Shown here in pieces: positions 1-64,000 of a stretch of 64,000 nucleotides of DNA. The DNA is taken from the NCBI GenBank assembly GCA_964188305.1, contig OZ076886.1; one strand, written 5' to 3'. The notes beneath the pieces are model-generated. The model saw only the letters and a program-made list of their open reading frames with translations, was not told the origin of the DNA and searched no databases. The position numbers and the translations under genes were made by a program. Source of the DNA: Podarcis bocagei (lineage: Eukaryota). The first letter of the stretch is position 1, and each line of letters begins with the position of its first letter.

Positions 1-56
1 GACTCTTAGAACGGCTACCAGAACGCCCTCGTGATGAGGAGCGCTTCCGATAATGC
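1..56 (-). CDS. DDX46: DDX46 (PRP5-like DEAD-box helicase) exon 2, partial, runs off window
   Basis: Acceptor ccacag| then (R)HYRKRSSSRGRSGSRSKS; phase matches exon 1; resembles the DDX46 N-terminal RS domain. Confidence 0.93.
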
Positions 57-2624
57 CTGTGGTAGCAACAGAATGGTCAAGATATACAACACCAAAATTG
101 GAGTTTAGCGTACACAATCACAAATGTTTTCAAAGAATACAATCTTTAGAGCTTTTAAAAAGGTTAAAAATTAGCTCTTGACTTATCTTCACATGCTGGA
201 CAAGGACTGAGGAGGCACAGCTGCAAATCCCACTCAACCATGCATGAGCCAGTCTCTCTTAGTCTAATCTACTTTTACAGGCGGGTGAGCGATTGTTGAT
301 AATTCCCCCCCCCCAAAAAAAAGCTCAACACGTCTGGGCAATACCCCCCCCCATTTCCTCAATTTGGAGTCTCAAAAAATAGGGGTCGTGTTACACATGG
401 AAAAATACGGTAAATAAGATAAAATTCAGAACTCATAAGAGGGGCTGACAATGTCATTTTGGTTATTCGAGCTCTATTATTTTGTATTTAAAGTATTTCC
501 TTTTCAAATGGAAGCATGGCTCAGAGCAAAGAAGCATAACAATAATAGAAGGAAAGCAGTTTAGGAGTTAATAAAACAGTGAGTAAAAGCAAAAATAAAT
601 GATAAACTAACATCCTTTGAACCATTTCCAGGCAACTAACTATTAACACTGTTAATTTCTAGGGCTGTAATGTCCTGTAGATTATAAATTAGGACAGAAG
701 ATAACATTAGCCAGTTGTTGGCAGCTTGATCAAGCAATCCAATCTCTGGATAATTGTATACTCAGCCCCTAAATTACAATGGGACAGCCATTCATGTCAG
801 CGTTGCCTATTGTTTAATTTTTAGATGGGGTAGACAGAAATAATGCAGTAGAAACAGTAGTATTTTTATGCCCAAAATGTTAAGAATTGTACTTTCCCTC
901 TCCCATATATCATAAATTAGAAGTATTGGGTTAATATCCAAAATACATGCCAAACATTCTCAAGAGAGCCACTAGCACCCTATAACACAGTTAAAGCTGC
1001 TAAGCAAATCATACCAAGAAAATGAAACATAGGGTGAAAAGAGTAAAGTAGTACTTAAAACACTGCAACCTAAATAAATATCTTGCTAAAACCTTTTGTG
1101 GAACTGAAAATATAGAAAAATTAAAGAACTGTATCTTGTAGTACTATGAAAAACTGGCAGGTCCCAGCACTGTTTTCTTCCTTTGCAACAAATGCACTTC
1201 ATCTTGAGCAGGAAGAACCCACAGATGTTAGAAAAGAATAGGGGCCCTGTGAATATCCAAATTGGGCCCCATAGAGATATACTGAAAAAGGATGAGAACT
1301 TTACTAACACAATCATTAACATAGTACATCTGAGCTTAGAAAGTGTGAGATCAAAAAGTATTATTTTAAATAGGGTAACTCACTGTTTTTGTTTGGACAC
1401 CTGTTGCTTTGTTGATCTAAGGAAATGAGAGAGATTAAGATAAGCAAGGTGAAACCACCTACTAAACCAGCATGAAACCTTTCACACTATGTGACATAAA
1501 TGGTCCAGACTCATGCCATGCAATGCTGGGATTTTCCCTAATGTCATGAAACCATGTGTTACTGTGAAAGTCATTACAAGCTTATTACATAAGTCTTCAA
1601 ATCATGTTCCATGCCAGTCAAGAGTTTTCTTTCATTTGGTCCAAGAAGCATTACACTGGTTTTTAAGAAATGGCTAATATGGGAATCCATTTGCCTTGAG
1701 GCCAAGCTTCACCTGTACAAGACAACCAATCTGCAGAAATTGTTCCAAGAGTATAAATAATTTCCAGGGCAAACCATAGAGATGTTGGAAAAGAGAGAGG
1801 TCCAAATATTATAAGAATTGTCAGTAATCAGCTATGAATTCCCAAGCACAAAATACACACGTTGTCCATTAAAACATATACACATATATATATGCATACA
1901 CACACTATTTCAATTCAACATACATGCAGGTAGAGACACAATCACCTGTTGTATTTTTTTTTTTTAGTATGGAACACAGTTAAAAACACACACATGCACA
2001 ATTCATACTTGTTGGATAATGTGCATTTTAAACTCACGGAGTGGGATTGACCTAATGAGGCTTCCCCCTGCACCCACCCCCCAATTAGCTTAAGGGGAGT
2101 CAGGAGAACCTTCAGAACAGTGTGCAGGTGAAAGAAGGGAGATCATTCTAGCTGATGATGGTTGTGCAGATGGAACATTTGTCATAGTACAACACTGAAT
2201 TTCCTTATGTATTCGTGTCCATGTACTACAACAAAAATCGTAAGAAGCAGCCTTGTGTTATTGTTACTGGTTCAGTGAACAGTCCGAGAGCCTCCAAGGC
2301 TGTAATGATGTTAAGCAGGGATGGATTAGATCAGTGCCTAACAGACTACTGTGGGCCCCACAAAAGTTGCCCTGAGCTTCCTAAAATAAGAATGAGATAT
2401 AACCAAGAAAAATAAAAATATGCAATCTGCCAAGTCACTATTAAGGCTCTCTCTTCAAATTATTTTGGATCAGGTATACTACAACCATTCATTGCTAGCC
2501 TTGGTTCAGCCTAGCTACCATAAACCTGCAAATCTGTTTCATCCCAATATTGATTAACAGCAGTAACACAGTGGCAGCTAATGGCATATTTAACTTTTAA
2601 AAATGAACGAAGTTGACCTTGCCA

Positions 2625-2870
2625 CAGGGTCTTCTCAGTAGTGGCGCCCACCCTGTGGAACGCCCTCCCATCAGATGTCAAAGAAATGAACAACTATATG
2701 ACATTTAGAAGACATCTGAAGGCAGCCCTGTTTAGGGAAGTTTTTAATAACTGATGTTTTCATGTATTTTTAATTTTTTGTTGGAAGCAGCCCAGAGTGG
2801 CTGGGGAAACCCAGCCAGATAGACAGGGTAGAAATAATAAATTATTATTATTATAATTACTATTATTATT
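2625..2870 (+). mobile_element. L2-type LINE 3' fragment with (TTA)n tail
   Basis: CTGTGGAACGCCCTCCC...GCCCAGAGTGGCTGGGGAAACCCAGCC then TTA repeats; resembles the 3' end of the 4222-5839 element. Confidence 0.75.
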
Positions 2871-3058
2871 CTGTACTCTTAAAGTCTGTTAGAACCTCTC
2901 TCATAACAGTCACATCGAGTTTGCTGTTCATAAGCACAGGTCATCCCAATTTGCAGAGGATTATGACCAGTCTGGATAACTAATGGCCTGGTACAGGTGA
3001 GAAGCAGCAACAAATTAGAAATCAAACAATTGAGTACAGTGGTACCTCGGGTTGAGTA

Positions 3059-3284
3059 CAGTGGTACCTCGGGTTAAGTACTTAATTTGTTCTGGAGGTC
3101 CGTTCTTAACCTGAAACTGTTCATAACCTGAAGCACCACTTTAGCTAATGGGGCCTCCTGCCGCCACCACACCGCCGGAGCATGATTTCTGTTCTCATCC
3201 TGAAGCAAAGTTCTTAACCTGATGTACTATTTCTGGGTTAGCGGAGTCTGTAACCTGAAGCGTCTGTAACCCGAGGTACCACTG
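3059..3284. mobile_element. Tc1/mariner-type MITE
   Basis: TIR CAGTGGTACCTCGGGTT...AACCCGAGGTACCACTG with TA target duplication; same family at 20898 and 32549. Confidence 0.9.
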
Positions 3285-3589
3285 TATTACAATTGATCTC
3301 ATGGACATCAAAATTAATCCAACCTTGCACGGGAAATAAGTGGCATTGCCCTTTCTGGATGAAATTCATATTTAGAAGACCATTCTGTTGGGTCGTTGAA
3401 GCTACTGCTATGGACCCCCGGCCTGGGGATGAGGTGGGTTCAAAAACAGGGACAGAAACATTCCTGCCCTGGGGTAGGACGGGAGAGAAGGGTGGCCATC
3501 AGCCGCCTCAAACACACAAGAGAGAAGCAGAGCGAAAAATGGCCCCGATGATGCCCCGTCGAAAGTTGTAACTCACTGTAATATAGAAA

Positions 3590-4060
3590 AATAATGGCGG
3601 ACTCTATGAAAGTGTCTGAAATAAAATCCCGGCCCGTTTGGCAGTTGCGACACTCCCGACGGCGAGAAGCTCGTGGAGAAACTCGCGACCCCCGAACGGC
3701 CTTCCTCCCGCGCGGCTCCCCCTGAGGCGGCCCCGCGAACGGCCGGCCACTTTTGTCCCGTGCGGAAAGGCCGACGCGGGCAGGGCCCGACCCGCTCCCG
3801 CAAAGGCCTCCCGGCTCACCTGGACTCGCGGCCCATAGCGGCTTCTTCCTCCTCCTTCCTGACTTGATCCCTCAAGGCTTAGCGGCAGCGGCAGCAGCGG
3901 CAGCCATTTCCGAAGGAATAAGCGAAGCGGAAATGAACCCGCGCTACGCAGAAAGCGGAAGGAAGGGGCCTTCACCCGCGTTTCCGCCAGCCGGGCACAG
4001 CGACCCCTAGCGTCCGGAGGGCCGAGCTTTCACAGGCTCTGGCCGGGACCTTCCTCTCTC
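3590..4060. promoter_or_regulatory. DDX46 CpG-island promoter
   Basis: High GC/CpG; ETS-like GCGGAA sites (~3927, ~3955); YY1-like AAATGGC motifs; boundaries approximate. Confidence 0.85.
3820..3836 (-). CDS. DDX46: DDX46 exon 1 coding part
   Basis: ATG GGC CGC GAG TCC AG|gtgagc = MGRES(R), in a CpG island, joins exon 2 in frame. Confidence 0.93.
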
Positions 4061-4082
4061 CTGCGTGTTTGTGTGGAAGAGG

Positions 4083-4190
4083 CGGCAGGTGGATGAGATC
4101 GGAAGAAAAGCCCCTTCTGGATGGGTCCCAAAGCCCATCTAGTCCAACATCTCGTTCTCATAGTGACCAGACGGATGTCCATGGCAAGCT
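4083..4190 (-). mobile_element. Degenerate CR1-tail-type retroposon fragment
   Basis: Similar to 52877-52995 (CTGGAT...CCCATCTAGTCCA.CATC..GTTCTCA). Confidence 0.45.
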
Positions 4191-4221
4191 GATGTTCAAC
4201 CTACGGATTGCAATTGTAATT

Positions 4222-5839
4222 GAGCAAATTGTAATCTCTTCTGACACGGGGACATTCCCAGGGGAACCGAAGGAAGCAGTGGTGTGTCCACTCTTAAAGA
4301 AAACTTCATTAGATGCCTTAGATCTATCCAATTACCGCCCAGTTTCAAATCTTCCATACCTGGGTAAGGTAATTGAGAGAGCGGTTGCTGAACAGCTTGG
4401 TAGGTTTCTGGAGGAAACATCGGCATTAGATCCATTTCAGTACAGTTTCCGTCCTGGTTTTGGGACGGAGACGGCTCTGGTTGCCCTAACAGATGATCTC
4501 CGTAGACAACTGGATCGAGGCGAGTCAGGACTGCTGATCCTTTTAGATTTGTCAGCAGCCTTTGACATGGTTGATCATGATCTTCTGGACCACCGCCTCG
4601 CAGACGTGGGGATACAGGGCATAGCCCGTAACTGGTTGTGCTCTTTTATCTCTGGTCGGGGACAGAGGGTGGCACTAGGGAGGGAAATGTTGTCGCGCCA
4701 CTCCTTGGTGTGTGGAGTGCCGCAGGGCGCAATTCTCTCCCCAATGCTTTTTAACATCTTTATGCGCCCCCTTGCCCAGATTATCCGGAGCTTTGGGCTG
4801 GGCTGTCACCAATATGCTGATGACACTCAGCTCTATCTGCTGATGGATGGCCACACCGACTCGGCCCCGAACACACTGACCAGATGCTTGGAAGCTGTGG
4901 CTGGATGGTTTCGTGGGAGCCGATTGAAACTAAATCCTTCGAAGACAGAGGTCCTATGGCTAGGTCGGGACTCCCTTCTCTTGCGGGGGCCCAATTAGTG
5001 CCATTGCCTTCCATTAAGAGTTTGGGTGTAATCCTTGACGCCTCCCTTTCCATGGAGGCACAAGTTACAGCAACAGCCAAGGCGACATTTTTCCACCTTC
5101 ACCGCATCAAGCAGTTGGTCCCTTACCTTTCCCGCCCTGACCTGGCCACAGTGATCCATGCGACGGTCATCTCCAGGCTTGACTACTGTAATTCGCTCTA
5201 TGCGGGGCTGCCCTTGAAGCTGTCCCAGAAACTCCAGCGGGTACAGAATGCTGCAGCGAGGCTCCTCACGGGGTCTCTGCCATGGGAGCATATTCACCCA
5301 GTGCTTTTCAAGCTGCACTGGCTCCCGGTGGAGTACAGGGTCAGATTTAAGGTGCTGCTTTTGATCTTTAAAGCCCTTCACGGCCTAGGACCCGCGTACC
5401 TACGGGACCCCACAGAGAGCCTCAAGGTCCATAAATAGCAACACCCTAGGAAGTTAGATTGGCTTCAACTAGAGCCAGGGCCTTTTCAACTCTGGCTCCG
5501 GCCTGGTGGAACGCTCTGCCTCATGAGATCAGGGCCCTGCAGGATCTGATTTCTTTCCGCAGGGCCTGTAAGACAGAGTTGTTCCACCTGGCCTTTGGCT
5601 TGGAGCCAATTTGATTCCCTCCCTCCCTCTCTTTCTTTTTTCTTTTCCTTCTCCTCCTGCGATGAGGCTACATTTTAATATTTTAATGTTCCATTATTTT
5701 CATGTTGTATTTTATTTTTGTTTTTAAGTTGTAATCATTCATTCATCTTGTTTTTATTATTGCTTGTAAGCCGCTCTGAGCCCGGCCTTGGCTGGGGAGG
5801 GCAGGGTATAAATAAAAAATTATTATTATTATTATTATT
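4222..5839 (+). mobile_element. 5'-truncated L2-clade LINE with reverse-transcriptase domain
   Basis: ORF 4069-4998 has NYRPVSNL, LDLSAAFD, GVPQGAILSP and YADD motifs; frameshifted continuation 4884-5438 (SRLDYCN, LHWLP); 3' UTR and (TTA)n tail. Confidence 0.95.
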
Positions 5840-6829
5840 CTGTAATGGACGGTGCTGAGCTAGGAGACACGTTCCATTTATCAGCTGCTTCGTGATGTTT
5901 GCATTTAATACTGACTTGTCTGTGATTCCGTTCTGATTTCTCAGCCACCTTGATAAAAAATAAAATTCACGAATTCTCTTTTTAGCTACAATACGGTTTG
6001 ATGCCAGAGACAGAAAATGCGGGTGTTACCTCCAGGAGAACAGAAAAGTAATACACCCAATAAATTTATAATGTATTTAATGCATTGGTCTTCAGCTGGT
6101 GAGGAGGGACACACTATCATGGCCTGATCTAAGTTGGGTTGCGAAAGCAGCACTACCACCCCAGAAATTAAGAAATTGTTCCCCAAAATGTATGCCTGGG
6201 TGCTGGGTTGGAAAAAGCTGAAGGCAATTGCTACAATGCCCTGTGTACAACCATCTAGTATTAATATTAACATACACAAATACCCAAAACTAGCTAATAT
6301 GATGCGATAGCAAATACTTCCTACTTACAACTTGGATTCATGTCTAACACAGACCAGGTATGCAACTATTTATCTTAATGGAGATGGTAAGAGTATTGCT
6401 ATAGGATTGGGTGGCTTGTTTGGCTAATGCCTGTGGATCCCAGCCAAGTCTGTGATATTTTTTTATCTATAAGACTGTAGTCTGTGGTAGAAGGAACTGC
6501 TGAACTGGCCAAACCAGTTTATATTTTTTTTAAGTTAACAGCCTAGCTGGGCTGCTAAGCACCTTTTTTGTCATAAGAATAGAGAGTTGGCCATGTTGCA
6601 ATAGGAACAAGAAGCTAATGGTGCTTCCAGGAAGAGAGATGACATATTGTAGGTAGGAGACTAGCCAAGAGCTAGTCACAATTTTTAGTCTGGGCTGAAG
6701 CTGCAAAAAAACAGGAGGCCTGACTTTCCCTGTGTGCTTAATCCAGAGCTATGGGTTTGGAGATCTCCCTATAAACTTAATGGGGAAGCAAGATCTATTC
6801 ATGAGTTAATACCCTGTTTAGTGAAATGT

Positions 6830-6925
6830 TTGATGTTCTGTGCTTTTGATTCTGTTAGGAGCCACCCAGAGTGGCTGGGGAAACCCAGACAGGTGGGCAG
6901 GGTATAAATAATAAGTTGTTATTTT
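6830..6925 (+). mobile_element. L2-type 3' terminus fragment
   Basis: CCCAGAGTGGCTGGGGAAACCCAG...GGGTATAAATAATAA, as at ~2790-2840. Confidence 0.7.
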
Positions 6926-9900
6926 GTTATACTAAATCATATATCCTAAAATCACCAGTCTCCAGTGACCTTCACTGCAAGGAAACTGAATTGAGGTGTG
7001 TGCAACAGTATTACAGTGAGCAGAATCATGGGATGAGGAGACCTGGGATAGCAAGTTCTTTAATTGTATGGAATTATTGCTATTTCATGCTGCTTTCAGT
7101 GACTTTAAATGCAGAGACATGCTACATCAATCTGCTTTAATTCGTGTGTCTATAGATATACTTTTTTAACACAGTCACTGCTTAAGCATCTTACAAATAT
7201 GCTAAGATGCTCCAGTACACCATGTGACTAATGGATGTAGATATAAATAAATAAAACAAACCACCAAATCTGGAGAGAGACTGGACAACTGTTGACCTAG
7301 TAGTAGTGCATTGGTATAGCCTACAGTAAAAAGCTACTTCGTGGTTGTGATGGAACTGGGTGGGTGAGACGGGAGCAGGATTGGCAGAGAAGCATGCTCA
7401 GTTTGTTAGTATGACAAAGGGTGAAATAATCTTCCTTTTTTACAGATGTCCAAACACAGTGTTCCGTAGTTCTCCAGATGTTCTTTCAGGGTGGAATTGC
7501 ACAGTACAGTACCACAGTGTACATTTTTCACAATTGTAAATAGAAATATGACATTTCTTTAATTCTCTCATTAGTTCCTGTGTTCATTTTTCTAGAAGGG
7601 TGACATGCAATGCTTGTTGCTACCAGCTGTTCAGCATAACTCCCATTCTGGTCTTTCTACACATTATTGTCCTTGTTCAGCTGGTAGATGGCATGTTGCT
7701 ATTGTGGTGTGTAAACAGATTCAACAGAGCTAGCTGCAGTGTTTAATTCTTTCCTTTCTAAATCATGCTTGTCCATAAGTTACATGAACATATATTCTAT
7801 AGTTGGAAATGAAAATAACATTGGAAAGGTATTAGTAAAACACTTGACAACCCAAGTAGTCTTTAAAAATGAATTACAAAGGCATGCCAACAAATAAATG
7901 GTTAACAGACTTCATAGAAGCAGTCTAGAAATAATTACACTGGAGGACATACATGACCACATGAGGTTTATTGGATTTTGCAAAATGAGGTTTTTGCAAA
8001 AGGAACCACATACAAAACACCTTTTTACTATTCACCTGCTATCCCACCCTATACATCACTTTTCATAGCGGAAGTGGGCAATATGGGAAAATTCTATATT
8101 CTACCCATTAAATTTTAGACTTGATACTGATTTATCACTGTTGAAAAGTCCAGCTTGGCAAATATGAATTAAAGAAATTCAGAAACACCAGCTGAAAGGT
8201 GTTTTAATGGTTAAGTCTATCAGCTTTCTGAAACTATTAGTTGGGAATGATGAAAACTTCAAAGCATTTTGAAGGTGTGACACAGATACAGTATTTCTGC
8301 AACAGTCACTCCTTACAGATAGAATTATTAATGCCAGCTCAATTTCAGCCCTCACTTGCAAAGCAATTGTTCTGAATCTTTTGTATTACATCCATTAGCT
8401 TCAAATAGAACCTTTCAACATGTCGACAGAGATATAGTCAGACCTTAGCATATACAATTAGATGCTGAGAGTTTATCGTAGTGCAAAGTCTACTGAACAC
8501 AATAGAATATATCATGGCCCGATTCTAGGGAGGAAAGAAATACATGCCCAGGAAAGAACTCGGATACAAACAGGGCTTTGCTTGCTGTTTTTGCCACAAC
8601 CGTTCCTACTGCTAAAGAGTAAAGTTGGTTTTTTAAACTGAGCAGAATCATGTCCTCAGCGCGGGAAACTGCCATGGCAAACACCTCAATCCAAGTGCAC
8701 AGATGTCTCCAGTGCATCCATATTTACTCTAAAAACTCTTTTCTTCATATAACAGATACAATTATAACAATGAACCTTGGGTCAATGAATGCAGTCTTAA
8801 AACTGTAACGGAGGAAAGAAGCAAAATAAGGAAAACAGCTTATTTTTATTATTCAAAACAAAAACAAAGAAGTGACCGCCTCTAAAAAGAGAAGCTACAT
8901 TAGCCTCTATAATCACAGAATGATTTCAGTAACTTAGGGGATCACAGCTACATGGGTAACACCTATTGTTTACGATGGCCACTGTACCTCCAGAACATTT
9001 AATCCCATTAATTCTTAAGGTCCCAGGCAAATATCCACTCATCCTTCAGCATAAAGGGAACTATTACATAATAGCCTGATTTCTCCCAGCCTAATTTCTC
9101 ACTGAATACCTAAGCCTGGTGCCAATTACATGTCAGGGTGGCAGGTTCAGAAGTGAACCAGGGATCGCAAACATTGCACACAGCACTGAAGCAGAGCAGA
9201 GAAAGATGGGGAGGGAGAAAGGAAGGTTGGGTGTGCATGCTCTCTTAATCTGGGCTTCCTCTGAACCAGCCTTTAAATATTATAGGGTTCTTAATTTATT
9301 TTTATGTATATTTTAGTAATAAAATCTGTTTTTAATGGTAAACAACAACTGTGATTTACTGAAGGAACTTAACTCTAAATAAATAAATAAATATGAAGGA
9401 CCAGCAGCTAAAACCAAGTAAAGACTTGTTTTATGGTACTGACCAATAGAACGGAATCTTTCAGAAATGAACCAATCAAGAGCATTTACCTAGAATTGCC
9501 CTAATGATTTTGATGGAAGACGCTTCAAGTATCTGTTTCAGATGGGTTATAAAAACTTACTTGTGAGTCAGCATTCCCATGTGAAATGAACATGTAAGCA
9601 ACTGTACAAACTAATAATTTGATTAAAATTGTGGTTAAAATCTGGTCTGTACTCTTACAAGTCACATTTCCCCCCTGCTACTGATAAATGTAATGATCCC
9701 TTGAATCTCCAGACAGAAGAGGCTGGACTCCACATGCAATATTCTTGCAACGGAAGATATAGGAAATAGGAAGCAGAAACCTGTGTTAGTTTACACTACA
9801 ATGAACAAAAAAAAGCACTTGTCAAGTCAGAGGAATGAGCAAAACTTGTGACATTTTTAGGTACGAAAGTATAGTTACCCAAGAGAGCAGCTTTTAAATC

Positions 9901-11021
9901 TGCACTAATGCTGTATATTGCATTAGATCATGTAAACACAAGTAATTAAGATTCCTAGTCAGGTTAAAAAAAGATAACAGGCAATATCCAATGGAAGTCA
10001 AACTCAAGAGTAGGCTGACTGAAATGAAGGACTAAAATCCACTGATTTTAATGAGTCTACTTTGAGTAAGATTAATGTTTGATATCACCCAATGAATGCT
10101 TAATGGGAACACATAAAGAAGCTGAATTTCACTGCTTCGTCTTAGCTCTTGCATTCACATCCTAAAATCAAACCTCCCTAACTACAAGAAAGCAAAGAGA
10201 ATACTACCCCATTTAAGGAAGACATAAAATGATGACTTATATCCAGCCTAATTCTATTGTAGAATCAATCTTGGCGCTGGCTGTATTTTGATAAGACTAT
10301 CCTGACTGCTAAAATGCATGAATTGAGGGATATAAGCTAATAAAATAGGATATTCCTATGATAAGCTTGTATTCAGAGCTTTCCTTCCATGAACAGAAAG
10401 ATCCATTTGGAGGAAAAGAGACCCGTCAGAGACTCCTGCTGGGAAAAGGGAGAGGGTAACAATTTTTCTGATCTCCATTTCCTCCTGTGCCACCCCCGCA
10501 AGTTCTGGAGAATCCCCAGCCCTCTGGTATAGGAGGAACACAAAAATCCTCTCCCCCACCTTTCCTCCAGCAGGAGCGTCTGATGAGTTGAGTTTTGCTC
10601 ATGGAATCCTTGGATTCACCCATAAAGACTAACATAATTCTATTCAAGTAGGAGACCTCAGCTGCACTGTGCTCTCAAATCATAGAGCCAAAGGGAAAGG
10701 TTACAGTTTCAGGGTGATTCTTTTTAATTGGGGTGGTGGACAGAAAGGACACATTTCAGTTTTACAGAAAAGTGTATCATTGGACCGTTGACCAATATTT
10801 GCATTTGACCGTCCATATCTGAGATCACTCTGTACTGTACTCAAAATCTACCAATTCAGCTTCAAAGCCAGGACTTCAAAGCTCTTCGCTATCAAAGCTG
10901 CACTGAACCAAGTATTGGATATAGGGTTAACACTGTTTATATATCCAGAGACATGTATGAAATCAAGAGTGACGCAGTCCAGCTGAAGTATTACACCAGG
11001 TTCCACAGCTATCATGGCACT

Positions 11022-11204
11022 TCAGGAACCAAAAAACACAAGCAGTTCATGGCAGAAGATGAAAGTAAAGAAATAGACACAAAGGTCTGTAAAAACATCC
11101 CCCATTTTGCTGTAAGTGTCCATGGAACGACTAATCACTTCTGCAGGGATCCCAGACAGTAAAAGAGCAGCAGTCAATACCGTGGTCTTCGTTTTCTTTT
11201 CACT
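11022..11204 (-). CDS. CAMLG: CAMLG exon 4 (terminal)
   Basis: acag|[60 protein letters not shown]; see frameshift finding. Confidence 0.93.
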
Positions 11205-11289
11205 CTGTATAAGAAATAAAAATTACTTCGTTTTTCACAGCTTTCATCTTTAAGCACCTTATCAGAGCTTTAATACATTTATTTTTTAT

Positions 11290-11420
11290 TTTTATTAGGT
11301 ATTTTGTGGTTTTATAACTTGATTTTATTCTGTGAACTGCCCTGAGGCACCCGGGTATAGGGAGGTATATACATTCAAATAATAATAATAATAATAATAA
11401 TAACAATAATAATAATAATA
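11290..11420 (+). mobile_element. LINE 3' tail with (AAT)n microsatellite
   Basis: TGTGAACTGCCCTGAG...GGTATATA followed by AAT repeats ~11378-11420. Confidence 0.6.
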
Positions 11421-12269
11421 CATTTCATAATATTACCTAATATTTTACGATACACTTCTCAAAGTGCATTTAAAAATGCATCTCAAAGGTATTTTCCTGT
11501 AATCTTGGTTGCTTGTTTCTATTATGATGAGCTCTTTCTGTTCACAAATAGCAGCTGGAGCTATTCTCTTACATTCATCAGGCAAGGGCAGAGGCTTCAG
11601 TGATGAAGTAATAACTTTGGGACTTGGAAACAGTGTTATCACACTGGAAATTGTTCCTTTCTTCAAAGTTCCATTACATTCGCTTGCCAGTTGTCTATAC
11701 TAAAAGGGACTTTTGTCCACTGATTGTTACTTAATAAGTCCCTTGTCATCCACATTTGGTAATTCTCATGTTTCACTCAATACTGTCACAAAAACAATGA
11801 TGACAGCAAAGGAAAGTTAGCTGAAAACGTCACCAGTTTGAAAGAAAAGTAAGATATTTGATCAATACACTAAAAGGTGAGAAGACATGAGGCTGTGCAT
11901 CAATCCCTGGGCAAAAATGTAAAGCAAAGGGGACAGAAACCTCATGCCAGGGCTACAAATTCAAGGCCTTTAAAATTTACTCAGAAGTAAGGTATTCTAT
12001 ATTTGAATGTAACTTACACCCATGAAGATCCTCAGTACTGAAGAGTTTATGCATTGTCTCTGTAGCTGACTACTCTCAAGTATTCAAAATGTATATACAC
12101 AAAATGCAAACAATTGCTGATAAACCTAAATTAGCATTGTACTGTATTGTCATTATCTGCTATACTGCATAAAAGCTAAGAAAATTCTAACACGGAGCTT
12201 TCTCCATCATATCTTTTTTTAAGTTAACACATTTTGATAATCCGTTTATCCTTAAAAAAAAGGTCTTAC

Positions 12270-12335
12270 CTTTGGGAAATATTTCGACAACCCCATGTAT
12301 GCAAGCTGTAAGGTAAGAAATGGAGCAAATATTGA
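12270..12335 (-). CDS. CAMLG: CAMLG exon 3
   Basis: cacag|[22 protein letters not shown]|gtaag, 66 nt, phase 0-0. Confidence 0.96.
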
Positions 12336-13612
12336 CTGTGGGGGGGGAAAAACAAAGAAGTTAAATGAAACAGAAAGTAGTAACAAGAAATTCACATTGC
12401 TACATTATTTCAAGGAAATAGTCTATGAAGTGTTTCAGCCAATTGATTGGAAAATATAGAGAAGAGAACCAAATTTGAAAGCACCACTGTCAAAACAGAC
12501 TGAATTTATATTTAAGGAAGATCCAGAGAAGTCACTAACATATATCTAACGTACTGGTACAGACCTATAGGGTTAGAGTGCTATAGTAATGTCTAGGAAC
12601 ATGTCCATTCAAAAAGTCCCCAAGGAAAACTTTCATATGAATCATTCAGTAAATAATCATCCTTGCACATAATTAAACACTAACATTCAAATTTACTTTT
12701 GAATAATTTAAAGCCACTTGATAGTAGAAATGATTAGGCATTGCACTTTATATAGTTAGGAAATGCTTTTCTGCTGATTACCCAGTTCCCATAAAAATGA
12801 GCCTGGGAATCTCCAAATGGTTTGGATAGTTTTGTATGATTTTTGACAGATGATTAAGTAATTTAAGATAGCAGTCTTCTTCATTTTTGATGTCTAGAAA
12901 TTTGTGTCCATATCTTGCCAACTTGACCTCAGTCCTAAAATCAGACGGTTACATCTTCCTTAGGGGTTCTGATGGCAAGAAAACTTTAGTCCAATTGCTT
13001 TGGAGAGGCTGATTCATGTGATTAGCTCACAACAGGATTAAGACAAGGTGAAATCTAGGCATATTTTGTAGTTAAGCTTCATGCATAAGGCCACGTTTGT
13101 TCCACTATTAAATGTTATCACTGGCTAGTAAATTGTCAGCTGTGTTTTAGCACACAGTAGTCAGCAGTACTTGGCACAGCCTGAAAAGCAAACAACACTG
13201 CTGGCAATCCTGGGCTTCCAGGACTACCCATAGCTTAATTATTGCCAATACAGAAGAGCGCCAAAGTACAGTAATTTCTTGATGCTTTTGCTAGGCCAGG
13301 GCTTACAATTTCTTGTGGTTCTGATCCTCTTGCCAAACACCATGTGTCTTAAAATAATCATTGCTCAATCATCACTACTTAGGGCAAGCCACTGTTGAAG
13401 AGTGGACAGAATTATGGATTTGGGCTTAAATCCAAATCTCTACTTAACTATGAACTTGATGGGTGGGCCTAGGGAAAGTTATTACTTTTCTCAGCATAAA
13501 TTCCTTATCTGTCAAATGCAAATTCCACTGTCAAACTTTCTGGGCTAATCAGTAAGGCAACCAGGTCAAATAAACAAGAAGAACTAAGTTACTAAGACTT
13601 TTCTTTACTCAC

Positions 13613-14064
13613 CAAGTATTTGCAGACAAAAGCTCTAACTCCAATGGCAAGTAGCGCACACCCCACTAATCTAAAAATGCGGAAGGAATCAAATTCCTCC
13701 ACCACATTTCCATTTTCCTGGCTTGGCTTCTCACTGATAAGTTGGTTTCTTAGCTTCATCGCTTCATCAAACCTCGAGAGATACTGGTCTAACCCGTGGC
13801 GAGGTGCTCTCTGCGGAACCTCCATCAGATCCCCTCTGCTGCGCTGTCGGAGCTCGCCAGTGCCATCATTTCCAACCTCGGGAGTTATGCTAAACAAGTC
13901 CTTTTTCTCTCCCTTGTGCTCTATTGCACTGCTTGCGTGGTCGGCTGTTCCTGCCAAACTGCAAACAGTGTCACCTAGCACAACCCGTTTGGAAACAGGA
14001 GTGGGAAGAGTGCTTGGTTTATCTTGTTCCAGCTGAAGTTTTGATTCTGAATGGCTGTCATCAT
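13613..14064 (-). CDS. CAMLG: CAMLG exon 2
   Basis: ctttag|...VSKRVVLGD...[16 protein letters not shown]...[21 protein letters not shown]|gtgagt, 452 nt. Confidence 0.97.
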
Positions 14065-17000
14065 CTAAAGAGGAGGTAAAGAAGAAAAGAGTCACTATGC
14101 TAAATATTGTAGGTTACTCTACAAGACCTAGGCTAGTAGTCTTCCATGTTTTCAAACCTGGGACCCACTTTAAACCAAAACATGCATCTGTGGAACATTT
14201 TCTTCTTATTTTTTTTTAACCATATATTTGTACAGCAGTAGGGCTGCTGTTGTGACCATCTGAGATCAGGTCATAAACTGGTAGTGGATCCCTAGAGACT
14301 AAGGTCCTAGGCCATGCAGCTGTGGAACTAAGCACTGTAAGGGAAACAGGGGTCAAACAAGAATGGCATATACTTTTCACATTGAGCCTAATAACACTCC
14401 CCCTTCCTGCCCCAGCTAAATACCTGCTGCTTCTTTCATGTCTTTGCGCATTAAGGAAGTGGCCTGTGCAGTGATACACTGACAGATAGCCAAGGCTTTA
14501 GTTATTTATACTGATTGTTTTATGAGTTTGAAGTACTGGTTGCTTTATGTGTTTTATTGCAGTAACCTGTCCTGGAGAGTCATAGGGCAAAGGGGAAGGG
14601 CATAATTTTATTAAATAAATAAAAATGAAGCATAATACCATTTCAAAAAGATACTAAGAGTTGGTGCCCTTTCCCTTGCAGACCTCAGCCTACAAAACAG
14701 CTCCCTTCAAAAGGACACAGGACAAGTTACTTGCTGGCTTTTGAAAGCAACACAAGGACTAGGTGTTCAGTGGTAATTTTAAAAAGGATTGCACTGCTTG
14801 CGTTTTATTGCTGGTTTAATTTTCATACTATGTGGACAGCAGCAGAATTTTTTTAAAAGTCAGATAGAAGCCAACTTTCACAATCAGAGCTCATGTCTCC
14901 ACCTAATTTGGGGGATCCCCTCTCCCACCTTCATCCCCCTGCACTACAGCCCACTCCAACCAAAAGTATTCCCTAATCCTCAAGAGCAGGTTTTCATGAA
15001 GCTAGAGTGGTTACTTCTACCAACTCCATTCCATGTGCTTTCCTCTGGTTCCATTCCAGTTACAGTAGTTTATCGAGGCCAAATAACCAAATAATAAATT
15101 TTCCACACATATTTTTTTCCTGAGTCAAATAGATTGATTGCAGAGAGACTTTTTGCCAAAGCTCTTTAAATAACTCATTTTGCATATAACAGTGGTTTGG
15201 AGAGAAACAAGTCATACCAAGATGGATTTGTGACTACAAACTGTAGAAGGAAGAACAAAAGTACAAACCAGAAATGCAATCTTTAATCTTTTAAAAGTGT
15301 AAACATTTCATGCCTATTTTTTCCAAGAACTGTGACAGAATAATTAAAAACACCATTCTATAGGCTTTCCAAAACTGCTTTATAGCACATATATGAAAAG
15401 TCACAAAGCCTGCCAAGGAGAAAGCTGACCATAATGGGTTAGTTTGGACAGAACACTAACCCACAGTTTAGCGTTGCGAAAGCAAGTCTATATTTCTCCC
15501 AGGCTCACATGCTTTCACCCAACCTCTCCCAGAGCTTTCAATTTTTTATTAGTCACAGCTTCTCATGTCATCCAAGCTCAGTCAAACTGTGTTAGGATAG
15601 TTAACCATAGTTAAGATTAGCCATAGTTCAGGGTTTGGACAGCAAACTAAAGTGGTTAATCTAAAATGAAGCATCTGTTCCCCTTAGTGTTGACCAGGAA
15701 GAAGAGAAGGAAGGAGGGCATGTTTGTGGGGAGGAAGCAGTGCTAAACCCTCATTTAGCACAGGGGTGGCTGCCCCCCAGGCCAGCTTTGGTTTCCCCTA
15801 AAAAAAGCTCAACTAAAAAAAAAGTGGGTGTTCCTGCAACTCTTTTTCCAGAAAAAAATTACTGGTAATGGTGCTACAATGATAGAAAGCTGTAAACCTG
15901 ATGGGGATGAAAATCACCCTCTCCCTGGACTTCAGACCAATACTTTGATGACCAAGAGTTGAGGGCAAAGTATACACATGCAAGTGTGCATGAGTGAGGG
16001 TATGGGGTGGTCACATCCAGTGCTGACCTGCAGCCTCTAGAGGTTTGGCCAATACTGAATGTGACCCATGGGACAAAAAAGCTTTAGCAACACCTGGTTC
16101 AGGGACTCTTAAGTGCTTCAAGTTGTCATCTTTCTTCAGAGGATTACTAGCACCCTTAAACTAGAAAGAAACGATTTCAATCTCCAATATTTCAAACACA
16201 CTAGAAGGAAGAGAATGACACCAATACATACTGTGGAGTCTCAGCTCTGAAAATATTAAAGAGTACTGTAAGGACACAGAAAGAATCAAAGCACGTAAAC
16301 ACCTGCAAGCTCTAATGATTTCCACAACTCTCTTCCTCCTCTTCTTGACCAAAAAGTACTAAAAGCAGGAGCTACTGTACAGCTTCCCCACCTAAGTGTT
16401 AAGCTACATTCTCTGCTTTTAAATGCAGCCAGAAGCACAGCACATTAATAAAACTATCTACATATTCAATAGGAAATCAAGGAACATGACAAAGATTCAT
16501 TATGCAAGCAGTAGGCAAATCACCATGGTCTCAGTTCCACATTTAAAAATGGCAACACAAGGCAAACAAGTGTTACAAGTTATATTGTGAACTGGAAACA
16601 TTATCTAAATGATAAATAACAGGAAAGAGACCAGTCTGCGTGTTATACCGGTTAGGGTTAAAGGAGTAGAAAGATTCAGATTCCTGTACTCTCAAAGTTC
16701 TCTCACATAAAGCTCTTGCGCAGTCAGACGCAAGCTTATTGCAAGGATACACCCACCCAGGGCTTCTTGGTGGTAATAGCTGTTTTAAACCCATATGTCA
16801 TCCCAAAAAACTAATACATTGAGTGAATAAATAAGCAACAGGTGGGATAAAAACGATTCAGAGAATAGAATTATGAAAAAAATACTGATTTCATTCAGTA
16901 ATAAGTATTGAAATGATTCAGCATGGTTTGTTGGCACTTTCGCGTCAAATATAAGAGCGTTCAGCATTCTCCATTGCAAATGGAAGCACAAATCCTGAAC

Positions 17001-17385
17001 GAAACACACTTTAGTTTATAAATTGTGCATGATCTGTTCTTCCCAAAGGACGTAGAGGCAGGTGTGACCATTTTCAATGCTGAAACAGCCATCCTTGGAT
17101 CGCATGAAAGAACTTGATTTATCTTCAAACAAAGCACCTTTACCTCAAATAAGACGAATGCGATATATCACTCGGGGAGGAGGGGCAGCGTCATTTTGAG
17201 CTATCAGATTAGCTTGTTAATATACGGACTATGTTAACCCATTGTTCGGGAAGGAGAGGAGGACTTGACGAGGAAAGAGGGGCGCGTGTTGAGCTCCCAC
17301 CCCCGACAAGGAAGGAAGGAGGTCGTTCATAAGCGCCCAGCGCAGTCAAAAACCGCCCCCCCCCAAAGCCACGCTCCGTCCTCAC

Positions 17386-17563
17386 CCGCCTTTGGCCGGT
17401 GGAAGCCCATGATCCGGTTGATCCGATCCTCCGAGTTCATCAGCAGTTTCCTCCGGCGAATCTCGGCCCGGCGCTGAGAGGCCGTGAGTCCGGGGGCCGT
17501 GGCCGAAGTCGTCTTAGGCCCCTCATGGCCGCCGCCGTCTCCTTCCAGAGGCTCCGTTTCCAT
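17386..17563 (-). CDS. CAMLG: CAMLG exon 1 (CAML, GET2-like subunit of the tail-anchored protein insertase)
   Basis: METEP...[32 protein letters not shown]|gtgag; the basic motif is characteristic of CAML. Confidence 0.97.
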
Positions 17564-17950
17564 CCCTAGCAGCACCGAGGCGGCGGCGGCAGCGAAAAGC
17601 CCTCGAGCTTCCTCTCCGCAGCAGGCACACAATGGGGAACGGCCAGGCTCCGCTCTGACAACCCTTCGCTAACGCGCATGCGCCGCCGGCGCCGCCATTT
17701 TAGGTACCGCCTCCAACCGGTGGGACGAGCGGCGCCATCTTGGATGCGGGTTGTGGGGACAGGCTTTTACTTGTAACCGCGAGAGCTTACGGCAACCCCC
17801 CTCGACGGGCTCGTAACCTGAGGCTGTTTTCGCTGGAGGATGGCGCCCTTCGCAAAGATGGCGAAAGCAGCCTCGCGAAGAAGTGCTTGCGCATGCGCGC
17901 TGGAGGGACAGGCATTGATAGCGCCGGGGCGGGGATGAGGAGTATGCAAT
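17564..17950. promoter_or_regulatory. CAMLG CpG-island promoter with NRF1 and YY1 motifs
   Basis: GCGCATGCGC at 17674-17683 and 17889-17898; CGCCATTTT 17693, CGCCATCTT 17733, AAGATGGCG 17855. Confidence 0.85.
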
Positions 17951-18919
17951 GACCTCATACAGCAAAGGGTGGGTGGGTGTCACAATCGCTCCACGCTGTA
18001 GCATTTGTCCTAATGCAGGAGATGGTGGCATCTTCAAACCTGACTCTACAAATGTATTTGGGGGAGTGACACAGAAAAATACGACAGTTACTCGAGGAAA
18101 TGTAGTCTGCAAATCCTATGCACTTGGGAGTAAGCACCGGAGGTCCACAATCGGATTTATTTTTGGAGTTAACATTTATTAGCCCAGCCTGATCTCGATT
18201 TATGAACGAACAACTGCCAACATCTATTGTATATCGATTTTTACTTTTGCCTTTCTCATTGAAACACAAATTTTAGTGTTAATTTTTTTCGTTTTTTAAA
18301 CAGCCTTTGTTTTCTTTAAAGAAAAATCATCAGGCACCCATTTTGCTCCTTTAAAACTAATATTCCCTTTTAAGAAATTTTGAGCAACGTGCACCTTGTG
18401 GTCTTTTATGGAAACATATATTAAACAGAGCAGTAAGTACACACACACAAGGTTTTATCTCCCTCTCCTATCATGGGTGTCTAAAAACACCTGGATGTCT
18501 GGGGGACTTCTCCAAGATAAAAGCAGGAAGAGCTGTATTTAGTTAAGGAATCTAAGATTGTTCCAAGGCTCAAAGTGTAAACTGACTCAGCTATGCAATG
18601 CATACAAAGATATTTCACATGCACAAAATTACAAAATATACATTAATCTCTTTACTCTTTCACAACCTTAACAAAATCTGAAGTAGACCCGCCAGAATTT
18701 GGCATGTGAAATCATAAACATGAGCAGTTAAAATATAATAAAGTGTTCCTTGCTATGGAGTGTTAAAAATGACACTGTTAGAATTAAACCATGCTTTCTG
18801 TCATCTTGCTTGAAGTTCCAAACCTAAGAGCTGTTTTGCAAACAGACAAAGTGCTCTGATGGTAAGAGCTATTTGACAGTGGAACAGACTACCTGGGAAG
18901 GTGGTAGACCAAAACCTCA

Positions 18920-19033
18920 AATGTAGTAAGCAGGTTGGATGGCCATCTGTCAGGAATTCTTTAGCAGTGATTCCTGCATTGCAGGGAGCTGGACTCAATG
19001 ACCCTTTGTGTCCCTTCCAACTCTACAATTCTA
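18920..19033 (+). mobile_element. CR1-type 3' end
   Basis: GATTCCTGCATTGCAGGG...GTCCCTTCCAACTCTACAATTCTA; reverse copy at 29122. Confidence 0.7.
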
Positions 19034-19035
19034 TA

Positions 19036-19232
19036 CAGCCATACCTCGGTTTAAGAACAGCCCTGTTTATGAACTATTCAGTTTATGAACTCCGCAAAAC
19101 CAGAAGTAGTGTCCCAGTTTGCGACCTTTACCTCACTCTAAGAACAGTGGAAGGGCCTCATTAGGGAAAGCACGCCTCGGTTTAAGAACGGACTTCTGGA
19201 ACAGATTAAGTGCGTAAACCGAGGTACCACTG
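19036..19232. mobile_element. Tc1/mariner-type MITE (related subfamily)
   Basis: TA|CAGCCATACCTCGGTTT...AAACCGAGGTACCACTG|TA. Confidence 0.8.
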
Positions 19233-20719
19233 TACTAATAAACTTACTACAGCATCAGTCTTCCTAGTACTGTTAAGAGAAATATTTTTCTATGGTTTAT
19301 ATTCTCCCTCCTCAGGCAGAACCATGAATTCCCTCTGCTTACAAAAAGACTAGCACATACACATTTACAGGAACACTTAACTACAACAGTGAAGTCATTT
19401 ACAGACAGTGTCGTCATATGGATAAAAGAAAAAAGTCTAGCAGGTGAGATCATTTGGTCCAGCTAATAACTTAGAAGTTAAAATATTAGTGCCCATTTCA
19501 AAACCCTACTGTTGCAATAAAACATGTCACACTTAGACACCTCTTCTGTGGCTTAAATTTGTTTTGTCACACCTTTGTAATTGCAATATTTTGATTTAGA
19601 GATCACCATATTTTTGTCTGAATATAAAAGGGACTGCACCATTCTTACTGGAATTCTTGAAGGGTGATTTTAGAAGTTCTAAAGCCTTGTCAAGTAATTT
19701 GAGAAAGTGACTGTGTCATTGTGTTAATGTGTTCCAAAGATAACACAAAAAGACATACTCAGGCACCTTCCATTTAATTCCATGTGTTCCCATTCTACTT
19801 TCTTTCCACTGCTCTCTAGATCCTCAAAACCAATTAGGGGTTGTTTTTGTTTGCTGCACTCAGCATCCCCACCAGCAATCTCTGCATAAACACCCAAGTC
19901 TTCTACTCACACTTCTATGGTTACACAAGTAAGGAATGGTGTCGCATCCTGCTATGCTATTATAGACTGGTTGTTTCCTAAATATAGAAATCCTTACAGC
20001 TAGAGGATAATATTCATGAATTGCATTAAACCTATGCTTTTCAATTAAACAAAAGACAGCAGTAGAGTCGTTATACATTAATTATAGGCATCAAATGGGT
20101 GCCAAGGATGTCATGACGTGTCTTTTTGTGGGGGTCATATATACCTGATAGTTTCTGGTTGTTTTTAAAGTTTTGGTGAAATATACCTTGCCATTGTAAA
20201 TGCTCTTTCCTGAGATTTTGTCAGATTCATGCACCCCCAAATCTTATGCATGTTTACATTATATTCTGTGGCTGTAATCCAAATAAGCAAGCAGAGGATT
20301 ACAGCATTAATATTTGTACAACATATGAAGCAATTATGCTTTTACTTGCCAATTTTTTTGTCCTTCATTCCTCCCCTCCTTCTAAGTAAGTGTTGTGCCA
20401 ATGCCCATACCACCCCCTGAACAAACTTTTAGTTTTTCCTGGTTTCTGTGTGTTATATAATGAAGACACTTGCTTTTAAGCTCCTTTTTGTGCACTAATG
20501 ACTCTCTACTTGTAACTTGTGAATAGGGTGGTAGGCAGTATCCTCATGGGAACACTAAGTCCAACAAAGGCATCTGGAGCACTGGATCAGTTTAGATTAT
20601 TGCAACCTAAGGGTGTGGGCAAGCTGCTTAGAGAAGTGTAGCTGACCACAGGTCTCATTGTCCCTTGCTGATTCTGGATTCTTAGAGCTAGCTGCAGGGA
20701 GTTGATTAGGTGGGTTCAA

Positions 20720-21210
20720 GAAGTGATTAATTCTTCAATAGAGAGTGAGGAGTACCATCTGTCATAGATGAGGCAGTGATGCATCTCCTCAAGAAAACCT
20801 ACTTGGACCCAGAAGTGTTAATCTATTGCACAATGGTGAATATTTCCTTTTGGGGCAAGGTGGCCAGGAAGGTGATGGCAGTCCAGCTTCAGGCATACAA
20901 TGGTACCTCGGGTTACAGATGCTTCAGTTTATAGATGCTTCAGGTTAGACTCCACTAACCCAGAAATAGTACCTCAGGTTAAGAACTTTGCTTCAGGATG
21001 AGAACAAATTGTGCAGTGGTGGTGCAGTGGCAGTGGGAGGCCCCATTAGCTAAAGTGGTACCTCAGGTTAAGAACAGTTTCAGGTTAAGAACAGACCTCC
21101 AGAACAAATTAAGTACTTAACCCGAGGTACCACTGTACTTGGTAGGAAACTGATTCCTTTGATCCATTCCAGTCTGGCTTCAAGCCTGGCTATGGCACTA
21201 ACACTGCCAA
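20720..21210 (+). mobile_element. Old degenerate L2 RT fragment interrupted by a MITE
   Basis: Remnants GAGGCAGTG..CTCCTCAAGAAA..TTGGACCCA..GGCAAGGTG and GATCCATTCCAGTCTGGCTTCAAGCCTGGCTATGGCAC (DPFQSGFKPGYG) are collinear with 4270-4480. Confidence 0.75.
20898..21135. mobile_element. Tc1/mariner-type MITE
   Basis: Reverse-oriented copy of 3059-3284; TA target duplication. Confidence 0.9.
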
Positions 21211-21269
21211 GTTTCCTGTGGCGTCCAACTTCTGTTTGTAAAAAGGACTGATGAAGTTCTGTGTGAGCT

Positions 21270-24265
21270 CTTTCAATTAATTTTATTGAGTAGCCAAATT
21301 TGATAAATTAGCACAGCTAAAATAAGCATTTGCATGTGTTACAAATGACTTTATACAGGAATAAAACAGTGAAAATTACAAACTGTAAAAAGGGGAACAA
21401 GTAAAACCTTGCCTCCAATTTCAGAAGAGCATGGTTTACAATTTCACACCGAATATCAATGTCTGAGTTCAGAAAACAAGGATTAATATTACAATATTTT
21501 ACACTACTTTACAAAATCAAATTTACTACGTAAGGATTTAATCTGTAACTGGTGGACAGAAGCTTTATGTCACATTTGATGGTCCCTTCACATTCTGTAT
21601 GATTATATATTCTGTTAAATTAATTTTGAATAAAAATAAACCTCATCATTATTGCAAATTATGAAATTACAGAAATGCAAAGGCTAATTAAAATGGATGG
21701 TTTTGATGCTGACTGAATTTAACATATCCATCAATCATACTAAATTGTTTAAAAATCTTAAAACTAGAAAAATAGAGAACATCTGTTGTGAACTGCCATG
21801 CTAAGATGGAAGCATCAGGGCCATTCTTGCCTAGTTAAGTTGTGACAGATCTTAAAAGAGACAGTTGTAAGTAAAAGTATAGCATAGGCAATTTTACACA
21901 TGGGTCTGCCCTGCAATCCCTATTATTAAAAAAGGAGTACAACTTGAAGCAGATGTAGTTTTGTCCATCATGAGGAAAATTAGAAAATTCAATATTGCAA
22001 AAAAGAGTATGAACATTCTAAAAAGCATTCCTATCCAGACAGTATAATGTGCTCACCATCCTTTTTATTTTTGTTAAAGAGGTGGAGATTAGGGATTTAT
22101 TCTTGAAATCATTTTCTCCCTCAGTTAGGCTAGTTCAGTCAAGGCCTATCATCCTGCCTTACATGAAGTGAAACCACGTTTGAAATATACACACCCCATG
22201 ACACACTCTTCAAACTAAGTATTTTTGTGCACAGGAGATAGCTGGGCATGGTGCTACAATTAAGGGCTCCCACCACCCCAAGGAGTGCAGTCAAGCCTGG
22301 CGACACCAGTTATCTGTTCAAAATATTATGCGTGCAGCACAGGGAGCAGTTATTCACCCAAGGGGTGCTGGATGCATTTGTTATCCATGCACAGTACCTG
22401 TGCCTGAACCAGAAAAATAATCTAAGCACACAATCTATGCACCAATTGTTCTTGGTATATTTTGTACACTTTTGTTTAGAAGAGTCCATGGAACTATGGT
22501 CAAAATAATAATATTCAGGTTTTGATTTCCAGTACTCACAAGCACGCACTGCATTATGATCACATGCTGAAAATGTGCATATCATTCTCGATAGCAACTT
22601 CCATAACTGGATTACCACTTTAAAAAAAGAATGACACCAGCAATAAGGAACTTCTCTTTTGCAGATTTCAACAGGTATTTTAATCCCTTTTGAAGAGGGA
22701 GATTCACCCCCCCACCTGTAACATGAAAGTAAGCAATTCTATAAGCAACTTTTTATAGACCACTCTGACACACTGGATAGATTAGCAGACAATGTTGTTA
22801 GAAGTAGATAAGAGTTGGTATTCCGATTCGAAATGCTGGTTTATAAACACCACAGTTCTTTAGAGAACCTTAGTGGCTTTTTGTGCATGTAATGCTTACC
22901 CATGCCCATCACTGAGGACATTTCAGTTAATCTTCTATAACTGAACAAAAGCAACGGTCTGAAAAAATGGCTGCAAAGTATCATTCCACAAAAGGAACAC
23001 CAAAGAAGAAGTGCAATGGAAATATATTTCCGATCCACTTTTCTTGGGAGAGGAGAAGAGGTGTGAGAGAAAATAGAAATCCAAGACAGCTACAAGTTGA
23101 AGTTCTACCATGGATGAAGGATGATACTAATGCTGGCTGCTTGTGTGGTAATCTACATAAAAACACTAATGCTGTTTGCCATGATTTATTTCACAGTAGT
23201 TTCCTGGGTATGAGTAAAACTAACATTTATTATTCTTGCTTATACTATGCAGAACTTGGGATTCTTGCCTATTAAGTGGGATTTCTGAAATCTTTTTCCA
23301 TTGTAGCCACAAAAATTCTTCCCTGCATTTTTCAATTTTAAATGGCAGCATGTTAGATGCTCATCTGGATTTTAGACAAGTTACTCGACACTGTTTTTAA
23401 CGTGATGATTATGGCTTAGTGTCACCATTAAGCACTCGTATTAAAAATCTTAACTGAATATAAAAATGTGACTTTATATTTAATCAAATGCAACCCATGA
23501 CTTTTGGTTGAACAGTCTGTTCCCCTATTTACTTTCAATTAATGAATTAAGACTTACACACATCATGTTACTATCAAAGACAAGAATCCATGGTCACCAT
23601 TTTTGTAGCCGATTCAGGCCATGTGATTATAATTCTCAATGGACATAGTGCAAGTTCATGGTTCTTTCAGGTACTAGAATACTGGTGCATCTTAAAGCTT
23701 TTTAAATGAATTGTTTCATATTCATTTAAATCCAGCCAGATCCCTTCACGTTTACTCTGCCTTGCTTATCATAATCCATTTTGAAAAGCACTAGAAACTA
23801 AATATTTTGTTCACCACAAATTGTTTCATTGCTTCTTTAAAAATGTATTTTTAAAAAAATTAGTGATACATATTGTATAAATCAAGACAATATAGTTTCC
23901 CTGCAACTCAGTCTTGGGAGGTTTGAAATATAGCAGCAAAACAAAGCAGAAAAACAAAACAAAAAGTTAGAAACATAGTATTTTGAACAAAAAAAAATCT
24001 TGTATAAAGGTTCAGCTCTTCAATATTGCCTTTATAATGCTACTTACAGTGAAACATTCTGCAGCAAATTAAAAAGGCATCCAACATGTTCAAATGGATT
24101 TTAATTGTTTGAAGTACAAGATTTGGTGGTCCTTTATTTGCTTTGTTTTTCCTTTCTTTCTGAAAATCACAGTGAGATTCTCATCAACTGGATCAGGCCA
24201 AAAACTTTATAGGAGCATTACTAGCACAAGTGTTCTGTATGCAGGAACGGTCCTTCGAAAGGGAC
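21270..24265 (-). other. SEC24A: Putative SEC24A 3' UTR (~3 kb)
   Basis: AT-rich stretch after the stop with no recognisable TE; AATAAA on minus strand at 23226-31, 22064-69 and 21282-87; true end not determinable. Confidence 0.5.
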
Positions 24266-24380
24266 TCATTTATTCACTTGCTGCTGAATATGCAAAAGGA
24301 ACTCATAGTACGATAATGCAGATTCTGTTCTGTCTTCTATCATATTTTGCAGGAAACTTGGTTTCCATGGACTTTCATCC
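24266..24380 (-). CDS. SEC24A: SEC24A exon 23 (terminal)
   Basis: (R)DESPWKPSFLQNMIEDRTESALSYYEFLLHIQQQVNK*. Confidence 0.97.
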
Positions 24381-24998
24381 CTTAAAAATAAAAGCAAACA
24401 GAATTTCATGAGCATCAACACTTTTTAATGCTTCATTCCTAGAAAATATTTACAATGTGAATTGTCTGATAAAAGCAAAATCTATTTTGTTAACATGTCG
24501 GGAATCTACAGCATTAAAGATACTCATGCTGTTTGCATGGGCACAAACTCTGATACGTACATGGACCAGAGGAAGCAAATACTTCATTCATGGCAGCACT
24601 TGGGACAGCCCTGTAGCTGTTCTTCCTATTGAAATGGAAGGGAACTACTGGCTTGTGTGGGAATTCCATGCATGCCACAAGACTGGCCATTTCAGGTAAT
24701 TACTTAAGGGTCTGAGCATCCCTCCATTTGTACATTCCTTAACATTCCATATGCCACCAAATATCAGTGTTGCCACCCCTTTTTACTTTCGTTGAATGTG
24801 GTCTCACTCTATCTCTGCCAGAAGCAAGCAGGCAGAGAATGTTCCTCTTTTTAATAGGCGGGGGGCATGCAACAGAGGAAGTTTGTAACTAAGCTGTTCA
24901 CAGAGAGCCAGTTGCTACCTGTCCCAGGTGAGCAGCAAGCTGCACGGCTACCAGGTCTGTATGCTGATGTAGTCTTCTCATATAAAAATGCCACTTAC

Positions 24999-25102
24999 CT
25001 TAAAATATACAATATAGGAAAGAAGGGCCTTTGCTCCCTCAGCCAAGAGATAAAAGCAAGCATTCTAGAAGACTCAGCCGTATCAAGTTCTGGAAGTTGT
25101 GT
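24999..25102 (-). CDS. SEC24A: SEC24A exon 22
   Basis: TQLPELDTAESSRMLAFISWLREQRPFFPILYIL; AG/GT bounded. Confidence 0.95.
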
Positions 25103-26397
25103 CTGTTACAAAAAGAGCTACTGTGAATACCAGTCAAAAATAATATCTAAAGTACTCAGGTTATTTATATTCAGATCTATTCAGGTTGATATTGGCCCCC
25201 AGACACCTTCAAGAATATGCATAACCCCCATTTGTTTGAAGAAGGCAAAAACTGTCCCCACTGCATTTTTTCAGGCACTGCTGCTCAAGTAAACCTGCGT
25301 TGTGCAAAATGCCATTAGCAGTCTGTCAGCAACCCACTATCAATCAACCATGGTGCAAGAGCAGCCCTTCTGAAACTTAAAAGATTTAGTCAGCAGTAGG
25401 ATTCGCTCTCTGCACTGTTCCTTTATCTTCAGCTCCTGGCTAATTTGTAGTGAACAATGTGTATACCTAAACAAAGAGGCATTCAATGGGGTTCACTTGC
25501 ATGTGCAATAGAAATTCGCTTGTGTAACAGGATTCCCACCCCAACGCTCTGGAAGCTCCTCCAACTCTCCAGCGCAAATATTGGGGTGCACGGGACAGGA
25601 GGAGAGGGGAAAGCTGCAGCGCACACCTGCTTGCACTCCACTGGATCCTATCCCAAATGTCTCCTTCAGGACTGGAAGTGGATCCCTCAATCACCTGACA
25701 CCATTGTGACATTATGTGACAACGTCAAAGGGACTTGCCTCTAAAGTCCCTATGCAAGCAAGTTCTGTACCATCCACTTGCAAACAGCCTTAAAAATGAT
25801 GGCAAATCACAGAGTCTGGAGATTCCCTACCCTCAGGCCTACATAGTGGAAAATCTTTGAGGAAACATTTTTGTTCCCCTAAATAAGGAAATACAGGGTG
25901 TATTCAACATTGTGTTAAGCGGATCATTCTATAAGTGTAAGGGTTTCTTCTCATGCAATGGAACCATCTCCCCTTCTCCTCTGCCTGCACAACTCTTAAA
26001 TCTGCTCTGGGGGCTTTCTCAACTCTCTGGAGCCAATCTGGAGGAAAAACATCCCTCTGCACTAATGCAACTATTTCACTGAATGCTGCCCATAAATTCA
26101 GACACTTGTGATGGATATCTAAAGATTAGAACAGGTAAAGTGAGCTGCCTGTAAGCCAATCCTTAAAAATACAATAGTTTGCACAGCAGGAATTTTAATT
26201 GTGTAGCTTAACTTTTTTATGTAGTTCTAAGGAGCCAGAGGTTCTTCTGAATTACAGAGGAATCCTCACTTACGTGGGGGTTCCATTCTGGGATGTGCAG
26301 AAGTCCATTCTGACCCTGTTCTGCCCCCTGCACCCTTTCGGCACTGTGCACCCTTGTGCAGAGTTTTGCGAGTTGGGAGTTGCCTGCACATTCTTAC

Positions 26398-26490
26398 CAT
26401 ATTGTGTGGTATTGATGCATAGTGTTGAACTCCAAGGACACGGCTGATAAAGTTCTGTCCACAATTCTTTCCAACCCACAAAAACATCAC
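26398..26490 (-). CDS. SEC24A: SEC24A exon 21
   Basis: VMFLWVGKNCGQNFISRVLGVQHYASIPHNM (gelsolin-like domain). Confidence 0.95.
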
Positions 26491-26638
26491 CTGTAAAGAC
26501 AGACATGGATAACCAGAAAACATTACTCTGTGCATTTTACTCCTCTCATACACTTTCTGGCAAATGACAGCTATGAAGCTTCAAAGAGAATGAGCCACAT
26601 TTTGCACACAATACGAATATTAGCAGAATGTAACTTAC

Positions 26639-26743
26639 AGAGCCAGCATCCATAAGGTAGGCACCATCTCTATTTATCTTTTCCACAGACAGCTGGAGAA
26701 TGGGAGGCTGAGGTATTGTTTTGTCATTGACGTTGAGGGCTCC
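26639..26743 (-). CDS. SEC24A: SEC24A exon 20
   Basis: GALNVNDKTIPQPPILQLSVEKINRDGAYLMDAGS. Confidence 0.95.
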
Positions 26744-26898
26744 CTAAAGAAATATGCATATAATTGATAAGATATGAAGAGGCTACAGGTCAGATCGTGA
26801 TTAACAATAGGAATAAAGACCTTTATTGTGTAAAAAGGCACAATGTACCGACCCGTATGTTCCAACTGCATTTTACCCTTCAGTATGATTAACCTTAA

Positions 26899-27250
26899 GG
26901 GACGTGGGTGGCACTGTGGGTGAAACCACAGAACCTAGGGCTTGCCGATCAGAAGGTTGGCGGTTCGAATCCCCGCGAGGGGGTGAGCTCCCATCGCTTG
27001 GTCCCTGCTCCTGCCAACCTAGCAGTTCAAAAGCACATCAAAGTGCAAGTAGATAAATAGGTACCGCTCCGGCGGGAAGGTAAACGGCGTTTCCATGTGC
27101 TGCTCTGGTTCGCCAGAAGCAGCTTAGTCATGCTGGCCACATGACCTGGAAGCTGTACGCCGGCTCCCTCGGCCAATAAACTGAGATGAGCGCCTCAACC
27201 CCAGTCGTCCGTGACTGGACCTAACGGTCAGGGGTCCCTTTACCTTTACC
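26899..27250 (+). mobile_element. Sauria SINE, full length
   Basis: tRNA-like head with GGTTCGAATCC B-box; (ACCTTT)n tail; perfect 15-bp TSD TATGATTAACCTTAA (26884-26898, 27251-27265). Confidence 0.93.
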
Positions 27251-27334
27251 TATGATTAACCTTAATCATGGCAAAACCTTATCGGGCCTAAGAGGTGGTG
27301 TTTACAGGCACAATTTAGAGAAAAATGACCATAC

Positions 27335-27472
27335 CTCGTCTGTGAGATTGTCAATTCGGTATAAATTAGGATGCATCATAAGCATGAGGTACACTAAAGG
27401 TTGGTTCTTCACTTGACACATGGTAAAGATGCGATCATCTAAACGTATGTTTGTCCCGGTTTGGAATGCTTT
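27335..27472 (-). CDS. SEC24A: SEC24A exon 19
   Basis: KAFQTGTNIRLDDRIFTMCQVKNQPLVYLMLMMHPNLYRIDNLTDE. Confidence 0.95.
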
Positions 27473-28232
27473 CTGTAAATAAAAGTAGCATCATTACCAC
27501 ATCCATTACTCAGGAAGTAAACATACACAGCATAGCATACAATTTATATCCCATTTGGTAACATATGTAAGAGAGGAAGATGAAAGGACATCTCAGAGGG
27601 CAACACACCAAGAGCTATGGGTTGCAGGCAAGCCTGCACTCAGAATCTAGAGTTTCAGAATATCCAACAAAATTGTTCTGTTAGCACCTGTGCAATGAGA
27701 CTTTTTCTCCTCACACACATAAAGCCATCTGCTCCAGAGGATTGGGGGAAACCCCTGGAATAGATTTAGGGAGGCACGGGGACACAGGGAGAAGCAGTCT
27801 GTTGTACAGGCATAAGTCTTTGCAGTGGATAGGACAACTTTGCTGGCAAATCTGTGCTCTGCTTATTTGTTTGTATAAAATTCATGTTGTGTTTGATACA
27901 GTCTGATTTAAATACAGTTAATATATTTGAAAGTGCAACAGCAACAAACACTAATCAGTCTGGAAGGTAGGATTCATTAGTCTAAATCCAGAGGGCCAGT
28001 TTCTCCTCACACACCAGGACTTGAGGAACAACCTCCTATCATAACCTGCTGTCAAAAAGCTTTAACCACAACTTGTAAAGTTTCAGGGAAGCCAAAATGG
28101 AACACTGAAAAACCACTGGAGCTGCAGTGGACAGAGGAAATGGCAAAAGCCAGTGTTTCCATGTATTTTGGTGCACATCTCGGGACCTTCATATCCTGGA
28201 TATTATGTTTTCAATTTCACTTTTGTCCTTAC

Positions 28233-28408
28233 CTGCTTTAAGAGAGCCAGCACATACAATGGGAAGAGACGTAATGAAATTGGAGCCATGAGTCCAGGCT
28301 GCTGAATGGTTAGAACAGAGGACCGGTACGCAGACAGGGAATCTATTACAGCATTCACCAGTGCATCTCGAGCATCACTCAGGCTAGCAGTAACTGACCG
28401 GTCAACAG
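28233..28408 (-). CDS. SEC24A: SEC24A exon 18
   Basis: AVDRSVTASLSDARDALVNAVIDSLSAYR...LFPLYVLALLKQ (helical domain). Confidence 0.97.
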
Positions 28409-28486
28409 CTAAAGAAAAAAAGTACAAACTCATTTTGGATACTAAGTTAGGCGTTCTTGATGATCTATGGTTCTACAGTTGCTTAA

Positions 28487-28488
<2 letters not shown>

Positions 28489-28532
<44 letters not shown>

Positions 28533-28558
28533 GACACACACACACACACACACACACA
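28489..28558. repeat. Compound (CT)16(CA)n microsatellite
   Basis: Directly visible. Confidence 0.97.
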
Positions 28559-28812
28559 AAATAAGCTAGGAAGAATGCAAACCAGAGATGGCAGAATGTC
28601 AGCCCTTCACACAGTGAATCATTGTTTCAGTCACTTGAACCCACACAGCTATAGCAGAATGCTATGCATTCTATGTCAATATAAACCAAAAACATTCACC
28701 ACCACCCTCAGTATCTCAAGAGCAATATGGTGGTAATAAAATAATAATTGTTCAGACATTATTATTCAAAACTACAAATACTTTACATTCAAAAAACAAC
28801 CAAAACACTTAC

Positions 28813-28923
28813 CCATATTGGCTAGCAGCCCGGTAATTGCTTGCACGTCAGCTCCCAAATAAACATCACTCAGCTGGCTAACAACTGGTAAGCACAAAGT
28901 GTGAACACGAATCCTCCTTTCAC
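28813..28923 (-). CDS. SEC24A: SEC24A exon 17
   Basis: [37 protein letters not shown]. Confidence 0.97.
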
Positions 28924-29121
28924 CTGTACAGGGAAATCCATAACATCAGAGCTGCATCTAACAAATGTGTCCAGGTGATGCTTCAGAAACCTTCACAGAT
29001 GTAGCCCAACATTATAATTAATAGTTTTCCCCCTGCCTTAATGTAGTTATTCATGTAAGTCAAATACAGGTTGCAGTTTTTCAGCCAAACTTCCACCACG
29101 GACACTTTAAAAGAAAAATAA

Positions 29122-29190
29122 TAGAATTATAGATTTGGAAGGGACTCCGAGCATCATCTAGTCCAACCCCCTGCAATGCAGGAATCTCAA
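29122..29190 (-). mobile_element. CR1-type 3' end
   Basis: TAGAATTATAGATTTGGAAGGGAC...CTAGTCCAACCCCCTGCAATGCAGGAATC, reverse of ~18965-19033. Confidence 0.7.
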
Positions 29191-29451
29191 CACAGAATCA
29201 TAGAATTGTAAATACTACAATTGTCCATCTTCAGTTTAAGCAGTCGTTCTATTTAACAATGTGCATTCTGGCCTGGAGTTTATTAATGCAGTAATGAAAA
29301 AACTACAAACAAGCTAGTGTGTGCTAATTAGTCAGATTTATGAAGACTCAAGACCAATTAATTTTTTCTTCACAAAACATGTAGATCAACAAGCATGTAT
29401 ATATTTTGTAGCAGATACTACTAGTGGCAACTGATGCCATGACATCCTTAC

Positions 29452-29625
29452 CTTTACTAGATGTATAGAGGAGAGCTGACTGGAAGCAGACAACCTGCAT
29501 GTCTGTGAGATTCTCCTCTACTGACATCTGTACTGCATATCCTGCATCAGGGTTCACATTGGGTAAAGACAACAGATCTGTTGACCGTACAAAGAAGTTG
29601 CCATGGAAGGTATGAATCGAAAGGC
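29452..29625 (-). CDS. SEC24A: SEC24A exon 16
   Basis: GLSIHTFHGNFFVRSTDLLSLPNVNPDAGYAVQ...FQSALLYTSSK (beta-sandwich). Confidence 0.97.
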
Positions 29626-30881
29626 CTATGGAAGAGAAAAGTGTTTCAGGAATACTATTTCAACTCAAATCTTGCACAATCACTTTGACAGCATTGTCTC
29701 CTTAATGCTGAAAACTAATATTACTTTATAAACTAAAGTTGTTTTGACTTCTTGCAAAGAAAGTCATAAGCACGTCTGAAAGCTGCTGAAGTTCAGTAAT
29801 TTATCCAGTTCTCCAGCATCAGACCAGCCTTAGGCAGTGCCACTAAACACGTATTTACTGGGTGTCCTCTATTCAGAGAACTTGTATAATGTAATGGCTG
29901 AGATTCAAAGGGCCATATGTGATATTCCATGGACATACTGACGCTGTATAGCACCCATTTCCACTACAAACTCTCGCATTGCTGGAAAGTTTTATTAGAG
30001 AAATATTTAACATAAGTGCAAAGGGCAACAATCCTCCTGTGCTGATGTGGAAGCTATTTTGGCACATGCAGAGAGCTCTTTGGACCAAGCCAATGTCTCA
30101 AAGTCTCAGTCTCAGTGACTAAACAGATAAGTAGCACAATATCTTAAGGAATAATTACACACATGTATTAACACTTGCATTATCACAGGGAGTCCATCAA
30201 GTCCTGTAAGGGGGACTAAGGAAAATAAAATAACGCTCTCAAAATAAAAGACAGAGAAGCAACTCCATTACTATTTCACCTGATCTTGATTTAAAGATTA
30301 ACACTCGGGGGATAGTCTCACTTTATTAACAAATTTTTCCACTGGCAGAACTGTCTGAAGGTTATTTTAAACTAGACTTGGTAGACTCTATATGTAAATC
30401 CAGGGCAAGATCACACAAACAAACATTTACCTTTCTCAAGGCTAGTTAGTTCAATAATATTCTCTTTAATTTTGTTTTCTTTATTTTTAAAAGTAAATAA
30501 CAAATAGACAAAGGTGCTATTTTTTGTATAAGGAAAGATTTAAAGACCTGTATCCATTAAAACTGAAGAGGCAGAAATCCAGCTCTAGGGACGTGGGAAC
30601 TGCTTCCTGACTCCAAATTCAACTCACCCAAGTCTTTTCTTTTTGGAAACAGCCTGGCCTACTCGTCGACAGAGAGAACAACCACCCAGTATTCTGGACC
30701 ACTGGATCACAACACACTGGGAGAATCTAATACATTCACAGATGCATGTTCACTGTTCTAAATATTATAAATTCACGATGCAAAGCTTTTAAATATTTGC
30801 ATGTGCGCTTCTGCCAATTACTTATTTGGGCACTTATGGAAGCACTACTTTGCTTAACATTAGCAAATTTAATTGTCTGAC

Positions 30882-31040
30882 CTTTCGTACACCTTATTCG
30901 CATGACAGCCTCAAAACCAATCTTCCGAGTCAAGTATCGTTTCAGCTCTTTCTGTAGTTTCTCCACCAGAAGAGGATTGTGTTGTTGATGGTAAGATTGG
31001 TAGTAATAGACACTACCAGCTGAATACCTCGATATACAAC
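30882..31040 (-). CDS. SEC24A: SEC24A exon 15
   Basis: GCISRYSAGSVYYY...YLTRKIGFEAVMRIRCTK. Confidence 0.97.
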
Positions 31041-31392
31041 CTAAAAATAAAAATCCAAGGATAAATTGAAGGAACAAACTACAGTCAACACAATAAATAC
31101 AATCTAACATTGATAGTATTAGGAAATGCACTAACAGTATTCGGAGAAAGTATGTGCCAGGGTATTTTAAAATATTGTAGAAATGTTACAGTAAGCCCAC
31201 AACTTATGCACATTTAACTTGTGCGCATTCAGCTTATTGTATTAAAATTTAACTTCCTATACTCCAACTGGAACCCAGCATTAAGATTCAGTTTTTACTA
31301 TTTAAAACGTATTGTTAAAACTACCATGCTGATTTCTTTTCCTTTTCACAATGAGACATCAGAAAACACAAATGTGAAAATACCTTACTCAC

Positions 31393-31513
31393 CTAATGAA
31401 GCCAAGTCAGAGTACTGCCCGCTAAGGAGGAACAGGTCAACTGCAACCTGCTGTCCAGAACAGTCCAAGGCCAACTTTTTATAGAAGTCAGTAGATGGTG
31501 TAAGATGGATATC
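31393..31513 (-). CDS. SEC24A: SEC24A exon 14
   Basis: DIHLTPSTDFYKKLALDCSGQQVAVDLFLLSGQYSDLASL. Confidence 0.97.
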
Positions 31514-31723
31514 CTGGTAAAAAAGTCAAAATGGTAGAACTTCAAAATACACGTTTCTGCTGTTCTTCATAAACTTGCATGGATTGAAGCAGTAGCTCAA
31601 CTTATCCGTAAAAGAGACTGGGCATGGGTTCAAAAGGGTGTTTTGAGGGATGCAGTTGCAGCCAGTAAGACAAGTTAAATAAAGGGTTACTTAAAGAATA
31701 CATAGAAAGCAGCTTTTGCTAAC

Positions 31724-31930
31724 CTTTGCAGCAGCTTTTTGGTTAGGCTCTTCCCGAGGTTTGAGCGCACCCACTCCTACAGTTGGAAGTTGTGTCTGGA
31801 AGACAGAAATCCGACCACCAGTGGGGGACATCAATTTAAAGGCAGCCTGTAGTGCAGGTCCCAGAGCACTCTGAGTTTCGAGGGAGTTAGTGAACATTTG
31901 AGGCAAAGTTTTCAATAAATCTTGAATTAG
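31724..31930 (-). CDS. SEC24A: SEC24A exon 13
   Basis: LIQDLLKTLPQMF...SALGPALQAAFKLMSPTGGRISVFQTQLP...AAAK. Confidence 0.97.
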
Positions 31931-32548
31931 CTGGGGGTGAAACAAGAGCATTAGAATATTCAAAAGACATGTCTCCCATAGAATTCAAAATTTCATTAGA
32001 AGCATTCATAAAAGACATTTTGTTAGCAAATAGTAAGCCTTGCCATTTTATAGCAACTGGTCTCTGAAGATTCCCAACCCACCCAACCTCTTCCAAGATA
32101 TACATTCTTTCAAAATCAAACATAAGCCCACAAATTCAATGAACTGTCCTTTCTATCTTTCATATACTTGTGCAAAAATGTGGTCCAATCTCCAGCCCAT
32201 TACCATCCTCGTCTCCCTGAATATAATTTCAAGATAGACTAACAGAAGCTTCAATATCTGCAACACAGGTGGGCGGCTGGATAAACAGAATTTGGGATTC
32301 TTTTTTTTAAAGGGGGGAGCTTAGTTATTGTGCCTATAGCGTGTTCACCAAGGGTATGAGCTTAAAAGTAATGCTAAATTCCTGAAGTGAAGTCTCATAT
32401 AGAAACACTTTAATAAGGATTTAAAGTCCTCTTGATTAATATTACAAAGTATCTGTGCTTTAAAACAGTCTTGCAACTCCAGTAATATGCATTATATCCT
32501 ACCTATTCACATGCAAGCACACATGGAACTTTGCTTTGTATCAAACTA

Positions 32549-32771
32549 CAGTGATACCTCAGGTTACATCTGCTTCAGGTTGCAGACTCTGCTAACCCAG
32601 AAATAGTACGAGTTAAGAACTTTGATTCAGGATGAGAACAGAAGTCATGCTCCGGCGGTGTGGCGGCAGCAGGAGGCGCCATTAGCTAAAGTGGTGCTTC
32701 AGGTTAAGAACAGTTTCAGGTTAAGAACGGACCTCTGGAACGAATTAAATACTTAACCCAAGGTACCACTG
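32549..32771. mobile_element. Tc1/mariner-type MITE
   Basis: Same family as 3059 and 20898; TA target duplication. Confidence 0.9.
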
Positions 32772-33275
32772 TATATGGCAGCATAATCTAATAAAACTGA
32801 AGACTTGTATATTTTGGGAAACACTAATACCACATCATTTGATAATTTGGGAAGCACCTGCTTATACCATATTTGGTTTCTTCTAGAAAGAGGGAATCTA
32901 TACCAAATACACATGAAGCATAAAGGAAATATTTTTTTACTTTGAAGATAAAGATTGGACACCACTGATTTAAAAGGATTTCAAACTGAACATGCTCAAG
33001 TATAACTGTTAAAATTTCAGAAGTCAGCTCCCCCCACTCCCTCAAATTCAGATTAGCGGTTTTATCATTTATTCTGTTCTTAGAAGAGATGTTGCCTAGT
33101 CAGTTGCCAAAGAACTTTGCACTGTACATATTTGCGCAACCAATCAACTGGAGTGGGCAAAAAAATTTAGCTCATAGCCGTAAAAGGGCTAGGGGGAAAT
33201 GATAAAAAGGACAGAGTTAAATGACATCTGTTTTAAACATATACTTGCATAATGACTGCATAATATTAATCTTAC

Positions 33276-33331
33276 CTCTTTACTTTCATTTAAGTTTACT
33301 AGTAGGTTTTCCGGCATTGGGATAAACACAT
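33276..33331 (-). CDS. SEC24A: SEC24A exon 12
   Basis: DVFIPMPENLLVNLNESKE. Confidence 0.96.
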
Positions 33332-34151
33332 CTGTAAGAAAAACAAACATGCGATGAAAGCTCTCTGAATCAGTTTGACTGTTTAAGAAGTATTCTTAAA
33401 TATTCCCCACATCTACGAAATGCATTAAGTGCTTGTAAAGCATTCTTTTCATAATAGTCCAGGCAGGTGGGAAGGAGATATCAGACTCTTCCACAGCAAC
33501 AGACACTTCAGTCAAGGATATGGTATGCAACTGGACATCTTTAGACTGTCCACTGAGAAAAATGCTTTAGAAGAACTGGTTGGTTAAGCTGCTTTGGCAA
33601 TTCCCCCCCCCCCACACAAAGGCACCTCTGTAAGAAAATGAAAAGTTGGTTTTACTGCAAAGTTCCATTCTTGTATGTCAGCAGGAAACAGTTAACCCAT
33701 TCTCCAGTCAAAGGCAAGACCAACAACTTTGATGTCCCTTCCAAGAGGAATGAATGACCCCCAACACAGTAGATAAAAAATGAAGATGCAAAAGCCTTGA
33801 GAGTGGCAAGTGAGGTGCTCCATCTCATTCTTGTCAAAAAGGTGGTTTGACCCATACTGAAAAAGGCAGCTTCTGAGGTGGCAATGGCACAAGGATGTCC
33901 CATGTGCTGACTCAGGCAGCCTTTTCAGGAAGCAGCAGTGCCTCAATTTTCCATTTACTGGGGTAGACAAATGACAGGAGAGAGTCAATAAAGTTGCCCT
34001 TTCTTTTGAAAGGGGCTGTAATATCTGAGGAACCAAGTGAATGAGCAGCCTCCCTGCACCTCTACAGCAGCAAGTCTATTACACCAGTTCTGATTCTAGG
34101 AATCACAAAGCATACTTCATAAATCTAATGCTACAGATTATTTCTACTTAC

Positions 34152-34270
34152 CTTCAATATCTGAAACTATCAACATCTGAGGCTGAGAGAGACCTTCCTG
34201 AAGGCTATAGAAATGGATTGTGCTGTCAAATGTTATAAAGCCTATTTTTGTTCTAGTGTTTCCTGGAAGT
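34152..34270 (-). CDS. SEC24A: SEC24A exon 11
   Basis: LPGNTRTKIGFITFDSTIHFYSLQEGLSQPQMLIVSDIE. Confidence 0.97.
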
Positions 34271-35063
34271 CTGAAAATTAAACATAGAAACTTGGTATCA
34301 TGTTTAATAAGGCCCTAGGTGCACATTCATGTCAGATAGATGTATTTTCTTTGGGAATAAATGCTTGTAATGCATTACCCTTTGCTTAATGCTTCATTTT
34401 TGTTGCAAACAGCTATCAAAATGTCATTCAGGGTAGCAGCATTCAATGTTGTAGATTAAAACCTTATGCTGATTTTATTAAGGTAACAAAAACATATCAC
34501 CATGCAAGGCTCCATGTTAAGGAAAAATAATCTTGCAAGGAGAAAAAATTTGGAATGGGTTGGATCTAGGTTAGGGTTATTCCAAGCATATCTGAAATGC
34601 ACTGAAGGTTCTACAAAGATTTCATTTGTTACACCAATATATTTACATTTGTTTATTGAAAAAAACAATACAAAAGCACAATGTTCCTAATCAGAATGCC
34701 TCTACGAAGTACCTGCATTCGTTATTTGCCTGAATGTGCTTCTTGAATATATTCTTTTGAAATCCAGTACAGTACCACAAGAAAAAAGTCCTTTAGTTGC
34801 TTTAATGAAAAGAAATACAGTGCAGCAAATTGGGGGTTTTAATACAATGAGCTTGAGAATGTAAATTGTTTCAGTGATGAATACAAATTTGGTACCTGAA
34901 ATTCACAGTAAGTGTGTAGGGTGCATATTATGAAAATGGCAGCTTGAAATAACACCAACTGATTTTTTTTTAGGTTTGGCACATGAAAGGATTGGACTAA
35001 ACATGACAATGACATGAACATTAAAAACTATATGGACAGAGTGAAAAGATGTGCAGGACTTAC

Positions 35064-35176
35064 AAATCTAGATTGTCCAACACGGTCTTGCATACAGTGT
35101 TCAAGTATCCTGTTTCTATTGCATTATGTGACACATCAAACACAAAGAGGTACACAGGAGGCTGAGGTGGACGTAG
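35064..35176 (-). CDS. SEC24A: SEC24A exon 10
   Basis: LRPPQPPVYLFVFDVSHNAIETGYLNTVCKTVLDNLD (start of trunk/vWA domain). Confidence 0.97.
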
Positions 35177-36194
35177 CTGAAAAAGAAACAGTTACCTTAG
35201 TTTAAATTTCTAAACCTTGTCACAACACTACTCCTAGTTGATTTTAAATTAAAATTAGAAGCACAATTGGAAAAGGTAGGTATTTGCTGGAGAAGGGGGG
35301 GGAAACAAGCTGAGAACAACCAGGCATTGTGTGTTTTCATCCATCACTTGAAATATACATGCCAGGAATGGAATGTGGGAGAGGAAACCAAATTTCTCAC
35401 ACATTTGGAATACTGAGCTACAGCTATCTGTGCTGACATCCAATATTATCCCATGTCCTGTCCCAATCATGTACAAGGTTTCAAATATGTTTTGAAATTC
35501 TGAGGCTAGTATCAAGGAACAACAAGCAGTTGCTCTTTGAATTTTTTAAAAATAAGGATCATCTTTTCCTTGGAAGGCACAATACACATGGCTTGTCTTC
35601 CTGACTCATCGCTGGGTTAAGTTCATTATGTGACAATGAGGGACATTGTCTTCCCTGTTGTGGCACCAGATCTCTGGAATGTCAGAGTCAATACACATTT
35701 ACCGAGGCTTTGTGAAGTTTTAAAGTTGATTAGTATCCAACCTGTTCTGCTTGACATTGTTTTTATGTACAAATTTGTTGTTTTATGCTCCATTGCATTA
35801 TAATGAATTTGCTTTATTTGTGTTTGTAAGACACCTGGTATCTCAATTGCTGAAGGGTGGTCTGGAAACATTTAAAAATATGTCATGTTGGGGTGCATTA
35901 GGTGTTTTCTCTACTAAAAATGAACATCTTTATTTGAGAGGATTTTCATTCCTTTTCTTGGTGTCATATTAAGACAGAGAAAGGCTATGCCTGATAACCA
36001 AGCCAGATTTGTGACTTATGGGTCACAATTCTATCATGGAAGTTTAACAGAGTGAATACAACCAGTCTATTGCATTTATAGGCAATAGGCTTGCAATTTT
36101 ACAAAAAAAGCTATATTCAGTGGGCAGCATCCATGGGATAGATTTGGTGTGCTGCATGTCCTCCAGGGCTTATCTGTGCTCCCTTCTGCATGCG

Positions 36195-36221
36195 CACACA
36201 CACACACACACACACACACAC
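36195..36221. repeat. (CA)n microsatellite
   Basis: Directly visible. Confidence 0.95.
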
Positions 36222-36639
36222 GGATGGGGGGAGCCGTTCCTAATGGCAAGGACACCACCAGGGAACAGCATTCAACATGGTGTGAATGCTATAGTCAAAG
36301 AAAAATGGGTAATCCCTCATTACTGAAAACATAAGCACTTATGCTTATGCTTGGCACTGTGTGGATCACAGCCATTTATCCTAGACTAATACAGTGCAAT
36401 ATAATCAAAATGAGAACTATACTAAGATAGCAACTTTTTCCTAAAGCAGTACACTTACCTTGACTTACTTTTCTTTTTTTATTATTTATAAATTGCATTT
36501 TACATGTTTTGCCAGATGATTTCCATGCATACCATAAAAACAGCTATTTCTTTAATAATAAAAAATACAACCCCCACCCACCCCCTGAAGACAGGTGTTC
36601 CCTTGATTTGTTTTTAAACCCAAGGCAGTCGCCTTTTCA

Positions 36640-36770
36640 TCCATCTGGAAAAGGCTGTCATATCAAAAAGGTCTTCAGTTGACTCCCAAAGTACAGATAG
36701 TGGACACCTGTTGTACCTCAACAGGGATGCTATTCCACAGAACAGGGTAGTCACTTTGAAAACCCTGCTT
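36640..36770 (-). mobile_element. Degenerate L2-type 3' fragment
   Basis: AAAAAGGTCTTCAG...CAGGGATGCTATTCCACAG..CAGG, reverse-similar to 2625-2735. Confidence 0.5.
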
Positions 36771-36872
36771 TGCATGTAAAAGACAGGGAAGGGAATAAGG
36801 TCTTCTACAGAACAGAAGCTGTTTTTAATTGGGTTATTATAGCAGGCAGCTAGCTTGGGTAAAGGACCTTAC

Positions 36873-36982
36873 CATATATTCAGAAGGAGCCATAAACTCA
36901 ATTGTGGCATTTTGAACTTCAGGTCTTTTATGAGGTTCTCCATAAACTCTTGTCACAGGATTGTACATAAATTCTTCAGGAA
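36873..36982 (-). CDS. SEC24A: SEC24A exon 9
   Basis: VPEEFMYNPVTRVYGEPHKRPEVQNATIEFMAPSEYM. Confidence 0.97.
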
Positions 36983-37265
36983 CTGCAAGAGGGGGAAAAA
37001 TATAGTGCTTTACTACAAGATACAAGCATTCTAGGGATTGAATATTCTAGATATAGTCGTACACCTAGCATTCCCTAAGGTTATCACATAAAATTTATCC
37101 CCCTAACATGTTACATCCTCAAGCACTAAACCCTTGAAAGAGCTAGCAATTGATACAATGATGTCCCACTGGAAGCAGGTAGCATATTAACATACAGCAG
37201 GTATCTGATATCAATACAGTTGATGCTTTTAGTGGATTTATGCTCATTTGACAAAGAAAACTCAC

Positions 37266-37392
37266 CATCATTCACTCTGTAACATAAATTGCACTTCCAT
37301 CTCCTTTGGTCAAGAAAGCTGACAAAAGGATTGATGTATGTCCTACAGCTACGACATCTCACAATTGTACTGGAGGTTACCACAGGCAATTG
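37266..37392 (-). CDS. SEC24A: SEC24A exon 8 (zinc finger)
   Basis: QLPVVTSSTIVRCRSCRTYINPFVSFLDQRRWKCNLCYRVND. Confidence 0.98.
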
Positions 37393-38868
37393 CTGGAAAA
37401 GAGAAATGCTTTTGTAAGTCATGTGTTGGGAATACACTAGCCACCTTGAGTAATTTGGGTGCCTACCTCTGGCCCAGATGTAAACAGATATGGTACAATG
37501 GTCTAAGCACTAGCGTCTCTGTCAGCTGAAGGTGGGTTTCCACATGTGTGATAACAACAATTATTTTAACTGCGGCTCAGTGTTTTATTTGACACCGAGA
37601 CATACATGAATCATGCTCTGGGATGGGAAATGGTTTTGCAAGACCACCATATTATGTTAAATCACCAGTTTTACAAGCAAAAAATTATCTTAAGTGACAA
37701 TGCACAAAGTTTATTGCTGCAGTAAAATGGAAGCAGAAGGACTACTACGGTTGTATCTAATGGTACAACTTAGCTTGTCCCACAGAACTTCCTTTCCCTC
37801 TCCTTCCTTACCCCCCATCAACTGCTGCAGAGGGTTTGAAAAACCCCAGAGCAAACTGGGGCAGTTGTAGGAGGAGGAGGAGGAGAGGGAAGGGAAATTC
37901 CATTGCAAGAGGATGTTGTTCCACTGGTGCAATGACTTTGTAGGATACAATCACAATCCCTCCTTTTATCAGGAAGTGCTGTTTAGTTTTGGCCACTAGT
38001 CCCCTTACCAGCATATTCTTAAACTGGAGTATTAAACTTAATCCTGTAAGGTCACATTCAAATGTACATTTACATAAAAAGGAAACCCATTATAAGAAAA
38101 CAGGGTAGAGTGGCTGTCTACAATGATAACAACCGATGCCACAAACATTTCCCACTAGGATCAAGTAGTTATTCCCCAGCCTAGAAACCCTCTACCTATT
38201 TGCAAACAGCAACCTATTCACAGCAGGTTAAAAATCAGGGAAAGGCGGATTTTGAATGCACTCTTTGATTTAAAGATTAGCAACTGAAATATCTGTTAAG
38301 AATAAACCTAACACCATACGGCTTTTGAAGGCTTCAGTGCTGAATGACACACAAAGTTACTACCACAAGGGTATAGATAAGATGTTGAAGAATTGGAAGG
38401 TCTCCATTAACAAAGCTCCTTTCAAGTGGGGCTCTGAAATGTCATCTTGCAGGAAATGTTATTTTTCTAGGGCAAGGCTAACAAAACTATTTATACTGGC
38501 TGTAGTCATATGATCTTCTAAAACAATGGTTTGGGGAATTTTGACCACACTCTTCCTTCCCTTGCACATAGGGCCTAATTCCTTACTTTCTGTATTGAAC
38601 CAAATCACAAGCTGCAGTGCCACCCAAACCACTGAACTGCCGCTTTGGGTGATATTGCGTAAAAGGATCTATCCTGGTTTGCAATCCTGATTTGTAGGTA
38701 CTGGCCACATCATTTGATTCAAGCCCTACAGAAGAAATGGGATGTGGGGGGAATGCATGTGCACAGCGCTCACACTCCATCCTCCAAATATTGTTTGGAG
38801 GATTATTTGAATGCCTTATTCTGAAAGCCAACTCCCCATCACTCAGAGTTTTACATAATGTATCATAC

Positions 38869-38971
38869 CGATAGGTCTTTGAAAGGATGAAGCAGGAGCC
38901 CCAAAGGAAGTTTGGCTTTGTTCAGTAAGGCCTGAGTTTGAGGAATGTTAGTCAAGGTACATCGGAATAAC
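38869..38971 (-). CDS. SEC24A: SEC24A exon 7
   Basis: LFRCTLTNIPQTQALLNKAKLPLGLLLHPFKDLS. Confidence 0.97.
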
Positions 38972-39371
38972 CTACATGAGGGACAAACGGTGAAAGTCAC
39001 TATTAATTGCATGCACCACCCCTTCCTGATCAGGACAGATAGTTTTCCTTATGACCCTCTCTTACATAATGTTTCAGTCAAGCAATAAGCTCAGATTCAG
39101 TTTTATGCGGTGTGACAACCACCAACAAATGCAAAATCTAAATATAGTTTATAATACCCCAGGTGAAAACCACAGGGACACACTCTGAAGAGGGTATCTA
39201 GAGAAGTGTTCTTCTGTTTACTATTAATCCTACTTGAAAAGCAATCACAGGCTACATGCCAGCTATCAACTAAGCTCTCAACAGCAGACAGGCACACCTT
39301 CACGACATATGAAAGTGAAGCGTCTTCCTTCCCCCAACCCTCAAAATAAATAATTTTTAAATTGGCCTTAC

Positions 39372-39544
39372 TCTGGATTACAGTTGACCTTCTGGATATC
39401 TTCGTGCAAGTTCGGAATAGGTGCTTGCAAAGGGGTTGCAGGGAGAATATTTCTGTCTTGAAGAAGATTAATAGGTCTTAATCCTTCTGGTTGAAGGCTC
39501 AGTCCACCCATAGATGCAGCTAAGGAATTTGCTCCCAGGCCAGG
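39372..39544 (-). CDS. SEC24A: SEC24A exon 6
   Basis: PGLGANSLAASMGGLSLQPEGLRPINLLQDRNILP...IQKVNCNP. Confidence 0.95.
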
Positions 39545-40079
39545 CTAATGAAAACAGAATTGCAAGGTTAGCCGTTTGAATCACCTTTAAAATTCATTCA
39601 TATCAACTGGATGGAGGACTGCTATGTTTGCAGACCACTTTCACTAGAGCGTTTAAGTAGAAGTTGATCTTGCCTAAAATGCTGTTTGAACTAAGAGCCA
39701 AACTGGACATGAAAGGCCTCATCTGATCTCTTTGTACTTTCAATAATTAAATAATTTTTGGAACACATATTTCAAACAATATTCTTTTACAATATCAAGC
39801 AACAATGCTTGATTGTTGATTATTAGAAAGGAATGCAGAAAAGACTGGTGGAAAAACAATGTACCCAGAATTCTCAATTGGTATAGATATTGGACTCACT
39901 CAAGCTCTCTGGAATAAAGAAGGCTGACTTTCAAAGTCAGCTATGTCTTTATGTAAATGTATTTATTAGTTAAATTTTTATTCTGTGTGCCCCCCCCAAC
40001 AAATAGTGCTCAAGGCAGCTCAATGAACTCCCAAGATAGCTTACATAGTTAACATTTTAGTAAGATTTTAAAGATTTAC

Positions 40080-40231
40080 TTGAGGAAACTGTGGTGATCC
40101 ACCTGGATACTGCATTCTTGGTCCTGCAGATGGAGACGCATTCTGGTAGCCTGGTGCCAAGGTGGGATAAGCACTCCCAACATGTCTGTTTGTTTTAAGA
40201 TTCTGAGGAGCAGAAGGGGGATGTGCAGTTG
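40080..40231 (-). CDS. SEC24A: SEC24A exon 5
   Basis: ATAHPPSAPQNLKTNRHVGSAYPTLAPGYQN...PQFPQ; phase 1-0. Confidence 0.9.
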
Positions 40232-40374
40232 CTAAAAGAAGAAGGTACTCATTAAAATGCAAGCAATAACACTAACATTCCAGTCGTAACAATGTGGAAC
40301 TCTCTTCATATTTTTCCCCCTATATTGCAACACCAATATGCACACCACTTTACACGTTCTTTAAAACTCTAGCT

Positions 40375-40515
40375 CAGTAATGAGGAACCTGAGACTGTGA
40401 GTCCAGATGTTGCTGGACTACAAATCCCATCAGTTCCTGTCAGTATGGCCAATGGTCAAGGATGAGATACACACACCCCCAGTCCAGCAACATCTGGAGG
40501 GCCACAAGCTCCCAA
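40375..40515. mobile_element. Short palindromic MITE (hAT-like)
   Basis: CCAGATGTTGCTGGACT...AGTCCAGCAACATCTGG internal inverted repeat; related copies at 42553, 54463, 61394. Confidence 0.75.
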
Positions 40516-41483
40516 TAATCAATACAACCCATACACTGCTGTAACTGAAGTAAAAACACTTTGACTGAACAGCTCTGCAGGATGTGGTTTAAAGACCACC
40601 TAAGGCTTGCACTTGGCTAGGTCATACAGCAGCAACAATATTATTACAATATAACATTAAAGTATTTCCATTTCTAACTTGCTAGTCTTAATTTAGGAAT
40701 ACTGTATATGGCCAGAGGGTTTTCATTAATTAGCCAATCAGGAAAAGGAAACATGTTTCAGCTCCTGATTTGCCAACAGCAGCTTAGTGACTATAGTTCT
40801 GCAAGTGTCAACTAATTCCATTTGCCTGTTTGTCTTCATGCTTTGTGTTTGACCAATTATGTCCTCAAGCAGCACTAGGAGGTCTTAAATATAATCTGCA
40901 ATTTCCACCTGTAGTCAAGACTTTATCATCTTGCCCAATATAACGTGAGTTCAGTGAGTGACTTAATACTTTCAGAAATATTAATCTTACCTGTTAAATT
41001 ATTAAAGTTTATTAAAATTAAAAGGAAGTCATTCAACTTAAAGTGAGCTTAGCTTTATACAATGTATATGTTATGTTCACTTTCTAAAATAAAAATGTAT
41101 TCATAATGTTTCTTACTGCCATTCTACCATAAGATCCCAAGGCAGATTACAATATAATCAAACAAGCCCAGTAATTTCTACCTTTATAAAACAAGTAAAA
41201 CAGTTCCAAAAAAAAAGCATCACAGTGTTCATTAAAAAATAGGCATTGCTAAAGAGCAGAGGCCAAACTATTACAGACTTCAGTCTCTTGCACCAGAAGG
41301 CTTATAAATCTTTTCACCCAAGGGCTTACCTGTCACACCATTGCATGGATATTAAACAGGCCCATGTGTTTAGGTTCAGAATGTCTGAAACAGTTAACTC
41401 TCCATATATTTCCATTTAAGCAGGAAGCTGCTGTCATGAAGTAGCAATGAGATGGCTGATAAATTGAAGAAAGTATGTCTTAC

Positions 41484-41561
41484 CCAAGAAGCCTCCTCCC
41501 TCTATTGTATCATAATTGTTCTGGACCAACAATCCATCACTGGCAGTGGATGCAGGATCAC
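41484..41561 (-). CDS. SEC24A: SEC24A exon 4
   Basis: GDPASTASDGLLVQNNYDTIEGGGFL; 78 nt, phase 1-1. Confidence 0.9.
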
Positions 41562-42552
41562 CTGCCAAGAAAGGCATCTGTTAAAAGCAAATTCTTAAAT
41601 CTAGTACTTGTGTAGTTCTTGCTTATTGGTCATTTACCACTAAAAACAATTCTGGATGATATGCAAAGGTTAAATGTTGTTAAGGTTAAATAACCCCCAT
41701 TATGTACAGCTTTTCTCAGTCTGGAAAATAATTCTTCAGAACCCCTACATGACAATTCTACCCATTCAAGCAGTACAATATCCACAATTCATCAGGCTAC
41801 CTTTCTGCAGCATGCTTTCATGAATGATGAGAGAAGGGATGTGTAGACGTCACCTTTAACAGACTCTTTCTAAATGCACTTTCTGGTACAGAAACATGTA
41901 AATATAGAAATACACAGCCTGATAAAATTGGTGGATACCCCTTGGCCTCTGTCGTGCAGTACTGCAAAAGTAAGGTTAACAGTAGTCCTATAAATCCAGT
42001 AAGGCATAAGCTTTTTGGCATGTAAAATAACACCCTGAGTTTAAGTCAGATCCTAAGGGATAACTATTTGAAAAGCAAAGCTGCTTAAGAGTATTCAAAG
42101 ATACTTGCAGCCATGATTTCATTATTCTGGCCTATTTTGAAAACAAAGGTGGCCTGTTCTTCCCTCCAGATTCCTTTGATCAGACTTGAACCAGATGAAT
42201 ATTTCTTATTTTAGAAAAATAAGAGTGAACTGGAAGTTATGAATGGATAAAGACTGTCACCTCAAGTTTACAATAAGTCAATGAAATCCTATGCATGATA
42301 ACTCAATAGGGCTTACTCCCTAGTAACCATTTAGGATTTCAGAATCTTGCATAGATTTCCTTCCATATAATAATATTTAATACATAAGCAACAACATCCA
42401 AGTTATAACATTCAAGATATAACAAGAGCTGAAAGAGGATAGGGCAAGGCTATGGACAACATTAAAAGTAGAGATACCCAACCCTGATTTCTGCCGATTC
42501 CTTCATCCCATGCCATGTGGGAGGGTCCCCTGACTGCTGTTGTCAATGGTCA

Positions 42553-42668
42553 CTCCAGAGGTTGTTGAACTATAACTCCCATTAATCCCAGCTGACATGA
42601 CCAAGGGATTAGGGATTAGAGGAGCTGTAGGTCAACAACATCTGGAGGGCACAAGGTTGAGGAAAGCT
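42553..42668. mobile_element. Short palindromic MITE (hAT-like)
   Basis: CTCCAGAGGTTGTTGA...TCAACAACATCTGGAG. Confidence 0.7.
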
Positions 42669-42912
42669 AATTTAAGTTCTAGTTGAATTGCTAAGACTAT
42701 ACTTTTAGATTTTTAATGCCATCTTTAATCCCACCCATCCCCTACACACCTCTGGATCTATACACTTGCCTTTAAGAGCTTATACCTGTATAAATATATT
42801 ATGGTGCAACAAGACTCTTGTTTTTGCTGTTTAATAGAGCAACACTGATACCCTACTAATCCTTAGTAGTAACATTAAATAACATTTCCTTATTACAGGA
42901 TCAATTCCTTAC

Positions 42913-43068
42913 CTCCTTGTGTATTTGATGAATTCTGTAAAGCTTGGGGTGTCATGCTTGCTGGAGGAGCCATAGGCCGTGTAGAGGCTGGACTGCTAAC
43001 TGGAGGAGGTCCTAAAGGAGGTCTAACTGGCGAATATGTTAGCTGATTACCTGGAAGAGGAACAGAAC
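42913..43068 (-). CDS. SEC24A: SEC24A exon 3
   Basis: Pro-rich GSVPLPGNQ...GPPPV...NTQG; 156 nt, phase 1-1. Confidence 0.92.
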
Positions 43069-43766
43069 CTGCAAGAATCATCAGAACATGGAGTCAACCT
43101 TGCTTCTGATTTGTTTTATTTTTGAACAGAACCAACCAAGAGGGTTTAATAAGTGCATTAAATTTCTTCTACATGAGGGATATTTTAGGTGACCTTAATA
43201 AAATTCAAAGCCAAACTCATTCTACTCCCCTTTTCAATACAATCTGCATATTGATCCAAAGAGTAGGTGTAGGAATATGCACATAAGTCTTCGTTAGGCA
43301 GAATGGCCAGGGATGATAATGATGATGATAATAATAATATAGTGATAATAAATAAATAAATAATAATATAGTGATAAGGCATCACTCACAATGCAATCAT
43401 GTCATACAAAACTGCTGGGACAGGTTGAGGGAGTTCACTTAGAATGTTGGTGCTAATTAGTGTAGCGTGAATATTGTGAAATGTATTTGGCTACCCACAC
43501 CACCAGGTTTAGCCCTGTTCATTTTGTTTCGTACAAGTGTAACAAATCACTCTGTAGGTAAGAGCTACACATGGTGTAACCCCCATCCATATGACACATT
43601 CTGTCTATAATGATACAAGGTACAACATATACCATGATGTAGCAGGGATAAAGTGTTCTCCCCACCCACCTTTTTCTCATACCAGCAACAATGAAGCATC
43701 TACTTGTCTGTTGCAAAATGCTTGCACTACTGGAACCATCATAATAGCACAATGTTGAATTTCATC

Positions 43767-43912
43767 CAGTGCTTTTTATCTTAATAAATGTTCAGGGGTA
43801 CGCTCATTTTCCTACTCATATTGAAATACAGCCCCTCAATGAGGCCAAACATAGATTCACAAAATGTTTAGGGGTATGCGTATCCCTGCATCCCCCCAGA
43901 AAAAAAGCACTG
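43767..43912. mobile_element. hAT-type MITE
   Basis: TIR CAGTGCTTTTT/AAAAAGCACTG; near-identical 8-bp flanks ATTTCATC/ATTTCCAC. Confidence 0.8.
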
Positions 43913-44083
43913 ATTTCCACCCACAATACACATGAGAACATTTATTCGTTTTTCCAGAATTGATTGCTTTTAAGTACATCATTATTTCAAAAGTCTGGAC
44001 TCAAGAATGCTCAAGATGAATGACAGTCAATATTCTTTGCTACTCCAGTTGCAGAAATATATTGGGAGAATTTCTTTTCTTAC

Positions 44084-44602
44084 CTGGCTTTGTATAGCTG
44101 TTTTGAACTGGAGGACCTCCAGCAGAAGAAACATGATAGCTTGCTGATGGATTTGTACTCCCTGATGAAGGTAACAATGGCTGAGTTCCCCCTGCATGAG
44201 CAAAATGGTTTGGCTGAGAGCCCATTGCTGGCTGAATTGAAGGAGCCTGTCCGTACTGCCAGTTTGAGTGTGCTGGGAGATTAACTCCAGAAGGAAAGCT
44301 ACCTGCAGAGCTTGATGCAGCAGCTGAGTTCTGCGATAGAGGAGGCATCTGGGCAACAGGTCCCTGTTGTGCTGTTGCTAGAGAAGCAGATCCAATAGGT
44401 GGCCGATTAAGAGTTTGCCCAGGTCCCTGATAATTACTAAAAGGTGAAGCGTTCTGAGGTGCACCATAGTTATAGGGTCCAGAAGATGTATGCACCAGGT
44501 TCTTTGCAGGCGCTTGCTGAGAATACATGCCTGGGACAAAAGAATTGTATCCCTGTCCACCTGGTAAGTGTGATGAATTCACCATTGGGTTTTGTACAGG
44601 AC
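44084..44602 (-). CDS. SEC24A: SEC24A exon 2
   Basis: ccccag|GPVQNPM...NYQGPGQTLNRPP...GGPPVQNSYTKP G|gtaag; 519 nt low-complexity N-terminal region. Confidence 0.95.
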
Positions 44603-45420
44603 CTGGGGAAGGAGGAAAATCACGGAATGAATGCTATATATTCTCGCCATTGAGGAATGTAAACATTTCAGTAACAGAAACTAAATTTTCCTGAAGATAC
44701 AAGTTAAAGGCAGAGAGAAAGCCACCGGGAAAAGCAGTAATTATATGCAATTTTTGCCGATTTGCTTCACATTAATTATAAAGTCCCCATATCATTGTTC
44801 ACAATGAGGTATAATTCCATATAAAGAACTAACATGTTTAAGATTTTGCACAGTCAAACAAAAAGGTATGCAATCACAACATACAAGGGCTGCACAAAAA
44901 GTGCTTGGTTGCACAAAAAGAAGGGAAGCTTACACCAAGTCAATTCGCAACCCACTGCTCCTCACTATATTTCCCTGTGACCTTAAAAATCTTCTCCAAA
45001 GGTTCAAAGAACCCTTAGTAAAGGCCTTTGGTGTGAGGTGGGGAGCTACCAGAGAAGACAGGAAATAGTCCCAAATCAAGCAGAGACCCTTTCCATTAGC
45101 ACTGTAGCATTATAGCAAGCTGGTTGGCACATGGTTACACAGGGGAATGGAATTAAGTCATGTTAACTCCCTGAATCATCAACCCAGGTGTCATGCAGGA
45201 GACATGTGAAGCAGGTCTGTAGCTGGGATAGGGGAGATTGCCCCCCAAATTCTCTGACCCCCTAACTTTTAATGAACTGATAATTAAAGTTATTTTAGAA
45301 AATGAACATGACAATCTTTCTTTTTCTTCTTAAATATGCTCTTATTTTGGGGGTGGTACTGGATCAGAATCTTCCTACCATTAAGCATCATGTGACAAGA
45401 GTAAGATGCTTTCCATTAAA

Positions 45421-45485
45421 ATGGAAAGGCGGAAGATTGACAGAACTGGTCAATTTTTTCTTAAGTATCTACATTCACCAATTAG
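45421..45485 (+). other. Candidate first coding exon of a nested antisense gene or pseudogene
   Basis: AAAATGG Kozak (alternative ATG 45406), MERRKIDRTGQFFLKYLHSPI, donor AG|gtgagt in phase 2. Confidence 0.3.
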
Positions 45486-45559
45486 GTGAGTTATTGACCA
45501 TTGCACTCATAAATCAAAAAACACATTCAAGGAGACATACAATACTGTTATATCTGTAG

Positions 45560-45780
45560 CTTGCAAACATTTGCTCAAGCGCTGAATGAGGACAATTTGA
45601 ATCCACTCATTGAAATACTGAAACACAACCCAGACTACTTGAAATCAGAGCCTGAGTTAGTAAAATCCCTTACTGATGAATGTCCATCGTTGGTGCAATC
45701 TGCATATGAGCTCACAAAATATGGAACAGCATTTCCAGGACATGGTCTTTTCATTAAGACTGCGCTGACTATTCTAAGCA
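45560..45780 (+). other. Candidate internal coding exon, unknown product
   Basis: tctgtag|...|gtatgt; 73 open codons with globular helical composition LQTFAQALNEDNLNPLIEILKHNPDYL... Confidence 0.4.
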
Positions 45781-45836
45781 GTATGTAAACAGCTGAAATC
45801 TGCTTTCCTAATTTAACACTAGTTTTAGGTTCACAA

Positions 45837-46197
45837 GGGACGCAGGTGGAGCTGTGGTCTAAAGCACTGAGCCTTGGGCTTGCCAATCGGAAGATTGGCG
45901 GTTCGAATCCCCACGACGGGGTGAGCTCCCGTTGCTCAGTCCCAGCTCCTGCCAACCTAGCAGTTCGAAAGCACATCAAAGTGCAAGTAGATAAATAGGT
46001 ACCACTCCGGTGGGAAGGTAAACAGCGTTTCCATGCACTGCTCTGGTTCGCCAGAAGCGGCTTAGTCATGCTGGCCACATGACCCGGAAAAACTGTCTGC
46101 AGACAAACATCGGCTCCCTTGGCCTGAAAGCGAGATGATTGCCACAACCCCATAGTTGCCTTTGACTGAACTTAAGATCTAGGGGTCCTTTACCTTT
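45837..46197 (+). mobile_element. Sauria SINE, full length
   Basis: Highly similar to 26899-27250; B-box GGTTCGAATCC; ACCTTT tail; partial TSD AGGTTCA. Confidence 0.93.
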
Positions 46198-49100
46198 TTT
46201 TTTTTTAAAAAAAGGTTCATAGCTATTGCCAGTACTGTAATAATGTAAAGCAGAGCTTGCTCTTTCAAGCAGTAACGTCATGACAAAAGCATTGGTCTTA
46301 GATTCACTACATTTTGCAGCATCGAAAACAAGAAAACGTTTGTTATAAACTGTAAGAATACTGTTGAAGCTCATTCTTGACTTTCTACTAGTAGTTTCTC
46401 TTGTTTTGTTACCTTTTTTGTTACTGGTAATTGATTGCAAGAAAAGTAGCAATTGTCGAAGTTGCTTAGTGAAATATTTTGAATGTACACAAGCTGCAGT
46501 ACAGTTAAAGGTTAAATAAAAACAGTTTACAATTTTGTCTTTAAAAGTCCTACAGACCAGATAAATGCCATATTGCTTTTTTGGTGCCCCTTCCCAAAAT
46601 GTTGAGGCTCCCTATGGGCATGATATGGAATGCATCACAACAGTTTTGATTGTTACTTTAATGCAGCCATAGAGAGCTCCCTGTTTGATCAGAACAGTGG
46701 GAAGGGGATGCTTAGCCCTAAAAAAAATTCCAACTCTCCCATCCAGGATTTTTTTCTCCCCAAAGAGGAAATATTAAGTTGACCTGATGTCTCCCCTACA
46801 AATGTGAAAGAAGGGGGCATGACCATCCCAAACTACTGCTTTGATCAAATTTAGAACCTGCTGCAACTGCATTAAACTGAAAACAGAACAGGAGCTGTCA
46901 GCAGATGTTCCCCATGTATCCTGTGTCACATCTGGTTTGGCTCCAAGCCGCCATGAGGCAGTAAGAGAGGGGACCACGGTATAGTTAATTTGCTTCAGCC
47001 ACAGGCCATACACAAACAAATGCAGGCATAAAACAAAAACACAAAACAGGCAGAAACAGATAAGATGAAAGAACAACTAACTCCAGGAGTCTTTCCTGTT
47101 ATTGAAGAGTCATCGCAAATACCACCACCCTGATCCAAGTAACAGATCAAGAGCATCAGGCTCAAAAAGAATTTTGCCAAGGAAGATGTGGGGACTGTGC
47201 AGTCTGCTTATATTCATTATAAAAGGACTTGTTTTGTAGATTTTACCAAATTTATCAGCTGGAGGACAAATATATTTCCAATACTTGCAGTTGAAGAATA
47301 ACTAAGCAAGTAACGAATAATGCCGTCAATTATGACAGACACAAAGGTGCAAACTGAAGGGGATTTCCAGTATTTCTAATGCAGAACTGCATGTGGTATT
47401 TTGTAGAATGTGAGAATGGTAAACACTTGGGTTGCTCAACATAACAGTTAATATCAGTTAAATAATTTTCAGCAACATTTTAGTACATAAACACAACATG
47501 GGGCCATTTTCATGTAGCCCATCCATCCCACTAAGAATTATTGCCTTTAAGTCCCAGCATTACAAAGGATGCTCAAAATTGAGAAAGCTCATGAACAAAA
47601 ATCCACATGATCAAAACATCACCGCAAAACTCTTGTATCATATGACTAACTGGTAGGCTGAGCTGAGTACATTCTGTACAACAGATTTTGGGGAGTCTGC
47701 TTTGGATCTATTAGCAATATAACTCAATACTTGAAAAGGTTCAAATGCACATACAATTCTACCCCAAGTATTACTTCACTTCAGAGAAAATACTCATGGA
47801 GAGCTGGGGTGCCTAGAATAGTTCTTAAAAACTTTTCTGAAAAAAATCAGTATCAGAAAACCCATCATTCTCTCAAATTGTAGCTTAAGACCAGAGGCAT
47901 AATTTGGACAATAATCTTTAATAAAGGGCAATCTGCCAAAACAGTTTCCTCAGAAATTTTGGGCATGGATTTTAATTTTTCATTTTTAGATAGCTTATCT
48001 TGAAACAGATGTTTATTTGTTCAGTTTCATGGCTGGTGCACAAATATAAGTTTAGTTTCGTCATCAGTAATGTTCAGCAAAATACAATCTGTTTCTGAAA
48101 AATCAACTCGTTTTTTTTAAAAACAAAATGCTAAGATCCATGAGAAATAAGTTCCACATCTTCTATTTTACCACTACTGCGTCCTGGGTCTCTGTGATGG
48201 TGAGAGTCGAAAAATGGGTGTGAGGGACCTAGTTTTAGATAGGTAACAGAGTAAATAACTACCAGTAATTACAACAAGTGATAATCTGACCAGTACAGAG
48301 TAATTTTGACAGAGCTTTCCCCCAAGGGTACAGACATTTTGACTAGTCATCATTCAGAAGGCTGGCAGTGTCTCTAAAATACATTTTGCTGAGGTTTCAT
48401 GGGCCTCTGAATCTTAATGTGACTGCAGGGCCAAGTCTGCCTCCTTTCATGGGAAGGACTGGAATCAAAGGTCCACAATGTCATTGCTACAAAGCATGTT
48501 CGTTATTCTGGCAGGAACTCTTCTCATCCTTCTCTGGAGAAGGAAAGAGGCTTGGGAAAATCTCTCATCTATGCTGGGCTTTGGATGCAGTAAGGAATCG
48601 TTTTGCTTCCAACTGTCACCGACGGCCAGAATAAGGTGACAAACATCATGCCCTCTCTCCACCCCCTCCCCAATGCTTACCTCAGTAAAAGCTCTGCTCA
48701 ACAGTAGTGGGCAGATTTTTGTGTATAATATGAACAAGTACAAATCAAATCTATATTGTGGAATAAAGATATTAAATAATACCTACCACACAGCATAATT
48801 TTTACGGGGAAAATCATTCCCCATGCATGCAAATGCCCTAGCCATTAAAATATTTAGCCAATAAAAAGTAGCCAATAAAATTTTTAAGGTGTGTGTTCTA
48901 TGTATAGTGTAACTGCCAAACATAAGTAGCCTAAGATACTCTTTCATATTTGATTTTCAGTTTCAAGATGACAACTCATCAATTCAGTCAATTCTCCAAC
49001 TGATCTGTACTTCCTGTTTTTCAGAAAGCAGCAAGATCCCACACTTTCAAACAGTCAAGTGAGCTCTCATTGATTTCTGATTCCTCAAGCCAGATCTCAT

Positions 49101-49512
49101 GAAGAAAAGTAATCAAATGACACAGAGTATGTAAAGTTGCCATAAGACAAAATTACCTGTGGAAGGACCAAACTTATGTGTGCTATGAACAGGGCTATAC
49201 CAGAATAGAAATGCATCTGTATACATTTCAAAGCTGGAGTTCAAAGCTGAATTCTGCTCTTCCATTCTTTAGAGCTTGCCACTCTTCTATTATATACAAG
49301 TCTTGTAAGCATTCTTTGTTAAGAAGATCTGAATCAAGCCAGATGCTTTCTGGAGACTATCCAGATATCCTTGTAATACTTAGGGTAAGCGATCAGGCAG
49401 TTTTTTAAAATGATTTTGTTTAATATTTGTATGTCATTTCCTCAGCAACTAACTTGAGCTCAAAGTGGCTCACAGGAGAAATAAAAATACTTCCCAATAC
49501 AAAACAAATATA

Positions 49513-49753
49513 CAGTCAATACTTGGTTCCCGAATGCCTCCTCTTTGGAACACATTGGCTCCCAAATGCAAAAAACTTGGAAGTAAATGCTCCGGTATTC
49601 GAATTTTTTTTGGAAATTGAACATCTGACGCGGCTTCCGCTTGAATGCAAAAAGCTCTTGCAACCAATCGGAAGCTGGGCCTCGGTTGTGAAACATTTCG
49701 GAAGCTGAAGGGTCTTCCAGAATGGATTATGTTCGTCAACCGAGGTTTGACTG
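49513..49753. mobile_element. Tc1/mariner-type MITE
   Basis: TA|CAGTCAATACTTGGTT...AACCGAGGTTTGACTG|TA. Confidence 0.8.
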
Positions 49754-50880
49754 TACCGCAAAAGTATAATAAATAAAATAAATGAATCGAAACAATACTA
49801 GACAGCAAAATTACAAAATTCAAATCAAGATAAACAGGATTGGTATCAGTATAAGGCAGTTATGGGGAACTGGGCATCCATCATGATGGATCCCCAATCC
49901 ACACACAAACCCCCGGCAGGGTAACTTTGACAGGTGAGAGACACCACCTACCTGTCATAACATAAGGCTACAGATGGGAAGCACACCTTCAAAGGGGTTT
50001 GCTATAACCGAACCTCCAAACTGCATTTCCCCCTCTGCATGCATCTGCAGAAGGATCAATGCACCATTTGGAAGAAGTGGTTTGAATTCAGCTTGCTCCA
50101 AACAGATAAAGTTAGTCCCCCTCAACTACACTATTTTGGTCAAAGAACTCCCTAGTACAGCCAGTCGGAATGGGACTCCCTGCCAGTAGCTATCAGTTGG
50201 CACTGGCAGGGAGCACCACTTCCAAAAGAATGATCAGGACCTCAGCCCTCATTTGTTCCTTTGTAGCCAAATCCATACCTGCCGCACACCTGATACCACT
50301 AATTGCATGAGATGTGAGGCAAGTGGGTGTGTTTTGTGGATAAAGGCCTCAAAAACCAAATTGGGACTCATGCCAGGCTTAATTAGGCCCACAGGCTGGA
50401 GGTTTCCCACTGCTAGAGTATGTTGTCCCAGGAGTCATGAGAATAAATGAGAACAGCCAAAGTAAGAACATCAAGAGATGCAAAGTATCAAGGGTAAGTC
50501 CAATGAGAATTCTGGGAATGAAATGAATCACTAGAGTATAAAGGATGTGGAGGAATAAATACGTGTGTCATGTAAGGCTGGAACAGGCACGTTTTGCTGG
50601 AATCTCAGGTCTGCTCAGAAGCTCACAAACTGGAAGACCTGGAAAGTTCTACATCTACATTCATCCTTACACACAGTCTTTAGATTTTTGGGTCCTATTC
50701 AGACTATTAAACATGGCCTTCCAAACAGCAAACCACAACATCAGCTCACACAATGACTAGGGCTATTCTGCTGGCCTTGCACAGTGGTGGTATGGGTGTT
50801 AAAGGGATGTGGGCCAGCGGTATGCCTGACATGTGTAAAGGATGGATATTTATTTACTCTGCCAAAAAGTTCCTTTAAGA

Positions 50881-51109
50881 TGTTGTTGTTGTTTAGTCAT
50901 GTCCAACTCTTCGTGACCCCATGGACCAGAGCACACCAGGCACTCCTGTCTTCCACTGCCTCCCGCAGTTTGGTCAAACTCATGTTAGTAGCTTCGAGAA
51001 CACTGTCCAACCATCTCGTCCTCTGTTGTCCCCTTCTCCTTGTGCCCTCAATCTTTCCCAACATCAGGGTCTTTTCCAGAGAGTCTTCTCATCTTATGAG
51101 GTGACCAAA
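50881..51109 (-). mobile_element. BovB/RTE LINE 3' end
   Basis: (TTG)n tail then TTTAGTCATGTCCAACTCTT.GTGACCCCATGGAC...CCAACCATCTC.TCCTCTG...ATCAGGGTCTTTTCCA, a BovB-like terminus. Confidence 0.88.
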
Positions 51110-52030
51110 CCAATTCCTAATTCCACAAGAAAAGAACACTCCCATTATTGGGAAGCATCACACTAGCCTGATATTTTGCTCCTTTCCCTCACATATTCCA
51201 GTGGCCCAGGGCCTCTCTAGGCATAACTAGAAACCTTGGTTTTCTGCTAAACAAATCTCCTCCAATTATGCATATAAATAAATAAATGAAGGGCAGGAGG
51301 AGCTTGTTAATATTTCCCATTATGTCTGATCCAGGCCACTGGTTTCCGTTTCAGCTTGTTCTAAACTTACTTCTTCTTTACTCCATCTATACTTACATAT
51401 AATTAAATTCATTTGTTCAGAACTGTGCATTTTTAACAGCAGCACTTTTTTGGCAACCTACTCTCTGCTTGTAGATTGTTCTATTTAGAGTACAAGTTGT
51501 TCAGAAGAAGGGCTGACTTTATGCTATATGAGCCATTCATGATGTTGGCAAAACACAAGCCATATTCATGTATCCAAATTATACTTAGAATCTCTTATGA
51601 GACAAATAATTAAATGATGATTTTATAAAACAACAATCTTTTACAGCTAGCCATTTCAACTGCAGATATTCAAGTATAAATGTGCAGCTATTTAAGCGTA
51701 GGAGCTGTACTTCGGGGGGGGGGCAATCAAGATCCTCCCACCACCACATAAACATAGTGCCACATAGGCAAACCAAGTTCAAAATGGTGACTGATGCCTC
51801 AATGATATTTCAGCTAAGTGAAGATATTCCAAAATGCCACACTGAATCTGTAACCTTATTTCCTCATTTGATTCCAAAACAAGAAATGTTCCTTTTTAAG
51901 GTGCTACACAGATTTCAGATACTGTTTAGAAATATGATCAAGAGTGAGCAACTTGATTTTATGTGAACTTAATGTGCAGCATTCTGCTGCTACATAGAGG
52001 CAGCATTGGGACATATAGGCAGCATTGTCC

Positions 52031-52521
52031 CAGGGGTCTGCAACCTTTAAGATAAAAAGAGCCACTTGGACCCGTTTCCGAAGAAAAAAAAACTGGGAGC
52101 CACAAAACTCGTCATTATAAAAATAACTTTTTTGTCACTTTTTATTATTTCTTTGTTTGACCCCTCAGAATTACTCCTCCTCATAGAAATAAACGTTAAA
52201 TTAACAAGTTACCTTTTTTTGTGTGTGTGTTCTTCACTCCCCTTCAAAACAGTGAGCAGCGTACATGCCCCCTTTCAATGCAGTGACCAGCGTACATGCC
52301 CCTTACAATGTAACGGGCAGGCGGGAACGTGACGTCGGGACGGTGTGTGACTAACGCACGCACCACCCCATGCGACATCACAGCCAGTACAGCGCCTGCC
52401 ACAGTGGGGAGTGTCGGGGCGCACAATGCGCCTCCTCCCCTCACTAGTATCCGCCCCGGAGCCACGGCAAAGGTGTAAAAGAGCCACATGCGGCTCCGGA
52501 GCCGCGGGTTGCAGACCCCTG
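52031..52521. mobile_element. Non-autonomous hAT element
   Basis: Perfect 15-bp TIR CAGGGGTCTGCAACC/GGTTGCAGACCCCTG; subterminal GAGCC repeats; CpG-rich interior. Confidence 0.88.
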
Positions 52522-52876
52522 TCCCAGAGCATTATATGCCATGGTTTACAAAACTCTAGACACGACACGTCTCAGCAATAATTCCTTGGTTTGATGTTTG
52601 CTAGCAAACCAGGATGACTGACATTAAGTTAGAGTTTCCCAGTTGGTATTTAATGGGAACTCTGGCTTAATAGAAGACAGAATGTTTTTGCTATAGCTAG
52701 CATGCAACAGGAAGAGGAGGGATAGGGAAGAACATACTTCCATGGTGCTTGTCTATGGTTTCATAAGCCATGGCTTATGAAACTGTAGATATTCCAAATG
52801 TTGCCACCAGCCACAGAATTTTATTCCAAATAATGAAGTTCTGTGGTCATTCCCATAAATCCTGAAACTGGGGTGC

Positions 52877-52995
52877 ATAAGAATAGCCTGCTGGATCAGG
52901 CCAATGACCCATCTAGTCTAGCATCCTGTTCTCACAGTGATTGCCTGTGAGAAACCAGCAAACAGGATTTAGGCACGAGAGCACTCTCCCCTCCC
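52877..52995 (-). mobile_element. CR1-tail-type retroposon 3' end
   Basis: Reverse strand ends ...GATCCAGCAGGCTATTCTTATG. Confidence 0.65.
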
Positions 52996-53899
52996 ATGTT
53001 TTCCAGCAAGTACAATTTAAATATATATAGCAAATGCATATTATCAGCCCCATCCAACCGCATAAATGCAGTGTGGACCAGATCTAAAGGTTACAAATTG
53101 TGTTGCTTAACCCAGAAACATCTGCAGGTGTACCTGTGGGTGAAGGGGCATAGTTCAGACATGTATCAACCCAGTCTCAGATTATAGTTATGTTCCACGG
53201 TAAAAGAAGACTTGAGCAATCAGTCAGATAAAAGAGATTCGATGTTATACTTTGTATCCAAATACTCACACAAGCAGTTCTTGGTCATGATCCACCTAGA
53301 TTCTTTGTAGCAGATGAAGAACACAAACTAAAGCTACTACCACACTGCATGCAGCCCTCCTCACGTCAAGCCCTTCATTCTTACAAAAAACTGTGGGGCG
53401 GTTATTCCGAAGACGCAACTTATCATCGATCAAGTGATTGTGAAATCGAGAAACTACCTTTAAAAAGTTACATGAGCAGCTGGCTTGTACAGAGCAGTCA
53501 CTCGACACTTTCTCCTTTTGTTCTGCATTAAGGTACGTGAATATTCCGGCAAGGAACGTTTCGCTCTTAAGGGTGCCACCAGGGCTCCGAACCCACGCCA
53601 TTCACAAGCCTCCCAAGCAGGAAAACACTAAGGTCTGCCATGAAGCCAAAACCGGATATCAAATCAAGCCTGAACAATAATAATAAGAGTGCTACTGCTC
53701 AAAGCACTTCCCCATTAGTCACTCGCTAATAGAGAAGCCGCGACTGCGACTTAAGGAGCCGGTCAGGAAACGGAGCCTTAAAGGTCTGGGTCAGGGTTAG
53801 GAAGTAGAAACCCTCCCAGGCAGGCTCCGAAAGCCGTGTGAGTCGTCTAGCAGCAAGAAAACCCAGCGCTCCTCATTAGACACATCTAAACACGCACAC

Positions 53900-54440
53900 C
53901 CCTCCCTGCCTTTGCTGGTGGCGCTCACTCGCCTCGCGCCCCGTCCCAAGGGCCCTTCCAGGCACAAGACGGGCGTCAGCGCCGGCATGTTGGGGTCCTC
54001 CGCGCAGTCCGGGCGCTGCCCCCACCCGACCCCACCCGGACGCGGCCGGGCCTCCCTCACCGTTGCTGTACGGCTGCTGCTGCTGCGGCTGCCCAGCCCC
54101 GTTCTGGCTGCTGTAGGCGGCGGGTCTCCCTGGCTGGGCCATGGTGGTGGCGGCGGCGGCAGCGGCGGCGGCAGGAGGGTCGTCGGTGCGCGGGCTCCCG
54201 TGACTGCGCGCCCGGCCCCAGCGCCAAGCCCAGAGTGGGAGGGCGGGGAGGCGCTCACCCTCCTCACACCGGAAGGGACCGGACGCAGCCGCGCAAGCGC
54301 ACTCCGTACACGTGGCACTTCCGGGGACAGAGTGAGCGAGAGGGGTCGTGGGCGGGGCTTATGGCTGAAGAGCAGCGGCCCGGGAGAGATGGAGGCGGGG
54401 GTGCTTAAAGGGACAGGACGGCGAGCGCGCTGCCCCGGAC
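53900..54440. promoter_or_regulatory. SEC24A CpG-island promoter
   Basis: GC boxes at 54241 and 54350; ETS CACTTCCGG 54316-24; CACGTGGCA 54309-17. Confidence 0.85.
54061..54142 (-). CDS. SEC24A: SEC24A exon 1 coding part (COPII cargo adaptor)
   Basis: GCCGCCACCACCATGG Kozak; MAQPGRPAAYSSQNGAGQPQQQQPYSN G|gtgag; phase fits exon 2. Confidence 0.93.
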
Positions 54441-54462
54441 TTTTGCTTGTTCTTCTATTCTA

Positions 54463-54580
54463 GCCCTCCAGATGTTTTTGGCCTACAACTACCATGATCC
54501 CTAGCTAGCAGGACCAGTGGTCAGGGATGATGGGAATTGTAGTCTCAAAACATCTGGAGAGCCGAGGTTGAGGAAGCCTG
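54463..54580. mobile_element. Short palindromic MITE (hAT-like), left end truncated
   Basis: CTCCAGATGTTTT...AAAACATCTGGAG. Confidence 0.75.
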
Positions 54581-55457
54581 TGTATTCTGTATCAGTTCGT
54601 TGCAACCGAGCTCGCCAGTGTCTATTTTCAATGCAAGACCTGGCCCACAGTAATTCTGCGCGACGAACAAATATTAGGGTATCTCTGAGGATGTGCAGAG
54701 TGAGCTTTCTTCGCCGTCGAATAACCACCACCAGCCAGACCCAGCGTTTTTGGGCTTGGGCCGTGTGCGGGGTGGGGGTGTTCTTGTTGCTGCTTGTTTT
54801 ATAGACACTGGTGTTTGAATGTACTGTATTTCTTTTAGATAGTTATCTAAATGTTGAGGGTATGGTTGCTTATGAGTTATTTTGCATTCTGCAGGCAAAA
54901 CGGTCACTTCCAAATCATTCTACATTATCTTTTAAGAAACCTTTAGATCGTGTGGACATAACTACTTACTCCCTGTTACATACACTATATTATTTTGGGA
55001 GTGCAGGCTTTGGGACCTGCCTGTTGGTATAAGTTGAAATGTTCATTATACAGAATCGTCAATGAGTTAAAAGTTATTTTCTCCCCTCCAGTGAGCTGAA
55101 ACAAAGTTGAAAACTTTTTTCAGGCCACTCCTCATATAGCGGCACCAACATGACAGTGATAGGTTCCCCCATCAGCCAGAGGATTCAGGTTTTCAGATAT
55201 AAGGGCACTCCACCACATTCTACTCTTTTTTTGCTGAAAAATAAATAAATATAAACAAGCATGTCAAAAGTGCTATCAAGTGGCTTTTATTTTCATTATA
55301 TTTAAAAAGGAAACCAAGATACTACACATCTGTGGTCTTTTTTTAACCAATTGATTAATCATATCATTTGTTGAAAGAATTCAACCACTATGATGTATTT
55401 AAACATGTGCCTCAATCTAGTATTTCTATTATAAATTAACATAAATCATTATAATAG

Positions 55458-55524
55458 TTTCAGGTAGGTAGCCGTGTTGGTCTGACGCAGTCAATATATA
55501 TATATATCACACTTCTTCAGATAC
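55458..55524. mobile_element. Penelope-like element remnant
   Basis: CAGGTAGGTAGCCGTGTTGGTCTG...CACACTTCTTCAGATAC resembles squamate Penelope terminal sequence, internally deleted (from recall). Confidence 0.55.
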
Positions 55525-55533
55525 CTAGTAGTG

Positions 55534-56019
55534 TTAATGCATTAGTTCCTTCCTCAGAGTCATGGCATTACACAGAAAAGTATAAAAGCTTTTTATGTCT
55601 TCATCAAATAATGACTGCCACCCATTATCTTCTTGTAAAGTAATGTCAGCCTTCACTTCTACAATGATGTGAATTCTCCACTCTCTTCTAATATATGTAT
55701 CAATAGAAGTATAATAAGCATGGTGCCAAGTCTGTTTATTTTCCTGTCTGGGAAATACTTTTTCAGGGAGGGTGGTTTCTAGTAATATTTTGTTTTCTGG
55801 AGAAAGTACAGTGGTAGGGAACCTCTGCATCAGCAGGATTTGACTTGGAAGACCATTTTCACACCAACCTGCTCTACATCTCAATTGTGGGCTCAAAGCA
55901 ATTTTGCAGGCTCTGCTAATCAAATGTACCTCAGTGTTTGCCAAATCCTTGTGCCTATAATAATTGTGGTTTGATTTATAATTTAAATGCAATAGATACA
56001 TTTGTGCTGCGTTTCCCTC
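55534..56019 (-). CDS. Candidate terminal coding exon of an unidentified gene
   Basis: tgctaac-cgttgtttc-tag|GAG acceptor; 161 open codons in AT-rich DNA; TAA; AATAAA at 55286-55291. Confidence 0.5.
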   Translation of the reverse strand, partial: EGNAAQMYLLHLNYKSNHNYYRHKDLANTEVHLISRACKIALSPQLRCRAGWCENGLPSQILLMQRFPTTVLSPENKILLETTLPEKVFPRQENKQTWHHAYYTSIDTYIRREWRIHIIVEVKADITLQEDNGWQSLFDEDIKSFYTFLCNAMTLRKELMH

Positions 56020-56183
56020 CTAGAAACAACGGTTAGCAGTTGGGAGGATGACAGTCCATGGACTCTACAGTATTCCAGCCCAGCCTCCTTTTTATAGATA
56101 TATGGAATGGAATGTAAATGCACTCCATGTTTTGCATCTGCCATCCAAATTGTGATTTAAGCCAGTTTGAAGGTAAGCATATA

Positions 56184-56442
56184 CAGTGGACACTCAGGTT
56201 GCAAATGTGATCCGTGTGGGATGCATGTTTGCAACCTGCAGCGTTCGCAACCCGCAGCCGTGCGCCTGCGCACATGAGTTGCGATTCAGTGCTTCTGCGC
56301 ATGTGCAAAGCACGATTTAGCGCTTCTGCGCATGCGCAACCCCCAAAACCTGGAAGCAACCCGTTTTGGTACTTCCAGGTTTCAGCAGGTCCGTAACCTG
56401 AAAAAACGCAACCTGAAGCGTCTGTAACCCGAGGTATGACTG
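56184..56442. mobile_element. Tc1/mariner-type MITE
   Basis: TA|CAGTGGACACTCAGGTT...AACCCGAGGTATGACTG|TA; shares AACCTGAAGCGTCTGTAACCCGAGGTA with the 3059 copy. Confidence 0.85.
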
Positions 56443-59400
56443 TACATATGTATTGCTACACACTACCCCAATCTCTGAGTGGTGCAAAATTCCAGGGGTT
56501 TCTAGGTGCTTACCCAGGGTTCATGTTTCATTCAGGAAATGAGGGGTAGCAGAGACTGTAGTGTCTTTATGATATATGGTTTATTTACACATATATACAA
56601 CCTGGGACTACAATGGAAAGGTTCTCATCATCACACTCCAAGAGGATCTAGCTTCCTCCATAGCTGCAGCCTTGGATTCAAACAGAAATCCAACATGCTC
56701 TCAAACATGGTTCTGACCCTCTCTCCAACTTGCTGCATTTTACAGACTGCAACATTGCTGCAAAAACCCAATCCTAAAGTCACCTCTAAAACTCTACCTC
56801 AAAACTCTCCTTTGTCTTCCAAACTAAATCTGGGTTGAGGAACAGACCCCTCCCATTTTCTGACTTGCAAAAAGTGCCCTCTGTCTGGCTTTCCTAATGG
56901 CCCATTACCTTCCCTTTGTCTTTGGTTAATGGCTAATCTCCCAGGAGATTTCCTGAAAATAGGAAGCTAGTTTGGTCAGTATTTTAACTTTGCTAAATTT
57001 TGTGTCTGGCAACCAAATTTAACACCCCAAACACTGATTAAATTCTAACACCTATCAGACCCAAGAATTTAGGGGAATCTTGTACCCACAACTCATAACA
57101 CTATTATTACAAAGACAGTAGCAAATAATGACTGTTAGTGCACACTAGAGGCAAAAACATTCCTCTTCTTCCAGGCCTTTTGCTAATAAAACAATCTATG
57201 GCCTTTTAAACTCTGGGGGTTGGTTTTTTATTGTTGCTACTGTTATGTATTTTTGTGGTTTTAATATTTAAAAGGGCCCAGTGATCCTCAGATGAAGGCT
57301 AAATAAATAAATAAAATAAAAGTAGCTCGCTGGTAGGCTTGAATTTATGCAGTTCTTGTGTCAATTTTTTATTTTTTTTTTAGATTAAACTCTGTCACAA
57401 GAAGTAAATTCTCAGCTTCAGAGAGTCCCAATACATCCCTTACCTGGGTGGGGATGGAAAGGGTGGGGTTGGAAAATAGGTTTTACAAGGTAATACCAAA
57501 AGGCAAGGAACACATCCCGCAAGCAGAGAACTGTGATACTATCAAAATGAAATCAACAAGATTCATTCTGGCTTTTACTGTACACCAAAAAGCGTCCTTA
57601 GCAAGTGACTTGTGAAAGAAGACGTTTCCAAGATGCAATCTTTCTATCGTGGAGGAAGGCCACAATCATTTTTTGTGTTTAATGAAGGGAGTGTTTAATG
57701 ACGCGAGAAGAACATGGTTGGTAGATTCCTATGACCGATATCCTGACAATGTTTCTGATGAACGTGGCACATTGGCATGTTGAATTTTCTACAGATGGGC
57801 CGTTCCCCTGACACAAGGCCACACTGACTAAGCTTTATCCCTATCCCATTAATTAGTCAAGTCTTATTTACCTTGTATTTTCAGTTTTTTTTCTGAAAGG
57901 GGAGAAACCAAGCATGAAACTCCAAACCACATTAATTTTACTTATAATTGCCCTGAACAATACAAATGTTACCTAACCCTTTTAAATATTTGCCTAGTAA
58001 AGCATTTTCTAATCACAGAACTATTTTACTTTCTAAAATTATTTGGAATGATATTAGTAGAATGATATAGTTTAGTGCACTCCATTCTTGGCCCCAGTTA
58101 CAAAGTTACATGTAAAGATGCCAACCGCTTGAGTTATTTAATACTTGAGTACAGAAGACATTTGTTGATCAAATACTGAAAACTTAAACTATGCAACAGC
58201 TGAAAGTTAAGGAAATATTATACAACGGGAAGAATCAAGGTAATCAGGCATTCTTTTTCTCATGCTGCAAACAATACTTTGCAAAATAAGACTACCAGAT
58301 TATTTACCAAGACTTCCTGAATGCAGCATTTCAGTGCCCAGATTATGTATTATCTTTACATCCAGCTAATATACCATGCTTACAAAGAAGAACCTAGCAA
58401 TTGGACCTTACTTATATTCACATCCTAACCACAATTCAGCACACAGTTAAGATGATCTAATGAAATCAGTGGGCTTAAGGCTATGATCCTTTGCAGAGTT
58501 GCTAACAATCCCTTTGCACCCTGGAAATCTACCTAATTTGATGTTTGACTGAAGTGTCCCAGGGTGTAAGATTAGCATTCTAAAAAACAATACATGACCA
58601 AAAACAGATATATAATTATATAATGCTAGCAAAATGCTTAACATTTCAACAAGTGAGTCATTTCGAGGAAAGGCTTGTATATTAAAGGGTAGCGGGGCAC
58701 CCCACTTCACCAACTACCTCGCCCCAATGTTGCTTGATATCAGGTAGCATCCCAACAGAGCTAAATGCCCAGTGGCCTCTACCCTCTGCTTTTTTCCCTT
58801 CTTCCCATCTCTCCCCGCCCCGCCCCCCCCCCCCATCTCCAAATGATTGCTTCATGTACCCTGGCAACAACATGCACCCTTCGAGCCTGTTCCTTCAGTC
58901 CAGAGGATCTGAATGAGGAAGGGCTATTGTGTCTGAGCTTTTCAAGTTCTCTGCTCCCTACTGAAAGTCCCATTCTGAGGGCAGCTGAAGCCAGATCATA
59001 ACAGTGTGAGGCAAAGGGATTCCTACTTCCCACACCCTGGCAACAAACATACAAACACATGTGGCAATATCAAAGTCCTTATTGCATAGCATCTGGGGTG
59101 GAGGAGATCCTGAAAGGGAAAGGCACAGACTGTGTGGGACTGCAAACCAGCCATCATCATTGGTTATTTTCTGTACTGCTTTTTGGTCATAACCCCCAAA
59201 GTGATGAACTGATTACTACAAACAAAATATAGCAAAACTACAGTAAATACAAAAGCACAATGCAATAAATATAAAATAAGATAAGATAGCAACAACCCAG
59301 CCATACTAGCAGGGCTCTTGTGAGTTACAGTGGTTTGACAGACCCCAGGTAGCAGGAACACTTTCACCTGCTGCATAACTATTACCTGGGAGTAAACGTA

Positions 59401-59599
59401 ATTTAATTCAACAGGACTAACTTCTGAGTAGACATGGTTAGGCTTGCGCTGCAAAGAACTCAGCGCAAGGCCTAGTGATCTCTAGGACCACCAGATCTAG
59501 TAATATCTCTCCCGTGGTAAATATTGGGGGGGGGGGGCCTTGGAACCGTAAAACACCCAACTATAATAAAAGGGTGAGGAAATAAGGAGTGGGTGCAGC

Positions 59600-60350
59600 C
59601 TGCCTAACAAAGGATCTGAAGGAGTAACCGCGGATTTGGGTTGAAGCCGCAGCCCTCTTTTCTCCAGCGAGACCCCCCTCCCATAAATACTCTTGAGGGG
59701 AAAGGACCCTCTTTCCGAATAGACCCCTTGAAAGCAGCTATAGGGCGATGGTGGCGGTTGTTTTCTGAACGAGAAGCGTCTGGAACAGGAGCAGCCTTCG
59801 TTGGGGGGCGGGATGCTCGAGGGGGACCCAGCCAGAGGCAAAACGCCCCACCAACCATCCCCGATCATCCACAGCAGAAATAGGAGGCGGCGGCTCAACT
59901 ACCGGCGGCGGCGGCTGCCGTAATCCGAGGGGACCCGGAAGGAAGGAGCCGGCGAGGGGCGGAGCGGAGGAGAGGAGAAGAGCCGAGCGGAGCGGCCTCG
60001 GGCTCCTGTGTTGGTGCCGGGCGGAGCTGAAGACGGACTGGCCCGGATCCCAGGCTCTCGGTAGCGGGTGAGTGTCGCTTGGCGGCGGGGCTGCCGGCCG
60101 GGAGGGAAGGTGGTTGGCCAGGGACTGTCTCCCCTTTCTCTCGCCGCCTCTGGCCTGTCCTCCCCACAGAGCCCCGCGACGACTCTCCGGCCCCATAGCC
60201 CCTCTCTGCCCGGTCTGTCCTGCTAGCCATATGCTCCCACCACCTTACCTCTGCTGCCCCCCACCCTGTGCCCAGTCCTCTCTTGCCCGACCCCTTGGCT
60301 CTGCTTGTGCCCTTAGTGCTGTCTCTGATATTTGTTTGCCCCTTCCCGCA
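59600..60350. promoter_or_regulatory. CpG-island promoter, probably of SAR1B
   Basis: CpG-rich; CCGGAAG ETS ~59935; GGGGCGGAG ~59956. Confidence 0.8.
59940..60067 (+). other. SAR1B: Probable non-coding exon 1 of SAR1B (start approximate)
   Basis: Strong donor CGG|gtgagt at 60068; name rests only on conserved SAR1B/SEC24A head-to-head synteny; no SAR1 coding exon in the window. Confidence 0.6.
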
Positions 60351-61393
60351 AAAGATCCCTTCTTTCGCCCCACTGATTCTTTCCCCTTCCCACTAAAATA
60401 ATAACAATAATAAGCTCGTGCTGTTTCTTCCCCTCTCCTTTTGTCACTTGCCCCCAATACCCCCGCACCCTCCCTGTCTCTCGATTGCCTGCCCCCCTCT
60501 TTATTTCTTTATGTTCTTCCCTGTTTTGTTTATGATGGTGGTTTTTATTTATTTATTTTAAAATAGATGTTGGTGGCTCCGTAGTTCATTAGTGCTGTCA
60601 TGCATTTTGCCTAAGTCAAGGACACTTGCAATTTAGAAAGGAAACCAAGTGTTATTAGGTGCCTTGCCCAGTTGTCACATGATGAGTCAGTGCAGGGAGT
60701 ACGAAGGGTGAAACTGGGTTGGTGATTTGACTAGTAGTAACCTTTGCTGCTGTCACATATCAAGTTGCCACTAATGAATCAGTGCTATAGCACACATAGC
60801 GAGCTAAAACATGTGTGGCGGTTTCTGTTTTTTTTCACCCTTGACAACAGTTCTGTGAGGTTGGCCCTTGTCATTTCCATATACGGATGCGGAACTCATA
60901 GTGATTTGCCCAGGTAACCGCCCACATAAACATAAGTCGGGTCAAGCCAAGCGCGCTACCTCTGGACCAAGCTGGCAAGCTGTGCCCATGGCCACACATA
61001 TTCTCACTGAGGACATGATGTTCTCAGATAAGATGTCAGTTGGCAAATTCTTCCAGTTGATAATTATGAAACAAAAGGCTTAATACTGATACATTCTCAG
61101 TGGTGGGAAGCTCAGAAGACACACCACTGGCTGTAAGGGAAGAACTTGGCTTAATTGAAAATTAGAAACTGCTGCCTTGGTGCTGGTGGGCTATTATAGT
61201 GTAGTATATATAGCAGGTTGGGAGAAGGAGAAAGCACACGCCATAATTTTTATAATAACCTTTTTTGTCCCATCAGCTATTTTGTACAGAATTAAATGCA
61301 TACATGAAGTGATAAATAGCCCATAAACTTAGTTTGTTTAATATTTTGTCAGCTCTTCACTGCTGTTTCTGGGGCGTCTGAAGTCACTTAGAG

Positions 61394-61530
61394 TAGGAGT
61401 GATGAACCTGTGGCTTTCCAGATACTACTGTATTAGACTCCAGCTCCCATCAGCCCCAGCCAGTATGATCAATCGTCAGGAATGATGGGAGGAATGATCT
61501 AGCACCATCTGGAGTATCACTGGTTCCTGC
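61394..61530. mobile_element. Short palindromic MITE (hAT-like), degenerate
   Basis: TCCAGAT...CTCCCATCA...TGATGGGAG...CATCTGGA. Confidence 0.65.
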
Positions 61531-64000
61531 AGCTCTACCCTAGAAGCAAATCAAAAGTATTGTTGGATAGCAATCCTAACACTACTTGCACCAGGAAGGA
61601 AATCCCATTGAACTTTGTTTGCTTCTAGCAAATACAATTATAATTTAGCTATTAAGAAGTGCTTCCGTTTGCTTGTTTTCCTACAACTGGTATTAAAACA
61701 TATTTCATTACTCAACCAGCTCATTAAAATGTTTTCATGCTTCTTATGTGGAAGTCAGGCTAGGAGGCTTTTACTGAGGACTGTGTTCCTTTGCTAAAAA
61801 TAATAGGTATGGATATTAAGGTTGTTTAATACAAATTAGTTCCCCCTGAACATGCTTTAACTATAATCACTATAAACTATATTTGTAATCAGGATTTTCG
61901 AGACTCACCCTCCTACTTTTAAATTTGTTTATCAATGAAGTAGGAATGCAGATATCACATTAGTGGACCTGATGTTTGGTGGCAGGAATTTTAGGTGAAT
62001 TAATTTAGAACAAATGAGTAAAAATTTATGTATGTGTCAGAAGTTCAAAAAATGAGTTGTACCAGAAGGCAAACTGAAAAATATTATTCACTGATATAAA
62101 GCTTCATATATTTCTAATATTTAATGTGAAAAAGAAGGCAGGCATTGTGTTACATTGGTAGAAAGTTACAAAGTCTTCAAAGATTAACAACAGCAAAATA
62201 GTATACAAGAAAGAGGTCTGTATTTAAAGAAAACATCAATTACTTGTAGAATGTAATGCATACCAAATCAATATGCTAGTATTTAAATGGACTCTGGAGT
62301 GCACTAAACATTAACCACACGTCTATTTAAAATTGTAAGTCCTGCTGTGGGAATCTGTAAGAAGTTGTTTCTTACTAAGAAGTAATTTTGCAATCTTAGT
62401 CATATGTAGGTCACTGTAGGTCAGGCATGGAAGTTTCACTTTGATTTCCTAACATTTAAGAATCTGATGACATATGTCAGTGTAGATTATTTTGCATTAC
62501 TAACTCTACCTTTTTTGGGTGGAAGGAGCATTAGGTGAAATGGAATGAATCAATAAAAAATGAAATTCATTCAAGGTAAATTGAAACAGTATTGAATTAC
62601 TTTTAGTTGATCACTATTACCACCTCATTATATAATGAATACAGAAGTGCCACCATCTCTCTGATGGTGAATCTAATTGGCATTAAAATCATTGTGTTTA
62701 ATCTGTTATACATATATACCACTACAAAGTGCTATGAAGCGGACTAGCTTTTTAAGAATGTGTAAAAAATAAGAGTTTGCATGGCATGACCTATGTACTT
62801 GCTTAGCTTTAGTAGTAGTGCAACTTCAATAAAGGTTGCTGCTTACATGTTGAAAGGTAGGAATGCAGTTGTGTTAAAAGGTTGAGACAGAGATGATAGA
62901 GACGCAAGGCAGCCAAACAATTGCAACACCACTCCCAAGGTGTCCTTATACTTCTGATTACTCAAAACTAATCAGTGAATGACAGGGGTTGGATTACTAA
63001 ATGATTGCCTTGAGCCTTCTGGTATGTTTCTTCCAAATCTTCCAGCATTGGCCACGGTCTGAAAGTGACAAAACACATTGAGTGCCATACATAGAAAACT
63101 AACACACAAACACACACCTCTACTAGCCCAGCCATATGTTCTTACAAAAGGTCACATACAGTACATAATAGTTATAAAATGTTACTTGAAATGTATATTA
63201 TATGCAACAGTTATTGTGACTCATATTACGCCACAATGTGCAACTTACATACCGTAAATATGTTGTCATATGTGTCATTTAAATCCCTTCTTAGGACTGT
63301 CATAATTCCTTCCCTGAAAATTTAATAATTATTGGGCCTATAATTTGTACCATGTAGGGCATCTTATGGAGGTTTTGTAAGAAGCTTACAATCTGAAAGA
63401 CAGGTCGGATGAGGAGTGGATATATGTTACTGCTTTCAAGAGAGAGACAATCTATTTAATAGTTGGATAACCTTTTAGGTTAATTATTAGTAAGTTCAAA
63501 CTAGGTGTCGTTTGGAAAAGTGTAGAATTGATGTTGCTACTAGAATCCCACCCCATTTCTTGAAGCATATAGGGGCTTCTATCTTCTCCTCAGATATATC
63601 CCCCTCACACAAAAAATACCTCAGGAGCTGAATATATCTTGCCTTGCCATAGGGAGCCATACAACCCTGTAAAGGTTGAAAACAGGCTTGAACACAAAGT
63701 GTATATGAAGTTTTCAGGTAATTTAAAATAAGCCACAAGCACAGGAAATACTTCCCCTATGGAAAATGTGGTTATCCTGAAAGAAAGTGCAGAAGCAGAA
63801 ATAGTCGCTGAAGTATTGGTGTCAGCTGGCAACTTTGTTGTTAAGTTTGAGGCAGGGAAATTGAAATGAAAATTTGTTGGCCAAATGATGCCAGATTATA
63901 TTCATCAATATGAAATAATCATCTTAAAAAGGGGATTTCTGTGACCTTTGTTTTCCCTGCAAATGATGATAAATGTTGGGTTGAAAAGAAACAAATAATG

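What the first reader, a model, noticed from the sequence alone, without database searches (positions are those of the whole stretch)
45406..46510. Spliced antisense gene or pseudogene candidate nested in SEC24A intron 1
Seen: three plus-strand segments join in phase. 45421-45485 has a strong Kozak ATG and AG|gtgagt. After a 74-nt intron, 45560-45780 reads SLQTFAQALNEDNLNPLIEILKHNPDYLKSEPELVKSLTDECPSLVQSAYELTKYGTAFPGHGLFIKTALTILS. The next intron holds the Sauria SINE, then acceptor ttttgcag| at 46320 gives TSKTRKRLL*, about 105 aa in total. The middle exon has E/K/L-rich amphipathic character unlike the spurious ORFs around it. I do not recognise the protein. Inference: an unannotated nested gene.
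Basis: partly seen in the sequence, partly recalled or inferred. Interest (0 to 1): 0.7.

Follow-up and report, generated by a model that had tools for sequence, protein, structure and literature searches.

The report
Decayed hAT transposase fragment, not a gene
The protein-like stretch in the first intron of a lizard SEC24A gene is a broken leftover of a cut-and-paste (hAT-type) transposon gene, split by a later SINE insertion; it is not a spliced nested gene, so the finding is ordinary.

Summary
The spliced-gene reading fails.

- **One true relative.** The middle segment has a single relative among 1.84 billion protein representatives: an "uncharacterized protein" of the lizard Hemicordylus capensis.
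- **That relative sits on a dead transposase.** Its gene model lies on three broken, colinear reading frames carrying DUF4371 (hAT transposase core) matches. It lies beside a FERM gene, not in SEC24A.
- **The similarity ignores the proposed splice sites.**
  - It changes frame at a 1-base gap at 45584/45585.
  - It runs through the stop at 45786-45788 and past the proposed donor.
  - A SINE with a 7-bp target duplication cuts it.
- **No coding pattern.** Differences between the two copies are spread evenly over codon positions (32/25/32).
- **No transcript support.** Two stranded RNA-seq runs with 15-30x depth on the neighbouring SEC24A exon have no read on any proposed exon. RNA contigs of two other runs cross three of the four proposed splice sites unspliced, and no junction is seen.

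Verdict: an old, 5'-truncated relic of a hAT-type transposase, of low interest.

The parts
45421..45485 (+). It is not part of any demonstrable homology and is not transcribed in the runs examined.
   Evidence: Local DNA alignment of 44604-45489 against L001 10001-11706 scores 16, against shuffles of 13.9 +/- 1.8. Depth is zero in X16, X17 and X5, and 0.35 in X1, which comes from a contig starting at 45500. Pfam gives no hit.
45490..45579 (+). Relic segment A in frame 1, homologous to residues 164-193 of P0003 (195-224 of L001 ORF3).
   Evidence: tblastn gives 16/30 identical residues, joint E 3e-18. blastn aligns 45490-45816 with L001 11707-12049 at 69% over 346 columns. See also alignment A1.
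45584..45585 (+). One-base length difference from the Hemicordylus copy. It shifts the ancestral frame from 1 to 3.
   Evidence: Alignment A1, column 186. The tblastn segments change frame here.
45585..45827 (+). Relic segment B in frame 3, homologous to P0003 196-281. It also carries an 18-nt gap at 45635/45636 and a 3-nt length difference at about 45785-45787 that overlaps the stop and the gtatgt.
   Evidence: phmmer E 7.9e-06 against 1.84 billion representatives. BLASTP 35/70 identical. tblastn 42/87 identical. Alignment A1.
45834..46212 (+). SINE insertion that splits the relic. It is flanked by the target-site duplication AGGTTCA at 45827-45833 and 46213-46219.
   Evidence: A second copy at 26897-27247 is 82% identical over 366 nt, and the flanks are printed in the same output. 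Word depth is 10^5 in RNA contigs. ARAGORN calls no tRNA in it.
46306..46347 (+). Relic segment C, after the SINE, homologous to P0003 296-309.
   Evidence: blastn 46306-46337 against L001 12103-12134, 91%. Local alignment score 28 against shuffles of 12.9 +/- 1.6. tblastn 9/14 identical.
46370..46393 (+). Possible last piece of the relic, matching the C-terminal residues 340-347 of L001 ORF3, in yet another frame. The match is weak.
   Evidence: tblastn 5/8 identical, E 18 on its own. Only its colinear position supports it.
44082..44603 (-). SEC24A first coding exon. It serves as the host-gene landmark and as the positive control for expression.
   Evidence: Spliced mRNA contigs in X1 and X5 cover exactly 44082-44603. 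Depth is 15-30 in the stranded runs X16 and X17, with all first mates on +. The upstream exon joins at 54062. The zinc-finger exon 37129-37509 gives Sec24A as the best PDB hit, 5.5e-24.

Best explanation
The feature is a dead, 5'-truncated fragment of the C-terminal part (about 155 residues) of a transposase gene of a divergent hAT-type DNA transposon. The likely architecture is zinc finger, DUF4371 RNase-H-like core and a hAT C-terminal region.

The likely history is as follows. The element, or a piece of it, landed in intron 1 of SEC24A on the opposite strand. It then decayed by small indels: a 1-base frameshift at 45584/45585, an 18-base gap, and a 3-base length difference that overlaps an in-frame stop. 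Later a SINE inserted at 45827-45833 and split it.

The surrounding splice-like motifs are coincidences: the gtatgt 'donor' overlaps the 3-base difference that also gives the stop. The locus makes no spliced product.

Shown here: the colinear homology, the breaks, the SINE with its target duplication, the absence of junctions and of plus-strand reads, and the non-syntenic position of the only relative. Inferred: that the family is hAT, the order of events, and complete lack of function.
For: - **One relative.** A full HMMER scan of 1.84 billion representatives gives one single-stretch relative, P0003, at E 7.9e-06. BLASTP shows 50% identity over 70 residues. P0003 is XP_053150271, 'uncharacterized protein LOC128344344' of Hemicordylus capensis.
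- **Its locus is not syntenic.** L001 lies beside a FERM-domain gene and has no SEC24A exon.
- **Its locus looks like a broken transposase.** L001 holds three colinear broken ORFs. ORF1 matches DUF4371 positions 3-152 (E 4.7e-05) and a zinc finger (E 0.006). ORF2 matches DUF4371 positions 185-233 (E 8.8e-04).
- **The C-terminal ORF points to hAT.** ORF3, which holds the part shared with the window, scores 0.95 to Dimer_Tnp_hAT clusters by Atlas features, and all ten best named hits agree.
- **The literature fits.** DUF4371 proteins are hAT transposases with an N-terminal TTF zinc finger and a C-terminal hAT dimerisation region (PMC3985635; PMC3942097).
- **The window homology ignores the splice model**.
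- **No coding pattern.** Differences over 110 aligned codons fall 32/25/32 by codon position.
- **RNA.** X16 and X17 are stranded, about 1.9 Gb each was read, and depth on the SEC24A exon is 15-30. Neither has a read on 45374-45775 or 46312-46445.
- **Unspliced contigs.** Contigs 45500-45751 (X1), 45576-45817 (X5) and 46208-46407 (X1) bridge the sites 45559/60, 45780/81 and 46319/20 unspliced. No joint 45485>45560 or 45780>46320 is seen.
Against: - Both DUF4371 matches are below Pfam's gathering score.
- Pfam's Dimer_Tnp_hAT model hits neither P0003, nor L001 ORF3, nor the window peptide.
- No terminal inverted repeats or 8-bp target duplication were found around the window fragment.
- Only two copies of the family were seen, one per species, so its copy number is unknown.
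- The tissues of the RNA runs are not known to me, and testis may not have been sampled.
- Seven small RNA-like runs from two studies hold part of 45500-45817 at 4-10% of the SEC24A exon depth, so the stretch is present in RNA, unspliced and of unknown strand.
- The perfect AGGTGAGT at 45484 sits exactly at the 5' edge of detectable homology. I treat that as coincidence.
Confidence: 0.88

Rival explanations
1. A real, lineage-specific, spliced nested gene. Three exons (45421-45485, 45560-45780, 46320-46348) would encode a protein of about 105 residues, expressed in a tissue not sampled here, for example testis.
For: All splice-like motifs and the ATG are present, and the segments join in phase. 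The perfect AGGTRAGT donor is the only one on the + strand. The two differences from organism A inside exon 2 (45689 and 45764, both G>A) are synonymous third-position changes. They are also both CpG transitions.
Against: - There are no plus-strand reads and no junctions in four runs, and contigs cross three splice sites unspliced.
- Homology to the only relative runs through 'intron 1', through the stop and past the second donor.
- Exon 3 is out of the ancestral frame.
- The first eight residues of exon 2 are an out-of-frame reading of the ancestral sequence.
- No protein of 40-128 residues is related.
- Differences are flat across codon positions.
- The ORF length is at chance level.
Confidence: 0.03
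2. A fragment of a duplicated or retro-copied host gene, that is, a conventional pseudogene of a cellular gene like LOC128344344, rather than a transposon relic.
For: NCBI annotates P0003 as a protein-coding gene with four identical isoform records. Only one relative exists in the protein libraries, unlike the usual abundance of annotated transposase proteins. No terminal inverted repeats were found.
Against: The P0003 model splices round a broken reading frame. The skipped part carries the zinc finger and both halves of DUF4371, in order. The shared C-terminal part has hAT-dimerisation features. The two copies lie in unrelated genomic neighbourhoods in two lizard families.
Confidence: 0.07
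3. A transposon relic that has been exapted as an unspliced non-coding RNA or as a regulatory element of SEC24A.
For: RNA-like runs from two studies repeatedly hold 45500-45817 and 46208-46407 as colinear contigs, while most other intron bins are empty.
Against: - The runs were chosen because they hold this stretch, which is a selection effect.
- Depth is 2-6 against 55-72 on the exon.
- The contig at 46208-46407 abuts a T12 run, which is A12 in the SEC24A pre-mRNA. That suggests internal oligo-dT priming on intronic pre-mRNA.
- The two deep stranded runs show nothing outside the SINE.
Confidence: 0.02

Closest known systems
hAT-superfamily DNA transposons whose transposase has a TTF-type zinc finger, a DUF4371 (PF14291) RNase-H-like core and a C-terminal hAT dimerisation region. 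This is the ZMYM1-like / Tip-BuT2-type architecture (PMC3985635, PMC3942097).
   Same: The Hemicordylus copy has, in order, a zinc-finger match, DUF4371 positions 3-152 and 185-233, and a C-terminal ORF whose language-model features match Dimer_Tnp_hAT clusters. The window fragment corresponds to the last ~155 residues of that ORF.
   Different: It is very divergent. All Pfam matches are below the gathering score and PF05699 is not hit at all. No terminal repeats or 8-bp duplication were found. The window copy lacks the whole catalytic part.
LOC128344344 of Hemicordylus capensis (XP_053150271, 318 aa, 'uncharacterized protein').
   Same: It is the only detectable relative: 48-53% amino-acid and 69% nucleotide identity over window 45490-45827, and 81-91% over 46306-46347.
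   Different: It lies at a different genomic place, beside a FERM gene and not in SEC24A. It keeps a 349-codon open frame where the window copy has a frameshift, a stop and a SINE. It is itself a model that splices over broken transposase frames.
Sauria-type tRNA-derived SINE of squamates (PMC13295347, listed and not read).
   Same: It is an element of about 380 nt in very high copy number. It has a second copy in the window, a T/A-rich tail and a short target duplication.
   Different: The family name was not tested against a repeat library, and ARAGORN finds no tRNA in its head.

Membership tests
   No such joint in four runs. Contigs 45500-45751, 45576-45817 and 46208-46407 cross three of the four sites unspliced.
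   X16 and X17 are stranded and have 15-30x depth on the SEC24A exon. Neither has a read on any proposed exon. The tissues are unknown, so this does not prove absence everywhere.
   Relative to L001 there is a frameshift at 45584/5, a stop at 45786-8 and a SINE at 45834-46212. Differences by codon position are 32/25/32.
hAT transposase (DUF4371 type) | RNase-H-like catalytic core (DUF4371 / DDE) | tested here: inconclusive
   Absent from the window: there is no similarity upstream of 45490. In the related locus L001 there are two colinear sub-threshold matches, E 4.7e-05 and 8.8e-04, at 23.8 and 19.6 bits against a cut-off of 32.1.
hAT transposase (DUF4371 type) | C-terminal hAT dimerisation domain (PF05699) | tested here: inconclusive
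   The Pfam model does not hit the window peptide, P0003 or L001 ORF3. Atlas features put ORF3 with Dimer_Tnp_hAT clusters at 0.95, with 174 shared features and 10 of 10 best hits agreeing. The AlphaFold model is too poor to use, pLDDT 43.9.
hAT transposase (DUF4371 type) | Terminal inverted repeats and an 8-bp target-site duplication | tested here: not met
   Only short, chance-level inverted repeats occur in 44600-47600. This is expected for an old truncated fragment, but the feature is not shown.
hAT transposase (DUF4371 type) | Dispersed copies at non-orthologous sites | tested here: met
   Two copies in two lizard genomes lie in unrelated neighbourhoods, SEC24A intron 1 and beside a FERM gene. 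Copy number within a genome was not testable.
SINE | Multi-copy short element with a target-site duplication | tested here: met
   A second copy is 82% identical. Word depth is 10^5. AGGTTCA flanks both ends.
SINE | tRNA-derived head, and assignment to the Sauria SINE family | not testable with these tools
   ARAGORN finds no tRNA. No repeat library is on hand.

The most novel reading that the evidence does not exclude
The relic belongs to a so far undescribed, very divergent squamate lineage of DUF4371-type hAT transposons. Its only trace in 1.84 billion protein representatives is one mis-modelled lizard 'gene'. Less likely, the surviving open frame is used as a small testis-type nested gene.
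Probability: 0.2. Interest if true: 0.2.

Novelty: already known. Interest (0 to 1): 0.08.

Why it matters
It matters little. It is a routine example of how a decaying transposase frame, with chance splice-like motifs around it, can imitate a small nested gene.

Two practical points follow:
- The locus should not be annotated as a gene.
- The Hemicordylus model LOC128344344 looks like a gene model laid over a dead transposon, and would deserve a flag in annotation.

Tried and rejected
- **Family and structure scans of the window peptides.** Pfam on exon 1 and exon 2 gave nothing. PDB sequence search gave only chance hits. Atlas features of exon 2 were weak and ankyrin-like, below the recognition level, and I did not pursue them.
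- **Word-index protein searches.** Exon 2 gave nothing. P0003 and L001 ORF3 returned only P0003 itself.
- **P0001, P0002 and P0004** of the big search match through many short repeated stretches. I rejected them as low-complexity matches.
- **Structure.** AlphaFold2 on L001 ORF3 without an alignment gave pLDDT 43.9. That is unusable, so I ran no fold search.
- **PDB search** with P0003 and with L001 ORF1 found no transposase structure.
- **Terminal inverted repeats:** none found.
- **Earlier notes of the scan:** nothing by place or by sequence.
- The exons were searched apart, by reference.
- I re-ran it from tool output.
Full report
**1. The observation**

- An ATG at 45421 lies in the context aaaATGg.
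- Twenty-one codons plus two bases run to 45485, followed by gtgagt.
- tgtag|c at 45559/45560 opens a segment that translates exactly as quoted.
- a|gtatgt follows at 45780/45781.
- A repeat lies between the second and third segments.
- ttttgcag|c at 46319/46320 gives TSKTRKRLL and a stop.

The genomic setting is also as stated.
- Minus-strand ORFs in 28-40 kb carry SEC24 sequence. The zinc-finger exon gives Sec24A as the best solved-structure match, 5.5e-24.
- Spliced mRNA contigs delimit the first coding exon as 44082-44603.
- The loose end of one such contig matches the window at 54062-54086.
- Intron 1 is therefore 44604-54061, and the candidate lies in it on the opposite strand.

**2. Is it more than chance?**

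By length it is not. The open frame is 45513-45788, 91 codons stop to stop. The window has 76 open frames of at least 92 codons and 150 of at least 75. For 53 of those 150 a comparable model can be assembled, with an ATG exon, a donor matching 6 of 8 positions and an acceptor with a pyrimidine tract. The perfect AGGTRAGT at 45484 is the only one on the + strand. About one per strand is expected in 64 kb, and the four on the minus strand lie in the SEC24A gene body.

**3. What the middle segment is**

Family scans, solved-structure sequences and the word-index protein search gave nothing. Because the claim rested on absence of relatives, I used the exhaustive HMMER search of 1.84 billion representatives.

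It returned one single-stretch relative, P0003, at E 7.9e-06. BLASTP shows 35/70 identical residues. The three other hits match through 6-20 short repeated stretches and are compositional.

P0003 is XP_053150271, 'uncharacterized protein LOC128344344' of the cordylid lizard Hemicordylus capensis. It is alone in its cluster.

**4. What P0003 is**

Its locus L001 (CM050091.1:74696229-74718402) lies beside a FERM-domain gene. It has no SEC24A exon, so it is not the orthologous place.

On its + strand there are three colinear ORFs separated by frame breaks: 10001-10822, 10865-11098 and 11125-12174. The annotated protein uses the start of the first, skips the rest and continues in the third.
- ORF1 matches DUF4371 positions 3-152 of 237 (E 4.7e-05) and a C17orf113-type zinc finger (E 0.006).
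- ORF2 matches DUF4371 positions 185-233 (E 8.8e-04).
- Each match is below Pfam's gathering score, but the two are colinear and complementary.
- ORF3 holds the part shared with the window. Its nearest named Atlas clusters are Dimer_Tnp_hAT (0.95, 174 shared features) together with FAM200/GTF2IRD2-like and ZMYM1-like clusters. All ten best hits agree.

According to PMC3985635, DUF4371 proteins are transposases of hAT transposons, with an N-terminal TTF zinc finger, an RNase-H-like domain and usually a C-terminal hAT dimerisation region. The Drosophila hAT element BuT2 has DUF4371 plus the hAT C-terminal domain (PMC3942097).

I therefore read LOC128344344 as a gene model laid over a decayed hAT-type transposase. 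Two caveats apply. PF05699 itself does not hit. The single-sequence AlphaFold model was unusable at pLDDT 43.9.

**5. How the window aligns to it**

This is the decisive part. In order along the window:
- **No similarity upstream of 45490.**
- **45490-45579, frame 1.** It aligns with P0003 164-193 (16/30 identical).
- **45584/45585.** The window is one base shorter, and the homology moves to frame 3.
- **45585-45827.** It aligns with P0003 196-281 (42/87 identical), with an 18-base gap at 45635/45636.
- **About 45785-45787.** The alignment carries on beyond both.
- **45827-45833.** The homology is cut by a SINE (45834-46212) flanked by the duplication AGGTTCA.
- **46306-46347.** It resumes against L001 12103-12144: 34 of 42 bases, score 28 against shuffles of 12.9 +/- 1.6, and 9/14 residues.
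- **46370-46393.** It probably ends here, at the C-terminus of the ORF.

At the nucleotide level, 45490-45816 is 69% identical to L001 over 346 columns. Over 110 aligned codons the differences fall 32/25/32 by codon position, and dN/dS is about 0.5. That gives no sign of coding constraint since the copies separated.

The three segments 'join in phase' only because short chance exons were fitted around the one surviving open piece of a single old reading frame.

**6. RNA**

The run search listed no holder on record as RNA. It did list small RNA-like runs holding 0.10-0.55 of the words. I laid four runs on 43900-47900.
- **X1 and X5 are RNA.** Their contigs splice SEC24A exons.
- **X16 and X17 are stranded RNA-seq.** About 1.9 Gb was read from each. 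They cover the SEC24A exon at depth 15-30 with all first mates on +. They have no read in 45374-45775 or 46312-46445. Their only other signal is multi-copy SINE reads.
- **X1 and X5 give low-depth contigs colinear with the genome.** Depth is 2-6, against 55-72 on the exon. The contigs are 45500-45751, 45576-45817 and 46208-46407.
- **These contigs bridge three proposed sites unspliced.** They cross 45559/60, 45780/81 and 46319/20 with more than 31 letters on each side.
- **No joint of the proposed kind is listed.**

The contigs stop at the SINE edges, as expected at a repeat. The one at 46208 abuts a T12 run, which is A12 in the SEC24A pre-mRNA. Internal priming on intronic pre-mRNA is therefore a sufficient explanation, but this is an inference.

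The runs were selected for holding this stretch, so their coverage of it is not independent evidence of expression. The tissues are unknown to me.

**7. Differences from the relative 'organism A'**

Inside exon 2 there are two differences, 45689 and 45764, both G>A, both third-position and synonymous, and both at CpG. Exon 3 has one non-synonymous change, 46338 G>T. These are too few to weigh.

**8. Verdict**

- The spliced nested gene is not supported.
- The 'pseudogene' alternative is right in the sense of a transposon-gene relic.
- Earlier notes of this scan say that this genome, of wall-lizard type, is rich in hAT elements. I took that as context only and did not test it.

Noticed in passing
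window 46820-47040: RNA contigs of organism A from two studies (X1, X5) replace these 221 bases by 17-20 other letters. The ends are TG..AC, so it is not a splice. It is probably a structural difference (insertion or deletion) between the window's genome and organism A (tables 5 and 5c).
   Followed up: partly
window 52875-52939 and L001 12613-12678: A 66-base stretch is 88% identical between the window and the Hemicordylus locus. In Hemicordylus it lies about 440 bases downstream of the broken transposase ORF. It may be an unrelated short repeat or a piece of the element's 3' part.
   Followed up: no
L001 10001-12174 (Hemicordylus capensis LOC128344344): The annotated 318-residue 'uncharacterized protein' splices from the start of one broken ORF into a third. 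It skips the zinc finger and DUF4371 parts, so it looks like a gene model on a dead hAT-type transposase.
   Followed up: partly
window 26897-27247: A second copy of the same SINE, 82% identical and in the same orientation, lies inside the SEC24A gene body.
   Followed up: no
window 4069-5438 (+): Overlapping ORFs of 309 and 184 residues have a reverse-transcriptase-like sequence, suggesting a LINE fragment. Window 5148-5392 also matches L001 22021-21781 at 67%.
   Followed up: no
window 13592-14095 (-): A 167-residue ORF that I recognise from memory as a CAMLG exon. That would fit the SEC24A-CAMLG neighbourhood known from human. It was not tested with a tool.
   Followed up: no
window 45913-46101 (SINE body): There are many A>G and other differences in reads and contigs over the SINE. 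The word depth of 10^5 shows these come from other copies of the repeat, so they are not evidence of RNA editing (table 3).
   Followed up: no
window 46195-46213: The SINE tail is T12 followed by A7. The RNA contig 46208-46407 of X1 starts right beside it, which looks like internal oligo-dT priming on the minus-strand SEC24A pre-mRNA.
   Followed up: no
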